From positions 18,623 to 82,622 of the forward strand of contig JAZKXO010000026.1 of the NCBI GenBank assembly GCA_045611685.1: a stretch of 64,000 bases of DNA, given 5' to 3'. The position numbers were made by a program, and so were the translations under genes. Origin of the DNA: Eubacteriales bacterium. Its GTDB lineage: Bacteria > Bacillota > Clostridia > Oscillospirales > CAG-272. Shown here in pieces: positions 1-64,000 of the stretch (position 1 is the stretch's first letter; the number at the start of each line of letters is the position of its first letter). The notes under the pieces are model-generated. The model saw only the letters and a list, made by a program, of their open reading frames with translations, ran no database searches and was not told the origin of the DNA.

Positions 1-1
1 G

Positions 2-1231
2 CAGACGGTCGAGGCGATTAACCACGCAAAGGCTGCCGGCATCGATGTAATCGTTGCCGTGAACAAGATGGATAAGCCGCAGGCGAATCCCGACACGGTC
101 AAAAATCAGCTCACGAACTACGGTCTTGTGCCCGAGGAATGGGGCGGCGACACGATCTGCGTGCCCGTATCCGCACTGACCGGCATGGGTATCGAGGACC
201 TTCTTGAAAACGTTCTTCTCGTTGCCGAGATGAAGGAACTGAAGGCAAATCCGAAGCGCCGTGCGAAGGGTATCGTTATCGAAGCGAAGCTTGACAAGGG
301 CCGCGGTCCGGTTGCCACCGTGATCGTACAGACCGGTACGCTCCGCGAGGGTGATATCGTGATCGCCGGCACCGCCGTCGGTCGCGTACGCGCCATGCTG
401 AACGAGCGCGGCGAGCACCTGAAGGAAGCCGGCCCGTCCGTTCCCGTTGAGATCGTAGGTCTTGCGGAGGTACCGCAGTCGGGCGACGAATTCAACGCCG
501 TTGAGGACGAAAGAATGGCAAGAACGCTTGCCGATCAGCGCCGCGAGAAGGCGCGCAACGATGCTCTCAACGCCGCCGCCAAGGTAAATCTGGACGATCT
601 GTTCAGCCAGATCAAGGACGGCGCGAAGGAACTCAACATCATCGTAAAGGCAGACGTCGGCGGCTCGGTAGAAGCCGTTCGCGCATCGCTTGAAAAGCTG
701 ACGAACGAAGAAGTCAAGGTGAAGGTCATCCACGGTGCCGTCGGCGGCATCACGGAGAGCGACGTCATGCTGGCGTCCTCCTCCAACGCGATCATCGTAG
801 GCTTCAACGTCCGCCCCGACAAGAGCGCCGCCGACAAGGCAGAGCGCGAGAACGTAGACGTCCGCACCTACCGCATCATTTACGAGTGCATCGAGGAGAT
901 CGAGGCGGCTATGAAGGGTATGCTTGCGCCCACGTTCAAAGAAGTCGTCCTCGGCCGCGCCGAGGTTCGCCAGACGATCCGCGTACCCAATATCGGCACG
1001 ATCGCGGGCTCCTATATCACCGACGGTAAGGTTACCCGTCAGAGCCAGATCCGCATCGTGCGCGACGGCGTCGTGATCTTCGAAGACAAGATCTCCTCGC
1101 TCCGCCGCTTCAAGGACGACGTAAAGGAAGTAGCCGAAGGCTACGAGTGCGGTATCGGCCTCGATAAATACGGCGACATCCACATCGGCGATATTCTCGA
1201 AGCCTTCGTTATGGAAGAAGTCGCTCGCTGA
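2..1231 (+). CDS. infB: translation initiation factor IF-2, C-terminal ~410 aa (5' end lies outside the window)
   Basis: The frame is open from the window edge ([26 protein letters not shown]...). IF-2 C-terminal domains follow ([48 protein letters not shown]). Stop at 1229-1231. Confidence 0.95.
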
Positions 1232-1288
1232 TCCTTTAAAAAATGAATCGGGCAGCACTGCCGGACAAAACACGGAAAGGAGAAAATC

Positions 1289-2695
1289 ATGGTTTTTTCA
1301 AGTCTTGAATTTCTGTTTCTGTATTTTGCGGCAGTGCTGCTTCTGTATTTTCTCACCCCCACACGGTATCGGAATTGGACGCTCTTTTTAACGAGCCTCG
1401 TTTTCTACGGCTGGGGTGAACCGAAATACGTTTTTCTCATGCTGTTCACCATCGCCGCCGATTACGGCTTCGGCCTTCTCGTGGGCAAATACCGCGACAC
1501 GGACAAAACACGGGCGAGGATTTTCCTCGCCGCCGCGGTCGTTCTCAATCTTCTGATCCTCGGATACTTCAAATATTTCAATTTCTTTATGGAATCGTTT
1601 ACCGCCGTCTCGGGTATTCCGATCACCGTTATCAAGGTGGCACTCCCCGTCGGCATCTCTTTTTATACGTTTCAGGCGCTCTCCTACGTCATCGACGTAT
1701 ACCGCGCCGACGCGCCCGCACAGCGGGATTTCGTGGCGTTCGGCACGTACGTAACGCTCTTCCCGCAGCTGATCGCGGGGCCTATCGTCCGCTACAAGGA
1801 CGTGGACGATCAGCTGAAAGAACGCACGCACTCGACGGCGCTCTTTGCCTCGGGCATCCGCACGTTTATTTCCGGCATGGCAAAAAAAGTTCTCCTTGCG
1901 AACGCGGCGGGCGAGGTATGGACAAGACTCTCCGGCGCCTCGGAGATCTCCGTTTTGGGCGCGTGGCTCGGGCTTATCCTCTTTACGTTCCAGATCTATT
2001 TCGACTTCTCCGGCTATTCCGATATGGCAATCGGTCTTGGCAAAATGATGGGATTCTCCTTCCGGGAGAATTTCTTCTACCCTTACATGGCAGTCTCCGT
2101 CACGGATTTCTGGCGGCGTTGGCACATCTCCCTCTCCACCTGGTTCCGTGAGTACGTATATATTCCTCTCGGCGGCAACCGTGCGGGTCGTGGACGGCAG
2201 ATCGTAAACCTCCTCATCGTATGGCTGTGCACAGGATTTTGGCACGGCGCATCGTGGAACTTCGTTCTGTGGGGGCTTTACTACTTTATCCTGCAGGCCG
2301 CCGAAAAGATGTTCCTTTTGAAACTTCTCGAAAAGCTCCCCCGATTCATCGGGCGGATCTACACGCTCACCGCTGTGGTATTCGGCTGGTGGCTCTTCGT
2401 CTTTGACGATTTCTCGCGTGGGCTCACCTACCTTGCCGCTATGTTCGGCGGCAGCCACGCGACGGGCTTTGTCGACGGCGCGGGCCTACTTGATCTTTCC
2501 TCGACGGCGGTCCTTCTCGTGATTCTCGCGATCGCCTCGACGCCGTACCCGCGCACGATCTTCTACAAGCTCTGGGAGAAAAGCGATGGGATCACGCGCA
2601 CCGTATCGACGGTACTCTGTGCCGTAGGATTCGTTTTGTGTGTCGCGTCGCTTGTGAATTCTTCCTTCAATCCGTTCCTCTATTTCCGATTCTAA
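1289..2695 (+). CDS. MBOAT family O-acyltransferase (AlgI/DltB-like)
   Basis: 468-aa polytopic membrane protein. It starts MVFSSLEFLFLYF and has the conserved FWRRWHISLSTWFREYVYIPLGGNR histidine region. RBS GGAGAA upstream. Confidence 0.9.
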   Translation: MVFSSLEFLFLYFAAVLLLYFLTPTRYRNWTLFLTSLVFYGWGEPKYVFLMLFTIAADYGFGLLVGKYRDTDKTRARIFLAAAVVLNLLILGYFKYFNFFMESFTAVSGIPITVIKVALPVGISFYTFQALSYVIDVYRADAPAQRDFVAFGTYVTLFPQLIAGPIVRYKDVDDQLKERTHSTALFASGIRTFISGMAKKVLLANAAGEVWTRLSGASEISVLGAWLGLILFTFQIYFDFSGYSDMAIGLGKMMGFSFRENFFYPYMAVSVTDFWRRWHISLSTWFREYVYIPLGGNRAGRGRQIVNLLIVWLCTGFWHGASWNFVLWGLYYFILQAAEKMFLLKLLEKLPRFIGRIYTLTAVVFGWWLFVFDDFSRGLTYLAAMFGGSHATGFVDGAGLLDLSSTAVLLVILAIASTPYPRTIFYKLWEKSDGITRTVSTVLCAVGFVLCVASLVNSSFNPFLYFRF

Positions 2696-2709
2696 GGAGG
2701 TGAAGCCCC

Positions 2710-3951
2710 GTGGCTGACAAAAACGAGAAAAAACTGCCCGTCGCCGACCGAGAAGCCGCGCGGCTTCTCGCCATACAGACGAATGAGACAAAGCACCGAC
2801 GGGCGGGAGATCTCACGCTTATCGCGCTCTTTCTCTCGGCGATTTTCACCTTTGCCGTTCTCTTTTGGGCGCTCCCCGACCGCGCCGTTTCCGAAACGGA
2901 GAACCGCGATCTCACCCTTCTCCCGAAATTCACGGCAGAGCGCCTTCTCGAAGGAAAATACACCTCCGAAATCGCCGATTACATGGCGGATCAATTTCCC
3001 GCGCGCGATTTTTTCGTGACGGTGAGCGCACTTTGGGACCGTGTTCTCCTGAGAGGTGCGCACAACGGGATCCTCTTCGGCGAGGACGGCACCCTGATCC
3101 CGCAGGACGGCATACCGAACACGGGCAATATAAAAACGAATCTCGAAGCGATCGACGCGTTCGCCGCGTACTGCAAGGCGCGCGGCATCCCGACGCTCAC
3201 GGCGATCACGGGACGGACGGCGGACGTGCTTTCTCACACGCTCCCCGATTATTACGGCGAATACAGCGATCGCCTGTGGGCGGCGCTTGACGAGGCCGCA
3301 TCGGTGTATGAGAATGCGAATCTGCTCCTTCTCTCCGAGCCGCTCAAACGGCGCGCCGAGGCGGGTGAGTACGTCTACTACCGCACGGATCACCACTGGA
3401 CGACGCTCGGTGCGTTCTACGGCGCGACGGAGATCCTCTCGGCTTTGGGGAAAGACAGCCTCCCCCTCACCGCGTACACGCGCGAGGTCGTGAGTGAATC
3501 GTTCACGGGCACGGCGTGGTCGACCTCGGGCGCGTTCTGGACGGCGCCCGACACGATGGAATTCTTCCGCTACGAGGGCGACGGGGATTTCACGACGGCG
3601 ATCGCGGATAACGGCACGTCCTTTGAGGGATTCTACGACCGCTCCTATCTTACGAAGAAGGACAAGTACTCGGCGTTCATCGGCGGCAATCACGGACTTA
3701 TGACGGTAACGAAGAACGGCGGGACGGATCGCCCGACAATGCTTCTTCTGAAGGACAGCTTTGCCCACGCCGCCGTTCCGTTTTTAGCCGAACAGTTCGA
3801 TCTTGTGATCGTCGATCTCCGCTATTATAAAAAGCTCCCCGTCGATTTGCCGGACGAATACGGCATCGACACGGTTCTGTTTCTCTATAACGCCGACACG
3901 CTGACCGCGTCGGCATCCCAGCGGCTTCTGACCGCGGGACTTGAGAAGTAA
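2710..3951 (+). CDS. DHHW family protein (AlgX/AlgJ-like SGNH partner of the MBOAT)
   Basis: It carries the literal YRTDHHWTTLGAFY motif and an N-terminal TM anchor. It sits immediately downstream of the MBOAT gene, with RBS AAGGAGG at 2694-2700. Confidence 0.85.
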   Translation: MADKNEKKLPVADREAARLLAIQTNETKHRRAGDLTLIALFLSAIFTFAVLFWALPDRAVSETENRDLTLLPKFTAERLLEGKYTSEIADYMADQFPARDFFVTVSALWDRVLLRGAHNGILFGEDGTLIPQDGIPNTGNIKTNLEAIDAFAAYCKARGIPTLTAITGRTADVLSHTLPDYYGEYSDRLWAALDEAASVYENANLLLLSEPLKRRAEAGEYVYYRTDHHWTTLGAFYGATEILSALGKDSLPLTAYTREVVSESFTGTAWSTSGAFWTAPDTMEFFRYEGDGDFTTAIADNGTSFEGFYDRSYLTKKDKYSAFIGGNHGLMTVTKNGGTDRPTMLLLKDSFAHAAVPFLAEQFDLVIVDLRYYKKLPVDLPDEYGIDTVLFLYNADTLTASASQRLLTAGLEK

Positions 3952-4054
3952 GCACGGGGGGGGATGCGGGTGACGAAGTCCCCCGTTTATATCAACCGTT
4001 CCCACGCGAGGGAGCGTTGGTGTATTTAGCTGTCACTCAACATATAGTATTTCA

Positions 4055-4198
4055 GACTTGCTTGCCGCTTTTCTTTGATACCACAGGCACAAAGAAAAGT
4101 TAACAAAAGAAATGCCGTCTCCCTGCCGGGGGGCGCAGGTCTGCGCGTCCTGCACTGCGCAAGGGGACAAGTCCCCTTGATCCCACACTTTAAATTCA
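4055..4198. repeat. interspersed ~130-150 bp repeat, copy A (core hairpin CTTTTCTTTG-N12-CAAAGAAAAG plus GC-rich palindromes)
   Basis: The string cttttctttgataccacaggcacaaagaaaagttaacaaaagaaatgccg...caaggggacaagtccccttga aligns by eye with copies at 19761-19880 (rc), 30476-30605 and 40148-40285 (rc). Confidence 0.8.
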
Positions 4199-4217
4199 CT
4201 TCTTTGCGAGGGTTACT

Positions 4218-6224
4218 ATGCCAAAGAAAACACCGGAATACAACGATCAATCCATCACTATGCTGAAGGGCGCGGATCGCGTGCGCAAACGCCCCGCGGT
4301 CATTTTCGGCTCGGACGGACTGGAAGGATGCGAGCACTCGTATTTCGAGATCCTTTCGAACGCCGTAGATGAAGCACGCGAGGGCTACGGCGACGTGATC
4401 ACCACGACCGTTTTCGCCGATCGCTCCATCCAGGTGGACGATCTCGGGCGCGGCGTTCCGCTCGACTACAACGAGACGGAGGGTCGCTACAACTGGGAAC
4501 TCGTGTACTGTGAGTTGTACGCGGGCGGCAAATACGCGAACAACGCTGCGGGGGCGGCGTACGAATTCTCCCTCGGTCTCAATGGACTTGGTGCCTGCGC
4601 CACGCAGTACGCAAGCGAATACATGGACGTATACTCCTACGCGGGCGGCGTCGTCTCCTCGATCCATTTCGAGAAGGGCGCACCCGTATCGGAACTCGTA
4701 AAAGAGCCGATCCCGAAGAAATCCGAGCGCAAATCGGGCACGACGGTCAAATGGCGTCCCGATCTCGAGGTCTTCACCGACACGGCGATCCCGCGTGCGT
4801 TCTTCGCCGAAACACTCAAAAAGCAGGCAGTTGTGAACGCGGGGCTTACGTTCGTTCTCCGTTTTGAGGAGGCAGACGGCACGTTCTCCGAGGAGAAATT
4901 CCTCTATGCACGCGGCATCACCGATTACGTGGAGGAGATCGCGGGCGACACCGCGATGACGGAGCCGGTGCTCTGGAAACTCGAAACGAAGGGCCGTGAC
5001 CGCGACGACAAGGACGAATACCGTCTGAAGGCGGAGATCACGTTCTGCATTTCGAGCAAGGTGAACATGCTCGAATACTACCACAACTCCAGTTTTCTGG
5101 AGCACGGCGGATCGCCTGCCGACGCGGTACGTCTCGGATTTACAAACGCGGTGGACAAAAAGCTGAAATCCGCCGACAAATACAAGAAAAACGAAGCGAA
5201 GATCCAGTTCCAGGACATCGAAGACTGTCTCATTCTCGTAACGAACAGTTTTTCGACGCAGACATCCTACGCAAACCAGACGAAAAAAGCGATCACCAAC
5301 ACCTTTATTAAGGAAGCGATGACCGCGTTTATCAAAGAACAGCTCGAGATCTACTTCCTCGAGCACCCCGTCGAGGGCGAGAAATTCCTCTCCCAGGTGC
5401 TCATCAACAAGCGCTCCCGTGAGAGCGCGGAGAGCACCCGCTTGAATCTCAAAAAGCAGTTGTCCGTCTCGGGCGGCGGCGATCCGACGAAATCGGTGGA
5501 GAAATTCGTTTCCTGCCGCTCGAAGGATCCCGCGAAGCGCGAACTCTACATCGTGGAGGGAGACTCGGCGCTCACGTCGGTCAAACTCGCGCGCGATGCG
5601 GAATTCCAGGCGATCATCCCCGTGCGCGGAAAAACGCTCAACTGTCTGAAAAGCACGTACGAGCGCATTTTCAAAAGCGAGATCATCGTGGATCTCTTGA
5701 AAGTCATCGGTTGCGGCGTGGAGCTGAAGGGCAAAATCAAAGGCGACACCGTGCCGTTTGATCTCGCGTCACTCAAATGGTCGAAGATCATCTTCTGTAC
5801 GGATGCGGACGAGGATGGCTTCCAGATCCGCACGCTTCTTCTGACGATCTTCTACCGCCTGTTGCCGACGCTCATCGAGGAGGGCAAGATCTACATCGCG
5901 GAATCGCCGCTCTTTGAGATCACGACGAAGGACGAAACGCTCTTCGCGTACAACGAGCCGGAAAAGGCACAGATCGTCGCACGGCTCGAAGCGGAGAAGA
6001 AGAAATACACGCTCCAGCGCTCGAAAGGTCTCGGCGAGAACGAGCCGGGCATGATGGCGAAAACGACGATGAATCCGGCGACGCGCCGACTCATCCGCGT
6101 AAATCCCGCGGATGCGGAAGAGACTGCGCGTATTTTCGAGACGCTTCTCGGCGACGATCTGCCTGCCAGAAAGGAATTCATCACGAAATACGGCGCACAG
6201 TACTGGGCAGACGCAGATATATAA
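4218..6224 (+). CDS. type IIA DNA topoisomerase, ATPase/Toprim B subunit (GyrB/ParE family)
   Basis: 668 aa with a GHKL ATPase N-terminus ([19 protein letters not shown]). Toprim motifs are [16 protein letters not shown] and [11 protein letters not shown], and the tail carries QRSKGLGEN. Confidence 0.88.
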
Positions 6225-6282
6225 TAATGGGGGTGCGGGGGTCGAAGGCCCCCGCACAAAATTACCGAAAAGGAGACGAACG

Positions 6283-8268
<1,986 letters not shown>

Positions 8269-8431
8269 TCGGCGCCATGGGGTGTCCCCCTTTGAGCATA
8301 GAGGCGTACCCATTCCGACTTGCGCGTTCGCGCGGCTTTGAGACATCCGCCCGACGAAGCGATCCCTCCGCGCGTAAAAGAAGATTTACGTGGGGGTGCA
8401 AGCACCCCCACTCCCCCTATAGGAGTGAACT

Positions 8432-11260
8432 ATGAACGAAATCATCCTCCGCGGTGCGCGGATGCATAACCTCAAAAATATAGACGTAACGATCCCACGG
8501 GACAAGCTCGTGGTGTTCACGGGACTTTCCGGCTCGGGAAAATCCTCCCTCGCGTTCGACACGCTGTACGCAGAGGGACACCGCCGATTCGTGGAATCGT
8601 TGTCCTCGTATGCCCGCATGTTCTTAGGGCAGCTCGACAAGCCGGACGTCGATTCCATCGAGGGGCTCTCCCCCGCGATCTCCATCGACCAGAAAACGAC
8701 GAGCAAAAACCCCCGTTCCACCGTCGGCACGGTAACGGAGATCCACGATTACCTGCGCCTTCTCTACGCGCGGCTCGGCGTGCCGCACTGCCCGATCTGC
8801 GGACGGGCGATCCGTCAGTCCTCCGTGGATGAAATCCTCGATTCCATCATGTCGATGGAGGAGGGCACGCGGTTTCTCGTTGTTTCCCCCCTCGTCCGCG
8901 GCAAAAAGGGACGGCACGAAAAGGTCTTCGCCGACGCGATCAAAAACGGATTCGTCCGCGCACGCGTGGACGGCGTCGTTTCCGATATCGTCGAGGACAT
9001 GGGTCTTGACAAAAACAAAAAACACACGATCGAGCTGGTCGTCGACCGCCTCGTTCTCAGGGAGGATATCCGCTCGCGACTGTCCGACTCCGTCGAGACG
9101 GCACTCAGGCAAAGCGGCGGCGATCTCGTGATCGTGACCGTCCCCCGCGAGGGGGATGCGACCGAGATCGCGTACTCCACGAACTACGCCTGCCCCGAGC
9201 ACGGCGGATCGTTCGGCGTACTTGAGCCGCGGCTGTTCTCCTTCAACAATCCGTTCGGCGCGTGCCCGCACTGCCTCGGCATCGGCGTGCTCCGCACCGT
9301 ATCGCCTGAGAAAATCATGCCCGATCCGTCGCTTTCCCTCTCCGAGGGCGGCATCGCGGTCAACGGCTTCAAGACGGTAACGCCCGATTCGTGGAACGGA
9401 CCGCTCATCATGGCGGTGGGGCGTGAGCACGGTTTTACGATCGATCAGCCGCTCGATTCGTTCTCCGAGGAAGCGATGCACGCTCTTTTGTGGGGAACGG
9501 GAGACGAACTGTACGACGTCGTACGCAGTTTCGGCAACGCCTCCAAGCGGCAGTTTGCCAAGTGGGAGGGCGTGATCCCGATCATCAACACCCGCGTGAA
9601 TATGAACTCCTCCGAGGCGGATTACTACGAAGCGTTTATGGACGAGACGGACTGCCCCGAATGCGGCGGGCGGCGGCTCAATCCCTCCGCTTTATCCGTT
9701 ACCGTGGGCGGCATGGATATTTCCTCCCTCTCCGCGCTCTCGATCAAGGACGCGCTCGATTTTCTCGAAAATCTCACCTTCACCGAAACGGAACAGGTGA
9801 TCGCGCGCGAGATCATGAAAGAGCTCAGGGCCCGCCTTTCGTTCCTATTGAACGTCGGGCTTGAATACCTGACGCTCTCCCGCCGCGCGGGCACGCTCTC
9901 CGGCGGCGAGGCACAGCGCATCCGTCTCGCCACGCAGATCGGCTCGGCGCTCACCGGCGTGATGTACGTTCTTGACGAGCCGTCGATCGGACTGCACCAA
10001 CGGGACAACAGCCGCCTGATCGGTACGCTCAAGCACCTCAGAGATCTCGGCAACACCGTTCTCGTCGTGGAGCACGACGAGGAGACGATGGAATCCGCCG
10101 ACTGCATCGTGGACATCGGTCCCGGTGCGGGCATCCACGGCGGCGAACTCGTCGCGATCGGCACGCCCCGTGAGATCATGGCGTGCAAACAGTCCGTCAC
10201 GGGTGCGTATCTCTCCGGCCGTCGAAAAATCGCCGTGCCGACGGAGCGTCGGGCGGGCAACGGGAAATCGCTGACGGTGTACGGCGCACAGCTGCACAAT
10301 CTCAAAAACATCGACGTTACGATCCCGCTCGGCTGTTTCGTTGCCGTAACGGGCGTGTCGGGCTCGGGCAAATCCTCGCTCGTGAACGGGATCCTGTACC
10401 CCGTTCTCGCCAAAAAACTGAACCGTGCCGTAACGACGGCGGGTAAACACCGTACAATCGAGGGCATCGAAGCGCTCGACAAGGTGATCGCTATCGACCA
10501 AAGCCCGATCGGGCGGACGCCCCGATCGAATCCGGCGACGTACACGGGACTGTTTGGCGATATCCGCGATCTGTTTGCGAAAACGCCCGCGGCAAAAATG
10601 CGCGGCTACGCGCCCGGCCGATTCAGCTTCAATACGAAGGGCGGTCGGTGCGAGGCGTGCGAGGGCGACGGCGTAAAGTGCATTGAGATGCATTTTCTCC
10701 CCGACGTGTACGTTACATGCGACGTGTGCCACGGCGCGCGCTACAACCGCGACACGCTGGAGGTAAAATACAAGGGCAAGAGCATCGCGGACGTTCTCGA
10801 TATGTCGGCGGAGGAGGCGTGCGAGTTTTTCGCGGATATTCCGAGAATCGGCAACCGCATCAAGACGATCTGCGACGTGGGACTCGGCTACGTGAAACTC
10901 GGACAGCCGGCGACCACCCTCTCGGGCGGCGAGGCACAGCGTGTAAAACTCGCGACGGAGCTCTCCAAACGCTCGACCGGACGGACGTTCTACGTCCTCG
11001 ACGAGCCGACGACGGGACTGCACTCCGCGGACGTGGAGAAGCTGATCTCTATTCTCGGCCGTCTCGTGGATGCGGGAAACACGGTTCTCGTGATCGAGCA
11101 CAATCTGGACGTCATCAAGGTCGCGGATCACATTATTGATATGGGACCCGAGGGCGGCGACGGCGGCGGTACGGTGATTGCCACGGGCACGCCCGAACAG
11201 ATCGCCGCGTGCGAGCACTCGTACACGGGGCAGTTCCTCCGTGGAAAGCTGGGAATGTGA
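8432..11260 (+). CDS. uvrA: excinuclease ABC subunit A
   Basis: 942 aa with two ABC ATPase modules ([14 protein letters not shown] and [10 protein letters not shown]; signature LSGGEAQR twice). Zinc-finger cysteines are CPxC and CxxCxGxG. Confidence 0.98.
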
Positions 11261-11287
11261 TAAATGGGGGCGCTGCCGCAATCCCCG

Positions 11288-11390
11288 CAAAGGGACTTTT
11301 GAAAAAGTCCCTTTGAATCCTCAAAACTTTTAAACCTATAAAAAAATCACGTCTGTGCAAAAATTCCGCATAGACGTGATTTTGTTTTTT
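11288..11390 (+). terminator. composite 3'-end module after uvrA: palindrome + linker + GTGC-core hairpin with T-run
   Basis: CAAAGGGACTTTTGAAAAAGTCCCTTTG (11288-11315), then linker aatcctcaaaacttttaaacctata, then ATCACGTCTGTGC-loop-GCATAGACGTGAT followed by TTTTGTTTTTT (11346-11390). Confidence 0.8.
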
Positions 11391-11424
11391 GAAGTTTTTG
11401 GGCTGAGGATTTTCCGGGTTTCTA

Positions 11425-11453
11425 TTGAATCTCACTCTGTTTTGTGATATACT
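11425..11453 (+). promoter_or_regulatory. sigma-A type promoter of RNA unit 1
   Basis: TTGAAT (11425-11430), a 17-nt spacer, then TGaTATACT with the -10 at 11448-11453. Confidence 0.7.
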
Positions 11454-11457
11454 ATCC

Positions 11458-11618
11458 TTGCTACACAATCTAATATTCAACCTTATTTGTGGGAAACTAC
11501 CTTGGTAAAAGGTGTTTTCTCTCTTTGCTCATACCTATAGATAGGCAGAGCTTGTGTCGCAACAATGAGGGGAACGCTTTTTCGGTGCGTTCCTTATTGG
11601 GGCGCACTTTTTTATTTT
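11458..11618 (+). ncRNA. structured RNA unit 1 (chimeric or degenerate copy) with intrinsic terminator
   Basis: The 5' arm is identical to unit 2. The 3' arm is replaced by acctatagataggcagagc, so the distal helix cannot form. Terminator GGTGCGTTCC-TTATT-GGGGCGCAC + TTTTTTATTTT at 11584-11618. Confidence 0.6.
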
Positions 11619-11679
11619 AACCGTATATCTTTAGCAGAAGGTGATAAAATGACGAGCACGGGGATTTTCCGGTTTTCTA

Positions 11680-11708
11680 TTGAAAATTCCTTCGTTTTAT
11701 GATATACT
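11680..11708 (+). promoter_or_regulatory. sigma-A type promoter of RNA unit 2
   Basis: TTGAAA (11680-11685), a 17-nt spacer, then TGaTATACT with the -10 at 11703-11708. Confidence 0.7.
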
Positions 11709-11712
11709 ATCC

Positions 11713-11870
11713 TTGCTACACAATCTAATATTCAACCTTATTTGTGGGAAACTACCTTGGTAAAAGGTGTTTCTCTTTTCCTCATACCCACAAAAGGTTG
11801 AGATTGTGTAGCAACAATGAGGGGAACGCTTTTTCGGTGCGCTCCTTATTGGGGCGCACTTTTTTATTTT
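11713..11870 (+). ncRNA. structured RNA unit 2 (best-paired copy) with intrinsic terminator
   Basis: P1 is TTGCTACACAATCT (11713-11726) paired with AGATTGTGTAGCAA (11801-11814), 14 bp perfect. The distal helix is CAACCTTATTTGTGGG/CCCACAAAAGGTTG. The apical loop holds an ACCTT-GGTAA-AAGGT mini-hairpin. CCTCAT (11780-11785) is complementary to ATGAGG (11817-11822). Terminator at 11836-11870. Confidence 0.7.
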
Positions 11871-11931
11871 AACCGTATATCTTTAGCAGAAGGTGATAAA
11901 ATGACGAGCACGGGGATTTTCCGGTTTTCTA

Positions 11932-11960
11932 TTGAAACTCCCTTCGTTTTGTGATATACT
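11932..11960 (+). promoter_or_regulatory. sigma-A type promoter of RNA unit 3
   Basis: TTGAAA (11932-11937), a 17-nt spacer, then TGaTATACT with the -10 at 11955-11960. Confidence 0.7.
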
Positions 11961-11964
11961 ATCC

Positions 11965-12126
11965 TTGCGGCACAATTTCATATTTTTGATTCTATTTAGG
12001 GAAACTACCTTGGCAAAAGGTGCTTTCTCTCTTTACTCATCCCTAAATGGAATCGAGATTGTGTCGCAACAATGAGGGAATTCACTTTTTCGGTGCGTTC
12101 CTTATTGGGGCGCACTTTTTTATTTT
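11965..12126 (+). ncRNA. structured RNA unit 3 / leader of the 60-aa ORF, with intrinsic terminator
   Basis: P1 is TTGCGGCACAATTT/AGATTGTGTCGCAA (14 bp including 2 G-U pairs). The distal helix GATTCTATTTAGGG/CCCTAAATGGAATC has a different sequence from unit 2 but the same pairing. Terminator at 12092-12126. Confidence 0.7.
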
Positions 12127-12157
12127 AACCGTATAACTTTAACAGAAGGTGATAAAA

Positions 12158-12340
12158 ATGACCCGCCAGGAGCTTGCACACATTTCAAACATACTGCGTT
12201 TATCATGGGCTGCCATATACACATGCAGCAAAAATAAGGATTCAATCGGGGAGGAGCTCTTTGAAGCGATCACCGATCCGTTGACGGAAATTTTGGAGCA
12301 GATCGTGGAGTTGGCAAAGCAACCGATCGACGACATATAA
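12158..12340 (+). CDS. hypothetical small protein (60 aa, predicted all-helical, no TM segment)
   Basis: RBS AGAAGGTGA lies 6 nt before the ATG at 12158. Product is MTRQELAHISNILRLSWAAIYTCSKNKDSIGEELFEAITDPLTEILEQIVELAKQPIDDI. I recognise no family. Confidence 0.55.
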   Translation: MTRQELAHISNILRLSWAAIYTCSKNKDSIGEELFEAITDPLTEILEQIVELAKQPIDDI

Positions 12341-12352
12341 AGAAAACAAAAA

Positions 12353-12445
12353 ATCACGTCTGTGCGTAATTTGGTGCACAAACGTGATTTTTATTTTTGT
12401 ATAAAAGTTTTTGGGGGCTGGGGGCTTTTTTCAAAAAGCCCCCAG
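12353..12445. terminator. bidirectional composite terminator module between the small ORF (+) and PFOR (-)
   Basis: ATCACGTCTGTGCG-loop-GCACAAACGTGAT + TTTTTATTTTT (12353-12399), then linker tataaaagttttt, then palindrome CTGGGGGCTTTTT-TC-AAAAAGCCCCCAG (12418-12445). Confidence 0.8.
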
Positions 12446-12457
12446 GTCGTATCTCTC

Positions 12458-15400
12458 TTACTTGTAGAGCTCGACGAACTTGGTGAGACGCTCGTACTTA
12501 GCCTTTGCGTTGGCATCAGCCTGTGCGAACAGTTCTTCTGCTCTCTCCGGGAATGCCTGCATGAGGCGGCTGTAACGGTTCTCGCTCTTGATGAACTCGA
12601 TATAGTCGCCGGTAGGCTCCTTGGAGTCGAGGGAGAAGGGATTCTTGCCCTCGGCCTTCAGTGCCGGATTGAAGCGGAACATCTGCCAGTAGCCTGCCTC
12701 AACGGCACGCTTCATCTCGAGCTGGCAGTTCTGCATCGTGCCCTTGATGCCATGCATCTCACACGGAGCGTAGCCGATGATGATGGACGGACCGTTGTAT
12801 GCCTCAGCCTCGGTGAGTGCCTTGAGCAGCAGATTCATATCCGCGCCCATAGCAACCTGTGCAACGTATACGTAGCCGTAGGACATAGCGATCTCGGCGA
12901 GGTTCTTCTTGCCGATTGCCTTACCTGCTGCTGCGAACTGTGCAACCTGACCGATGTTGGAAGCCTTCGATGCCTGACCGCCGGTATTGGAGTAAACCTC
13001 GGTATCGAATACCATGATGTTTACGTCCTCGCCGGAAGCGATTACGTGGTCAAGACCGCCAAATCCGATGTCGTAAGCCCAACCGTCGCCACCGAAGATC
13101 CATACGGACTTCTTAGCGAGGTAGGTCTTCTCAGCGAGGATCTGCGGAGCGATCGGGCAGCCCTGTGCGGCAGCCTTCTCGAGCTCGACGATGAGAGCCT
13201 CAGCGGCAGCGGTGTTCTCCTTGCCGTTGTCCTTCGTATCAAGGTAAGCCTTAGCAGCAGCCTTGAACTCGTCGGAAGCCTTGTCGGAAGCCATCATTTC
13301 CTCAACCATGCCGATCAGGCGGTTGCGGATTACCTTCTGGCCGAGGTACATACCGAGACCGTGCTCAGCGTTGTCCTCAAAGAGGGAGTTAGCCCATGCC
13401 GGACCGTGGCCGGTCTTGTTGTTTACGGTGTACGGAGTAGCCGGTGCGGAGCCGCCCCAGATGGACGAGCAACCGGTTGCGTTGGAGATGTACATTCTCT
13501 CACCGAACAGCTGGGTGATGAGACGTGCGTAAGAAGTCTCGGCACAGCCTGCGCAGGAGCCGGAGAACTCAAGCAGCGGCTGCTTGAACTGGCTTCCCTT
13601 GACGGTGGTGTTGATAAGCTCGGGCTTCTCGGATACGTTTGCAACAGCGTAATCCCACGGAGCCTGCTGGTCTTCCTGCGTCTCGCGGAGAACCATACGG
13701 ATAGCCTTCTTGTCGGTGCCGTCCTTCTCTGCCTTAGCAGTTACAGGGCAAGCCTTGACGCAGAGGGTACAACCCATACAATCCATCGGAGAGATTGCCA
13801 TGGTGAACTTGTAGTTGGTCTTGAGAACCGGCTTCTCGGTGAACTTGGTGTTTGCGGGAGCGGCGGCTGCCTCCTCCTCGGTCATAGCGAACGGGCGGAT
13901 GGTAGCGTGCGGGCAGACGAACGCACAGTTGTTACACTGGATGCAGTTCTCGGGGATCCACTCGGGAACGTATACGGCAACGCCGCGCTTCTCGGAAGCG
14001 GAGGAGCCCTGCGGGAACGTACCGTCTACGTAATCAGCGAATGCGGAAACGGGCAGAGAATCACCTGCCATAGCGTTTACGGGATTTACAACGGTGTTGA
14101 CGAACTTGTCAAGATCGGCTCTCTTGGACTCGAATGCGGCCTTCGGCGCATCTGCACCTGCATTTGCCCATTCTGCGGGAACCTTTACCTCAACGTATGC
14201 GTCGGAGCCTGCATCGATAGCGGCGTAGTTGAGATCAACGATTGCCTGACCCTTCTTGATGTAGGACTTGTATGCAGCCTTCTTCATGTAGTCGATCGCC
14301 TCATCCTTCGGCAGGATATTAGCGAGGGAGAAGAATGCGGACTGCAGAACGGTGTTCTTAACCTTCGCGTTACCGATCTTCTTCGTTGCGATCGTGGTAG
14401 CGTCGATGGTGATGAACTTCACGTTATTCTTAGCGATGTAGGATTTCACGGATGCGGGGAGGTTCTCCTCGAGGCCTGCCATATCCCAAGCACAGTCAAG
14501 AAGGAACGTACCGCCCGGCTTTACGTCGGAGATCATGTCGTACTTCTTGAGGTAAGAAGAGTTGTGGCATGCAACGAAGTCAGCCTTGTTGATGTAGTAA
14601 GGAGACTTAATGGGCTGATCACCGAAGCGGAGGTGGGAGATGGTGATACCGGAAGTCTTCTTGGAGTCGTACTGGAAGTACGCCTGGATGTACTTATCGG
14701 TGTGGTCACCGATGATCTTGATGGAGTTCTTGTTTGCACCAACGGTACCGTCACCGCCGAGACCCCAGAACTTGCAGGCGATCGTGCCGGCAGCTGCGGT
14801 ATCGGGAGCGGGCTTCTCCTCAAGGGACAGACCGGTTACGTCGTCGACGATACCGCTCGTGAAGTTTGCCTTCGGTGCATCCTTTGCCAGATTCTCGTAT
14901 ACGGCAAAGACGGAGGACGGCGGGGTATCCTTGGAGCCGAGACCGTAACGGCCGCCGACAACCTTGATGTCGCTTCTGCCGGTTACGTTGGGAGCCGCGA
15001 TAACGTCGTGGTACAGAGGCTCACCGAGAGAACCGGGCTCCTTCGTACGGTCGAGAACTGCGATCTTCTTAACGGTCTCAGGAATAGCGGCAGCGAGCTT
15101 CTCAGCTACGAACGGACGGTACAGACGAACCTTTACAAGGCCGACCTTCTCGCCCTTTGCGAGCATGTAGTCGATTACTTCCTCTGCTACGTCGCAGATG
15201 GAGCCCATCGCGATGATTACCCGGTCAGCATCCGGTGCGCCGTAGTAGTTGAACAGCTCGTAGTTCGTGCCGATCTTCTCGTTAACCTGATGCATGTAAT
15301 CCTCAACGATTGCCGGGAATGCATCGTAGTAGGGGTTGCACGCCTCACGGTGCTGGAAGAAGATGTCGCCGTTCTCGGCAGAGCCGCGGAGCACGGGGTG

Positions 15401-16033
15401 CTCGGGGTTCAGAGAACGTGCGCGGAATGCGGCGATCGCATCCTTGTCCACCATCTCTTTAAGTACGTCGTAGTCCCACGTCTCGATCTTCTGGATCTCG
15501 TGAGAGGTACGGAAGCCGTCGAAGAAGTTCAGAACCGGAACGCGGCCCTTGATCGTTGCGAGGTGTGCAACGGCGCCGAGGTCCATAACCTCCTGCGGGT
15601 TGGATTCAGCCATCATGGCAAAACCGGTCTGACGGCAAGCGTATACGTCAGAGTGATCGCCGAAGATGTTCAAAGCGTGAGAAGCCACGCAGCGTGCAGA
15701 TACGTGGATAACGCAGGGGAGAAGCTCGCCCGCGATCTTATACATGTTGGGGATCATGAGAAGCAGACCCTGAGAAGCGGTATAGGTCGTGGTGAGTGCG
15801 CCGGCTGCAAGAGAACCGTGCACGGCACCTGCCGCACCTGCCTCAGACTGCATTTCGACAACCTTAACGGTGTCTCCCATAATGTTCTTCAGTCCGCCTG
15901 CAGACCAGGTATCGGTTACGTCTGCCATTACGGAAGAAGGAGTAATGGGGTAGATGGCAGCCACTTCGGTAAACGCATAGGAAGCATGCGCCGCCGCGGT
16001 GTTGCCGTCCATGGAAAGTTTCTTTCTTGCCAT
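12458..16033 (-). CDS. nifJ: pyruvate:ferredoxin (flavodoxin) oxidoreductase
   Basis: About 1190 aa starting MARKKLSMDGNTAAAHASYAF. It has two 4Fe-4S motifs (CIQCNNCAFVCPHA and CMGCTLCVKACP) and a TPP-binding GGDGWAYDIG. RBS AGGAGG lies upstream of the ATG at 16033. Confidence 0.97.
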   Translation of the reverse strand: MARKKLSMDGNTAAAHASYAFTEVAAIYPITPSSVMADVTDTWSAGGLKNIMGDTVKVVEMQSEAGAAGAVHGSLAAGALTTTYTASQGLLLMIPNMYKIAGELLPCVIHVSARCVASHALNIFGDHSDVYACRQTGFAMMAESNPQEVMDLGAVAHLATIKGRVPVLNFFDGFRTSHEIQKIETWDYDVLKEMVDKDAIAAFRARSLNPEHPVLRGSAENGDIFFQHREACNPYYDAFPAIVEDYMHQVNEKIGTNYELFNYYGAPDADRVIIAMGSICDVAEEVIDYMLAKGEKVGLVKVRLYRPFVAEKLAAAIPETVKKIAVLDRTKEPGSLGEPLYHDVIAAPNVTGRSDIKVVGGRYGLGSKDTPPSSVFAVYENLAKDAPKANFTSGIVDDVTGLSLEEKPAPDTAAAGTIACKFWGLGGDGTVGANKNSIKIIGDHTDKYIQAYFQYDSKKTSGITISHLRFGDQPIKSPYYINKADFVACHNSSYLKKYDMISDVKPGGTFLLDCAWDMAGLEENLPASVKSYIAKNNVKFITIDATTIATKKIGNAKVKNTVLQSAFFSLANILPKDEAIDYMKKAAYKSYIKKGQAIVDLNYAAIDAGSDAYVEVKVPAEWANAGADAPKAAFESKRADLDKFVNTVVNPVNAMAGDSLPVSAFADYVDGTFPQGSSASEKRGVAVYVPEWIPENCIQCNNCAFVCPHATIRPFAMTEEEAAAAPANTKFTEKPVLKTNYKFTMAISPMDCMGCTLCVKACPVTAKAEKDGTDKKAIRMVLRETQEDQQAPWDYAVANVSEKPELINTTVKGSQFKQPLLEFSGSCAGCAETSYARLITQLFGERMYISNATGCSSIWGGSAPATPYTVNNKTGHGPAWANSLFEDNAEHGLGMYLGQKVIRNRLIGMVEEMMASDKASDEFKAAAKAYLDTKDNGKENTAAAEALIVELEKAAAQGCPIAPQILAEKTYLAKKSVWIFGGDGWAYDIGFGGLDHVIASGEDVNIMVFDTEVYSNTGGQASKASNIGQVAQFAAAGKAIGKKNLAEIAMSYGYVYVAQVAMGADMNLLLKALTEAEAYNGPSIIIGYAPCEMHGIKGTMQNCQLEMKRAVEAGYWQMFRFNPALKAEGKNPFSLDSKEPTGDYIEFIKSENRYSRLMQAFPERAEELFAQADANAKAKYERLTKFVELYK

Positions 16034-16191
16034 GTTTGGAAATCCTCCTAAAAAATATGTATATGACATGCGCGCAAAAATGCGCATCTTCATTCATCCT
16101 ATATTATAACTCTGTTTTGCGCTTTTGTAAATATGATTTTGGTGATAAAAACGGAAAATTTTTCTTTTTTCGCTTGAAAAAGCAAACCTTT

Positions 16192-17016
16192 TCAATCTCC
16201 GCGCACGCGAACACTGATTTCGCCCGACGAAAGGGTATCGCTCGTGCCGTCGGGGAGACGGACGGCGAGCGTTCCGTCGTCGTTCACGCCGAGCGCCTCG
16301 GCGGGGTACTGCGTCCCACCGCGGTGGACGGTGATCGGAGAACCGATCACGAAACAGCGGCGGCGGTATTCGTCCATATAGGCGGTGTCCGTACCGATCG
16401 TTTCGTAAATGCGGAAGAACTGCGACAGAAACGCGGCGGCGATTTTCGCTCTGCCGTCGGGGATCGGCTCGTCGAGAAGCGCGCCCGCGATCTGTCGGAT
16501 CTCTTCGGGGAATCCGCCGTCGGGCTCCGTTACGTTCACGCCGATGCCGAGGACGGCGTATTCGAGCCGTTCTCCGTCCGCCGAAAGGGCGGATTCCGTA
16601 AGGATTCCCGCGATCTTTTTGCCGCCAAGGTACAGATCGTTCACCCATTTGATAAGAGCGTCCTTGCCCGCAATCTCTCCGATCGCACGGGCGGCGGCGA
16701 CCGCGGCGGCGGTCGTAATACGGATCGCCATCTCGGGGGCGAAATCGGGACGGAGCAGCACGCTTATGTAGAGCCCCGTGCCGCCGGGGGAATAAAAGGA
16801 GCGCCCCCGTCTTCCGCGTCCGTTCGTCTGGGCGGCGGCTATGAGCACCGTACCCGCGGGTGCGCCCGCGGCCGCGGCTTCTTTGAGCGCCGTATTCGTC
16901 GAGGGGACGGTGTCAAGAACGCTGAGGGCGGCGATGGGCAAGCCAAGGGGCAGATACTGTCTCACGCGCTCGGCTGTAAGGATATCGGCGGTGATCTCTC
17001 TCGTCATCGGTGTCAT
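16192..17016 (-). CDS. birA: biotin--[acetyl-CoA-carboxylase] ligase (no obvious N-terminal HTH)
   Basis: 274 aa with AAAQTNGRGRRGRSFYSPGGTGLYISVLLRP (the GRGRxGR biotin-ligase signature) and KWVNDLYLGGKKIAGIL. Confidence 0.9.
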   Translation of the reverse strand: MTPMTREITADILTAERVRQYLPLGLPIAALSVLDTVPSTNTALKEAAAAGAPAGTVLIAAAQTNGRGRRGRSFYSPGGTGLYISVLLRPDFAPEMAIRITTAAAVAAARAIGEIAGKDALIKWVNDLYLGGKKIAGILTESALSADGERLEYAVLGIGVNVTEPDGGFPEEIRQIAGALLDEPIPDGRAKIAAAFLSQFFRIYETIGTDTAYMDEYRRRCFVIGSPITVHRGGTQYPAEALGVNDDGTLAVRLPDGTSDTLSSGEISVRVRGD

Positions 17017-17105
17017 ACCTCCGTTTTTGTCCGATAAAACACGCCTGTTTTTTGAAAAAATTCTTGCAATAAGGCGGTATTTGTGGTATTATATAAGTTG
17101 TATCA

Positions 17106-17918
17106 TTATATCCCGAGAAGCCGTTTTGCGTTCTCGCCGAGGATCGCGTTCTTCTCCGCCGCCGAAAGCGGCAGAGCACGGATGAACGAAAGCGTTTTCA
17201 GGGGCGATCCCCACGGGCAGTCGGAGCCGAACAGGATCCGATCAGCGCCGTGCGCACGGATGAGGGACATCGCCGTCTCCGGCGTGATATACGAGCAAAC
17301 GTAGGACAGATCAAAATACACGTTTCTGCCTGCCAGATGCTTTATCACCCCGTCGAACATACGGTTTCCGCCGCCGTGGGCGAAGACGATTTTGGCCCCC
17401 GTCGGCTCTCGACCGTCGTACACCGCATCGAGGAAGGTTGCCGCGCGGTCGGGCGGACAGTGCGTCACACCGCCGACGCCGTCATCGACACCCGCGTGCG
17501 TGATGAGAATGAGCCCGTGCGAAATCGCCGCCTTCGCGATACGGACGTACCGCTCGTCGTCGATCATCACGCCTTGATAATCCGGATGGATTTTGATGCC
17601 GCGCAGTCCGAGATCTGCGATTTTCGCGACGTGCGCCTCGATATCGTCGTCCTCGGGATGAATCCCGCCGAAGGAAAGAAGGCGGGGATATTCCCCGTGA
17701 AGCCGGGCGGCGCACTCGTTCACCGTCTGAAACTGCGAAGGCTTCGTGACGACCGGCAAAACAACGCCGAGATCCACGCCCGCTGCCGCTAACTTTTCTG
17801 CAAGGCCGCGTGCGGTGCCGTCCGTTTCGGGCACAAGTCCGCTTTTGGCGGCAAGCATTTCAATCGTTTTTTTTGCGATCGCATCGGGAAACTGATGCGT
17901 GTGAAAATCTATTATCAT
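17106..17918 (-). CDS. amidohydrolase-family metal-dependent hydrolase (TIM barrel)
   Basis: It starts MIIDFHTHQFP (HxH metal motif), with a later HAGVDDG and an FGSDCPW aspartate motif. The ATG at 17918 has RBS GAGGAG upstream; the ORF-track start at 17987 is probably an extension. Confidence 0.75.
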   Translation of the reverse strand: MIIDFHTHQFPDAIAKKTIEMLAAKSGLVPETDGTARGLAEKLAAAGVDLGVVLPVVTKPSQFQTVNECAARLHGEYPRLLSFGGIHPEDDDIEAHVAKIADLGLRGIKIHPDYQGVMIDDERYVRIAKAAISHGLILITHAGVDDGVGGVTHCPPDRAATFLDAVYDGREPTGAKIVFAHGGGNRMFDGVIKHLAGRNVYFDLSYVCSYITPETAMSLIRAHGADRILFGSDCPWGSPLKTLSFIRALPLSAAEKNAILGENAKRLLGI

Positions 17919-18037
17919 AAAAGAAAAACTCCTCTGCAAAAACTGCGTTACCGATATTATTGTACAACGGCTTCGCATCCAATGCAAGAGAAAATTATAA
18001 GCAAAATTTCAATTACCGAGAAACGGAGAGATCCATT

Positions 18038-19678
18038 ATGCCGATTACCGATTTTCTGGAAAGAAACGCACGCCTCTATCCAACCGAGGCGGCCTTGACC
18101 GAGATCACCCCGCAAAACCAGCCCGAGCGGCAGGTAACGTGGCGGGAATATAATCTGATTGAGACGGCGGAAGGCAAGGAATACCGCCGCGAGATCACCT
18201 GGCGGCAGTTTGACACGTACGCAAACCGTTTTGCGAATCTTCTCATGACGCGCGGCGTGAAAAAGGGCGATAAGGTCGCCATTCTTCTTATGAACTGCAT
18301 TGAATGGCTGCCGGTCTATTTCGGCATTCTCAAGACGGGCGCTCTGGCGGTGCCGATGAACTACCGCTACGCCTCCGAGGAGATCCTCTACTGCGCCGAT
18401 CTTGCCGACTGCTCCATGATGATCTTCGGCCCCGAATTCACCGAGCGCATAACGGCGGTGAAAGAGCAGATGACCGGCGTGACGGAATATTTCTTCGTCG
18501 GTCGCGAGGACGAAACTCCCGATTTCGCCGATAACTGGGAAAGAATGGTCTACTACTGCTCCTCCGTCGCTCCGCCCGTGGAGCTCTCCGACGAGGACGA
18601 CGGCGCGATCTATTTCTCCTCGGGCACGACCGGATTCCCGAAGGCGATCCTTCATTCGCACAAGGCGCTCGTCTCCTCCTGCATGACCGAGCAGGCACAC
18701 CACAGACAGACGAGAGACGACGTATTCCTCTGCATCCCGCCGCTCTATCACACGGGTGCTAAGATGCACTGGTTCGGCTCGCTTCTTGCGGGCTCGCGCG
18801 CGGTACTTCTGCGCGGCGTGAAGCCCGAGTGGATCCTCCAGTCCGCCGCCGAGGAAAAGGCGACGATCGTATGGCTTCTCGTGCCGTGGGCGCAGGATAT
18901 TTTAGACGCGCTCGAGCGGGGCGAGGTCTCCCTCTCCGATTACAATCTCGATGCTTGGCGGCTCATGCACGTGGGCGCACAGCCCGTGCCGCCGAGCCTC
19001 ATCCGCCGCTGGAAATCCGTCTTCCCGAAGCACGATTACGATACAAACTACGGTCTGTCCGAGTCGATCGGCCCCGGATGCGTGCATCTGGGTATCGAGA
19101 ACATCGATCACGTAGGCGCGATCGGCAAAGCCGGCTACCTTTGGGAGACGAAGATCGTAAACGAGCGTTTTGAGGACGTAAAGCAGGGCGAGGTCGGCGA
19201 GCTTGCCGTAAAAGGTCCGGGCGTTATGCGCTGCTACTACAAGAATCCGAAGGCAACCGAGGAAGTAATGCGCGGCGAATGGCTCCTCACGGGCGATATG
19301 GCAAAAGAAGACGAGAACGGATTCATCTATCTCGTTGACCGTAAAAAGGACGTCATCATCACGGGCGGCGAGAATCTCTATCCCGTACAGATCGAGGATT
19401 TTTTACGCGCACATGATAAGATCAAGGACGTGGCGGTGATCGGGCTTCCCGATGCGCGCCTCGGTGAGATCGCCGCGGCGATCATCGCCGTCAAGGACGG
19501 TGAGACGCTCACCGAAGCGGAGGTCGAAGAATTCTGTCTCGGCATGCCGCGCTACAAGCGCCCGAAGAAGCTGATCTTCGCCGACGTGCCCCGCAATCCC
19601 ACCGGCAAGATCGAGAAACCGAAACTCAGAGAGATGTACTCCGCCGCACGGCTTGTGGAAGCCGCCACGACGGAATAA
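18038..19678 (+). CDS. AMP-binding acyl-CoA synthetase / long-chain-fatty-acid--CoA ligase family
   Basis: MPITDFLERNARLYPTEAAL, AMP motif IYFSSGTTGFPKAILHSH, then YGLSES, TGDMAKEDENGFIYLVDRKKD and PRNPTGKI. Confidence 0.9.
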   Translation: MPITDFLERNARLYPTEAALTEITPQNQPERQVTWREYNLIETAEGKEYRREITWRQFDTYANRFANLLMTRGVKKGDKVAILLMNCIEWLPVYFGILKTGALAVPMNYRYASEEILYCADLADCSMMIFGPEFTERITAVKEQMTGVTEYFFVGREDETPDFADNWERMVYYCSSVAPPVELSDEDDGAIYFSSGTTGFPKAILHSHKALVSSCMTEQAHHRQTRDDVFLCIPPLYHTGAKMHWFGSLLAGSRAVLLRGVKPEWILQSAAEEKATIVWLLVPWAQDILDALERGEVSLSDYNLDAWRLMHVGAQPVPPSLIRRWKSVFPKHDYDTNYGLSESIGPGCVHLGIENIDHVGAIGKAGYLWETKIVNERFEDVKQGEVGELAVKGPGVMRCYYKNPKATEEVMRGEWLLTGDMAKEDENGFIYLVDRKKDVIITGGENLYPVQIEDFLRAHDKIKDVAVIGLPDARLGEIAAAIIAVKDGETLTEAEVEEFCLGMPRYKRPKKLIFADVPRNPTGKIEKPKLREMYSAARLVEAATTE

Positions 19679-19700
19679 GGCACACAGGAACGAAAACGCA

Positions 19701-19760
19701 GGGGCTTTTTGCAAAAAGCACCGCGCCAAAAGCATTTGAAAAATATTTATAAAAGTTTTC
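19701..19760 (+). terminator. partial composite 3' module after the acyl-CoA ligase gene
   Basis: Imperfect palindrome GGGGCTTTTTGCAAAAAGCACC (19701-19722), followed by atttataaaagttttcg, which resembles the linker of the other modules. Confidence 0.5.
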
Positions 19761-19880
19761 GTCCACCTTTTGGGGAGGTGGCGGGATCAAGGGCAGCGCC
19801 CTTGTACCGGCGTTTCTTTTTGATAACTTTTTCTTTGCGCCTATAGTGTCAAAGAAAAAGTGGCAAGCAACAAAGGCTGT
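19761..19880. repeat. interspersed repeat, copy B (reverse orientation)
   Basis: ggcgtttctttttgataactttttctttgcgcctatagtgtcaaagaaaaagtggcaagc is the reverse complement of the core seen at 4055-4198. Confidence 0.8.
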
Positions 19881-19918
19881 TCTCAATCAAGAAAACATAT
19901 TTTGGAGATAAAATTACC

Positions 19919-21646
19919 ATGAAAAAACTACTGATCGGCAACGAAGCGCTGGCGCGCGGATTCTACGAGGGCGGCATCGGCGTCGTATCCTCTTACCCCG
20001 GCACGCCGTCCACCGAAATCACGGAATTCCTCTCCCAGTACAGAGATATTTACAGCGAATGGGCACCGAACGAGAAGGTCGCGGCAGAGGTCGCCTTCGG
20101 CGCATCTCTCGGCGGCAAGCGATCCGTCTGCTGTATGAAGCACGTTGGTCTGAACGTCGCGGCTGACCCCGTATTCACGATGTCCTACACGGGCGTGAAC
20201 GCGGGCATGGTCATCTGCGTGGCGGACGACCCCGCAATGCACTCCTCCCAGAACGAGCAGGATTCCCGCCACTACGCGATCGCCGCTAAGCTTCCGATGC
20301 TGGAGCCGTCCGACTCCGCCGAGGCGCATGCGTTCGCGAAGGCGTCGTTCGATCTCTCCGAACAGTTTGACACCCCCGTTCTCATGCGCATCTGCACCAG
20401 AATCGCCCACTCTCAGAGCATCGTAGAGATCGGCGAGCGCACGGAGACTCCCGACAAGGAATACGTAAAAACGCCCGAAAAATACATCATGATGCCCGCC
20501 TACGCGAAGGCGCGCCATCCGATCGTGGAGGATCGCCTTGCCGCTATGGCGGAATACGCCGAAAACTGCCCGTTTAACAAAATTGACGAGGGCGAAGACA
20601 GATCCCTCGGCATCATCACCGCCGGCACGTGCTACCAGTACGTAAAGGAAGTATTCGGCGATAAGGTGCCCGTTCTGAAGCTCGGTCTTCTCAATCCCCT
20701 GCCGCCGAAGATGATCGCGGATTTTGCAAAATCCGTCGGTCGCCTCGTCGTGATCGAGGAGCTGGACGGCGTGATCGAAACGTTCGTGAGGACGCTCGGC
20801 ATCGAGGTCGAGGGCAAGTCCCTCTTCTCCCCCATCGGTGAGTATTCGCAGAGCGTGATCGCGAAGGCGTTCGGTCTCCCCGAGGCGAATTTTGAGACGC
20901 CCGCCGAGGTGCCCGGCCGTCCGCCGATGATGTGCGCCGGCTGCCCGCACCGCGGTATGTTCTATACCCTCTCGAAAAACAAGATCACCGTCATCGGCGA
21001 TATCGGATGCTACACGCTCGGCGCGGTCGCTCCCTTGAGCGCGGTTGACTCCGTTCTCTGCATGGGTGCGTCCGTGTCGGGTCTCCACGGCTTCAACAAA
21101 GCCCGCGGTGAGAGCGCCGAGGGCAAGAGCGTTGCCGTCATCGGTGACTCCACCTTTATGCACTCCGGCATCACCGGTCTTGTGGATATCGCGTACAATC
21201 AGTCCAACTCGACCGTTATCATTCTCGACAACTCGATCACCGGTATGACGGGACACCAGCAGAACCCGACCACCGGTATGGATATCCACGGCGATCCCTC
21301 GGGCAAGATCGATCTTGAGGCTCTCTGCCGCGCGATCGGCATTAACCGCGTCGCCGTCGTCGATCCGTACGATCTCGCCGCGTGCGATAAGGTTCTCAAG
21401 GAAGAGCTTTCGGCAAAAGAGCCGTCCGTCATCATCTCCCGCCGTCCGTGTGTTCTTCTGAAATCGGTGAAGAAGAATCCGCCGCTTAAGATTGACACCG
21501 AGGCGTGCCGCGGCTGCCGCGCCTGCATGCAGATCGGCTGCCCTGCCATCAGCTTCAAGGATAAGAAAGCCGTCATCGACGAAACCCTTTGCGTGGGATG
21601 CGGCGTATGCCAGCAGAAGTGCGCGTTCGGCGCTATCACTGAGTGA
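19919..21646 (+). CDS. iorA: indolepyruvate ferredoxin oxidoreductase subunit alpha
   Basis: 575 aa with TPP-binding GDIGCYTLG...GDSTFMHSG and C-terminal 2x[4Fe-4S] motifs CRGCRACMQIGCPA and CVGCGVCQQKC. Confidence 0.92.
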   Translation: MKKLLIGNEALARGFYEGGIGVVSSYPGTPSTEITEFLSQYRDIYSEWAPNEKVAAEVAFGASLGGKRSVCCMKHVGLNVAADPVFTMSYTGVNAGMVICVADDPAMHSSQNEQDSRHYAIAAKLPMLEPSDSAEAHAFAKASFDLSEQFDTPVLMRICTRIAHSQSIVEIGERTETPDKEYVKTPEKYIMMPAYAKARHPIVEDRLAAMAEYAENCPFNKIDEGEDRSLGIITAGTCYQYVKEVFGDKVPVLKLGLLNPLPPKMIADFAKSVGRLVVIEELDGVIETFVRTLGIEVEGKSLFSPIGEYSQSVIAKAFGLPEANFETPAEVPGRPPMMCAGCPHRGMFYTLSKNKITVIGDIGCYTLGAVAPLSAVDSVLCMGASVSGLHGFNKARGESAEGKSVAVIGDSTFMHSGITGLVDIAYNQSNSTVIILDNSITGMTGHQQNPTTGMDIHGDPSGKIDLEALCRAIGINRVAVVDPYDLAACDKVLKEELSAKEPSVIISRRPCVLLKSVKKNPPLKIDTEACRGCRACMQIGCPAISFKDKKAVIDETLCVGCGVCQQKCAFGAITE

Positions 21647-21656
21647 GGTAAAACAT

Positions 21657-22229
21657 ATGAATACGAAAAGTGTAATGATCGTAGGCGTCGGCGGGCAGGG
21701 CTCTCTTCTTGCCAGCCGCCTTCTCGGCAATCTCCTCATGGGAGAGGGCTATGACGTAAAGGTATCCGAGGTGCACGGCATGAGCCAGCGCGGCGGATCC
21801 GTCGTAACGTACGTAAGATTCGGCGATAAAGTATATTCCCCCATCATTGACAAGGGTGAGGCAGACTTCATCGTTTCCTTTGAGAAGATCGAAGCCGCGC
21901 GGTACGCCGCTTGCCTCAGACAGGGCGGCACGATCGTCGTCAACACCCAACAGATCGATCCGATGCCGGTCATCACCGGCCGCGCCGAATACCCCGTGGG
22001 CGCTCTTGACGATCTTTCCGCGAAAGGTCTCCATGTGGACGCCCTCGACGCTTTGACCCTCGCCGAAAAAGCGGGATCTGCCAAGGCAGTAAACATCGTT
22101 CTTATGGGACGGCTTGCCAAATATTTCGGCATCCCCGAGGAGAAATGGCTCGCCGCCATTGAAAAGACGGTTGCACCGAAATTTGTTGAGCTGAACAAGG
22201 TCGCGTTCGATCTCGGTTATCACGCATAA
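21657..22229 (+). CDS. iorB: indolepyruvate oxidoreductase subunit beta
   Basis: MNTKSVMIVGVGGQGSLLASRLLG...VHGMSQRGGSV, immediately after iorA. The ORF-track start at 21492 overlaps the iorA 3' end. Confidence 0.9.
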   Translation: MNTKSVMIVGVGGQGSLLASRLLGNLLMGEGYDVKVSEVHGMSQRGGSVVTYVRFGDKVYSPIIDKGEADFIVSFEKIEAARYAACLRQGGTIVVNTQQIDPMPVITGRAEYPVGALDDLSAKGLHVDALDALTLAEKAGSAKAVNIVLMGRLAKYFGIPEEKWLAAIEKTVAPKFVELNKVAFDLGYHA

Positions 22230-22258
22230 ATCTACCTGACAGAGAGGTTTTAAAAACC

Positions 22259-23572
22259 ATGGCAGAACAGCGCTACTATCAAAAAGAAATTGAAACGATG
22301 CCCCCGGAACAGATGCGCGCCCTCCAGAGCGAGCGTCTCGTCGCGCAGGTAAAGCGCGTCTGGGAGAACGTCCCCTTCTACCGTCAGAGAATGGAAGAAA
22401 AGGGACTGACACCCGACGATATAAAGGGCATTGACGATCTTAAAAAGCTGCCTTTTATCACCAAAGATGATCTGAGAGAGCAGTACCCGTACGGGCTTCT
22501 CGGCACGGATCTCAAAAATTGTGTGCGCATCCACTCCACCTCCGGCACGACCGGCCGGCGCGTCGTGGCGTTCTATACGCAAAACGACGTCGATCTGTGG
22601 GAGGACTGCTGTGCCCGCGCAATTACCGCCGTGGGCGGCACCGCCGAGGACGTTTGCCAGGTCGCTTACGGCTACGGCCTTTTCACCGGCGGATTCGGAC
22701 TGAACGGCGGCTCGCACAAGATCGGCTGCCTCACGCTTCCGATGTCCTCCGGCAACACCGAGCGCCAGATCCAGTTCATGATGGATCTCGGTGCTACGAT
22801 CCTCTGCTGCACGCCGTCCTACGCCGCTTATATCGGCGAGGCGCTCCGCGAGATGGGCTACAAGCCCGAGGACAACAAGCTGAAGGCGGGCATCTTCGGC
22901 GCCGAGCCGTGGACGAACGAGATGCGGCGGGATATCGAAAAATCCCTCGGTATAAAGGCGTACGATATCTACGGTCTGACCGAGATCACGGGTCCGGGCG
23001 TGGCGTTCGAATGTGAAGCGCAGAGCGGCATGCATGTGAACGAGGACCACTTCATCCCCGAGATCATCGATCCCGACACGGGTGAGGTTCTGCCCGACGG
23101 TACGAAGGGCGAGCTCGTATTCACCTCCGTTACGAAGGAGGGCTTCCCGATGCTCCGCTACCGCACGCGCGACATCTGCGTGCTCTCCCGTGAAAAATGC
23201 TCCTGTGGACGGACGCTCGTGAAGATGGCAAAAACGATGGGCCGCTCCGACGATATGATGATCATCCGCGGCGTAAACGTGTTCCCGTCGCAGATCGAGG
23301 CGGTGCTTCTCAGCGAAGGCTACTCGCCGAACTATCAGATCGTGGTCGATCGCGTAAATAACACCGACACCATGGACGTAAATGTAGAAATGAACGCAGA
23401 AGCCTTCTCCGACACGGTAAAGGAGATCGAAAAGGCGGAAAAGAAGCTCATGAACGCGATGGTTACGATGCTCGGCATCCGTCCGACCGTGCATCTCGTA
23501 GCGCCGAAGTCGATCACCCGAAGCGAAGGCAAAGCGGTTCGCATCATAGACAAGAGAAAACTGCACGATTAA
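22259..23572 (+). CDS. paaK: phenylacetate--CoA ligase family protein
   Basis: 437 aa with HSTSGTTGRRVVAFYTQNDVDLW, YGLTEITGPGVAFEC and DDMMIIRGVNVFPSQIE, all typical PaaK motifs. Confidence 0.92.
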   Translation: MAEQRYYQKEIETMPPEQMRALQSERLVAQVKRVWENVPFYRQRMEEKGLTPDDIKGIDDLKKLPFITKDDLREQYPYGLLGTDLKNCVRIHSTSGTTGRRVVAFYTQNDVDLWEDCCARAITAVGGTAEDVCQVAYGYGLFTGGFGLNGGSHKIGCLTLPMSSGNTERQIQFMMDLGATILCCTPSYAAYIGEALREMGYKPEDNKLKAGIFGAEPWTNEMRRDIEKSLGIKAYDIYGLTEITGPGVAFECEAQSGMHVNEDHFIPEIIDPDTGEVLPDGTKGELVFTSVTKEGFPMLRYRTRDICVLSREKCSCGRTLVKMAKTMGRSDDMMIIRGVNVFPSQIEAVLLSEGYSPNYQIVVDRVNNTDTMDVNVEMNAEAFSDTVKEIEKAEKKLMNAMVTMLGIRPTVHLVAPKSITRSEGKAVRIIDKRKLHD

Positions 23573-23584
23573 GGAGGATTTACC

Positions 23585-24016
23585 ATGGCTATAAGACAAG
23601 TATCCGTATTTGTGGAAAACCGCAAAGGTGCTCTCGCCGATGCACTGCGCACCCTCTCCGATGCAGGTATCGGGCTCCGTGCGCTCTCGATCGCCGACAC
23701 CCGCGATTTCGGTATTCTGCGCATCATCACGGACGATAACCGCAAGGCGGCGATGGCACTCTCCGAGGCAGACTATATCTGCTCCGCGACGGAGGTCGTA
23801 GCGGCGGCGGCGGACGATAAACCCGGCGGACTTGCCGCACTTCTGACGATCCTCTCCGATGCGGGCATTGACGTGGAATACGTCTACGCCTTCGTGGCTG
23901 AAGCGAAAAAGCACGCCTGCGTCGTTCTCCGCGTGAACGATAACGAGGCTGCCGAGGCCGTTCTCAAAAAGGCAGGCATCTCCCTCATCACCGAGGAAGA
24001 TATTATGGGAATATAA
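23585..24016 (+). CDS. ACT domain-containing protein (tandem ACT)
   Basis: 143 aa with the pattern MAIRQVSVFVENRKGALADALRTLSDAGIGLRALSIADTRDFGILRII, and a second ACT-like half. This is the usual fourth gene of IOR/PaaK clusters. Confidence 0.8.
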   Translation: MAIRQVSVFVENRKGALADALRTLSDAGIGLRALSIADTRDFGILRIITDDNRKAAMALSEADYICSATEVVAAAADDKPGGLAALLTILSDAGIDVEYVYAFVAEAKKHACVVLRVNDNEAAEAVLKKAGISLITEEDIMGI

Positions 24017-24028
24017 AAGATTCAAAAA

Positions 24029-24061
24029 GCGGCTGTGCGCGTTTTGCGTACAGCCGTTTTT
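24029..24061. terminator. terminator hairpin, left copy of a 33-nt perfect direct repeat
   Basis: gcggctgtgcgcgttttgcgtacagccgttttt is identical to 24721-24753. Confidence 0.85.
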
Positions 24062-24063
24062 CT

Positions 24064-24408
24064 TTATTCCTCGGTTGGCGCGGGCACGACGATCGTTACC
24101 GGCTTGTTTTTCTTTTTTGCATAGTCAGCCGTGTATTTCGTTCCGCGAGAAACGCCGTCCCATATAACAAGAACAGAATCTGCGACATCTACCATAGTCT
24201 CATTTCGCTTCAATGGAGCACCTTTCCCAAACAAATCGTATCTTGGACGTAAAATCAGTTTGGAAATACGCCGCTCGTCGGCGAACCGTTCCGCCGCCGT
24301 GTCCACGCCACAAGCACCGCCGCTTATAATCATTTCCGTTTCAACCGGCACATACGCTGACAAATCCACTTTTTTTATACTTCGCGATCCAACTATTAAA
24401 AGTTTCAT
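24064..24408 (-). CDS. SLOG-fold small protein (DUF2493/YspA-like, DprA/LOG-type Rossmann fold), paralog 1
   Basis: 114 aa: MKLLIVGSRS...ISGGACGVDTAAERFA...VLVIWDGVSRGTKYTADYAKKKNKPV. RBS GGAGGA lies before the ATG at 24408. Confidence 0.7.
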   Translation of the reverse strand: MKLLIVGSRSIKKVDLSAYVPVETEMIISGGACGVDTAAERFADERRISKLILRPRYDLFGKGAPLKRNETMVDVADSVLVIWDGVSRGTKYTADYAKKKNKPVTIVVPAPTEE

Positions 24409-24514
24409 ACTTCCTCCGCATTTGGATATATATCTATATAAGTATATATGCAAACGAGGAAATTGTCAACCGTGTATATATTTATTAAAATATTTACACG
24501 AAGGAAGTGGTGGC

Positions 24515-24715
24515 ATGATTCGCTTGACGCTGGACAAATATTTAGACAGTCGCGGTATTACCCGATACGAACTGGCGAAACGGACAGGCATCCGTTTTCA
24601 GGTGCTCGACAACTATTACAAAAATAAAGTCGTCCGCTATGACAGCTACATTCTGGACAAAATCTGCACCGCGCTCTCTTGCGATATCGGGGAGATTTTG
24701 ACCTTCGAAAAATAA
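24515..24715 (+). CDS. XRE/Cro-type helix-turn-helix transcriptional regulator (66 aa)
   Basis: MIRLTLDKYLDSRGITRYELAKRTGIRFQVLDNYYKNKVVRYDSYILDKICTALSCDIGEILTFEK. RBS AAGGAAG upstream. It is divergent from SLOG paralog 1. Confidence 0.75.
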   Translation: MIRLTLDKYLDSRGITRYELAKRTGIRFQVLDNYYKNKVVRYDSYILDKICTALSCDIGEILTFEK

Positions 24716-24720
24716 AAACG

Positions 24721-24753
24721 GCGGCTGTGCGCGTTTTGCGTACAGCCGTTTTT
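24721..24753. terminator. terminator hairpin, right copy of the 33-nt direct repeat
   Basis: Identical to 24029-24061 and 692 bp away from it. Confidence 0.85.
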
Positions 24754-24818
24754 GTCCCTCTTGACGGAAGGGGGAAAAGGGAGTATACTTATAGTACCTT
24801 TTAGAAAAGAGATTCTCC

Positions 24819-25154
24819 ATGAAACTTTTGATTGCAGGCTCCCGCGGTATCGGTGATTATAATTTCGCCCCCTACATCCCCGACGGCACCGACACGATCA
24901 TCTCGGGCGGCGCTTTCGGCATCGACTCGGCGGCGGAACGGTTCGCGGATGCGCATGGACTTAAAAAGATCATCATTCGCCCGGAGTATCACCTGTACGG
25001 CAGTCGCGCGCCGCTTCTCCGCAACGAGACGATGGTGGATATGGCGGACGCGGTGCTCATCGTATGGGACGGCGTCTCCCGCGGAACGAAATACACGCTC
25101 GATTACGCGAAAAAACAAAACAAGCCGATCCTGCTTATCACGCTCAGCGAATAA
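24819..25154 (+). CDS. SLOG-fold small protein (DUF2493/YspA-like), paralog 2
   Basis: 111 aa: MKLLIAGSRG...ISGGAFGIDSAAERFA...VLIVWDGVSRGTKYTLDYAKKQNKPI. By eye it is roughly 55-60 percent identical to paralog 1. Confidence 0.7.
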   Translation: MKLLIAGSRGIGDYNFAPYIPDGTDTIISGGAFGIDSAAERFADAHGLKKIIIRPEYHLYGSRAPLLRNETMVDMADAVLIVWDGVSRGTKYTLDYAKKQNKPILLITLSE

Positions 25155-25164
25155 TGAAACAGAA

Positions 25165-25200
25165 AACGTCTGTGCGACGAACGCACAGACGTTATTTTTA
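25165..25200. terminator. bidirectional terminator between SLOG paralog 2 (+) and the permease (-)
   Basis: AACGTCTGTGCG-ACGAA-CGCACAGACGTT followed by ATTTTTA. It has the same CGTCTGTGCG core as the hairpins at 11346, 12353, 41701 and 42401. Confidence 0.8.
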
Positions 25201-26351
25201 TCGGATGAGTATCATAACCGCTGTGAGGATGATAAGGAACGCGAAATTGAAAAGGGAGAACGTGCGGATGTACGACACGCTCTTTTCGGGATTGTGCTTC
25301 GTGTACTCGCGGAACGTAATGAGGCTCGCGAGAGATGCGATCAGCGTGCCCGCGCCGCCGATGTTCACACCCCATAAGAGTTCTCGGTAATTATCCGTGA
25401 ACTGCGAGAGGAGAATCGCCGAGGGGACGTTGCTGATGCACTGGCAGGAGAGGACGCTGAACAGAAGCGTATCCTTTTCGAGAAGGAAGGAAAACGCCTC
25501 GCGCACCGCGTCGATCCGTGCCATATTGCCGGCGAAGATGAAGAAAAACACGAACGTGAGAAGAAGCGGATAATCGACCGCGGCGAGCGCTTTCTTATCG
25601 GTGAGGAAAAGCGCGGGCGGGATGACAAGAAGTCCGATCCAGTAGGGGATTCCCTTAAAGACGATCGCGATCGAAAGGGCGAAAAGGAAAAGATAAAACA
25701 CCGTTTTGCCGACGGGCAGCTTCGCGCGCTCACCCGTGAGCGTGAGGGGCTCGGCTTTCACGAACAAAAGGCACGTGGCGGTGATCAGAGCGACCGCCAA
25801 AGCGAACGGCAAAAGCATGATCCCCATAAACTCCACCGTTTGGATATTGAAATGGGAATAGAGATACAAGTTTTGCGGATTGCCGAACGGCGTGAGCATC
25901 CCGCCGAGATTCGCGGCGATGTTCTGCATGACGAAAACGAACGCCATGTACTTCTCCTGGCCGGTGGTGGTGAGGACGAAATACCCGAGCGGCAGAAACG
26001 TGAGAAGCGCCATATCGTTGGCGATCAGCATCGAACCTACAAACGTGATGTACACGAGCGCGAGGACGCTTACGCGCGCGTTCTTACAGCATCGGACGAC
26101 GCTTTCGGCTAAAATATAGAAAAAGCGGATATTTTTGAGGGCGCACACGACCGCGAGCACGGAAAAGAGGCACGTGAGCGTTTTGAAATCGAAATAGCCG
26201 AGATACGCTTCGTCCACCGGCACGATGAGCGTTGTTACGAGCGCCGCGGCAAGCGCGATCAGCATAACGGCGTTCGTTTTCACAAAACGCACGACGGATG
26301 CGGGCAGCACCGGCAAATGATGCACGGGCTTCAAAGAATGAGAAACGGCCA
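25198..26351 (-). CDS. anion permease, ArsB/NhaD (citrate-transporter-like) superfamily
   Basis: About 384 aa and polytopic (10 or more hydrophobic segments). A GTG start at 26351 sits 7 nt after AAAGGAGA; the ORF-track start at 26439 is less likely. The family call rests on general sequence character only. Confidence 0.6.
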
Positions 26352-26526
26352 CGGCGGTATCTCCTTTCGATACAAATACAAAAATCACAGTCGAACAAAG
26401 TATATCACAAATTCTCTTTGAAATCCATTGGCAAAGCAAATGAAATATCCAAAGGCAACAAAGTTGTCCGCTGTGATTTTTAACGAAAAAGGAGTTGCTG
26501 CATTATAATTGCAGCAACTCCAAGCT

Positions 26527-27261
26527 TCAAAGCACGTCCCCGAGCGCGGGAATCTTCTCGGCAAGATAGCGGGTGAGGGCTATAAAATCGCCTCTTTTAT
26601 ACACGCTCTCGTCGGCGCCCTCCCGATTGACGGGATAATCGTCGAGGAAGAACACGTCCATGCCCGCGAGGGCGGCGGACATATCGTCCCTTATATCGTT
26701 GCCGATCATGATGCACTCGTCGGGCGAGACACCGATCTTCCCTGCGATATCCGTATAATACGCGGGGTTCGGCTTGCAGAAGCCCGTGTTATGAAAGGTG
26801 GTATAGAGCGTGAAATCCTCCGGCTCAAGCCCTGCCCAGCGGATGCGGCATTCGGTCGCCGCGGGCGGGAAGACAGGATTCGTGGCGAGCACGACGGGCA
26901 CGCCCGCCCGGCGTAAATTCCTCACAAGGGCGACAGCGTCGGGGTTCTGCCCCTTGACGATGCACCGCACCTTATCGAACTCTTCCCTATAAAACCGATC
27001 GAAATGCGGCATATCGGGCTTCACGTCTCTGCCGAACTTCCGCTCGAACGCCTCCCAGAAGATCGGCTCGTTCATCCGCGTACCGTCGTTTTCGATCATG
27101 ACGTGAATGCCCTCCCAGATCGCGTCCATGAGCATTTTCGGCTCATAGCCGTACGGCTTCATGGCGGCGGTCAGGCGGCGGAAGTATTCCTTTACGAATT
27201 CGTCCTGCACCAGCGACAGAAGCGTTCCGTCCAGATCAAAAAGAACAGCTTTCGTTGACAT
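26527..27261 (-). CDS. HAD-superfamily hydrolase
   Basis: MSTKAVLFDLDGTLL (DxDGT motif I), ATNP (motif II) and GNDIRDD (motif IV). Confidence 0.85.
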   Translation of the reverse strand: MSTKAVLFDLDGTLLSLVQDEFVKEYFRRLTAAMKPYGYEPKMLMDAIWEGIHVMIENDGTRMNEPIFWEAFERKFGRDVKPDMPHFDRFYREEFDKVRCIVKGQNPDAVALVRNLRRAGVPVVLATNPVFPPAATECRIRWAGLEPEDFTLYTTFHNTGFCKPNPAYYTDIAGKIGVSPDECIMIGNDIRDDMSAALAGMDVFFLDDYPVNREGADESVYKRGDFIALTRYLAEKIPALGDVL

Positions 27262-27284
27262 GTAAAAAACCTCTTTCGGTAAAA

Positions 27285-28910
27285 TTACTCGGCGGTAAGC
27301 GCGCTTGCCACATCCATATCCGGCACGAAATTCTCCTCGCCCACGCGGTCGTAAAAGCCCGCTTTCTTCATAGCGGCGAGCGGCTGTGCCATAACACCCG
27401 TGAAGATCACGCGGATCTCCTCCTCCAGAGATGCAGAAAGGAACTCGTCGAGATTCTCCATCGCGGTCGCGTCCACGTACGGCACGCCGCTCATTTGAAG
27501 AATGATCGTTTTCGTATCTTTATCTTTGACAAAGGCGATGAATTTATCCGTATCCGCAAAGAAGAGCGGCCCTTTTAGATCAAAAACGAGCGTTCCCTCG
27601 GTCGAAGACACGCGGTGGATCTCGGTTACGTCGGACATCTTTTTCATAAACAGAACGGCGGTGAGAACGATTCCGACGGCGATCGCCACGACGAGATCAA
27701 AAATAACGGTGAGGCCGAACGTCAGAACAAGCACGAGAATATCGCTCGCGGACGCGTGGCGGCAGATGCGGACGAAATGACGCCACTCACTCATATTGTA
27801 AGCGACCATAAAGAGGATCGCGGCGATGATCGGCATGGGGATCATTTTGGCAAGCGGCATCAACACCACGAGGAAGAGCGCGAGGACGACGGCGTGTACC
27901 GTGCCCGAGACGGGCGAGCGGCCGCCGTTTTTCACGTTCGCGGCGGTGCGCGCGATCGCGCCGGTGGCGGGGATGCCGCCGAAGAGGCCCGAGGCGATAT
28001 TGCCGAGTCCCTGCGCGATCAGCTCCGTGTTGGAGTTGTGTCTGTCCTTAATCATGCCGTCGGAAACGACGCACGAGAGAAGCGACTCGATCGCGGCTAA
28101 AACGGCGATCGTAACGGCGTTCGGAAGGACGGCGACGACCGTATCCACGGAGAACGAGGGGATCTTGGGCGTGGGGAACGCGCGGGACAGATCGGGATAG
28201 AGCGATCCGATCGTGTTTACCTCAAGGGGGGTCAGGCGCACGAGCAGCGTACCCGCGATCACCGCGATGATGGACGCGGGGATCTTCTGGCAAATTTTCG
28301 AGAACGCGCCGAGCTTCATCCTTCCGAGCATCGGCCAAAGAATGAGAATCGCGAGGCCGAACGCACCGACGAGAAGCGCGTCGAAATTCAGCGTACCGAT
28401 CGACTTTGCAATCGCTTCGATCTTCTCCGTCGTTTCGATGGCGTGCGTGCCGGGGGCGAACGTAAGGCCCAAAAAGTCCTTGATCTGCCCTACGAGAATC
28501 GTTACGGCGATGCCGGCGGTAAAGCCGGTCGTGATCGTCATGGGGATGTACTTGATGAGCGAGCCGAGGCGAAGGACACCCATGAGAATGAGCATCACGC
28601 CCGCGAGGAGCGTGGCGATCACAAGCCCCGAGACGCCGTGCGTGGCGACGACGCCCGCGACGATCGTGGCAAACGCGGCGGTAGGGCCGGAGATGTTGAC
28701 ACGGCTGCCGCCGAAAAGCGCGATCACAAAGCCGGCGATGATAGCGGTGTAAAGTCCCTGCTCGGGCGACACGCCCGAGGCGATGGCGAGGGCGATCGAA
28801 AGCGGCAACGCGATGATCGCGACGATCACGCCCGCGACGAGATCGCTTACAAGATTCGCCTTCGTATAACTCCTCAGGCACTCGAAAAGTTTTGGCTGAA
28901 ACGTCTTCAT
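27285..28910 (-). CDS. SulP family inorganic anion transporter with C-terminal STAS domain
   Basis: About 541 aa with the SulP signature region GLGNIASGLFGGIPATGAIARTAANVKNGGRSPVSG and a C-terminal STAS-like domain (VFDLKGPLFFADTDKF...). The start is either ATG 28910 or TTG 28925. Confidence 0.88.
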   Translation of the reverse strand: MKTFQPKLFECLRSYTKANLVSDLVAGVIVAIIALPLSIALAIASGVSPEQGLYTAIIAGFVIALFGGSRVNISGPTAAFATIVAGVVATHGVSGLVIATLLAGVMLILMGVLRLGSLIKYIPMTITTGFTAGIAVTILVGQIKDFLGLTFAPGTHAIETTEKIEAIAKSIGTLNFDALLVGAFGLAILILWPMLGRMKLGAFSKICQKIPASIIAVIAGTLLVRLTPLEVNTIGSLYPDLSRAFPTPKIPSFSVDTVVAVLPNAVTIAVLAAIESLLSCVVSDGMIKDRHNSNTELIAQGLGNIASGLFGGIPATGAIARTAANVKNGGRSPVSGTVHAVVLALFLVVLMPLAKMIPMPIIAAILFMVAYNMSEWRHFVRICRHASASDILVLVLTFGLTVIFDLVVAIAVGIVLTAVLFMKKMSDVTEIHRVSSTEGTLVFDLKGPLFFADTDKFIAFVKDKDTKTIILQMSGVPYVDATAMENLDEFLSASLEEEIRVIFTGVMAQPLAAMKKAGFYDRVGEENFVPDMDVASALTAE

Positions 28911-28978
28911 AAAAACAGGCGCCAAGTAAAAGGGCGCCGCCTCCGATTCTTAAAATACAGATAGGAAAATACAGGTAT

Positions 28979-29007
28979 ATTATACAGCGGCAACGGCGCG
29001 ATTGCAA
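28979..29007 (-). promoter_or_regulatory. near-consensus promoter for the SulP transporter
   Basis: On the minus strand: TTGCAA (29007-29002), a 17-nt spacer, then TATAAT (28984-28979). A GGCGCC-N9-GGCGCC hairpin plus T-run lies between it and the start codon. Confidence 0.65.
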
Positions 29008-29075
29008 GAAATTTTCCAAAAAACGGCGAAATGCCCGTTTTCATCGAAGCCGCGGGGTGCAAATGATTCATTTTG

Positions 29076-29340
29076 ACAAAAAGAGAGCCGCCGCACTCCG
29101 TGCAGCAGCTCTGTTTTTCATATAAATACCCACCGTGCCGTGTGAACGGGAAGTTAGAAACCCTGCATTTGCAAGGTTGGTGCCCTCTCCCATCGTTTGT
29201 GCTCCCAACGTCCGCGGTATCGGTCAGATGAGCGATACGCGGGAGGTCTGCATCCCCTCGGGGAAGTCCGGGCTCCACTGGTCTATTGTGGGTTCAATTA
29301 CCCGCCCATCACAAACATAGCAGGCATACGCGCGCGTCTT
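29076..29340 (-). ncRNA. candidate structured RNA (unassigned), or a long structured 3' UTR of the DUF1292 gene, ending in an intrinsic terminator
   Basis: About 260 nt with no credible ORF. Minus-strand helices include GTTTGTG/CACAAAC, CCTCCCGCGTATCG-loop-CGATACCGCGG...GGAG, and CCTTGC-AAAT-GCAGGG. The terminator is AGAGCTGCTGCAC-GGA-GTGCGGCGGCTCT + CTTTTTGT (29112-29076). A second hairpin with T-run lies at 29042-29019. Confidence 0.4.
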
Positions 29341-29348
29341 TGCCTACG

Positions 29349-29672
29349 TCAGTTATCGTAATCGATTGCGTTGAACTGATCGTCAAAGAAATCGGCAACG
29401 GCGTCAAACTCCTCGTCGTCCTCGATGGAGATGAGGATCTCCTCGCCGTTCTCCTCGCGGTCCAGGCGAAGGATCACGTACTCCTCGCTTACCTGATTGC
29501 CTTCGGCGTCAAGCTCGGTCAGCGCGTAGTAGATCTTGCCGTCCTTTTCGCATTCACCGATCAGCTCGAACTGGCTTTCGTTGCCATCCTCGTCCGTCAG
29601 GGTGTAGATTTCGATTTCTTCCGTACCGAGTTCCTCGAGGCCCTCAGTCGGGATCTTTTTTTCTTCAGCCAT
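29349..29672 (-). CDS. DUF1292 domain-containing protein
   Basis: Acidic ~107-aa protein with the pattern IYTLTDEDGNESQFELIGECEKDGKIYYAL...EYVILRL...EEFDAVADFF. RBS GGAGGG lies before the ATG at 29672. Confidence 0.8.
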   Translation of the reverse strand: MAEEKKIPTEGLEELGTEEIEIYTLTDEDGNESQFELIGECEKDGKIYYALTELDAEGNQVSEEYVILRLDREENGEEILISIEDDEEFDAVADFFDDQFNAIDYDN

Positions 29673-29755
29673 GGTGCCCTCCAAAATTGTTGTTTTTATT
29701 GAATCTTATTTATTCGTTTCCGCTGGTTCTATTGTATACGAAATCCCGCCGTTTG

Positions 29756-30376
29756 TCAATAGGTCGGTGAATCGAGGCGCCAGCCGTCGGCGGTTTTTAT
29801 CATCGTTATTTTGACGTTTACCGACTTTTTTCCGTCCAGAAAGGAGGGAAACGAGGCCGTGATGCGGTCGGGCTCGTCGGCGACGACCGTCATTGCAGAG
29901 AAATCGTACGTGCGCCCGACTTCGAACGCCGTCTCGGCAAGATCAATCCGAACGGTGAGAAAGGCATCCTGCTCGATATAGCGGGCGAAGGCGATCTTCG
30001 ACTCGTCCTCTGTCGAGACGCCGGTGAAGGCGATCTCGTACATCGTCTCGCATACTGCGGGCGAGAAAACTGCCGCCGTAGCCTCTCGGATCTCCGACTC
30101 AGACCGGAAGGGAGCCTCCTTTGACACGGGCATATAGTGGACGCTCACGTCCGTACCTTCGGCAAAGCCGAGGAGCGCCGCCACGGCGTCTTCATCCTCG
30201 ATAAAGGGGAGTCCCTCGCCGTAGTAGACCTCGTTCAAAACGTAGGACGCCTCGACGAGTTCTTTGTACGTTTCGCGGATCTCGTCCGCACTAAGGCCGC
30301 TTTTTCCGCACGCCGAAAGCGTGAATACGGATAAAATGAGCACGGCGAAAAGGACGGTTTTTATAAAGGTCTTCAT
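29756..30376 (-). CDS. hypothetical lipoprotein
   Basis: MKTFIKTVLFAVLILSVFTLSAC-GKS carries a lipobox. I recognise no domain. Confidence 0.6.
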   Translation of the reverse strand: MKTFIKTVLFAVLILSVFTLSACGKSGLSADEIRETYKELVEASYVLNEVYYGEGLPFIEDEDAVAALLGFAEGTDVSVHYMPVSKEAPFRSESEIREATAAVFSPAVCETMYEIAFTGVSTEDESKIAFARYIEQDAFLTVRIDLAETAFEVGRTYDFSAMTVVADEPDRITASFPSFLDGKKSVNVKITMIKTADGWRLDSPTY

Positions 30377-30475
30377 AGGTAAACTCCTCATCGTATTTTA
30401 GTATATGAGCGAAGGGGGGATTTTATGCGGGGGATGAAAACAGGGGCAAGACCTCGCACCGGTTTTTCCTCGAAA

Positions 30476-30605
30476 GCCGCTCTCCACTTTTTCTTTGACA
30501 CCAAAGGCACAAAGAAAAAGTTATCAAAAAGAAATGCCGCATCTCAAGGGCGCCGCCCTTGAAACCCGCAAGGGGACGAGTCCCCTTGACCCCGAAGCGG
30601 GGGAT
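30476..30605. repeat. interspersed repeat, copy C
   Basis: ccactttttctttgacaccaaaggcacaaagaaaaagttatcaaaaagaaatgccg...cgcaaggggacgagtccccttgacccc is in the same orientation as copy A. Confidence 0.8.
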
Positions 30606-30630
30606 CACCTCCCTACGCAGAAGAGGGGGA

Positions 30631-32010
30631 TTACTTGCCTACGCAGAAGCGTGCAAAAATGCCGGCGATGATCGCTTCATCAACGGCGCGGCCGTCCACG
30701 CCCATAATATCGGAGACGGCACTCTCGCAAAGCGTACACACCGCGTCGGGGGGATCGCCCGCGGCAAGGGCATCTGCCGCCTCGGCGAGCGCCGATTCGG
30801 CACGGGCAAGGGCGGCGTCCTGTCTTGCATCCCAGATGACGGGATCGCTTGTGAGATCCACGCCGTCCGCGAAAGCGGCACGTGCGATCGCTTGACAGAG
30901 CGTATCCATTCCTTCGCCCGTTTTGGCAGAAACGTGCACCGTTTCCAGGGAAACGGCAGACAGAAGCGCTTTGTCCTCCGCGGTCAGTGCACAGCCCTTA
31001 TCGGCTTTATTGACCACGGCGATCACGGGCGTGCCGTGGGGGAGTGCATCTATCAGATCGCGGCTCTCGTCCCCGAGGGACACCGATCCGTCCGCGACGA
31101 AGAGAACGAGCGAAGCGTCGGTCATCTTCTGCCGTGCTCTCCGAACGCCGATCTCTTCGACCGCATCGGCGGCATCCGTGCGGATACCCGCGGTATCGGA
31201 GAGAAGAAGCGTTACGCCGCCCACGTCTGCGGCGGCGGTCAAGACGTCGCGCGTCGTGCCGGGGATGTCGGTGACGATCGCGTCGTCACGGCCGAGAAGT
31301 GCGTTATAAAGCGAGCTTTTGCCGCTGTTCGGCACGCCCGCGATCACCGTCGGGATCCCGTGCGCGATCGCGTGCCCCGCGCTGAACGTACGGCGAAGCT
31401 TACGAATACGTGCGAGCGCGTCGCCGACGACGGAGCCGATCATTCTCTCGCCCTCGTCGCCCACGTCCTCGTCGGGGTAATCAATGGCGGCGTACAGCGC
31501 GGAGAGAACGCCCGTGATACTGTCGGCGATCTCTTTTGTTTCTTTCGTGATATTGCCGGCGAGCGCCCCTGCCGCGAGCGTGCGGCGGCTCTCTGTATCG
31601 GCGTCGATGAGAAGTCCTACCGCCTCGGCTTCCGAAAGCGTAAGTTTCCCGTTCACGAACGCGCGGCGCGTGAAATCACCGGGGCCTGCGGGCTCGGCGC
31701 CCGCCTCCAGAACGGTTGCGAGAACGGCGCGCGTTACCGCCGTGCCGCCGTGGCACGAGATCTCAACGACGTCCTCACCGGTGAACGATCGGGGGGCACG
31801 GAAAACGGTCGCGATCCCCGTATCAACGAGGGTATCGCCACGGACGATCTTGCCGAAGACCGCCTCTCTCGGGGGGCGCGCGGAAAGCTTTTCTCCCCGC
31901 GGTACGAACACCCGCTCGGCTACCCTCACGGCGTCCGCGCCGCTTATGCGGATAACCGCGATCCCGCCTCGGCCGGGGGGCGTGGACACCGCCGCTACTG
32001 TCGTAAACAT
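30631..32010 (-). CDS. mnmE: tRNA uridine-5-carboxymethylaminomethyl(34) synthesis GTPase MnmE
   Basis: MFTTVAAVSTPPGRGGIAVIRISG, G-domain GVPNSGKSSLYNAL...DTAGIR...NKAD, and the C-terminal CVGK motif. Confidence 0.95.
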   Translation of the reverse strand: MFTTVAAVSTPPGRGGIAVIRISGADAVRVAERVFVPRGEKLSARPPREAVFGKIVRGDTLVDTGIATVFRAPRSFTGEDVVEISCHGGTAVTRAVLATVLEAGAEPAGPGDFTRRAFVNGKLTLSEAEAVGLLIDADTESRRTLAAGALAGNITKETKEIADSITGVLSALYAAIDYPDEDVGDEGERMIGSVVGDALARIRKLRRTFSAGHAIAHGIPTVIAGVPNSGKSSLYNALLGRDDAIVTDIPGTTRDVLTAAADVGGVTLLLSDTAGIRTDAADAVEEIGVRRARQKMTDASLVLFVADGSVSLGDESRDLIDALPHGTPVIAVVNKADKGCALTAEDKALLSAVSLETVHVSAKTGEGMDTLCQAIARAAFADGVDLTSDPVIWDARQDAALARAESALAEAADALAAGDPPDAVCTLCESAVSDIMGVDGRAVDEAIIAGIFARFCVGK

Positions 32011-32050
32011 ATTTATACGATACCGCACCGCGGGGCGCGGTTTTCCTCCT

Positions 32051-33223
32051 TTATTTTACGCGTTGGCGCGTCGCGGCGATCTCCGAAAGGGCACGGGCGA
32101 GCGCGTCCGCCTCGTCTGCCGTATTATCGGGGGAGATGCTGACGCGCACGGTCGTATCCGCCTCGGCGGGGGTAAGACCGAACGCTTCGAGAACGCGGCT
32201 TCCCTTTTTCACCGCATGCGACGAGCACGCCGAGCCTGCCGACACGCAGATCCCGCGAGAAGAGAGATCGTTCAACACCGTTTCGCTCCGGATGCCGGGC
32301 ATCGTTACGGACACGATGCCGTCGATACCGTTTTCGGGTACGTTCACACGGATCTCGGTGGATGCCGAAAGCCCCGCGACGATCCGTTCGCGCACATGGC
32401 GCACCGCCGATGCGTGCTCGGAAAAATTCTCCGACGCTGCGCGGCAAGCTGCAGCAAAAGCCGCGATCCCGGGCAGGTTTTCCGTACCGGAGCGCATCCC
32501 ACTCTCCTGTCCGCCGCCCACGGTTATGGGAATCAGTTTTTTCGCCTTGAGGATCGCCTCGGACACGTAAAGAGCGCCGACACCCTTTACGCCGCCGATC
32601 TTATGCGCACTTACCGTTACCATATCCGCGCCCAAAGCGGCGGGGGTAAAACGGACTTTCATAAAGCCTTGGACGGCATCGGTGTGCGTGACCGCCTGCG
32701 GCGATTTCTCCCGTACGATCCCGAACGCACGGCGAACGTCGTAGAGCGCACCCGTCTCGTTGTTGACGAGCATGAACGTCGCCAGAATCACGCCCTCCGC
32801 GTGGGCTTCTATATAATCGAAATCAAGCGCGCCGCCCTTCGTGGGGACGCGCAAAACCTCAAACCCGTCCGTCTCGAGGCGGCGGACCGCCTCTTCCACG
32901 GCGGGATGCTCGCTGTCCGTTGTAAGAATACGCCCGCGGAAATCGCCTTTTTGCGGGCGGCTCTTCGCGTACACGCTCCCGAAGACGGCGAGGTTGTTCG
33001 CCTCCGTGCCGGAGCCGGTGAAGAACACTCTCCCTTCGGTCTCCCTGCGGATGCCGAGCGCTTTCGCGATCGCGCGGCGGCTCTCGGTGAGAACCTTGTT
33101 CGCGTCGTTGCCCGCGCCGTGCACGGACGAGGGATTCGCCCAGTGCATCTCCATCGCGTCCCTTGCGGCATCTATCGCCTCGGGGATCGGCTTCGTTGTT
33201 GCCGCGTTGTCAAAATAGATCAT
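32051..33223 (-). CDS. cysteine desulfurase (NifS/IscS class V aminotransferase)
   Basis: MIYFDNAATT, the PLP lysine region SAHKIGGVKGVGALY, and the active-site loop SAGSACSS. Confidence 0.92.
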   Translation of the reverse strand: MIYFDNAATTKPIPEAIDAARDAMEMHWANPSSVHGAGNDANKVLTESRRAIAKALGIRRETEGRVFFTGSGTEANNLAVFGSVYAKSRPQKGDFRGRILTTDSEHPAVEEAVRRLETDGFEVLRVPTKGGALDFDYIEAHAEGVILATFMLVNNETGALYDVRRAFGIVREKSPQAVTHTDAVQGFMKVRFTPAALGADMVTVSAHKIGGVKGVGALYVSEAILKAKKLIPITVGGGQESGMRSGTENLPGIAAFAAACRAASENFSEHASAVRHVRERIVAGLSASTEIRVNVPENGIDGIVSVTMPGIRSETVLNDLSSRGICVSAGSACSSHAVKKGSRVLEAFGLTPAEADTTVRVSISPDNTADEADALARALSEIAATRQRVK

Positions 33224-33232
33224 CGGTTTTCC

Positions 33233-33769
33233 TTATTTCGTCCACGCGAACGCGTCGAGAATGCGGGAAAAATCCTCGCTGTGGTCGATGCCCGCGTCAG
33301 AAAGCTCGGTGAACGTAAGAAGATAGAGAACGCCGCCTCTCGCCGCCGCGTACTGCGTATAGCGGTACGTATTCGCCCCGAGCGTGCCCGTATAGGTGAA
33401 TTTTTTGGCGGCCTGTCCGCCGAGGAGCACGTCCTCTTCACCCTCTACGTTGAAATTTTCAAAAATTACCGTAAACTCCTCCTCGTAGCCCGTCCACCAA
33501 TCGGACACGGTGGAATCGGCGTACGGGAGCGCCCAGCTCATAACGGAAACGCTCGTCGGATCATTCGCGGATTTATAAGCGGCGGTGGCGGCGCCGGTCT
33601 GGTTTACCACCCATTCCTCGGGGATAAAGAGCGCGTAATCGCAAAAATCGTCGGACGCCTTCGTCATGCCGTAGGGCACCTCGGGATCGGTGCCGCAGGC
33701 GGTGAGGGAAACGAGGCAGGCGAAAAGAATCATTATGGAAACAATTTGTTTGAAACCGAAAGAGCGCAT
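33233..33769 (-). CDS. hypothetical lipoprotein
   Basis: The signal peptide ends in the lipobox LTAC-GTD. 178 aa with no recognised domain. Confidence 0.55.
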   Translation of the reverse strand: MRSFGFKQIVSIMILFACLVSLTACGTDPEVPYGMTKASDDFCDYALFIPEEWVVNQTGAATAAYKSANDPTSVSVMSWALPYADSTVSDWWTGYEEEFTVIFENFNVEGEEDVLLGGQAAKKFTYTGTLGANTYRYTQYAAARGGVLYLLTFTELSDAGIDHSEDFSRILDAFAWTK

Positions 33770-33979
33770 GAAAATTCCTCCAAGGTATAAAAATCTATAT
33801 TAAGTATAACACTATATAGAAGATAAGTCCAGTATTGATTGTAAATTTTCAAAAAACGCACAAACGGCGGCGGCTGCTGCGCATCCTTGTATAACATTCC
33901 CCCGCTCCGCGCATACTAACCGCGGCAGAGCGTGGGATTTCCACCTCTCACTTTTTATGATTCCGAAAGGCGTATCTTT

Positions 33980-34495
33980 ATGAAAAAGCGTATTCTTTAT
34001 TTTTTAGCCGCGATCTCGCTCGTTCTGTGCTTCACGACGGCGGCTTTTGCGGCGGCTGACAACAACAATCTCGGCGATACGGCACCCGCAGGCGAGACGG
34101 CAGAATGGACCGGCCGCGCCGACGGCGTAATCGACGGCACCTCCGGTGAGGCAGGCGATCACGGTGTGATGGGCGGCGGCATGATGGATGACATGATGGG
34201 CGGCGCCCGTGAGAACAGCGGTATGCAGAACGGCGGCTCCCAAACGGGCGATGCGCAAAACGGCATGGACAACATCATGGGCGGCGGCGCAGGCAACCGA
34301 TCCGGCGAGAACGGCGGTGCCTCCGGCTCCGGACAGACCACGGGCGACACGGGCACCGATACCGGCTCTTCCTCCGCCGGCAACGGCTCGGACGACGGCA
34401 TGTCCGTCTTCGGCGTAATCATCACCATTATCATCATCTTAGCCATCGTGGCGCTGGTGATCGCGCTCATCCCGAAACGCAAATCCGACAGATAA
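33980..34495 (+). CDS. secreted Gly/Met/Asp-rich low-complexity protein with C-terminal TM anchor
   Basis: MKKRILYFLAAISLVLCFTTAAFAA signal, then GVMGGGMMDDMMGGARENSGMQNGG... and a C-terminal VFGVIITIIIILAIVALVIALIPKRK. Confidence 0.6.
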   Translation: MKKRILYFLAAISLVLCFTTAAFAAADNNNLGDTAPAGETAEWTGRADGVIDGTSGEAGDHGVMGGGMMDDMMGGARENSGMQNGGSQTGDAQNGMDNIMGGGAGNRSGENGGASGSGQTTGDTGTDTGSSSAGNGSDDGMSVFGVIITIIIILAIVALVIALIPKRKSDR

Positions 34496-34744
34496 TTTTC
34501 TGACAGAGGGCAGATGTTCGCATCCGCCCTCTATAATTTTATGCATTTTTATGCTTTCTTAACAATTTCGCACTTGACACCTTGTGTATTAGTGATATAA
34601 TATAATAATGTGTAAAAGTATCTATTCGCGTATCCCCTTCCGTTTTTTACGGATTTTCGTATTTTTACATAGAAATTCCCCGCATCGATACGGAATCGAT
34701 CTTTCGATATACCCATCACATTTATCAGGACAACAGGAGGTGCC

Positions 34745-36295
34745 ATGATGACTGAGATCATCATTTCCGCCGCAATTGCTGCGGTGGCTGCGCTTCCGAT
34801 CGGATTTTTCTGTGGCGTGCAGTACCGCCGCCGCGTAGCGGAGGCCGAGATCGGCTCCGCCGAAGCCCAGGCAAGAAAAATACTCGAAGACGGAATCAAA
34901 GCAGCCGAAACGAAGAAAAAAGAAACCCTGCTTGAAGCAAAAGAGGAAATCCTCAAAACGAAAAACGAATTCGACCGCGAGCTCAAGGAGCGCCGCGCCG
35001 AAATCTCCCGCCAGGAAAAGCGCATCGCCACCAAGGAAGAAAACCTCGACCGCAAGGCCGAGAACCTTGAGAAAAAGGACGAAACGCTGACCCGCAAGAT
35101 CAAGGAAACGACCGAACTGCAAGAGGAGATCGAAGGGATCAAAAAAGAGCAGTACGAGCAGCTGCAGAAGGTAGCGGGTCTTACCGCCGCAGAAGCGAAG
35201 GCACAGCTCGTTGAGGAAATGACCGAGGAGATCCGCCGCGAGCAGTCCATCCGCCTCACCGAGCTGGAAGCGGAATTCAAGGAAGAAGCCGACGCGAAGG
35301 CGAAAAACATTATCGCACTCGCAATCCAGCGCTGTGCATCCGATCAGGTAGCGGAGGCGACGGTTTCCGTCGTTGCCCTGCCGAACGACGATATGAAGGG
35401 CCGCATCATCGGCCGCGAGGGACGCAACATCCGCGCGATCGAGCAGATGACCGGCGTCGATCTCATCATCGACGACACGCCCGAGGCGATCACCGTATCG
35501 GGCTTCGATCCCGTACGCCGCGAGGTGGCACGTCTTGCGCTCGAAAAACTCATCTCGGACGGACGTATCCATCCGACGCGCATTGAAGAGACCGTCGAGA
35601 AGGCACGCCGCGAGGTGGATGCCGAGATCAAATCCGCCGGTGAGCGCGCAACGTACGACACGGGTCTGCACGGCTTCCAGCCGGAGATGATAAAACTCCT
35701 CGGCCGTCTGAAATACCGCACGAGCTACGGACAGAACGTCCTTATGCACTCCATCGAAGTATCGCTCCTCTCCGGCATTATTGCCGACGAGCTCGGCTGT
35801 GATTCTACGCTCGCAAAGCGCGCGGGCCTTCTCCACGATATCGGTAAGGCACTGACGCAGGAGGTCGAGGGATCGCACGTACAGCTCGGCGTTGAGCTTG
35901 CAAAACGCTTCCGCGAATCGGCGGACGTGATCCACGCGATCGAGGCGCACCACGGCGACGTGGAGCCGAAGACGCTCGTTGCCATGATCGTGCAGGCGGC
36001 AGACGCAATCTCTGCGGCACGCCCCGGCGCACGCCGTGAGAATCTTGAAAACTACATCAAGCGTCTGACGAAGCTCGAAGAGATCGCCAACTCCTACAAG
36101 GGCGTTGAGAAGAGCTTCGCGATCCAGGCCGGCCGTGAGCTGCGCATCATGGTCAAGCCCGAGATGGTAAAGGACGACGATATGGCACTGGTTGCCCGCG
36201 AGATCGCCCAGAAGATCGAAGGGGAGCTTGAATACCCCGGACAGATCAAGGTAAGCATCATCCGCGAAAACCGCGCCACGGACTACGCAAAATAA
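34745..36295 (+). CDS. rny: ribonuclease Y
   Basis: N-terminal TM segment, coiled coil, KH domain ([15 protein letters not shown]) and HD domain (LLHDIGKA...HH). 516 aa. Confidence 0.97.
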
Positions 36296-36396
36296 AAGAA
36301 AACGGCATCCGCGCCGGGTAAGGGTGATTATGATTTCCCGTGCCCGGCGCGGTTTTTCCGCGCGGGGCGCGTGCCCTTTCAGAAAGGATTCATTTT

Positions 36397-37167
36397 ATGA
36401 AAATTCTCGTTCTCGGCGACGTCGTCGGCGCCGCCGGCACACAGTATCTCGCAGAAGGGCGCAGACTCTGGCGTCTCCGTGATTCGCTCCGTGCCGATCT
36501 CGTGATCGTCAATGCGGAGAACGCCGCACCGGGCAACGGCACCACGCCCGACGCCGCACGCGCGCTCTTTGATGCGGGCGCGGACGTTCTGACCGGCGGC
36601 AATCACTCTTTTCGCCGCCGCGAGTTCTACACGATGCTCGATGACGAAAGATACGTTCTGCGCCCGGCGAACTACCCGTCAGAAGCGCCCGGGCACGGCT
36701 TTTGCATCACCGAATGCGCCGGTTGGCGCCTGCTCGTCATAAACCTCGCGGGATGTGTGTACATGGAGCCGCTCGCGTCTCCGTTTGAGACGGCTGACCG
36801 TATCCTCAAGGAAAACGAAGGACGCTTTGACGGAGCGGTCGTGGATTTCCACGCGGAGGCGACGAGTGAGAAGATCGCGCTTGCGCGTTATCTGGATGGG
36901 CGCGTCTCCGCCGTGTTCGGCACGCACACGCACGTTGCCACCGCAGATATACAGATCCTCCCGGGCGGCACGGGCTATATCACCGACGTCGGCATGTGCG
37001 GCTCGCACGCAGGTATTCTCGGCGTGGCGACCGAGCCGATCCTCAAAAAATTCCTCACAAAAATGCCGTCGTATTTTACCCCTGCCGAGGGGGAGTGTGC
37101 GCTTCACGGCGCGCTCTTTGAGATCGAAAACGGAAAATGCCTCCGCGCCGAGGCGATAAACGCCTGA
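36397..37167 (+). CDS. ymdB: TIGR00282/YmdB-family metallophosphoesterase
   Basis: MKILVLGDVVGAAG...NAENAAPGNG...GNH...GTHTHV, in the conserved position downstream of rny. Confidence 0.9.
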   Translation: MKILVLGDVVGAAGTQYLAEGRRLWRLRDSLRADLVIVNAENAAPGNGTTPDAARALFDAGADVLTGGNHSFRRREFYTMLDDERYVLRPANYPSEAPGHGFCITECAGWRLLVINLAGCVYMEPLASPFETADRILKENEGRFDGAVVDFHAEATSEKIALARYLDGRVSAVFGTHTHVATADIQILPGGTGYITDVGMCGSHAGILGVATEPILKKFLTKMPSYFTPAEGECALHGALFEIENGKCLRAEAINA

Positions 37168-37297
37168 AACGGCGGATTTGTTCTTGAAAAATGTGCGCGC
37201 CCTCTTGTAAAATGTGCGCGGTTTTGCTATAATAAGGTATGGTTATCTTGGGGGCTTCGCCCCCGCGCACCCTTTAGGCGAAAGGAGATCCTACACT

Positions 37298-37672
37298 ATG
37301 AAAGCCTCCCCGACAGCGAAGCGGACGCTTCTCTTTCTTCTGCTCAATTTCGTGATCGTTTTCGTGGTGTACCGGATCTTTCTGTATTTTGAACTCGTCA
37401 TCGGAATGATCTTGTATCTCGCCGCGGCGGCAATCCTCGCGATCGTGTTTTATACGGTCAACCGCGGCTTTGGGAAGCCGATCACCGATCCCGACGATCT
37501 CCCCAAGGCTTGGTCTGCGGCAGAAAAAACCGCGTATCTTGCCGACACGGCAAAGCGGAGCGAGGCGGCTCGAAAAATCCTTCTGTGGTTTTTCCCGATC
37601 GTTCTGACGCTTCTCATTGATATTACGAATCTGTTTCTCCTCGAGCCGCTTCTCGATGCGCTCGGGATGTAA
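37298..37672 (+). CDS. hypothetical small membrane protein (3 predicted TM segments)
   Basis: MKASPTAKRTLLFLLLNFVIVFVVYRIFLYF.... A TTGTAA-17-TATAAT promoter lies at about 37233-37261, overlapped by the direct repeat AAAATGTGCGCG (two copies). Confidence 0.55.
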   Translation: MKASPTAKRTLLFLLLNFVIVFVVYRIFLYFELVIGMILYLAAAAILAIVFYTVNRGFGKPITDPDDLPKAWSAAEKTAYLADTAKRSEAARKILLWFFPIVLTLLIDITNLFLLEPLLDALGM

Positions 37673-37794
37673 TTGCCGGGGGCGGGAGACGAAGCCCCCG
37701 TTCAAATGCAGTTTTCCGCGCGGCGGCGCGAAGCGATATTGATACAGTAAACTTGAACGAAATCCTCATACTACTACGTAAGAAGTGATATACT

Positions 37795-38640
37795 ATGAAA
37801 ACGATTGATCTGCACACGCACTCCCTTCACAGCGACGGGGCGGATTCCCCCGCCGAGGTTGTGCGCCGCGCCCACGAGGCGGGTCTCTCCGCGATCGCCC
37901 TGTCCGACCACGACTGCGTCTCGGGCGTGGAGGAAGCCATGGCGGAAGGCAAAAAACTCGGCGTTGAGGTGATTCCGGCGGTGGAACTGTCCGCGACGTG
38001 CGATACGGAATTGCACATCCTCGGCTACTACATTGACATACATAACGAAAAATTACAAGAAAAACTGAAAGAGGCGATCCGCGTACGCGACGAGCGGCAG
38101 GAGGAAACGTGCCGCAAGCTTCGTGAGCAAGGCTTTGACATCACGATGGAGGAAGCACGCGCTGAGGCGAACGGAAACCCGATCCTCTGCCGCGCGCATT
38201 TCGCGCAGATCATGGTACGGAAAGGCTACGCCGAATCGGTAAAGGACGCGTTCAAGCGGTATCTCTCCGTCGGATGCTACGCCTACTCGAACCGACAGGC
38301 GCTCTCCCCCGAGGAGGCGGTCTCCCTCATCCGTGAGGCGGGCGGCGTCCCCGTGGCGGCGCATCTGCATCTCATCAAAATGCCGGATGATACGCTTTAC
38401 GAATTCTTAAAATCCCTTATCCCCCACGGGCTGTGCGGCGTGGAGGGCTACTACACCGACTACACGCCCGACATGCAGGCGCGCTACCAAAAAATGGCGG
38501 CGGATCTCGGGCTCATCCTCTCCGGCGGCACGGACTACCACGGCAAAAACAAGCCGCACATCTCGATCGGGCGGGGGCTTGGCGATCTTTCCATCCCGTA
38601 CGATTTACTCTATGATATCCGAGCACTGGCAAAGTGCTGA
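37795..38640 (+). CDS. PHP domain-containing phosphoesterase (TrpH/YciV-like)
   Basis: MKTIDLHTHSLHSDG...ALSDHD...AHL...GTDYHG, matching PHP metal-binding motifs. Confidence 0.85.
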   Translation: MKTIDLHTHSLHSDGADSPAEVVRRAHEAGLSAIALSDHDCVSGVEEAMAEGKKLGVEVIPAVELSATCDTELHILGYYIDIHNEKLQEKLKEAIRVRDERQEETCRKLREQGFDITMEEARAEANGNPILCRAHFAQIMVRKGYAESVKDAFKRYLSVGCYAYSNRQALSPEEAVSLIREAGGVPVAAHLHLIKMPDDTLYEFLKSLIPHGLCGVEGYYTDYTPDMQARYQKMAADLGLILSGGTDYHGKNKPHISIGRGLGDLSIPYDLLYDIRALAKC

Positions 38641-38676
38641 ATATAAATAAGAAAATATTACATAAGGAGATTTCCA

Positions 38677-40140
38677 ATGAAAAAGGCTGACATTGGCCTC
38701 ATAGGCCTCGCCGTTATGGGCGAAAATCTGGTTTTGAACATGGAGTCCAAGGGATTCACCGTGGCTGTGTTCAACCGCACCACCGAAAAGGTAAAGAACT
38801 TCGTAGAGGGTCGCGGCGCCGGCAAGAACATCATCGGTGCGTATTCTCTTGAAGAGCTCGTCCAGAACGTAGAGAAGCCCCGCAAGATCATGATGATGAT
38901 CAAGGCAGGCTCCGCTGTGGATGCAACGATCGATTCTCTGCTTCCTCTCCTTGACGACGGCGACGTCATCATCGACGGCGGTAACTCCCACTTCCCGGAC
39001 ACCGCACGCCGCACCGCGTACGTAGAATCGAAGGGCAAGCTGTACATCGGCACGGGCGTTTCCGGCGGTGAAGAGGGTGCCCTCAACGGCCCGTCTCTCA
39101 TGCCCGGCGGCTCGAAGGCTGCATGGCCGCTCGTAGCACCGATCCTGCAGGCGATCTGCGCAAAGGTAGAGGACGGCTCTCCCTGCTGTGACTGGGTTGG
39201 CGAAAACGGCGCCGGTCACTTCGTTAAGATGGTACATAACGGTATCGAGTACGGCGATATGCAGCTGATCTGCGAAGCATATCACCTCATGAAGAATCTC
39301 CTCGGCATGACCGCCGACGAAATGCACGAGGTATTCGCCGAGTGGATGAAGGGCGACCTTGACTCCTACCTCGTAGAAATCTCCCGCGACATTCTCGCAT
39401 ACAAGGATACGGACGGCGAGCCGATCGTGGAAAAGATCCTCGACACCGCCGGTCAGAAGGGTACCGGTAAGTGGACGGGTATCGCCGCTCTCGACGAGGG
39501 CGTGCCGCTGACGCTCATCGGTGAGGCCGTATTCGCACGCTGCCTGTCCGCTATGAAGGAAGAGCGCGTAGAAGCGTCCAAGATCCTGCCCGCTAAGGCA
39601 GAGAACGCGCCGAAGCTGACCGCCGAGGAGAAGGCAGAATGGATCGAAGCGATCCGCTGCGCTCTGCTCGCATCGAAGATCGTATCCTACGCACAGGGCT
39701 ACACGCTCATGCGTGCCGCTGCCAAGACCTACGGCTGGAATCTGAACTACGGCGGCATCGCGCTCATGTGGCGCGGCGGCTGTATCATCCGCTCCGTATT
39801 CCTCGGCAAGATCAAGGATGCGTTCGACAAGAATCCCGAACTCACGAACCTGCTTCTCGACCCGTACTTCACCGAGAAGATCACCTCTCTTCTGCCCGGC
39901 TGGCGTAAGGTAGTAGCCGAGGCTGCGATGACCGGCATGCCGATCCCCGCATTCTCCTCTGCTCTCTCCTACTACGACGGCTACAGATGCGATCGCCTGC
40001 CGGCAAACCTGCTCCAGGCACAGCGCGACTTCTTTGGAGCACATACATACGAAAGAATCGATGCCGAGCGCGGAAAATTCTTCCATACCAACTGGACCGG
40101 CCACGGCGGCGACACCGCGGCAAGCCAATACGTAGTCTAA
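38677..40140 (+). CDS. gnd: NADP-dependent 6-phosphogluconate dehydrogenase (decarboxylating)
   Basis: MKKADIGLIGLAVMGENLVLNM, GGNSHFPDT, HFVKMVHNGIEYGDMQLI and the C-terminal AQRDFFGAHTYER. Confidence 0.97.
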   Translation: MKKADIGLIGLAVMGENLVLNMESKGFTVAVFNRTTEKVKNFVEGRGAGKNIIGAYSLEELVQNVEKPRKIMMMIKAGSAVDATIDSLLPLLDDGDVIIDGGNSHFPDTARRTAYVESKGKLYIGTGVSGGEEGALNGPSLMPGGSKAAWPLVAPILQAICAKVEDGSPCCDWVGENGAGHFVKMVHNGIEYGDMQLICEAYHLMKNLLGMTADEMHEVFAEWMKGDLDSYLVEISRDILAYKDTDGEPIVEKILDTAGQKGTGKWTGIAALDEGVPLTLIGEAVFARCLSAMKEERVEASKILPAKAENAPKLTAEEKAEWIEAIRCALLASKIVSYAQGYTLMRAAAKTYGWNLNYGGIALMWRGGCIIRSVFLGKIKDAFDKNPELTNLLLDPYFTEKITSLLPGWRKVVAEAAMTGMPIPAFSSALSYYDGYRCDRLPANLLQAQRDFFGAHTYERIDAERGKFFHTNWTGHGGDTAASQYVV

Positions 40141-40147
40141 GCAGTTG

Positions 40148-40285
40148 GGTCCCGGGGGGGCGTGCCCCTTGGCGCAGTGCAGGGCGCGAAGCCCTGCGCC
40201 CCCCGGCAGGGGATCGGCGTTTCTTTTGTGAACTTTTCTTTGCGCCTGTGGTGTCAAAGAAAAGTGGCAAACAACTTCGCCTTTC
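40148..40285. repeat. interspersed repeat, copy D (reverse orientation)
   Basis: ggcgtttcttttgtgaacttttctttgcgcctgtggtgtcaaagaaaagtggcaaac, preceded by the GC hairpin gcagggcgcgaagccctgc. This is the reverse complement of copy A, including the gcgcagtgcagg segment. Confidence 0.8.
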
Positions 40286-40552
40286 TTTGCTGAGGGGGTG
40301 GACCCCCTTGCATCCCCATACTGCACCGCAAATACTTGCGGTGCGGGCACCGGCTGACGGAAAGATTTCCGGAACAAAAGGGCAAGGTTTTCTTCATAAT
40401 CGCCACAGCCAAAGAGTTTGGGGCGCCGGGGAAAGAAACTTCCGCGCTTGAGATGGTTCTTTCCCCGGCACGGCATCTACAACGTTGGACGAAGGCCCTG
40501 TCCAAAAGCTGAGATTTTCCAAAAATCTATTTTTACATAAGGATTTATCATC

Positions 40553-41626
40553 ATGAAACTTCGTGAAAACTGCAAATACGCCTTGGTGTGCCCCACCTCC
40601 ATGGGTGTGCGCATCACGCCGCCGAACGGACAGCCCGTAGCATCCGCGAACACCTTCGTAATGCAGGCTACGTCTGCGGAAACGAACGTGCTTTCCATCT
40701 CCGCATTCCTCGGTCTGCCCACCAAGGTGCTGACCACCTTCGTAAAGGATTCCCCCATCGCCGACTTTATCAAGCGCGACCTGCGCGCCCGCGGCATGGA
40801 CTTTGAGGGCAAGGAAGTTGAGCAGGGCGGCCCCTGGGGCTACCGCCACCAGTTCAACATCGCCGATTCCGGCTACGGCAGCCGCGGTCCCCGCGTTTGC
40901 AACGACCGTGCAGGCGAGGTCGGACGCACGCTCAACATCAAGGATTTTGACCTCGACCGCATCTTCGGGGAGGAAGGCGTACAGATCCTCCACCTCTCCG
41001 GTCTTATCGGTGCACTCTCTCACGAGACGTCCATCTTCTGTCTGGAGCTTGCACGCGCCGCTAAGAAATACGGCACGCTGATCTCCTTTGACCTCAACCA
41101 CCGCGCTTCCTTCTGGAAGGGCCGTGAAGAGGAACTCCACGACATCTTCACCGAGATCGCTTCCGTTTCCGATATTCTCATCGGCAACGAGGAAGACTTC
41201 CAGCTGTGCCTGGGCGTACAGGGCCCCGAGGCAGGCGGCAAGGACATTGGCGCGAAGATTGACTCCTTCAAGGAGATGATCGGCAGAGTAAAGGCACAGT
41301 TCCCGAACGCATCCGTATACGCAACGACGCTTCGCCAGGTTGTGAACGTAAACAACCACCTGTGGGGCGCGATCCTTCTCGCCGGTGACGAGTGGCACGT
41401 CGTAGAACCCCGCCCGATCACCGTTCTCGACCGCATCGGCGGCGGCGACGGCTTCGTCGGCGGCATGCTGTACAGCATCCTCCGCGGCTGGGAGAGCGAA
41501 AAGTGGATCCAGTTCGGCTGGGCATCCGGCGCGCTCGCTACCACGTTCCTCACCGACTACGCACAGCCGGCAGACGAAGAGATGGTCTGGTCCGTCTGGG
41601 GCGGCAACGCAAGAGTTAAGAGATAA
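40553..41626 (+). CDS. PfkB-family sugar kinase (2-dehydro-3-deoxygluconokinase-like)
   Basis: 357 aa with DLNHR, IGNEEDF and the C-terminal DRIGGGDGFVGG ATP/anion-hole motif. Confidence 0.8.
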   Translation: MKLRENCKYALVCPTSMGVRITPPNGQPVASANTFVMQATSAETNVLSISAFLGLPTKVLTTFVKDSPIADFIKRDLRARGMDFEGKEVEQGGPWGYRHQFNIADSGYGSRGPRVCNDRAGEVGRTLNIKDFDLDRIFGEEGVQILHLSGLIGALSHETSIFCLELARAAKKYGTLISFDLNHRASFWKGREEELHDIFTEIASVSDILIGNEEDFQLCLGVQGPEAGGKDIGAKIDSFKEMIGRVKAQFPNASVYATTLRQVVNVNNHLWGAILLAGDEWHVVEPRPITVLDRIGGGDGFVGGMLYSILRGWESEKWIQFGWASGALATTFLTDYAQPADEEMVWSVWGGNARVKR

Positions 41627-41632
41627 TTATGG

Positions 41633-41745
41633 CGGGGGAAACTTTTTACAAAAAAGCTTCCCCCGTACCCCTTTCAAAAAACCTTTATACTGAAAAACAG
41701 AATCACGTCTGTGCGCGGTTTTTGCACAGGCGTGATTTTTTATCG
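41633..41745 (+). terminator. composite 3' module after the kinase gene; its hairpin is the left copy of a 45-nt perfect direct repeat
   Basis: Palindrome GGGGGAAACTTTTTACAAAAAAGCTTCCCCC (41633-41663), linker gtacccctttcaaaaaacctttatactgaaaaacag, then aatcacgtctgtgcgcggtttttgcacaggcgtgattttttatcg (41701-41745). Confidence 0.85.
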
Positions 41746-42045
41746 GAAGCAATTTCCGCAGAATGAATATCCCTCATTGATCAGCGCATCTGCCGCGCCT
41801 TCGTAATACCGGCGGTTTTCGTCGTGAATCAGAGCGGCAGTACCGCAGGTTATTTTGTGGATTTTCTTCGAACGGATGTTGAGAATGTATTCGTCTTGTA
41901 CGCTCTCCGTGTATTCGCGCTCGGGTTCGCTTCGGATAAGTATAATTTCTTCCTTGGCACAGGAGTTAAATAAAAGGAAAAAGAAGACAACAACCCATAT
42001 ACACCCTTTTCTCCACCGGGATGCGTGAGCTTTTTTTATTAGCAT
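41740..42045 (-). CDS. small membrane/lipoprotein with C-terminal Cys-rich metal-binding-like motif
   Basis: 101 aa with an N-terminal hydrophobic segment ending in NSC. The C-terminal KIHKITCGTAALIHDENRRYYEGAADALINEGYSFCGNCFR resembles the Ada-type Zn-binding tails of small Firmicute proteins. Confidence 0.55.
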   Translation of the reverse strand: MLIKKAHASRWRKGCIWVVVFFFLLFNSCAKEEIILIRSEPEREYTESVQDEYILNIRSKKIHKITCGTAALIHDENRRYYEGAADALINEGYSFCGNCFR

Positions 42046-42079
42046 TTCCCCTCGCCTCGCAAATAGTTTTTATTGCATT

Positions 42080-42121
42080 ATAACACCGTGCGGTGTTATT
42101 TGTCAATGCCGAACGGTGTTT
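42080..42121. promoter_or_regulatory. candidate operator sites in the divergent promoter region of the XRE gene
   Basis: Perfect palindrome ATAACACCG-TG-CGGTGTTAT (42080-42099), plus a third half-site CGAACGGTGTTT (42110-42121). Confidence 0.5.
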
Positions 42122-42164
42122 TTACGTATAATAACTTTATATAATAGATCTGTGAGGTTATTAT

Positions 42165-42368
42165 ATGTACGTCTACAAACGTATACGGGATCTACGGGAA
42201 GATCACGACAAAACGCAGAAAGAAATTTCTTCGTTTTTGAATATGCATCTGACCGTCTATCAGCGCTATGAGCGCGGAGAAAGAGAACTTCCTTTATGGG
42301 CGGCGATTAAACTGGCAGATTATTACCACGTCTCGCTCGATTATCTGGTCGGGCGAACGGATAAATAG
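42165..42368 (+). CDS. XRE-family helix-turn-helix transcriptional regulator (67 aa)
   Basis: MYVYKRIRDLREDHDKTQKEISSFLNMHLTVYQRYERGERELPLWAAIKLADYYHVSLDYLVGRTDK, a canonical Cro/C1 HTH with the DYLvGR tail. Confidence 0.85.
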   Translation: MYVYKRIRDLREDHDKTQKEISSFLNMHLTVYQRYERGERELPLWAAIKLADYYHVSLDYLVGRTDK

Positions 42369-42400
42369 AAGAACGCCCCGCAAAAACTCTATATAATACA

Positions 42401-42445
42401 AATCACGTCTGTGCGCGGTTTTTGCACAGGCGTGATTTTTTATCG
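42401..42445. terminator. terminator hairpin, right copy of the 45-nt perfect direct repeat (also ends the endolysin gene)
   Basis: Identical to 41701-41745 and exactly 700 bp away from it. Confidence 0.85.
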
Positions 42446-42446
42446 T

Positions 42447-42965
42447 TCATATTTCGAAATATCCTCGGTTCAGCCGCGCGTGTGAAAAATTCGCGCACCC
42501 GGCCGTCCCGTACTGCCAAACCGTCGGCGAAAACGTAAGCGCACGCGCTTCGGTCACGCCCCACGAAAGGAGCCACACGGGATACGGCGAGGGCGTCTTT
42601 ACCGCCGCGGGCGGGGCGGCGAGCATCGGGGCAAACCCGGCTGCCGAAACGGCACGGAGAAACTTCTCCGCTTCGGGCATCTGTCTATTCTCCTCCGCGC
42701 GGCAGGCCGCCCAGAGGCGAACGCGCTCGCGAAGCGGTTTAATAAGCGAGAGAAACAGCAGAGCCTCCCTTCGCCCGTCCGCGAAAAGCTCGTGATACAC
42801 GCCGACGGCGATCCCCGCCCGCTCGGCGGCTATGATATTCTCACTAAAACGCTGATCGGGGACAAGGCCCGCCGATACGCGGATGAGCGCAAACGCGATG
42901 CCGGCGGCTTCGGCGCCCGCCCAATCAAAGCAGCCGTCACGGGCACAAACGTCGATCCCGTTCAC
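42447..42965 (-). CDS. GH25-type muramidase (endolysin), catalytic domain only
   Basis: MNGIDVCARDGCFDWAGAEAAGIAFALIRVS...GVYHE...VWQYGT follows the GH25 pattern GIDVSxxQGxIDW...IR...YH...WQY. Confidence 0.7.
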   Translation of the reverse strand: MNGIDVCARDGCFDWAGAEAAGIAFALIRVSAGLVPDQRFSENIIAAERAGIAVGVYHELFADGRREALLFLSLIKPLRERVRLWAACRAEENRQMPEAEKFLRAVSAAGFAPMLAAPPAAVKTPSPYPVWLLSWGVTEARALTFSPTVWQYGTAGCANFSHARLNRGYFEI

Positions 42966-43219
42966 GGAAAATCCTCCCTTTCGAGATCGTGCAGGCGGAT
43001 CTCATGCGCCTGCAGCTGCCGCCCGTGCGCCTCGATTTCCGCGTACATCTCCTCGTGCTCGCGATCGCGCTCTTTACGATCCCGCGAGAGTGCGTCACCC
43101 ATGTTTTTGACCGTTACGTCAAGCCTTGTGAGAACGGAGGACAACTTGAACCCGAGCGTTCCGACGGTAATGAGAAAGCCGCCGAGCGTAATAAGCCCCG
43201 CTACGATCGCCCAGGTCAT
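42962..43219 (-). CDS. putative holin / lysis-associated membrane protein
   Basis: 85 aa with one N-terminal TM segment (WAIVAGLITLGGFLITVGTLGF) and a charged coiled-coil tail. It overlaps the endolysin start by 4 nt. Confidence 0.45.
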   Translation of the reverse strand: MTWAIVAGLITLGGFLITVGTLGFKLSSVLTRLDVTVKNMGDALSRDRKERDREHEEMYAEIEAHGRQLQAHEIRLHDLEREDFP

Positions 43220-44460
43220 GAAATCTCCTCAAGAGAGCCCCGAGGCACGCCGTAGATAATGACGGCACCCGAGCCACCCGAACCGGAGTACGTATCCGTC
43301 TCGACAGCGCGGCCGCCGCCCGCACCGATTCCGCCCGCCACGCCGTCCGTGCCGGGGATAGTACCGCTTTTCTTCGTGCCGCTGATACCGCCTTCACCGA
43401 AGTAGGAATCGGCGCCTTTTTCCGTCGTGCCGACCTCTGCCGTAAAAATACCGACGACGGCAGGCGTTGCTTCTTGGCTTACACTTTCAAGGCCGCCCTC
43501 GCCGCCGGGGACAGAGAAGCCGTCAAAGGATGTACTGCCACCCCTCATTCCCGCAAAAGAGGAGTAGGTCGTTTTCTTCCGCTTTTCACCGCCTACACCG
43601 ACCGTAACGGCTACAGGCTTCATCGGCAAGGGGAGATGCGCAAGCACTGCCATACCGCCCGCCGAGCCGCCCGTACCTCCCGCAGAAGCGGCACCCGATC
43701 CGCCCGCGCCGATGAGAACGACCGTATAAAGCCCGTCCGCCGTGGGATATGCCGCGGGATCGAACGTACCGCTTTCGGTAATGCGGCAAAGCTCTTTCAT
43801 GCCGGGGAAAGCGTCAAGGAAAAAGCGGTACTGACCGTCGCCGCAGAGAAGCGTATCCGCGCCTGCATCGGTGCGGAACACGTTTGCCGCTTTCACGAGC
43901 TGTGCCGCATCCGCGCCGTCAAAATAATCACAAAGCGCGGTCTCGTAGCGGGCGAGCATCTCCTCGACCTCCAGCCGATTGAGGATGTAGTCCGCGCGCG
44001 GACGCAGATCGGTGAGATACGTCCCCTCGATAAACGTCTCGCCCGCCGGGATGAACACGGCGGCAAGCGGGATCTCTCTCACCGTATCGGTATAGGTGCA
44101 AATGGGTGCCGTCGGCATTTCGGCCGCCGTACCCGTGAGAATGGCGCAGCGCATCTCACGCGCCGTAAGATCCAGTCTCAAAACGACGCGGTCGATTCTG
44201 GGGAGCGCGGCATCCGCCTCGGCAAGGGAAAGCGAAAGCGCCGCCGTGTTTCGGTACGTGTATCCGTCGATCACCGCCGTGCCCGCGGCTACGTCGACCG
44301 CCATACCGCCGAGAGACGACGGCGTAACGGTAAGAGAATCGGCGCTCGTTACACCGTTTGAAACGTACGCCGCCCGCTCGGCGGCAAAATCCTCCGCTGT
44401 GTACACGCGATCCGGCACGCCGTCGATCGCCACAGCATTGAACGGAAATGATTTCTCCAT
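43216..44460 (-). CDS. phage tail fibre / receptor-binding-like protein with C-terminal glycine-rich domain
   Basis: 414 aa with an N-terminal FNAVAIDGVPDRVYTAEDFA... and C-terminal GAGGSGAASAGGTGGSAGG...GGIGAGGG repeats. Confidence 0.5.
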   Translation of the reverse strand: MEKSFPFNAVAIDGVPDRVYTAEDFAAERAAYVSNGVTSADSLTVTPSSLGGMAVDVAAGTAVIDGYTYRNTAALSLSLAEADAALPRIDRVVLRLDLTAREMRCAILTGTAAEMPTAPICTYTDTVREIPLAAVFIPAGETFIEGTYLTDLRPRADYILNRLEVEEMLARYETALCDYFDGADAAQLVKAANVFRTDAGADTLLCGDGQYRFFLDAFPGMKELCRITESGTFDPAAYPTADGLYTVVLIGAGGSGAASAGGTGGSAGGMAVLAHLPLPMKPVAVTVGVGGEKRKKTTYSSFAGMRGGSTSFDGFSVPGGEGGLESVSQEATPAVVGIFTAEVGTTEKGADSYFGEGGISGTKKSGTIPGTDGVAGGIGAGGGRAVETDTYSGSGGSGAVIIYGVPRGSLEEIS

Positions 44461-44496
44461 ATATAAATCTCCTTAAAAATGATAATGTGCCCGCCG

Positions 44497-45480
44497 TCAG
44501 CGGGTGAGTCGAACGGATACCGTATGACGGATGCCCGTCTCGTCCGCACAAACGGTCTTTTCCTCGCAAAAAGCCGTCCCGACGATGCCGAAAAGATCGT
44601 CCTCAATGAGACATTCTTCCCCCACGTGCAAGGATGCCGCCGCGGCCGCTGACACGTCGATGCTGACCGAACGGATGCCGCGGTGCTCGGCGAGCACGCG
44701 TTTGCCCTCCGCTCTGAGGGTCAAAAGATACTCTTCGTCCGACGGGAAAAGCGAGGGTGCGATCTTATACGCATTATGATATATCTCCGAAAGCGGAGCT
44801 GCCGCGTCGTCGATGCCGTCGTCGAACAGCCCCACCGCCGAAACGGTAACGGTGCGCCCGTCGTAACCCTTCACGATTACCGAGTTTTTGTAATTTTCGC
44901 CCTCCGTTACGCGCACGCCGCCCGTAAGATCACCGCCGCCGCGCGACAGACGGAGCTTTGCCGCCGTGCGGCTTTGCGCGGCGAACAGAAAACCGCCGTC
45001 CGTCACGGCAAGGCGCATACCGAGCCCCGATGCACGACAGACGGATTTCATCGCGGAAAGAAGCGATCCGCCGCCGATCACCATATCCACCGCCTCGGGA
45101 AAGCCGTACTCGACCGTCGAGAGCGGCGCGGGGAGAACGGATGCCCCCCACTCGCTCGAAAGACCGAGGAGAACCGTCTCCGCATCGCCCGAAACGCGGC
45201 GGTACTCCGGCATCTGCCGCCCTTCAAAATAGGAAAGGATCCCGCGCCCCTTGACCGTGGCAATGCCCTCTGCGGCATCCTCCCTTATTTCACCGACGGT
45301 AAAGGCTCCGATCCCGGGGATCACAAGAACGTCCCCCGCCATAAAGCGGCGGGCATCGGAGAGGGGCACGGCAAGCGTACACGCCCCCGGCGCCGAAAAC
45401 GACTCCGAGGCGGTAACCGTAAGTGCCGCATCAGAGATGCTTTTGAGAGTAAGCGAAGAATTAAAAATCCGAATATCCAT
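44497..45480 (-). CDS. phage tail structural protein (Siphovirus Gp37-like)
   Basis: It starts MDIRIFNSSLTLKSISD... at ATG 45480 (RBS GAGGAGGGG). Its position is between the Dit-like and fibre genes. The family call is from memory of the Gp37-like N-terminal pattern. Confidence 0.45.
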   Translation of the reverse strand: MDIRIFNSSLTLKSISDAALTVTASESFSAPGACTLAVPLSDARRFMAGDVLVIPGIGAFTVGEIREDAAEGIATVKGRGILSYFEGRQMPEYRRVSGDAETVLLGLSSEWGASVLPAPLSTVEYGFPEAVDMVIGGGSLLSAMKSVCRASGLGMRLAVTDGGFLFAAQSRTAAKLRLSRGGGDLTGGVRVTEGENYKNSVIVKGYDGRTVTVSAVGLFDDGIDDAAAPLSEIYHNAYKIAPSLFPSDEEYLLTLRAEGKRVLAEHRGIRSVSIDVSAAAAASLHVGEECLIEDDLFGIVGTAFCEEKTVCADETGIRHTVSVRLTR

Positions 45481-45490
45481 AAGCCCCTCC

Positions 45491-46312
45491 TCAGTGATAA
45501 AGCGGCGTGATGGCAACCGATACCGCCGCCGTGCCGTCGCCCTCGCTCTGCCAGGTAAGCTTGTTCTCCCCCGGCTCAAGGGCGAACATCACGCTGTCCA
45601 CGGTGAGCCCACCGATCGCGGACGCGTCCCCGACCGTTACCGTTTTTTTCGAGGGGCGCGTGTCGATCACCATAGAGGCACCGATCGGCAAGGGATAAAC
45701 GACGGAGATCTTCTCCCCCGACTCTGCCGTCACGGTGAAAGAGGTGAGATCGCTCCACTCTGCCAGGACAGTGAGAACGAACCCGCACGGCACGTCGCCG
45801 GGGTTTTCTACCGTAATCTCGCCCTCGCCCGTGCTCAGGGCAAATACCGTGCCCTCGTCCATACGAAAGGGGAAGACGAGTTTCCCCGTCCAGCCGCGCT
45901 CGGACGCTGTCTCCACCGGCGCTGAAAAATACGCGGCGGTGGCACTTTTTGCCTCGGCATAAACGCTAAAGAACGCCGCCTCGTCTCCGTTGAGCGGTGC
46001 TTCGTGCGCGAAAACGGGCGCCTGTTTCGCCGTCAGATCAATGCTCCGTTCGCCCACCCGAAGAGTGAACCCGCCTCTGTTCGTTACGATACGGCGAAGG
46101 CGGCGAGAGAGAAGCTCCTTCTCGGCCGCGCGCGAAGTCGGCGTTCCCCCGACGGGCAGAATATAGCCCGAAAACGTAACCGAACGCCCCGCCGTGCGAT
46201 CACCCGCAAGCTTTGCCGCCCCCGCATCGAAATCGTGCAGAACGTATCCGCCGCGACCGAAAATGACTGTGTCCCGTCCGTTTGTAATCGAAATCGTATC
46301 GCATACCGTCAT
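45491..46312 (-). CDS. phage tail family protein (distal tail protein-like)
   Basis: 273 aa starting MTVCDTISITNGRDTVIFG.... The C-terminal ...FALEPGENKLTW... is typical of siphovirus tail-component proteins. Its start overlaps the upstream stop (ATGA at 46309-46312). Confidence 0.5.
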   Translation of the reverse strand: MTVCDTISITNGRDTVIFGRGGYVLHDFDAGAAKLAGDRTAGRSVTFSGYILPVGGTPTSRAAEKELLSRRLRRIVTNRGGFTLRVGERSIDLTAKQAPVFAHEAPLNGDEAAFFSVYAEAKSATAAYFSAPVETASERGWTGKLVFPFRMDEGTVFALSTGEGEITVENPGDVPCGFVLTVLAEWSDLTSFTVTAESGEKISVVYPLPIGASMVIDTRPSKKTVTVGDASAIGGLTVDSVMFALEPGENKLTWQSEGDGTAAVSVAITPLYH

Positions 46313-46818
46313 CCGAACACCACCTTCCCCATAACGCCCGCGTCGTCCGATTCCGCGATAAGCGAAAACTTCCACGCGGAATCTCTTTCGGGAGAAAGCG
46401 AAAGCTCTGCCCCCGACGAAGCCGACGCGATCAGGGAAAAGACGACCTCGCCGCCGCCTGCCGACTCGGGAATTTCCGCAACGAGCACGATGCGCACCCG
46501 CGCATGCCGCCCCGCGTCCGTCTTGCCGCCGAGATATACGACGGATCCGTCCGTGGGCGAGCCGGTAGCCGCCGCCAGAACGCGCGGATACAGGCGGACG
46601 AGCCTGCCCTCGATTCTGACTCTTGCGCCGTAGCGCACCGAGCGGACGACCTCGCCGTCCCAGCCCTTGATCTCGTGCACCTTCGCACTGTACTGAAGCT
46701 TCACGCCGCCCTTCGTCGCCCCGGCGTAAAAGCGGAGCGAACGCGCCGCAGCCTCACTCACCTCAGCGGGCGCTATATACAATCGCCCCGCACCGAGGGC
46801 GTAATATTTCTCTTCCAT
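46309..46818 (-). CDS. putative major tail (tube) protein
   Basis: 169 aa starting MEEKYYALGAGRLYIAPAEV..., with RBS GGAAGGAGA. The call rests on size and position after the head-tail joining genes. Confidence 0.4.
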   Translation of the reverse strand: MEEKYYALGAGRLYIAPAEVSEAAARSLRFYAGATKGGVKLQYSAKVHEIKGWDGEVVRSVRYGARVRIEGRLVRLYPRVLAAATGSPTDGSVVYLGGKTDAGRHARVRIVLVAEIPESAGGGEVVFSLIASASSGAELSLSPERDSAWKFSLIAESDDAGVMGKVVFG

Positions 46819-46874
46819 AGATCTCCTTCCTACACATACAACTGTCAAACAAAGCGCGGAGACCGAACCCGAGC

Positions 46875-46964
46875 GTTTCCGGTATTCCGCCCTAGGCGGA
46901 ACGCTGTCTCTCTTGACAGCGCGGAAACCTCGCCGAGTAATCCGTGCCAAAGCACGGATTACTC
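46875..46964 (-). promoter_or_regulatory. structured intergenic element: three-way junction plus 13-bp hairpin between the head-tail joining genes and the tail gene
   Basis: On the + strand, GTTTCCG (46875-46881) pairs with CGGAAAC (46922-46928). This closes the hairpins TTCCGCC-CTA-GGCGGAA and CGCTGTC-TCTCTT-GACAGCG. It is followed by GAGTAATCCGTGC-CAAA-GCACGGATTACTC (46935-46964). Confidence 0.5.
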
Positions 46965-47321
46965 GCCGCACCTTCCTTGTATCTCAAAACCTGCCTGCAG
47001 ATAATAGAGCCCACATCCGCGAACGTAGCCGCCGCGGCCGCCCTCCTTCGTCCCGCAGATGACAAGCGAATCAGCACCGATCCCGACGACACCCGTGTCG
47101 CCGTCTGCGAGAAGCGCCCGCTGCAGTGCCGAAATCTCCGACGCCGCCGCATCGGGCGAGCGATGGAACACGCGCACTTCAAATCTTGCCGTTCTGAGCG
47201 CGCCGTCGCCCCGTCCGGGGTAATACCGATACACCGCCGAGGGGGAAAGACTTTTCCCCGGCGCGGGCGAAAGCGGCACGGTAAGTGCCGACGATGCGGC
47301 TTTCACTACGCGATCATGCAT
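46959..47321 (-). CDS. phage head-tail joining / tail-completion-like protein
   Basis: 120 aa. The call is based on position only. Confidence 0.35.
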   Translation of the reverse strand: MHDRVVKAASSALTVPLSPAPGKSLSPSAVYRYYPGRGDGALRTARFEVRVFHRSPDAAASEISALQRALLADGDTGVVGIGADSLVICGTKEGGRGGYVRGCGLYYLQAGFEIQGRCGE

Positions 47322-47619
47322 CGGGGCACCCCTCCTCTACGTAGATTCTCTCACATTTCACACGCCAAATCCTGCCAAGATCGACCGGCACGAGCATCCG
47401 ATACACGGCGTCCCCGCGCGTGATCGTCATCCCGCGGCGAAAGCCGCCCACGGGGGTATATCTCGCGGGGATAAGAGCGAGCACAGTCGCCGACGCGCGG
47501 TCGAGATCGTCCTCCATGATTTCCTCCGCCGTGCGGTGTGAGATGACCGCCATGACCGTGCCCACACTCTCGCCGTCCTTGTTCTTTAAGATGAACGTGC
47601 GCAAAAGACGACGCATCAT
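47314..47619 (-). CDS. phage head closure / head-tail adaptor-like protein
   Basis: 101 aa. The call rests on position and size; its start overlaps the upstream stop. Confidence 0.4.
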   Translation of the reverse strand: MMRRLLRTFILKNKDGESVGTVMAVISHRTAEEIMEDDLDRASATVLALIPARYTPVGGFRRGMTITRGDAVYRMLVPVDLGRIWRVKCERIYVEEGCPDA

Positions 47620-47936
47620 CGAGATCCCCCCCGTCTGCCGCCCGGATGGCGGATGGCGTACAGCTGACGCATCACCGAGTCGCTGTATCCGTCCAGGTAC
47701 GCCTCGGTCGCGCCCGAGACGGCGCGGGATTTTACCCCCGCACCGTCCAGTTTCCCATAGTCCTCCGCCACCATCTGTGAAAGCAGAAAATCCGGCACGC
47801 GCTCCTCGGCTCTCAATCGGCAGAAGGCGCGAACGTATGCCTCGGCATCCGCGAGAAGCGTGTGGATGAGGGCGTCATCCGTCTCATCCGTCCCGTCAAG
47901 CCCCAGCCGCATACGCATTTCCTTTACTGTAATCAT
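47616..47936 (-). CDS. phage gp6-like head-tail connector protein
   Basis: MITVKEMRMRLGLDGTDETDDALIHTLLADAEAYVRAFC matches the usual vKxhLRvd...D.li..li.aA pattern. Confidence 0.6.
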   Translation of the reverse strand: MITVKEMRMRLGLDGTDETDDALIHTLLADAEAYVRAFCRLRAEERVPDFLLSQMVAEDYGKLDGAGVKSRAVSGATEAYLDGYSDSVMRQLYAIRHPGGRRGGSR

Positions 47937-47966
47937 CGTTTTCCGTCCTTTCCCGTTTCAAAGATA

Positions 47967-47978
47967 GAACAAATGTTC
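47967..47978. promoter_or_regulatory. GAAC-N4-GTTC palindrome (Cheo/LexA-box-like), copy 1
   Basis: GAACAAATGTTC within tAGAACAAATGTTCTttttgg, between the capsid stop (47987) and the connector start (47936). Confidence 0.55.
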
Positions 47979-47986
47979 TTTTTGGA

Positions 47987-49015
47987 TCAGAGAGAGACGA
48001 CGGCGCTTTTCAGAACGAGGCCGTTCTCGTCGGCTTCTGCAACGGCGATGCGGTTTGCGTTCGCCTTCTTAATCGGGGACGTGCCGTCCCATGCCTCAAA
48101 GGAGGAAACGTCATCGCCGAGAAGCGGCGCATCCGCGTCGTAGAGGACGTAGAGGGCGTTCTCGTCGGCGCTCTTGCCGGAAACGGTAAGAGTGATCTCG
48201 CCGTCTGCGGTCTCAGCGGTAACGGTCAAGGCCGGTGCCGCCTCGCCGAGGATGACGGAGGAGGTGTCGTCCACCAGAGCGATCACGCCGTGGCGCTCGT
48301 AGACGATTGTGTTCTCCTTCTTCTCGATGTCGCGGCTCTGCTCAAGGCCTGCCTCGCGCTTGACGAAGAATTTGACAGCAGCCTTTTCGGTGATGATGAC
48401 CTTGCCCGCCGGCACGAGCTTGGAGAAGAGCACCGGAATACCGCACAGCGTACCGAACTGACCACTGTACACGATCTCGCCCTGATGCGCGGAGATGAAA
48501 TCGGGATCACGGCGGATCGCGGTGCGGCCGTCCGCACCCATAAGGATAAAGAGCCCGTCCTCGACCTCGCGGCCGATGTTGCCGAGTGCCTCGACGATAT
48601 CCGTGTAGGTGAGCGTCTCACCTGCGATCGCGTGGCGGTTCTTGATCTGCTTCAGCTGATCGAAATACTCGACGCGAAGCTGATTTGCCATCACGTCAGC
48701 GGCACCGGCAAGCGCCACGTCGATGAGGGCGGGATCCTGCATCGCTTCCACGTCGTTGTAGCGGAAGGTCTGCTGATAACGCTTTACGGTATAACTCTCC
48801 GGTGTGAAGGAGATAGAGCCTGCGGCGGAGTTTGCCTTACCGCCCTCCAGCGTCTCCACGGTACCGTTGTAGGTATAGCGGTTGATGATTTTGGTGAGAC
48901 CCGCACCCTCCGAGAGAGAGTCGTCCACCGTCATAAGGGAACGAACCTCGAGCTTGGAGTTGAGGATCTCGGTCAGCTTTGCTTCAAGTACGCTGTTTTC
49001 ATAAACTGTGTTCAT
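47987..49015 (-). CDS. phage major capsid protein
   Basis: 342 aa located after the scaffold gene. The N-terminal region MNTVYENSVLEAKLTEILNSKLEVRSLMTVD...YTYNGTVETL is capsid-like. The C-terminal ~90 aa look like an extra Ig-like or decoration domain. Confidence 0.7.
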   Translation of the reverse strand: MNTVYENSVLEAKLTEILNSKLEVRSLMTVDDSLSEGAGLTKIINRYTYNGTVETLEGGKANSAAGSISFTPESYTVKRYQQTFRYNDVEAMQDPALIDVALAGAADVMANQLRVEYFDQLKQIKNRHAIAGETLTYTDIVEALGNIGREVEDGLFILMGADGRTAIRRDPDFISAHQGEIVYSGQFGTLCGIPVLFSKLVPAGKVIITEKAAVKFFVKREAGLEQSRDIEKKENTIVYERHGVIALVDDTSSVILGEAAPALTVTAETADGEITLTVSGKSADENALYVLYDADAPLLGDDVSSFEAWDGTSPIKKANANRIAVAEADENGLVLKSAVVSL

Positions 49016-49076
49016 AGAATACTACCTTTCATAAAAGAAATATTGTTGTTTCGGAGTTTTGGGGCATTCCCCATAC

Positions 49077-49589
49077 TCACATCATCTCTGCGAGCTTTGC
49101 GATCGGCGTCTCACGGATGATCTTCCCCGTAAGTGCCGAAGCCTCACCCATACCGGGGCGGATCCCCTCCGTTTTTTCGCGGATTGCACGGGCTGCCGCG
49201 GCATCGATGGCGCCCGCCAGCATCTCCACACGGGCAGAAAGTATCTCGTCGGTCAGATCGGTGTCATAGGGGGTAAGAAGGAGCGACACCATCTCCTCCC
49301 CGAGAGAGTGCGCGCGGAGCATTTTCTCACAGCGGATCTCCGTCTCGCGGCGCGCCGCACGCTCGTCCGCCCGAGCGAGCGCTTCCCTGAGCGATTCGAT
49401 CTCCGCCGTCATCTCGACCGCCGCGGCTGCCGTCTCCCGTTCCCTTTCGGCTTCCCACGAAAGACGCGCCTCACTGAGTCGCGCCGCAAGATCGGCGGCT
49501 GTAAACACCTCCGCCGGTGCATCTTCGACTGCGGGCACGTCGATCGGATCTGCCGTCTCGCTCTCTTTTTCAAAAATCTCGTCCGTCAT
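49077..49589 (-). CDS. phage scaffolding protein
   Basis: 170 aa, acidic and predicted helical/coiled-coil, located between the portal and capsid genes. Confidence 0.55.
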   Translation of the reverse strand: MTDEIFEKESETADPIDVPAVEDAPAEVFTAADLAARLSEARLSWEAERERETAAAAVEMTAEIESLREALARADERAARRETEIRCEKMLRAHSLGEEMVSLLLTPYDTDLTDEILSARVEMLAGAIDAAAARAIREKTEGIRPGMGEASALTGKIIRETPIAKLAEMM

Positions 49590-50833
49590 TCTTTATCCTC
49601 CGATAGAGATTCCTCGTCCCTTATGCGCTGCATTTCCTCGTCTGCATTCTCCACAAACGGCAGATGCTCAACGACGGTGCGGCGGGAGAGGATTCCCTGA
49701 AGCTTCGTCGCCATATCGGCGGCTTCCTCCGGCATGCCGGGCAAGTTTCGGGTGAAGATCATGCGGATAGAATCCGCGTCGTACCCGCCGCCGGAAAGAT
49801 TGAGAAGCCGAGCGACAAGACGCCATCGCTTTATAAGGCCGCGGCGGAAGTACTGCTCCGTTACCGCCACGCGGTTTTCGAAATTGAGCATACGCCAGCG
49901 GATCGCCACGCCCGAGAGCGTGTTGCCCGTGAGCGTTTCCTCCGCCATATCGACCGTGCCGGAGAAGCGGTAGATGTCCTTGGCGATTCTCGCCTTCAAA
50001 TTTTCGATGTAGGCGTCGTTCACCGTTTTCGTCAGCCATTTTGCGTCCCCGCCCTCATCGAGCAGGATCACGCGGTCGCGGCGAATGCGGGCAAGGTCCT
50101 CCTCATCCGTACCGCCCATACCGGAAATGGCAAGATAACTGTCCGCAAACAGTTCGAAATCGTTGACAGACGCGCTCTCCAGACGGTTGTACGCATCAAT
50201 GAGCGAGATGACCGGCTCAAAATCGCCGAGCCTGTCGCGGTTGTTCTCGTAAAAGATCACGGGAACCTCCCCGAAGAGATGCTCCGTGCGGCTCTCCAAG
50301 CGGAGAGTCTGCCCGTCGTAGCGGTAGACGGTCATCGCCGCCTCATCGTACACCTCGACGGTGATATCCTCGGCATCGCGGCGGCGATAGTAGCGTATCG
50401 CGCCGAGAAGACGGGGCTCAACCGCGTCGTCGTACACGGGGATAACGGTATCGGCATCGATCGGCGTGAATCGGGGCTTCGTTACGTCGTCGTACCAGAC
50501 GAGCTCACAAGCCCTGCCCGAGACGGACAGATCCCGCGCGAGCGCGTTGTTCGCAAAGCGCTCGTGATTCGCCGCTCCCACGTTTTTCAGCATCGCGAGC
50601 GTCTTTTCATCAGCAGTGTACGAAACACCGCGTCCCATGAAATAGCCGACCGTGCAGTCGGTGATGTTGCGGCAGAAATTGTTGACGAGGCGGTTGTCCG
50701 GCAAATCCGGATCTCTCGCCGCCTTCAAAATATCGTGGCGCCCGAGATAATACGCCTTGAGCTTCATAAGGCGCGGCGCCTCACCCGCCATAAATTCCGT
50801 GAGGCGGGCGAGAATGGTTTTTTCGTTCAGCAT
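49586..50833 (-). CDS. phage portal protein (SPP1 gp6-like)
   Basis: About 415 aa from ATG 50833 (MLNEKTILARLTEFMAGEAPRLMKLKAYYLGRHDIL...), a typical SPP1-type portal N-terminus, located downstream of TerL. Confidence 0.75.
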   Translation of the reverse strand: MLNEKTILARLTEFMAGEAPRLMKLKAYYLGRHDILKAARDPDLPDNRLVNNFCRNITDCTVGYFMGRGVSYTADEKTLAMLKNVGAANHERFANNALARDLSVSGRACELVWYDDVTKPRFTPIDADTVIPVYDDAVEPRLLGAIRYYRRRDAEDITVEVYDEAAMTVYRYDGQTLRLESRTEHLFGEVPVIFYENNRDRLGDFEPVISLIDAYNRLESASVNDFELFADSYLAISGMGGTDEEDLARIRRDRVILLDEGGDAKWLTKTVNDAYIENLKARIAKDIYRFSGTVDMAEETLTGNTLSGVAIRWRMLNFENRVAVTEQYFRRGLIKRWRLVARLLNLSGGGYDADSIRMIFTRNLPGMPEEAADMATKLQGILSRRTVVEHLPFVENADEEMQRIRDEESLSEDKE

Positions 50834-50861
50834 AAGATTCCTTTCTGTAATACCTTTTGGA

Positions 50862-52145
50862 TCAAATCCCCAGCATCCTTTTGGAGATCGTCCGTTTTTG
50901 CCCGCGCGGATGACGGAGCGGCTCCGTTGCATAGCGGAGTGCCGCCATCGCGTCGTCGCGGCCGGGCGCGGGGACGTCGAGCACCTCGCCGCTCTCCCCG
51001 TCCACCTGCCAGCGCCACTCCCGTATCTCCGAGATCACGTTTTCTGCCGACGCGTCGATGACGATCTCCCTCTGCTTCAGATACTCGATCTGTCCGAGAA
51101 TACTTCCCGGCTCCTTTTTCACGCCCTCGGCGCGAAATCCCGCCTTTCGCCACATCCGTATCCGATCCGGCTCGGCGCTGTCACAGTACATCGGCAAATT
51201 TTGGGGGAAGCCCGCCTCCTTTGCCATCTCAATGATCTCCGCCGTGTCTCTTTCACGCACGTACAGCTCACGGAGAATGTAGAAAACCCCGTCCCGCATC
51301 CCGACAAGGAGAAGACAGTTGGCGTGATTGTAGCCGAAATCCTGCGCCAGCCAGGCGCTGTCGTAAAATCCGACGTCCTTTTCTACGTTTGCCACTCGCC
51401 ACCTTGTCAAAATCAAGCCCTCGCGGGCCGATCCCCACTCGCCGAGCGCGTACACGGCGTACCCCACCGGATCTTCTCGCTCTCTCCGCTCCATGCGCTT
51501 TTTGAAATCCGCGTCCGAGAACGCGTTGCTTTTATACGTCGAGTGATGAATAAATACGTCCTCACTCGGCGGTGCGTCAAAAAACCGTTTTTTCAGAAAA
51601 TGGTTTGCCGAGACCGGATTGAACGTCATCGTGATCTGGTAATACAAAAAGGGGTTCACCGCCCCAAGATCCCCACGGAGACGGTCGTCGAGAATGTCGA
51701 GGTCCGAGGAGGTAAGCTCCGTTGCCTCCTCGCACCAGATCCATGTCAGTTTCCCGGATTGGAACGCCACGCTCTTTACTCTCTCGCGCTGGCTGTCTTC
51801 CTTCATTCCGCGAAACATGATCCGACTGCCCGTCACGAGGGAGGTCAGGGAAAGCGGCTCCTTCGTTATCGCCCAGAACTCGTCCGCCCGATCGCCGAAG
51901 ATACGCCTGACCGCGCCGGAGAGTTCCTCAAACACCGAGAAGCGGCAGGCGTTCTCCGTCTTGCGGATCACAAGCAGATTCGCCCCGAAATACCGCATAT
52001 CCGACAGTTTCATTATAAAATCCTGTGCCACATTGAAGCTTTTCCCCGATCCCGCACCGCCGTAGAGAATGCGGTAACGCGCACGGGTTCGGTTTGCCTC
52101 ACGGAAGGACTCGTTGAAAGGAACGATTCGTTCACACGTATTCAC
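50862..52145 (-). CDS. phage terminase large subunit (PBSX-type)
   Basis: Walker A RYRILYGGAGSGKSFNVAQDF, Walker B/coupling region WIWCEEATE, and a C-terminal nuclease half. A probable GTG start at 52145 overlaps the TerS stop. Confidence 0.85.
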   Translation of the reverse strand: MNTCERIVPFNESFREANRTRARYRILYGGAGSGKSFNVAQDFIMKLSDMRYFGANLLVIRKTENACRFSVFEELSGAVRRIFGDRADEFWAITKEPLSLTSLVTGSRIMFRGMKEDSQRERVKSVAFQSGKLTWIWCEEATELTSSDLDILDDRLRGDLGAVNPFLYYQITMTFNPVSANHFLKKRFFDAPPSEDVFIHHSTYKSNAFSDADFKKRMERREREDPVGYAVYALGEWGSAREGLILTRWRVANVEKDVGFYDSAWLAQDFGYNHANCLLLVGMRDGVFYILRELYVRERDTAEIIEMAKEAGFPQNLPMYCDSAEPDRIRMWRKAGFRAEGVKKEPGSILGQIEYLKQREIVIDASAENVISEIREWRWQVDGESGEVLDVPAPGRDDAMAALRYATEPLRHPRGQKRTISKRMLGI

Positions 52146-52464
52146 AGCGAATGATGAGCGACGGCGCACCGCCGTCCGCACGGCCGGCGGACGCCATAAG
52201 GCGGAGATTTTCAAGCGCACGGATCCGTTCTCCGGGCTTTATCTCGCCCGTCTCGTCGAACGCCATCCGCTCGTACTCCCGACGGATCGAGGCGAGCACC
52301 GCCTCGCTGAGGCGTGCAGAAACAAGCCGATCAACCTCGTCCCTCGCATCTTTAAGAAGCGCGTACGCCTCGCCGCGCGTAATCCCTGCCGATACCGCCG
52401 CCCCCGGAAGATTGTAATCGCGAGCAAATCTCTCGAGAAACCGCCGCCTTTTCTCGTTTGTCAT
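52132..52464 (-). CDS. phage terminase small subunit (HTH-like N-terminus)
   Basis: 110 aa from ATG 52464 (MTNEKRRRFLERFARDYNLPGAAVSAGITRGEAYALL...), with RBS AAAGGAGAG, immediately upstream of TerL. Confidence 0.55.
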   Translation of the reverse strand: MTNEKRRRFLERFARDYNLPGAAVSAGITRGEAYALLKDARDEVDRLVSARLSEAVLASIRREYERMAFDETGEIKPGERIRALENLRLMASAGRADGGAPSLIIRCEYV

Positions 52465-52496
52465 AAACGCATCTCTCCTTTTCAACGCACCCAAAA

Positions 52497-52508
52497 GAAC
52501 ATTTGTTC
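52497..52508. promoter_or_regulatory. GAAC-N4-GTTC palindrome (Cheo/LexA-box-like), copy 2, in the TerS leader
   Basis: GAACATTTGTTC within aaaAGAACATTTGTTCTttttgg. The 8-bp arms AAAAGAAC/GTTCTTTT are perfect. It lies 33 nt upstream of the TerS ATG. Confidence 0.55.
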
Positions 52509-52562
52509 TTTTTGGCGTAAAATGATAACCGCCACACGGCGGTATCACGAAACTGTATGCGT

Positions 52563-52591
52563 ATTATATCACTGTTCACGCAAGTTGTCAA
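52563..52591 (-). promoter_or_regulatory. perfect consensus sigma-A promoter of the phage-like operon
   Basis: On the minus strand: TTGACA (52591-52586), a 17-nt spacer, then TATAAT (52568-52563). The leader contains the hairpin GATACCGCC-GTG-TGGCGGTTATC (52546-52524). Confidence 0.75.
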
Positions 52592-52704
52592 TGGCAGAAA
52601 GCGGAAATATTGCACAAATAGTCTCCGCTGATTTTGTGCGAATTGCACAACAATAAAAGCGAACCCACACTCGCCCGCCCCCGCATAGCCAAAATTCGCC
52701 GCTT

Positions 52705-52735
52705 CACAAACAAAAAACGGGGGCAATTATTCCCC
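52705..52735 (-). terminator. dusB intrinsic terminator
   Basis: On the minus strand, ACGGGGGAATAATTGCCCCCGT is followed by TTTTTTG. The hairpin includes the dusB stop codon. Confidence 0.8.
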
Positions 52736-53716
52736 CGTTAATATTTCTCTTATTTCGTCAAGCGACGAGGCGTGGTGGAGTCGGTCGCGCATTTCGGCGG
52801 CACCGCGCATTCCTTTCAGAAAATGCCCGATCCGGCCGCGGCATTCGCGTGCGGCGGCGTCGCCGCCCTCTGCCTCGACGACCGCCTCGGCGAGGGCGAG
52901 TGCAGTCCTTCGCCGATCCTCTTCGGTGGGCGGGGTGAACGCTTGTCCGCTCTCGCGGGCTTTGATCTCGGCGAAAATCCACGGATCACCGAGCGCTGCC
53001 CGTCCGATCGCCACGCCGTCGCATCCGGTCTCGTTTCGCATACGGAAATAATCCTCCGCCGAGGAAACGTCGCCGTTGCCGATCACCGGTATCTCGGGCG
53101 GCAAGGCGTCGCGCACGGCTTTGATCACCGACCAGTCCGCGAAAGGTGCGTACATTTGCGCTCTCGTACGGCCGTGGACGGTTACGGCGGATGCGCCGTT
53201 TAGGACGGCGATCCTTGCGATCTCGACGGCATTTTTCGAGGATTCGTCCCATCCGGCGCGGATTTTCACCGTTACGGGCACGCCGAATCTCTCCGCACCC
53301 GAAACGGCGGCGCGGACGATCTCCCCGGCGAGGGCGGGGGTACGCATGAGAGAGGAGCCATCCCCTGCGGATACGATCTTTTTGACAGGGCATCCCATGT
53401 TGATGTCGATCGCAAACGGTTTTTCCTCGGTGCACGCGCCCTCGTATTCGCCCGAGGCGATCATGTGGGCGGCACGCCGCATCTCGTCGGGATCGTGCCC
53501 GAACAGCTGGACAGCCGTGGGGATGTCGCCTTTCGGCAGGCGTGCAAGCCGCGCCGTTTTGCGGTCTCGGTAACAGAGTGCGGCGGCGGAGATCATCTCG
53601 GTGACGGTCATCTCACAGCCGAACGTGCGGCAGAGGAGCCGCATGGACGCGTCGGTGAATCCTGCCATAGGGGCAAGGACGGTGCCGAGAGTAAACGAGG
53701 TATTTCCGATTCGCAT
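52727..53716 (-). CDS. dusB: tRNA-dihydrouridine synthase
   Basis: MRIGNTSFTLGTVLAPMAGFTD...IDINMGCPVKKIV...VTVKIR...HGRT. RBS AAGGAGGA lies before the ATG at 53716. Confidence 0.92.
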   Translation of the reverse strand: MRIGNTSFTLGTVLAPMAGFTDASMRLLCRTFGCEMTVTEMISAAALCYRDRKTARLARLPKGDIPTAVQLFGHDPDEMRRAAHMIASGEYEGACTEEKPFAIDINMGCPVKKIVSAGDGSSLMRTPALAGEIVRAAVSGAERFGVPVTVKIRAGWDESSKNAVEIARIAVLNGASAVTVHGRTRAQMYAPFADWSVIKAVRDALPPEIPVIGNGDVSSAEDYFRMRNETGCDGVAIGRAALGDPWIFAEIKARESGQAFTPPTEEDRRRTALALAEAVVEAEGGDAAARECRGRIGHFLKGMRGAAEMRDRLHHASSLDEIREILTGE

Positions 53717-53772
53717 ACGTCCTCCTTGAAATGTCAAAGTGTTGTGGGTGTGAGCGTGGGGGGCGGAGTCTC

Positions 53773-55176
53773 TCAAATCGTCTGAATTCTGAGTGCCGTG
53801 GCACCTCTGCCGCCTGCTGTAATGACTACGCTGTCGCCCGGGTGGACGAAGCCTGCCAGCTTTGCGCACGCGGCGGCGTGCTCATACATGCTGTCCTCGT
53901 CGTTTTGGTACAAGGCGACGACGGGGTAGACGCCCCAGGACATCGCCAGCTGATGATACGTTTTCACGTCCGGTGTGGCGGCAACGATCGGCTGGGCGGG
54001 ACGGAATTTGGAGACGCTCTTCGCCGTGTCTCCCGTTTTCGTCATCGTAATGATAGCCGCGGCGCCGATATCGCGGGCGACGGTGCACGAAGCGTCGCAG
54101 ATGGCGTTTTTCGTATCCGTTCCGTCGTTCTCATAGAGCGCGGTGCTGCCCGTTCTCAGTGCAAAGGAGTCCGCTTCCGCCTGCTCGGCGATCTTTGCCA
54201 TAACCTCTACGACGAGCGGCGGATTTTTGCCGATCGCCGTCTCGCCGGACAGCATGATCGCGGACGTGCCGTCGAATACGGCGTTTGCGACGTCGGTGAT
54301 CTCCGCACGGGTAGGCGTGCTCTCCGTGATCATGGACTCGAGCATCTGCGTGGCGGTAATGACCATTTTGCCCGATCGGTAACAGCGGCGGATGAATTTT
54401 TTCTGGAGACCGGGCAGTTTTTCAAAAGCGATCTCCACACCCATATCGCCGCGGGCGATCATGATGCCGTCGGCGCTTTTGAGGATCTCGTCGAAGTTTT
54501 CGACGCCCTCCTCGTTCTCGATCTTGGCGATGACCTTGATGCGGTGCCCGCCGTAGTAGTCGAGATAGTTGCGCACGGTAATGACGTCCTCCTTTCGGCG
54601 GACGAAGGATGCCGCGATGAAATCGACGTCGTGCTCTACCGCGAAGCGGAGATCCGCCTCGTCCTTCGACGAGAGATACGGCATATCGAGGTGGACGTGC
54701 GGGACGTTGACGCCTTTTCTGTCGGAGATCTCCCCGCCCGTATGGACGCGGCAGAGGACGTCCGTGTCCGTCGTGTCCTCTACGGTGAGGGAGAGCCGTC
54801 CGTCGTCCAGAAGAACGGTATTTCCCTTCGTGAGTTTCTTCGGCAGATCCTTGTAGGTTACGCTCACCGCCGTATGATCGCCCTCGATCTCGCGGGTGGT
54901 GAGGGTAAAATGCTGTCCGCTTGTCAAAGCGGCTTTTTTATTCTTGAATCGGCAAAGGCGGATCTCGGGCCCTTTCGTGTCCAGCAGGATCGAAGCGGGG
55001 CACCGAAGGGCATCTCTGACGCGCCGGAACGTTTCGATCGCTCGCTCGTGCACGTCGTACGAGCCGTGGGAGAAATTGAGTCTGGCGACGTTCATGCCGG
55101 CTTTCAGCATATCCGCCATCACGCGCTCGTCGTAGGAGGCAGGGCCGAGTGTACAGACGATTTTTGTTTTTCTCAT
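53773..55176 (-). CDS. pyk: pyruvate kinase
   Basis: MRKTKIVCTLGPAS...NFSHG...IAKIENEEGVENFDEI...MIARGDMGVEI...TQMLESM. Confidence 0.97.
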   Translation of the reverse strand: MRKTKIVCTLGPASYDERVMADMLKAGMNVARLNFSHGSYDVHERAIETFRRVRDALRCPASILLDTKGPEIRLCRFKNKKAALTSGQHFTLTTREIEGDHTAVSVTYKDLPKKLTKGNTVLLDDGRLSLTVEDTTDTDVLCRVHTGGEISDRKGVNVPHVHLDMPYLSSKDEADLRFAVEHDVDFIAASFVRRKEDVITVRNYLDYYGGHRIKVIAKIENEEGVENFDEILKSADGIMIARGDMGVEIAFEKLPGLQKKFIRRCYRSGKMVITATQMLESMITESTPTRAEITDVANAVFDGTSAIMLSGETAIGKNPPLVVEVMAKIAEQAEADSFALRTGSTALYENDGTDTKNAICDASCTVARDIGAAAIITMTKTGDTAKSVSKFRPAQPIVAATPDVKTYHQLAMSWGVYPVVALYQNDEDSMYEHAAACAKLAGFVHPGDSVVITAGGRGATALRIQTI

Positions 55177-55340
55177 TGGGTATTTCCTTTGCCGTAGTTT
55201 ATTATAGCACAATCAACAGGGCGGTGCAAGGCTATGGGATTAGTGTGCGGAGGTTTCAGGGAAAAAATACAGAAAAGAAGTTCAGAACAAACGCCTCGCC
55301 CCGAAATAAAAGGAGGCGCTCCTCGGAGCACCTCCCTATT

Positions 55341-56150
55341 TTATTCTGCTTTCTCCCCACGGAGAAACGCCTTGCATTTCTCGCTCTTCGGATTCCCGAA
55401 TACCTCCTCGGGCGTTCCCGCCTCTTCAATGACACCGTCCGCCATGAAGATCACCCTGTCGGCTATCGCCTGGGCAAACTCCATCTCGTGCGTGACGACG
55501 ATCATCGTGTGCGCGGAATCCTCCGTCTTGAGCGAGCGGATCACACGGAGCACCTCGCCCGTGAGCGCGGGATCGAGCGCACTCGTCGGCTCGTCAAAGC
55601 AAAGGATCTCGGGACTCATCGCAAGCGCACGGGCGATCGCCACGCGCTGCTGCTGTCCGCCGGACAACTGGCAAGGGTAATTCGAAACCTTATCGGCGAG
55701 TCCCACGCGAGAAAGAAGCGCCGCCGCGCGCTCGCGGCACTGCTCCTTCGCATCGGCGAAAGCCGCGCGCCGTGCCCGTCCTCTCTCTACCTCGCCGCGG
55801 ATTCTTTCCTTTTCGCGAAGATAGAGGGGGATGTACACATTCTGGAGCGCCGTGTACTGCGGAAACAGATTGAACGACTGGAACACAAGGCCCATCTTCA
55901 GGCGCATCTGTCGGATCTCGGCGTTCGAGTACTCCTTCGATGCGTCAAACGAGAAGCCGTTTTCCATCTCGATCGTGCCCTCGTTCGCCATCTCGAGGAA
56001 GTTCAGACAGCGGAGAAACGTCGTCTTTCCGCCGCCGGACGCGCCGATGACGGCGACGACCTCGCCCTTTTCCATCGAAAAATCAATCCCGTGGAGCACG
56101 GACGTGTTCCCGAACCGTTTTGTAAGGCCGCGTATTTCTAAAAATGCCAT
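55341..56150 (-). CDS. amino acid ABC transporter ATP-binding protein
   Basis: Walker A GASGGGKTT, signature LSGGQQQRVAIARAL, Walker B ILCFDEPTSALD. An insertion of roughly 25 aa rich in Arg/Glu lies between the Q-loop and the signature motif. Confidence 0.92.
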   Translation of the reverse strand: MAFLEIRGLTKRFGNTSVLHGIDFSMEKGEVVAVIGASGGGKTTFLRCLNFLEMANEGTIEMENGFSFDASKEYSNAEIRQMRLKMGLVFQSFNLFPQYTALQNVYIPLYLREKERIRGEVERGRARRAAFADAKEQCRERAAALLSRVGLADKVSNYPCQLSGGQQQRVAIARALAMSPEILCFDEPTSALDPALTGEVLRVIRSLKTEDSAHTMIVVTHEMEFAQAIADRVIFMADGVIEEAGTPEEVFGNPKSEKCKAFLRGEKAE

Positions 56151-56159
56151 ACTGCCACC

Positions 56160-56819
56160 TCACACCTTGTAGTAATCGAGCTTTTTCTCACACCATCCGA
56201 AGAAGAGCGTGAGAACACCCACGAAGATCAGGAAGAATACGGCGATGTAGAAGAGCGGCCACACGATGCCGTAGGCGAGATAATCCATCTCGTTCACAAA
56301 GAAGATCTCCGCCACCGCGATCACGCGGGCGAGGGACGTGTCCTTGACGAGCGTTATGACCTCGTTGCTGATCGGCGCCAGAATGCGCTTCACTACCTGC
56401 ATAAGGATCACGGTGAAGAACATCTCCGCCCCCGTCATACCGAGAACCTCTGCCGCCTCGTACTGCCCCTTCGGGATCCCCTCGATGCCGCCGCGGTAGA
56501 TCTCGGAGAAATAGCAGGCGTAATTGATTACGAACGCCACGAGCGCCGCCGTAAAGCGGCCGTTATCTCCCGAGAACGGCTGGACACCGAACAGCAGTCC
56601 CGGCACGTAGAACACCACGAACAGCTGAAGCATAAGCGGCGTTCCGCGGATGATCCACACAAACGTGCGGGTGAGCCACGAAAGCGGCTTGAATTTGGAC
56701 ATCGAGCCGAACGCCACGACGAGCCCGAGGGGCAGCGAAAAGACGAGCGTCAAGGCGAATAAAAGACAGGTAACGCCAAACCCTTCGAAAAGGGTCTGCG
56801 TGATCGACAGAAAATTCAT
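56160..56819 (-). CDS. amino acid ABC transporter permease (His/Glu/Gln/Arg/opine family)
   Basis: 219 aa, polytopic, with the EAA-like loop EAAEVLGMTGAEMFFTVILMQ. Confidence 0.9.
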   Translation of the reverse strand: MNFLSITQTLFEGFGVTCLLFALTLVFSLPLGLVVAFGSMSKFKPLSWLTRTFVWIIRGTPLMLQLFVVFYVPGLLFGVQPFSGDNGRFTAALVAFVINYACYFSEIYRGGIEGIPKGQYEAAEVLGMTGAEMFFTVILMQVVKRILAPISNEVITLVKDTSLARVIAVAEIFFVNEMDYLAYGIVWPLFYIAVFFLIFVGVLTLFFGWCEKKLDYYKV

Positions 56820-57646
56820 TAAGACTCAGCGCCGATGTTGGGGATCAGATCGTTCGTGAGGTTGTATTTTGCCGCGATTTCAGCGAGCTTGCCGTTCTCG
56901 GAGAGGCTCTTTATCGCCTCGTTGATCTTCGCGGTCAGATCGCTGCCCTTGCGTGCACCGATCGCGTATACCTCGCTCTCCGGCTGTACGGCGTCGTTGA
57001 TAGCGAGCGCCGCGTAGTCGCCGCTGCCAACCATGGCCTTCGCCATCTGGTAGTCGATTACGGCAAAGTCAGCGTTGCCGGCTACGAGCTCCATGAGAGC
57101 CGCTGCCTGCGAGGTAAAGGTCGTTACCTTATCCTCAGCGCCGCAAAGCTCAATAGCAACGCCCTCACCGGAGGAGCCGCCCTCGGCAACAGCCTTCTTG
57201 CCGGCAAATGCCTCTGCCGTGTTCAACTCAGCGATGCGGTCAGCCTTCGTGATGATAACCTGACGGTTCTCAAGGTAGGAGTAGGTGAAATCTACGTACT
57301 CGGTACGGGATTTGCCGTCGCTTTCCATACCGTAGGTGAAGCCGTTCCAGATGAGATCAATCGCACCGGAGTTCAGCTCCATGTACTTGTTCGGCCAACT
57401 AATCACCTGGAATTTTGCCTCAAGGCCGAGCTGTTCGGCAACGGCGGTAGCGAACTCGGTGTCAAAGCCGGTCAGATTGCCGTCTTCGTCAAAGTAGTTC
57501 ATGGGAGCGTATACGGTGATACCGCATACGAAGTAGCCTTTTTCCTCAATCGCTGCCCAGTCGGACTTTTTGCCGCAGGATGCGAGCACTGCGAGCGCCA
57601 TAACGAGAGAAAGCGCCAGCGCCATAATCTTTACAAACTTTTTCAT
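56819..57646 (-). CDS. amino acid ABC transporter substrate-binding lipoprotein
   Basis: MKKFVKIMALALSLVMALAVLASC-GKK carries a lipobox, followed by an SBP family 3 body (DLIWNGFTY...). Confidence 0.88.
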   Translation of the reverse strand: MKKFVKIMALALSLVMALAVLASCGKKSDWAAIEEKGYFVCGITVYAPMNYFDEDGNLTGFDTEFATAVAEQLGLEAKFQVISWPNKYMELNSGAIDLIWNGFTYGMESDGKSRTEYVDFTYSYLENRQVIITKADRIAELNTAEAFAGKKAVAEGGSSGEGVAIELCGAEDKVTTFTSQAAALMELVAGNADFAVIDYQMAKAMVGSGDYAALAINDAVQPESEVYAIGARKGSDLTAKINEAIKSLSENGKLAEIAAKYNLTNDLIPNIGAES

Positions 57647-57829
57647 GATAAATACCTCTTTCTTCTTATAGAAAAATATATCGTTGTTTTGTTGCTTTAG
57701 CACTTTATCGTGCTAAAGCGCTGTATTATGATACCACATATCAGCACGGTTGTCAAGAGGGTTTTGTATTTTTCTAAAAAAGAAAAACGGATACGCCGCA
57801 TCTCTACCAATACCGTCCCCGCCTTACAT

Positions 57830-58480
57830 GGAAGGGGATTTTCTGCCCACGCCGCGAGGATGCCGTTTTTGCCGAAGGCAAAAGTCCGCGCTTCTTAACA
57901 AGGTTGCCGTTTTACGGCAACCTTGCCGAGACGGAAGCAGCGCTTTGAACTACGGCGCTCGAAATCCCGTCTCGCCTCGACGCAGATAATCCCCGAAGGG
58001 GATTTTCTGCCCACGCCGCGCGAAATTCCCCGCGGCGAAGCCGCGTCACTACTGAATATCGGCAAACAGTCTTTCCGTATTCGGCTCGCGTAGCGGGGAT
58101 CACAAGTAAATTCGCCTGTGCCTAAGAGGGATAGAGAGGTGTCGGGGAGGAAGGGAGAATATGTCCCCGCCTCTCCCTTCCTCTCTGACGCGGGGTTGCC
58201 GCGAAGGGCTCCGCGTGGGCCCTTCGTGCCGCCGGAGGCAGGCGCCTCCCATTCATACCAATATTGTTTTGCGCTTTCGCGCGGAGGGGAGAAGCCGCGT
58301 CACGGTGTTCCCGATGCGGTATGACATCCACAAACCTGTAGGGGGGCATTCCATATGCCCCCGTTTCGGTCGTCGTTGTCGTATTTGCGGGCGGATATGG
58401 AATCCGCCCCTACTCCCGCCCTACAGCGAGACCGGGGCTTTGCCCCTCTCCCCGCGAAATTTCCTCTTGCGTTTTCCTTT
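57830..58480. repeat. cluster of GC-rich REP-like palindromic elements in a ~0.8 kb non-coding gap
   Basis: The direct repeat aaggggattttctgcccacgccgcg occurs at 57831-57856 and 57996-58021. Hairpins include AAGGTTGCCG-TTTTA-CGGCAACCTT. An inverted pair is formed by GTAGGGGGGCATTCCATATGCCCCC (58339-58363) and GGGCGGATATGGAATCCGCCCCTAC (58389-58413). Confidence 0.75.
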
Positions 58481-58524
58481 CAATGGCGGTATAATATAAA
58501 AAAGGAAGTAAGGGATGTGAGACG

Positions 58525-59202
58525 GTGCTGGACGCAGTTCTTTTTGATCTCGACGGAACGCTTGCGGATACTATGCCGAGTCTGGTATTCTGCGTAAACC
58601 AAACGCGCGCGCACTTCGGTCTCGATCCCGTCTCCCCCGATACGGTTCTCGGATGCGTAGGCCTCGGCGAGCGCGATTTCGTCCGCGGCGGCATCACCGA
58701 GGAGACGATCGCCGAGCGGGGCGAAGCCTTTTTCGAAGAAGCATACGATTTTTATAAATCCTTTTATGCCGAGCACGCCACGTATCTCACCGCCCCGTAC
58801 GCGGGAATCACGGCGGCACTGGATACACTCCGCGCCCGTGAGCTTCGCCTCGGGATCGTCTCGAACAAAGCGCACGAGTTTGTCACCGAGATGGCGGAGA
58901 TGCTTTTCCCCGGCCGCTTCTCTGCGGTCGTCGGCGTGGGCGAGCTCCCGCCGAAACCCGATCCCGCCCCCGCGATCGAAGCCGCACGGATGATGGGCGT
59001 GCAGCCCCGCCGCTGCGCCTTCGTCGGCGACTCTGAGATTGATATGGAGACGGCAAAAAATGCGGGCATGATCCCCCTCGGCGTCTCGTGGGGATACCGT
59101 CCGCCGATGCTTCTCAGGCACGCGGGTGCTGTGGCGATCGCCGACGCGCCAAACGATCTCGCAACCCTTATCGGCCTTTGCGAGAAGGGGCTTCTTCTCT
59201 GA
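58525..59202 (+). CDS. HAD-superfamily phosphatase (phosphoglycolate phosphatase-like)
   Basis: GTG start, then LDAVLFDLDGTLADT, SNK and GDSEIDMETAKNAG. A TTGCGT-17-TATAAT promoter lies at about 58468-58496. Confidence 0.85.
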   Translation: MLDAVLFDLDGTLADTMPSLVFCVNQTRAHFGLDPVSPDTVLGCVGLGERDFVRGGITEETIAERGEAFFEEAYDFYKSFYAEHATYLTAPYAGITAALDTLRARELRLGIVSNKAHEFVTEMAEMLFPGRFSAVVGVGELPPKPDPAPAIEAARMMGVQPRRCAFVGDSEIDMETAKNAGMIPLGVSWGYRPPMLLRHAGAVAIADAPNDLATLIGLCEKGLLL

Positions 59203-59270
59203 TTTTCGAACAAAATACCGGGCATCCCCCGGATTTTTAATACATTTTTCTTTCTTAGGAGACAAAAAAC

Positions 59271-60137
59271 ATGGTACCTTTCAAAGTGGATCTTACAAAA
59301 GAAGTAGCAGTCGTAACGGGCGCGGGCGGCGTTCTGTGCTCCGGCTTTGCAAAAGCGCTTTCCGAATGCGGTGCTAAAGTTGCCGTATGCGATCTGCGCC
59401 TCGAAGCCGCACAGAAAGTGGCAGATGAGATAAATGCAGCCGGCGGCAAAGCCGCGGCTTTTGAGATGAATGTTCTCAAAAAGGAATCCATCGTGGAGGC
59501 ACAGCAGAAGATCCACGAACAGTTCGGCGAGGTAACGATCCTTCTGAACGGCGCGGGCGGAAACAATCCCAAGGGCACGACCGACCGCGAATACTGCACC
59601 CCCGAGGATATCGCTGAGCTGGAGAAGAACGGCACGATCGAGGGCGTCAAAACCTTCTTCGATCTCGATCCCGACGGCATTTCGTTCGTGTTTAATCTGA
59701 ACTTCCTCGGCACGCTTCTCCCCACGCAGGTGTTCGGCCGCGAGATGGCAAAGACGGGCGGCACGGTGATCAACGTGTCCTCCATGAACGCATTCTGCCC
59801 GCTCACGAAGATCCCCGCTTACTCGGGCGCCAAGGCCGCCGTGTCGAACTTCACGCAGTGGCTGGCTGTACACTTCGCTCCCGTCGGCATCCGCGTAAAC
59901 GCGATCGCACCCGGCTTCTTCTGCACCGATCAGAACCGTGCGCTCCTCTTCAACGCGGACGGCACGCTTTCCGCACGCTCGCAGAAGATTCTGAACAACA
60001 CGCCGATGAATCGCTTCGGCGAGCCGGACGATCTGACCGGCACGCTTCTGTGGCTGGCAGACAAGAACGCATCCGCATTCGTAACGGGCGTAGTAGTTCC
60101 CGTTGACGGCGGTTTCGCGGCTTATTCCGGAGTTTAA
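59271..60137 (+). CDS. SDR-family oxidoreductase
   Basis: VAVVTGAGGVLCSGFA (TGxxxGxG), NGAG, and the catalytic YSGAKAA. 288 aa. Confidence 0.9.
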   Translation: MVPFKVDLTKEVAVVTGAGGVLCSGFAKALSECGAKVAVCDLRLEAAQKVADEINAAGGKAAAFEMNVLKKESIVEAQQKIHEQFGEVTILLNGAGGNNPKGTTDREYCTPEDIAELEKNGTIEGVKTFFDLDPDGISFVFNLNFLGTLLPTQVFGREMAKTGGTVINVSSMNAFCPLTKIPAYSGAKAAVSNFTQWLAVHFAPVGIRVNAIAPGFFCTDQNRALLFNADGTLSARSQKILNNTPMNRFGEPDDLTGTLLWLADKNASAFVTGVVVPVDGGFAAYSGV

Positions 60138-60152
60138 GAATGATGACAGGAC

Positions 60153-60367
60153 GGGGGAGGGGCTTTTGACAAAAGCCCCTCCCCCGAGCCCCCTCTCCAA
60201 AACCTTTATGCTGAATTTCTGTTTTCGGCAGTGCGCAGACGGCTCGTCTGCCAAAAACCAAAAACACCGCCCTTGCGTATTTGTGCGCACGGACGGTGTT
60301 TCTTTTATAGGTTAAAGGTTTTGGGAAGGGGTACGGGGGAACCCCTTTTGTCAAAAGGGGTTCCCCC
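60153..60367. repeat. two composite 3' modules back to back (after SDR on +, after the lipoprotein gene on -)
   Basis: GGGGGAGGGGCTTTTGACAAAAGCCCCTCCCCC (60153-60185) + ccaaaacctttatgctga + a GTGCGC-core hairpin. Mirrored on the other side by a hairpin + cttttataggttaaaggttttggg + GGGGGAACCCCTTTTGTCAAAAGGGGTTCCCCC (60335-60367). Confidence 0.8.
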
Positions 60368-60385
60368 GCTGTTTTTTTTATTATA

Positions 60386-62944
60386 TTACGAATTCTCTGC
60401 TACGTACGTCGATACGCGATTCTGGATCAGCTTCACCGTTTCTTCGAGCGATTTCTGACCGGCGAAGTACGCACCTGCATCCTCTTTGATGATGCTCGTC
60501 ACGCTTTGATTCTGCCGCATCACACGGCTGACGGACTTGACGTAATCACGGAGCATCTCTGCTATCTCGCGATCGAGGAACAATACCTCGTCTCGGTAGC
60601 CCGGGTACGGGCTGGGCATACCGATGATGCCGCCGACACCCGTCGTAACGACGGCGATCTCCTTCTCTGCTGTGTCCGTCTCCTCCTCCACGGCGATCTC
60701 CGTTTCGGGGAGGGCGGTCGTCATTTCTACCGTGGGGAACGTCTCGGGGAGTACGGCGATGCCGTCATCGATAACGATATCCCCATTGCCGCCCATCATT
60801 TCCTCGTAGCGCTTCTTTTCCTCCTCGGCCTGGCGGATCGCCTCTTCCATCATGGCGTCGAGCGCATCCGTCCGAATCGGGAAATAATAGTTATTCTTTT
60901 CTTGATATTCTTTCGTAAGGAAGTAGCTCACGAACTGCCATGCGCCATCCTTGAGTGCGGTTTTCGAGCTGATCGCAAAGCTCATATCGCCGGGGATGAT
61001 CGCGCCGCCGTTTTCTCCGTCGGTCGGTGCGCCGACGAGGGTGATATCTCTCGTGTAGAACGTGTAGTTCACAAGGCTCGTATACACGTTGAACGAGGAC
61101 ATATACACCTGCTCGAGTGCCGCCAGATCCTCGCGGAAGCGGTTATCGTACTGCAGCCAGTAATTCTCGCCGTAGATGCCACTGTCATCCTTCGGCCGCT
61201 CGGGGAGCGATGCGACGAATGAAAGCAGATCGGAGAATGCAATCGAGTCAAACGAGCACGTGCCCGTATCGGCATCAATGAACTCCTCGTAACAGAAGGA
61301 AAGGAAGAGATCGAACACGTCCTCGCGGTAGAGATCGAAGAACACCTTCGTCGTCTCGGGCAGATTTCTCGCCCAGCGGGCGAAATCGCTCATCGTCCAC
61401 GAGGTACGGTCGCCCACGACGGACGTTTTGCCGGCGAGCGTCTGAATACTGAAGCTCGGGAAGATCTCGTAAAGCTTGCCGTCGACGTCAAGCGCTTCGA
61501 GCACGTTCGGGAGGAAATCGTCTCTCGAGAAGCGCTCGTCCTTATCAATGAGCGGATACAGATCGAGAAGAAGCCCCTTCGCGATGTACGATTCGATCGG
61601 CATATACGTGTTGGTCAGAAGAATATCAGGGCCGCGGCCGGCGATGATATCGTTGTTCATCGCGGTTACCGCTTTTTCAATCAGCTCGTCATAATTGTAA
61701 TCCTGACCATCTTCAAGGTAATCGTCCAGTTTGTACGTTCTGATGTTCACGCGGTACTCGTCGCTCTGCCGATTGAAGCGGACAGCCTCTTCGCGAATCG
61801 TCCAGTCGTCAGCCAGCACGGCAACGTCGATGATATACTTCGGAACGAGCTCATCCTCGGGCACGCGGTCGAGAATGAAGATCGCCTCGGTCTGGGTGAA
61901 CGAATCGTAGCCGTACGTTACGAATTTCTCGGGGGAGATGACCTTCATATTGTACGCGACGTTGTAGTTAAGGTCGGAGTTCATGAAGTTCAGAACCTCA
62001 ACCGCCGTTTTTGTCTCAAGATCAAATCCGTACACAGCAGTCTCGTTCATGAAGTAGAAGGTGTAGCCCTCTCCCTCAAAGAAGTTGTACATGTTATCGA
62101 AATAGTCGCCCTCCAGCTTCAGCGGCTCGCCGAGTACCGCCGTCTTCGTATCAAGCGGAATGAGGGAGAACACGTTTTTCGATCCGGTATAACCGCAGTG
62201 GAGGAAATACAGATCATCCCCGTCGGTGAGGCGATGCTGGATATAGCCGCTCGTGAGGTAATCCTTCGTATCGAGCTTTGTGAACGACTCGGCATCCGTC
62301 GGGCGGAGGAAGAGCACCTCTTCACCGGCATCGTATCCGCCGATGAGAAGAGAGCCGTCCCCACACACGGTGAGATTGTAAAGGCTGCGATACTCGCCCT
62401 CTGCCTGCGGCGCACCGAACACGTTTTGCTCCGTGAACGCCTCAATGATCGTGCCGTCTGCCGCCGTGTGCTTGAACGTATACTTCTCCGTCGAGGTGTA
62501 GGTGATCGGATCGTACGTGTAGGTGCACGTACCAACCCAAAGGGTACCGTCGGCGAGCGGCACACGCGTCATCTCGTACGTATGTACGTTCGGATCATCG
62601 TTTTTGAAAATATCCGCAGGATCGTCGATCGGCTCCTTATCGCGCGGCGGGGTAATGTCGGTGAGATTCGTGCCGTCCACGTCCATTTCGTAGATGACGT
62701 CCCAGCTTTCGTAGGTCTTCTCGTCGTAATGCGTACCGGTGATGCGGATCTTTTCCCCTTCGACAGAGAGATCGTACATCCAGCTCATGTTCTCAGGGAT
62801 CGGGATCTCCGTTATCCGATAGACATTCTCGAGCACCTGCTTTTCGGGCATTTTCTGTCCGCCGCCGCAGCCGAAAAGGGCAAGGGGTGTAAGAACGGTC
62901 AAAACGGCGAGCGCCGCTGCAGTAATTCTCCGTTTCATTTTCAT
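60386..62944 (-). CDS. large lipoprotein with C-terminal extracellular solute-binding (ABC SBP family 1-like) domain
   Basis: 852 aa with the lipobox LALFGC-GGG. The N-terminal ~330 aa domain is of unknown type, followed by an SBP-like region (IIAGRGPDILLTN...GLLLDLYPLI...). Confidence 0.7.
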   Translation of the reverse strand: MKMKRRITAAALAVLTVLTPLALFGCGGGQKMPEKQVLENVYRITEIPIPENMSWMYDLSVEGEKIRITGTHYDEKTYESWDVIYEMDVDGTNLTDITPPRDKEPIDDPADIFKNDDPNVHTYEMTRVPLADGTLWVGTCTYTYDPITYTSTEKYTFKHTAADGTIIEAFTEQNVFGAPQAEGEYRSLYNLTVCGDGSLLIGGYDAGEEVLFLRPTDAESFTKLDTKDYLTSGYIQHRLTDGDDLYFLHCGYTGSKNVFSLIPLDTKTAVLGEPLKLEGDYFDNMYNFFEGEGYTFYFMNETAVYGFDLETKTAVEVLNFMNSDLNYNVAYNMKVISPEKFVTYGYDSFTQTEAIFILDRVPEDELVPKYIIDVAVLADDWTIREEAVRFNRQSDEYRVNIRTYKLDDYLEDGQDYNYDELIEKAVTAMNNDIIAGRGPDILLTNTYMPIESYIAKGLLLDLYPLIDKDERFSRDDFLPNVLEALDVDGKLYEIFPSFSIQTLAGKTSVVGDRTSWTMSDFARWARNLPETTKVFFDLYREDVFDLFLSFCYEEFIDADTGTCSFDSIAFSDLLSFVASLPERPKDDSGIYGENYWLQYDNRFREDLAALEQVYMSSFNVYTSLVNYTFYTRDITLVGAPTDGENGGAIIPGDMSFAISSKTALKDGAWQFVSYFLTKEYQEKNNYYFPIRTDALDAMMEEAIRQAEEEKKRYEEMMGGNGDIVIDDGIAVLPETFPTVEMTTALPETEIAVEEETDTAEKEIAVVTTGVGGIIGMPSPYPGYRDEVLFLDREIAEMLRDYVKSVSRVMRQNQSVTSIIKEDAGAYFAGQKSLEETVKLIQNRVSTYVAENS

Positions 62945-64000
62945 AGAGTCTCCTTTTTATAAAAAGATCGCTTGTCAGCCGCCTTTCGGGGCGGTTTCGT
63001 CTTTCCTTTCTTTTTCGCCGCACGGACGGCGGGGATCGTCATATATTCCCAGAGATCATCCCGCTTTTCGCCCGCCGCCGTCTTAAGACGGGAGAGAGCA
63101 CGCTCCGTCGGATGCCAAAGGGCACCGATCAGAACGATAACGCCGACGAGCGCGGCCGAAGCGAAAACGATCTCCCAAAGCAGGTACGATGACGCCTTGT
63201 ACTCTGCCACCCTCGCCACGTTTTCAAACCACGGATAGGTGATGGACGAGGTGCGCACACCGAGCGTATCGCGCCGCAGGGTAATCTCCCAAAGCGCGGG
63301 GATCGAGAATCGCGCGGAGTTCTCCACTGTGACGGCGCTGTCCTTGTAGCCATCGAAAATCTTTCTGACCGTGCCGCGGGCAAAGCCCTCGACCGGCTCG
63401 GGGAGAACCGACTCCCAAACGGTAACGTCAGAAACGTTCCGTCCGAATGCCGAGGAATACGTGAGATAAATGCGGGGCGTTTTGCCGTACCCATCGTAAA
63501 ACCGATTCTCGGGCACGCGGAATACGCCTGCCACGGTATAAGGCACGCCGTCGACCTGAACGGTACTGCCCGCCACGTCAACCGCGCCGAAAAGGGCGAA
63601 TGCCGCCGTCTCGTCGAGGAATACCGCACCGTCCCCCGCGGCGTCATCCGTAAGAGGCGCACCGCTCACAAGATCGGGCGTGTGTACGTAGAAGTAATCC
63701 CCCCCGATGAGCGTAGCCGTTACGGTGAACGTAGCGCGGCTCGTTTCAATATACGTTTCTCTCTCGGTACTGTATGCATAAAACCAGAGACGGCCTTGCC
63801 CCTTTGCCTCAAGCGATGCGTCCGTAAGCGCCGATTCGATCTGCCGGCTCACGCCCTGTATCGCCGATACGGAATACGGGCGGTCCGCCGCAAAAAACAC
63901 GCTCATTTGTACCGAGTCCTCGCCCCATCGTTCGGCGGCGAGCTGATCGGGCAGCGATTTTGCCACCCTGCCGCGTCCAATCTCCAAAAGGAGAATGGCA
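62941..64000 (-). CDS. membrane protein with large extracytoplasmic domain (MacB/FtsX-like permease N-terminal part?); 5' end lies outside the window
   Basis: The frame stays open to the window edge (...AILLLEIGRGRVAK...). It has a large soluble domain, one TM segment (LLWEIVFASAALVGVIVLIGAL) and a basic tail. It overlaps the downstream lipoprotein start by 4 nt. Confidence 0.5.
   Translation of the reverse strand, partial: AILLLEIGRGRVAKSLPDQLAAERWGEDSVQMSVFFAADRPYSVSAIQGVSRQIESALTDASLEAKGQGRLWFYAYSTERETYIETSRATFTVTATLIGGDYFYVHTPDLVSGAPLTDDAAGDGAVFLDETAAFALFGAVDVAGSTVQVDGVPYTVAGVFRVPENRFYDGYGKTPRIYLTYSSAFGRNVSDVTVWESVLPEPVEGFARGTVRKIFDGYKDSAVTVENSARFSIPALWEITLRRDTLGVRTSSITYPWFENVARVAEYKASSYLLWEIVFASAALVGVIVLIGALWHPTERALSRLKTAAGEKRDDLWEYMTIPAVRAAKKKGKTKPPRKAADKRSFYKKETL

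Follow-up and report, generated by a model that had tools for sequence, protein, structure and literature searches.

In RcGTA, LexA acts indirectly, and PBSX possesses its own repressor, Xre. In the late leader of phage lambda, the strong constitutive promoter PR′ is followed by a close terminator, which is read through by Q. In the Bacillus thuringiensis tectivirus GIL01, host LexA takes the place of a phage repressor, and tandem LexA boxes mediate repression of the late promoter P3 (PMC6182141). As a prophage, GIL01 replicates in the form of a linear plasmid, and it requires a co-repressor, gp7, and a LexA-like activator, gp6 (PMC6182141). That LexA can control phage-derived genes is thus known in principle.

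Here, we describe a phage-derived operon that carries two GAAC-N4-GTTC palindromes (boxes) in a window of 64 kb, which is the whole stretch of DNA analysed. The locus in the window is called W, and related loci from other genomes and metagenomes have L-numbers. We consider it probable, as judged by comparison of these loci, that the boxes are LexA-type operators that render a domesticated GTA-like element SOS-inducible. All related clusters that were found retain a LexA-type site, so DNA damage is the probable trigger for expression of the cluster.

The operon and its two boxes

The operon is approximately 10 kb in length, is encoded on the minus strand between housekeeping genes and runs from a small terminase-like gene (terS) to a GH25 lysin gene. 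Its features are as follows.

52634-52650, upstream palindrome TTGTGCGAATTGCACAA (TTGTGC-N5-GCACAA type)
52610-52618, GTGCAA half-site TTGCACAAA, which ends 19 nt upstream of the -35 element
52563-52591, minus strand, sigma-70 promoter TTGACA-17 nt-TATAAT with an extended -10 TG (TGnTATAAT), 12/12 match to the consensus
52518-52543, minus strand, terminator-like leader hairpin, ACCGCCgtgtGGCGGT then TATCATTTTA, with the stem end 19 nt ahead of the box core
52496-52515, leader 20-mer AGAACATTTGTTCTTTTTGG, with the core GAACATTTGTTC at 52497-52508
52132-52464, minus strand, terS, the first gene of the operon, directly before terL; weak Terminase_2 match (E 0.0076)
50862-52220, minus strand, terL
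49586-50932, minus strand, SPP1-type portal
49077-49589, minus strand, scaffold
47987-49015, minus strand, major capsid
47966-47985, post-capsid 20-mer AGAACAAATGTTCTTTTTGG, with the core GAACAAATGTTC at 47967-47978
47616-47936, minus strand, head-tail adaptor (connector)
46309-46971, minus strand, tail-tube-like ORF of about 170 aa
45491-46375, minus strand, Dit
44497-45579, minus strand, Tal-like
43216-44460, minus strand, Gly-rich fibre
42447-42965, minus strand, GH25 lysin
42447-47936, the connector, tail and lysis part as a whole, which also holds two small ORFs and an 85-aa ORF
42400-42438, strong hairpin terminator with a 16-pair stem, which closes the operon

A tape-measure gene was not found in the W operon, and integrase, lysogeny/repressor and replication genes of the element were not found within the window. 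Furthermore, there is no regulator gene within the operon or directly upstream of terS. On one side, W is flanked by the genes for Dus and pyruvate kinase. On the other side, a 700-bp HTH cassette with two unannotated ORFs is followed by the genes for PHP, YmdB and RNase Y. The pyruvate kinase gene adjoins the cluster in W, L002, L003, L005 and L007, and the orientation and the other neighbours vary; in L003 and L005, the second neighbour is an antiporter-like membrane protein, which was read from the sequence only. Among the relatives, the capsid proteins share 72-82% identity, which is no lower than that of pyruvate kinase (69%), and terS proteins are present in all of them (44-68% identity). 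The sequence-only reading had taken the element to be domesticated. The presence of packaging, structural and lysis genes only, the lack of a lysogeny or replication module in the window and the housekeeping flanks agree with this idea, and GTA-like packaging is a candidate function.

A motif scan of the whole window detected GAAC-N4-GTTC at the two listed sites only. The expectation is 1.38 sites, and two or more were obtained in 34 of 100 shuffled sequences. Therefore, the number of sites alone is not significant, and it is the related loci that decide the matter. As direct repeats, the two 20-mers match at 18 of 20 positions, and as inverted repeats at 19 of 20; both are intergenic within the terS-to-lysin operon. 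The post-capsid box is in a spacer of 50 nt that separates the capsid stop codon from the start of the head-tail adaptor gene, 8 nt past the stop codon and 30 nt ahead of the adaptor ATG (47936). This is where the earlier reading had placed it. The leader box is about 32 nt 5′ of the terS ATG (52464) and covers +50 to +61 from the inferred start, in good agreement with the 33 nt and about 50 nt given previously; its coordinates had been given as 52498-52517 and are corrected here by 2 nt. In W, this box sits in an extended palindrome, CCAAAAGAACATTTGTTCTTTTTGG (52491-52515), which is specific to W. The TTTTTGG flank, which had been regarded as conserved, is likewise specific to the W genome. 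We therefore excluded TTTTTGG from the motif, because the family shares only an A-rich or A/T-rich stretch at -5 to -1.

Boxes in related clusters

The related set comprises 20 clusters from Clostridia MAGs and metagenomes. Related loci were found via the capsid (L001-L010) or via terL at 60% identity or more (L013-L020 and L050). Perfect boxes number 28 in the 24.6 kb of upstream and intergenic DNA of these relatives, and there are none in their 120 kb of coding DNA; the base composition predicts 0.35 and 1.7 boxes, respectively. Every related locus whose sequence takes in the relevant DNA has a good box, and one-mismatch variants ending in GTTT, GTAC or GATC are also conserved. The boxes are conserved in at least seven lineages although their position relative to the promoter shifts. 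Within one lineage, the GAACA/TGTTC arms are invariant and the central bases vary (AGGT, ATAT, AAGT), a pattern that a dimer bound to two half-sites would produce.

Most lineages have a box within or beside a consensus sigma-70 promoter, and a second box is often near. A 12/12 promoter was also called in L002 and L006, and it was read by eye in the other loci that have upstream DNA. In L002-L005, L007, L015 and L050, a box fills the promoter spacer, TTGACA[GAACAnnTGTTC]TTGyTGTATAAT, and a second box, GAACAAATGTAC, is located at about +5 to +17. In L009, L013, L016 and L017, the box abuts the -35 element and the second box is 34-38 bp downstream. In L018 and L019, the box is over and just past the -10 element, and L006 and L008 have boxes upstream of the -35 element and in the leader. 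Thus, in most relatives the box overlaps or closely follows the promoter (spacer, over the -10 element, +5 to +25), and these are classic repressor sites. The leader position in W is matched by a homologous box in L001, L006 and L008. In W and L001, the sole promoter-proximal box is about 50 nt past the start, which is a weak position for a repressor, and it may act on the promoter only as a roadblock. Taken together, the family offers a clean series of naturally occurring box positions around one promoter (in the spacer, over the -10 element, past the start, past the leader terminator and within the operon), and this series could serve for studying how a repressor site migrates while regulation is kept.

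The mid-operon box also recurs: in four or five loci (architecture group A) it follows the capsid gene, and in two other lineages (groups B and D) it follows terL. At the post-capsid junction, L001, L006 and L008 have a perfect box and L010 has a degenerate one, GAACATTTGATC. The earlier reading had left the mid-operon copy unexplained. As an oddity of W this point disappears, because the copy is a recurrent feature of the family. Its mode of action is a conjecture, since the promoter scan detected no internal promoter beside the mid-operon boxes. The only candidate promoter, at 47961-47932, was rejected because its -10 element is over the adaptor start codon.

More distant relatives (L021-L053, terL 48-58% identical) have no boxes, so the boxes are specific to this subfamily; those with enough upstream DNA have direct repeats upstream of their promoters instead. 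When viral contigs were scanned for TTGACAGAACNNNNGTTC, the matches were mostly unrelated or chance ones, and box-in-spacer promoters were common in low-GC phage contigs. The scan also found L075, an unrelated viral contig, in which TTGACA-GAACATACGTTC-TTCTGG-TATAAT is directly 5′ of a head operon with a first ORF of 144 aa (unannotated, read as terS-like), a P22-type portal gene and a capsid gene.

The probable regulator and the proposed action of the boxes

The Gram-positive LexA consensus is CGAACRNRYGTTYC (PMC2248561). All 28 distinct boxes have three or fewer mismatches to its 13 specified positions, mostly one or two per box. In fully palindromic boxes such as those of W, which have two mismatches, these are at the outermost positions. 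Furthermore, the LexA sites of C. thermocellum obtained by DAP-seq include an identical GAACAAATGTTC core (PMC8457756, supplement 26). The earlier assignment of the core to the Firmicutes LexA operator is thus borne out at the level of sequence. These results support the idea that the boxes are conserved operators of the LexA/Cheo-box type to which a protein binds, and motif match and placement point to LexA as the most likely binder.

Genes of the gyrB-like, uvrB and uvrA type are LexA targets in C. thermocellum (PMC8457756), and C. difficile uvrB carries a box. In the window, the motif scan found no box 5′ of the gyrB-like gene, uvrB or uvrA, as had been noticed before for uvrB and uvrA; the uvrB region has a single one-mismatch match, GAACGATGGATC, over the uvrB start codon. 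Neither lexA nor recA was found in the window or the fetched loci by tblastn with the LexA of B. subtilis and E. coli and with RecA (E up to 1). When the lexA of the host clade was sought by LexA homologue search, the best 120 matches contained only Bacillus proteins.

From these observations, we infer LexA binding, repression, a mid-operon roadblock and SOS induction. The element would be a vertically inherited, phage-derived operon of about 10 kb for structure and lysis that lacks its own modules for lysogeny and replication. In the unstressed cell, a dimeric repressor, most likely host LexA, would occupy the boxes. In most relatives, the repressor in or beside the consensus sigma-70 promoter would block initiation. 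In W, the box at +50 to +61, just past the terminator-like leader hairpin, may act as a roadblock. The mid-operon box, which follows the capsid gene in W and terL in other lineages, may be a second checkpoint before the tail and lysis genes. DNA damage would cause LexA cleavage, and the operon would be released.

LexA is probably not the sole input, because a conserved GTGCAA palindrome and half-site and a terminator-like leader hairpin exist. The upstream palindrome and half-site (52610-52650) are a candidate site for a second regulator, and the spacing to the -35 element is a constant 19-20 nt across architecture groups A, B and C. The promoter-to-box region is 86.5% identical between W and L001, as compared with 69% for terS and 79% for the capsid gene; thus, the regulatory region is better conserved than the coding DNA. 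The initially transcribed regions of W, L001, L006 and L008 share a conserved ATACAGTTTC. L001, L006 and L008 retain the leader hairpin, although its loops differ and its stem has shifted, and it is absent from the other lineages. The sequence-only reading had tied the operon directly to SOS with no phage repressor, provided that host LexA binds. The lack of a regulator gene in the operon fits this proposal, but the conserved GTGCAA sites and the leader hairpin suggest further inputs.

These further elements also leave some room for another repressor or activator with a preference for LexA half-sites, such as a LexA paralogue or a truncated LexA-like protein (cf. GIL01 gp6), encoded elsewhere in the genome; the element itself would then respond to a signal other than, or besides, SOS. 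We regard this alternative as unlikely but worth keeping in view. It would account for uvrB and uvrA without a box in the window and for cis-elements that show more than one factor acting at the locus, and the LexA homologue of GIL01 binds and activates the late promoter (PMC6182141). However, the core and inner flanks match the canonical Firmicutes LexA site exactly, and no candidate gene is present in or beside any of the 20 related loci. Moreover, the motif does not change between hosts although their housekeeping proteins share only about 69% identity, which is easier to reconcile with a host factor conserved in all of them than with a factor specific to the element.

Phage head operons often have a hairpin after the capsid gene. 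It is conceivable, though unlikely, that the promoter-proximal boxes are the sole operators and that the mid-operon copies either form RNA hairpins, which would stabilise the capsid transcript or attenuate it, or are neutral remnants left by module shuffling. In L001, L006 and L008, the stem of the post-capsid box is lengthened by its flanks, which are A-rich on the 5′ side and T-rich on the 3′ side, and no promoter is visible beside the mid-operon boxes. In contrast, the post-capsid RNA of W folds no better than shuffled sequences (z -0.55), the stems are A/U-rich with no free U-tract, and a perfect or near-perfect core is found at two junctions in separate lineages with varying flanks. An RNA hairpin does not need the GAAC/GTTC letters. 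The leader box RNA of W folds at -12.7 kcal/mol; its L001 counterpart does not fold. An Rfam search of the operon at a permissive threshold gave no match, with one sub-threshold snoRNA match taken as chance. As a general explanation of the boxes, an RNA hairpin or intrinsic terminator was ruled out, since relatives do not share the fold and several lineages have a box in the untranscribed promoter spacer.

The small terminases of pac phages, for example SPP1, recognise repeated sites near the 5′ end of terS that are bent and flanked by A-tracts. One box is always just 5′ of terS, and the boxes might be such recognition sites (at terS itself and at a second site) that start packaging. This is very unlikely: the core is invariant and equal to the LexA consensus although the terS proteins are only 44-68% identical, several lineages place the box exactly between the -35 and -10 elements, which is a regulatory position, and the second copy shifts between junctions. 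Finally, two chance 12-mers in 64 kb would be within expectation, but both are intergenic in the same operon with 18-19 of 20 positions agreeing, and homologous positions are kept in relatives (28 non-coding versus 0 coding), so the comparative data refute chance almost completely.

Possible coupling of boxes and terminators, and comparison with known systems

A GC hairpin with a T-tract is followed by a box 19-21 nt past the stem end in two non-homologous contexts: the leader of W, L001, L006 and L008 (19 nt in L006 by the longer stem of the scan tool) and the terL-portal junction of L002-L005, L007, L014 and L020. One speculative and rather improbable proposal is that operator and intrinsic terminator are functionally coupled: the repressor would hold the polymerase at or near a weak terminator, termination would become conditional, and LexA cleavage in the SOS response would open successive gates along the operon. 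To our knowledge, roadblock-assisted, LexA-gated attenuation along one operon has not been described. W, L001, L006 and L008 resemble the lambda late leader in that a perfect promoter is followed by a hairpin and T-tract within about 45 nt. The differences from lambda are that there is no Q-like gene nearby and that the palindrome is downstream of the terminator, not in the promoter.

If host LexA binds, particle gene clusters of uncultured gut and rumen Clostridia would be tied directly to the DNA-damage response, and antibiotic or oxidative stress in the gut would be linked to cell lysis and possibly to gene transfer. Regulation of this sort is well supported here but of a fairly ordinary kind. 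As in the SOS promoters of Bacillus and Clostridia, the boxes have the same core with a purine after GAAC and a pyrimidine before GTTC, and each control region has one to three of them, which overlap the promoter or come after it. In contrast to the Firmicutes operator, position 1 is mostly A instead of C and the A-rich flank extends to -5. The target is also different: it is a phage-derived structural operon instead of a repair gene, and one box is kilobases inside the operon.

Like GTAs and defective prophages such as RcGTA and PBSX, the W family has a head-tail-lysis cluster without integrase or replication genes, and vertical inheritance and a DNA-damage response are proposed and probable, respectively. 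Unlike in RcGTA and PBSX, the boxes are on the structural operon itself. The W element has no tape-measure gene.

As compared with GIL01, the W element is chromosomal, derived from a tailed phage and apparently non-replicative. A LexA-like (gp6-type) coding sequence was not found in the window or the loci by tblastn, and the annotated ORFs include no small regulator gene between the promoter and terS or in the operon; a gp7-like gene was not seen in or beside the element. As in GIL01, the structural and lysis genes are directly under LexA-type boxes with no classical phage repressor, and relatives of W have tandem boxes within a late-type promoter.

Two boxes in a phage-derived operon

The phage-like operon contains two copies of the GAAC-N4-GTTC palindrome (Cheo box, LexA-type), as the sequence-only reading had claimed. 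Box 1, the 20-mer AGAACAAATGTTCTTTTTGG, is at 47966-47985, and box 2, AGAACATTTGTTCTTTTTGG, is at 52496-52515; the first position had been given correctly, whereas the second had been placed 2 nt too high. The cores of these 20-mers are the only GAAC-N4-GTTC matches in the whole window. The count alone is unremarkable (2 matches against 1.38 expected; at least 2 in 34 of 100 shuffles). The leader copy forms part of a longer palindrome, CCAAAAGAACATTTGTTCTTTTTGG (52491-52515), and the two boxes therefore agree both as direct repeats (18 of 20 positions) and as inverted repeats (19 of 20). As had been described, box 1 is located between the capsid and connector genes, and box 2 is located in the terS leader, 3' of a consensus promoter. 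Box 1 is 8 nt past the capsid stop codon and 30 nt ahead of the adaptor ATG.

Features of the operon (window positions)
52591-52563, promoter: TTGACA, 17 nt, TGaTATAAT (12/12 match)
52543-52518, terminator-like leader hairpin, ACCGCCgtgtGGCGGT + TATCATTTTA, between promoter and box 2
52132-52464, minus, small terminase-like gene
50862-52220, minus, terL
49586-50932, minus, SPP1-type portal
49077-49589, minus, scaffold
47987-49015, minus, major capsid
47616-47936, minus, head-tail adaptor
after the adaptor in gene order, minus, two small ORFs
after the two small ORFs, minus, tail-tube-like ORF (~170 aa)
45491-46375, minus, Dit (tail gene)
44497-45579, minus, Tal-like (tail gene)
43216-44460, minus, glycine-rich fibre
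between fibre and lysin in gene order, minus, 85-aa ORF
42447-42965, minus, GH25 lysin
42400-42438, strong terminator, end of operon

Genes for dihydrouridine synthase and pyruvate kinase are directly upstream of terS, and further window genes are housekeeping genes too (IF-2, gyrB-like, uvrB, uvrA, MnmE, RNase Y, YmdB and several transporters). The ORFs screened across the window included no integrase, repressor or replication gene, and the cluster has no tape-measure gene. In the cluster, we observed adaptor, neck-like, tail-tube-like (~170 aa), Dit, Tal-like and fibre genes. Neither at 45491-47321 nor in the same interval of ten related loci (L001-L010) is a tape-measure or chaperone gene present between tube and Dit in any lineage, an uncommon arrangement for a tail module of siphovirus type.

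Two exact 45-nt copies of the operon terminator in direct repeat (41701-41745 and 42401-42445) bound a 700-bp cassette (41701-42445), which encodes a 67-aa Xre-type HTH protein (42165-42368, plus strand) and a divergent 101-aa ORF (41740-42045, minus strand). The latter is under a second promoter that matches the consensus at 12/12 positions (42106-42077) and contains a AACACCGcaCGGTGTT palindrome in its spacer. No counterpart of the 101-aa ORF was found in the related loci, and the HTH gene was likewise not seen there. Elsewhere, a 6S (SsrS) RNA gene (29123-29329, minus strand) is the sole Rfam match in the window above the gathering score. The rny (RNase Y) and ymdB genes are adjacent (34745-37167), and the genes upstream are on the opposite strand. 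This adjacency is common to many Firmicutes; recA does not precede the pair in the window.

Placement of the boxes in related loci

We compared the operon with nine loci from Clostridia/Eubacteriales MAGs (L001-L009; capsid 72-82% identical), one viral contig (L010) and nine metagenome contigs (L013-L020 and L050; terL at least 60% identical), among which L013 duplicates L009. The relatives' assemblies are JAZPZY01, JAZQFQ01, JAFUIQ01, JAZSCY01, JBGVKV01, JAFTUH01, JBGVJO01, JAZNHT01 and JAEEYP01. All these loci have the terS-to-lysin gene order without a tape measure, and every locus that spans the relevant DNA possesses good boxes, in upstream or intergenic DNA only. Perfect boxes numbered 28 in 24.6 kb of non-coding DNA (0.35 expected from composition) versus 0 in 120 kb of coding DNA (1.7 expected); because the loci are related, the 28 boxes are not independent events. 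Box-bearing lineages with differing architectures number at least seven. Distant relatives (terL 48-58% identical) are without a LexA-type box. Between the window and L001, identity is 86.5% in the -35-to-box stretch, 69% in terS and 79% in the capsid gene.

Box placement by architecture group
A (window, L001): promoter, leader hairpin, box 19 nt past the stem; second box after the capsid gene
A' (L006, L008): like A; extra box ~24 nt upstream of -35
B (L002-L005, L007, L014, L015, L020, L050): box fills the promoter spacer, TTGACA[GAACAnnTGTTC]TTGyTGTATAAT; second box, GAACAAATGTAC, at about +5 to +17; third box, GAACAAATGTTT, at the terL-portal junction, 20 nt past a terminator-like hairpin
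C (L009/L013, L016, L017): box abuts -35; second box 34-38 bp downstream
D (L018/L019): boxes over and just past -10; perfect box at the terL-portal junction
L010: degenerate post-capsid box

Within group B, the arms GAACA and TGTTC are invariant and the centre is AGGT, ATAT or AAGT. Across the family, the motif is constant while its position shifts around the promoter, including to untranscribed spots, and this is the signature of a site for a DNA-binding repressor. We also considered that the boxes act as RNA structures. This idea was rejected because some boxes are at untranscribed positions, L001 lacks the RNA hairpin (-12.7 kcal/mol) that the leader box of the window can form, and the post-capsid RNA folds no better than shuffled sequence.

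A conserved TTTTTGG flank, which had been proposed from the window copies, is not a feature of the family. The shared element is instead an A-rich stretch from -5 to -1: after symmetrisation, the half-site logo reads aaaa(A/C)GAACA(a/t), with an A frequency of 45-61% at these positions in genomes of ~57% G+C, whereas C is only slightly favoured at -7 to -9. In L001, the same CCnAAAAAGAAC is found on both sites. The near-identity of the window copies reflects the A/T-rich extension together with lineage-specific similarity.

LexA and other candidate regulators

The core is a Cheo box, in line with the proposed match to the Firmicutes LexA operator. Each of the 28 distinct family boxes departs from the Gram-positive LexA consensus CGAACRNRYGTTYC at no more than 3 of its 13 specified positions, and most depart at 1-2; in fully palindromic boxes such as those of the window, the mismatches are at the outermost positions. 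For 39 of 40 Firmicutes, phylogenetic footprinting of lexA promoters recovered the corresponding dyad (PMC2248561). In C. difficile, GAAC-N4-GTT(T/C) is present at lexA, recA, ruvC and uvrB (PMC4234289), and the identical GAACAAATGTTC is among the sites mapped by DAP-seq for C. thermocellum LexA (PMC8457756). No regulator gene was found in or beside the related loci. Because of the core, the consensus fit, these Clostridial sites and the lack of a local regulator gene, host LexA is the most economical candidate, and on sequence grounds the boxes are rather likely to be LexA-type operators.

One observation points the other way. The gyrB-like/uvrB/uvrA cluster of the window is free of boxes, as had been noted for uvrB and uvrA, although the equivalents of these genes are LexA targets in C. 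thermocellum (PMC8457756). The arrangement resembles that regulon (uvrA, uvrB and a gyrase B gene) but without the Cheo box. Here, the GyrB/ParE-like gene is immediately upstream of uvrB and uvrA (4218-11260), and its score reaches neither the gyrB nor the parE cut-off of NCBIfam. Neither lexA nor recA was found in the window or any related locus, and a LexA homologue search gave only Bacillus proteins among the matches listed (best 120).

Other elements are also conserved. A palindrome, TTGTGC-N5-GCACAA (52634-52650 in the window), about 45-62 nt from -35, and a half-site, (T)GTGCAA (52610-52618), which ends 19-20 nt before -35, are kept upstream of -35 with fixed spacing in groups A, B and C; these include the upstream regions of L001-L005, L009, L015 and L016. 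Together they form a candidate site for a second regulator. Distant relatives with long enough upstream DNA carry direct-repeat arrays just upstream of the terS promoters. In two of them (L029 and L030, about 6220-6330), five TGCAACT units with a 10-bp period are beside a tRNA gene, and we read the array as beginning right after the tRNA 3' end; further examples among L029, L030, L037, L039 and L042 are four TTGATAGT units and AATGGCAGT repeats. The leader, comprising ATACAGTTTC, a hairpin and a T-tract, is conserved as well. Together, these elements indicate that at least one more factor acts at the operon, possibly an activator or antiterminator encoded elsewhere. The palindromes are confirmed and their interpretation is partly supported: LexA-type boxes are present on the operon, but, given the other conserved elements, the picture of direct SOS wiring through LexA alone is probably incomplete.

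The mid-operon box and comparison with known systems

The mid-operon box is recurrent across the family and therefore calls for explanation. No credible promoter was found beside the mid-operon boxes. The more conservative reading is that the box serves as a roadblock, or simply as one more high-affinity site by which a lethal operon is kept off. The hairpin-to-box spacing is nearly equal in two contexts, 20 nt at the group B mid-operon box and 19-21 nt in the A and A' leaders (21 nt in A', or 19 nt if the longer stem given by the scan tool is used), and this match suggests that a repressor and a weak terminator act jointly. A bound repressor and a weak terminator might then form a conditional stop ahead of the downstream, ultimately lysis, genes. 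However, such a geometry is not clearly optimal, no distinct hairpin precedes the post-capsid boxes, and we regard this coupling as unlikely. A role of the mid-operon copy in RNA stability, or its survival as a neutral relic, is slightly less likely still.

SOS-responsive GTAs and defective prophages are well known, and their control is usually indirect or via their own repressor. The cluster seems best filed with the SOS-box-controlled phage-derived operons, an established class, in which mid-operon operators and the terminator/operator pairing are possibly its distinctive traits. Our scan of viral contigs showed that box-in-spacer promoters are frequent there. In an unrelated viral contig (L075, 4478-4525; 54% G+C), TTGACA-GAACATACGTTC-TTCTGG-TATAAT is directly upstream of a head operon. 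The first two ORFs of this operon (144 aa and 565 aa) are without Pfam hits and were read as terS-like and terL-like; a P22-type portal and a capsid gene come next. Here, a LexA-type box seems to have been placed on a packaging/head operon independently. In the Bacillus thuringiensis tectivirus GIL01, the late genes are under direct LexA control: LexA binds tandem boxes at P3 together with gp7, and gp6, a LexA-like protein, activates P3 (PMC6182141). GIL01 is a precedent for direct control of phage late genes by LexA.
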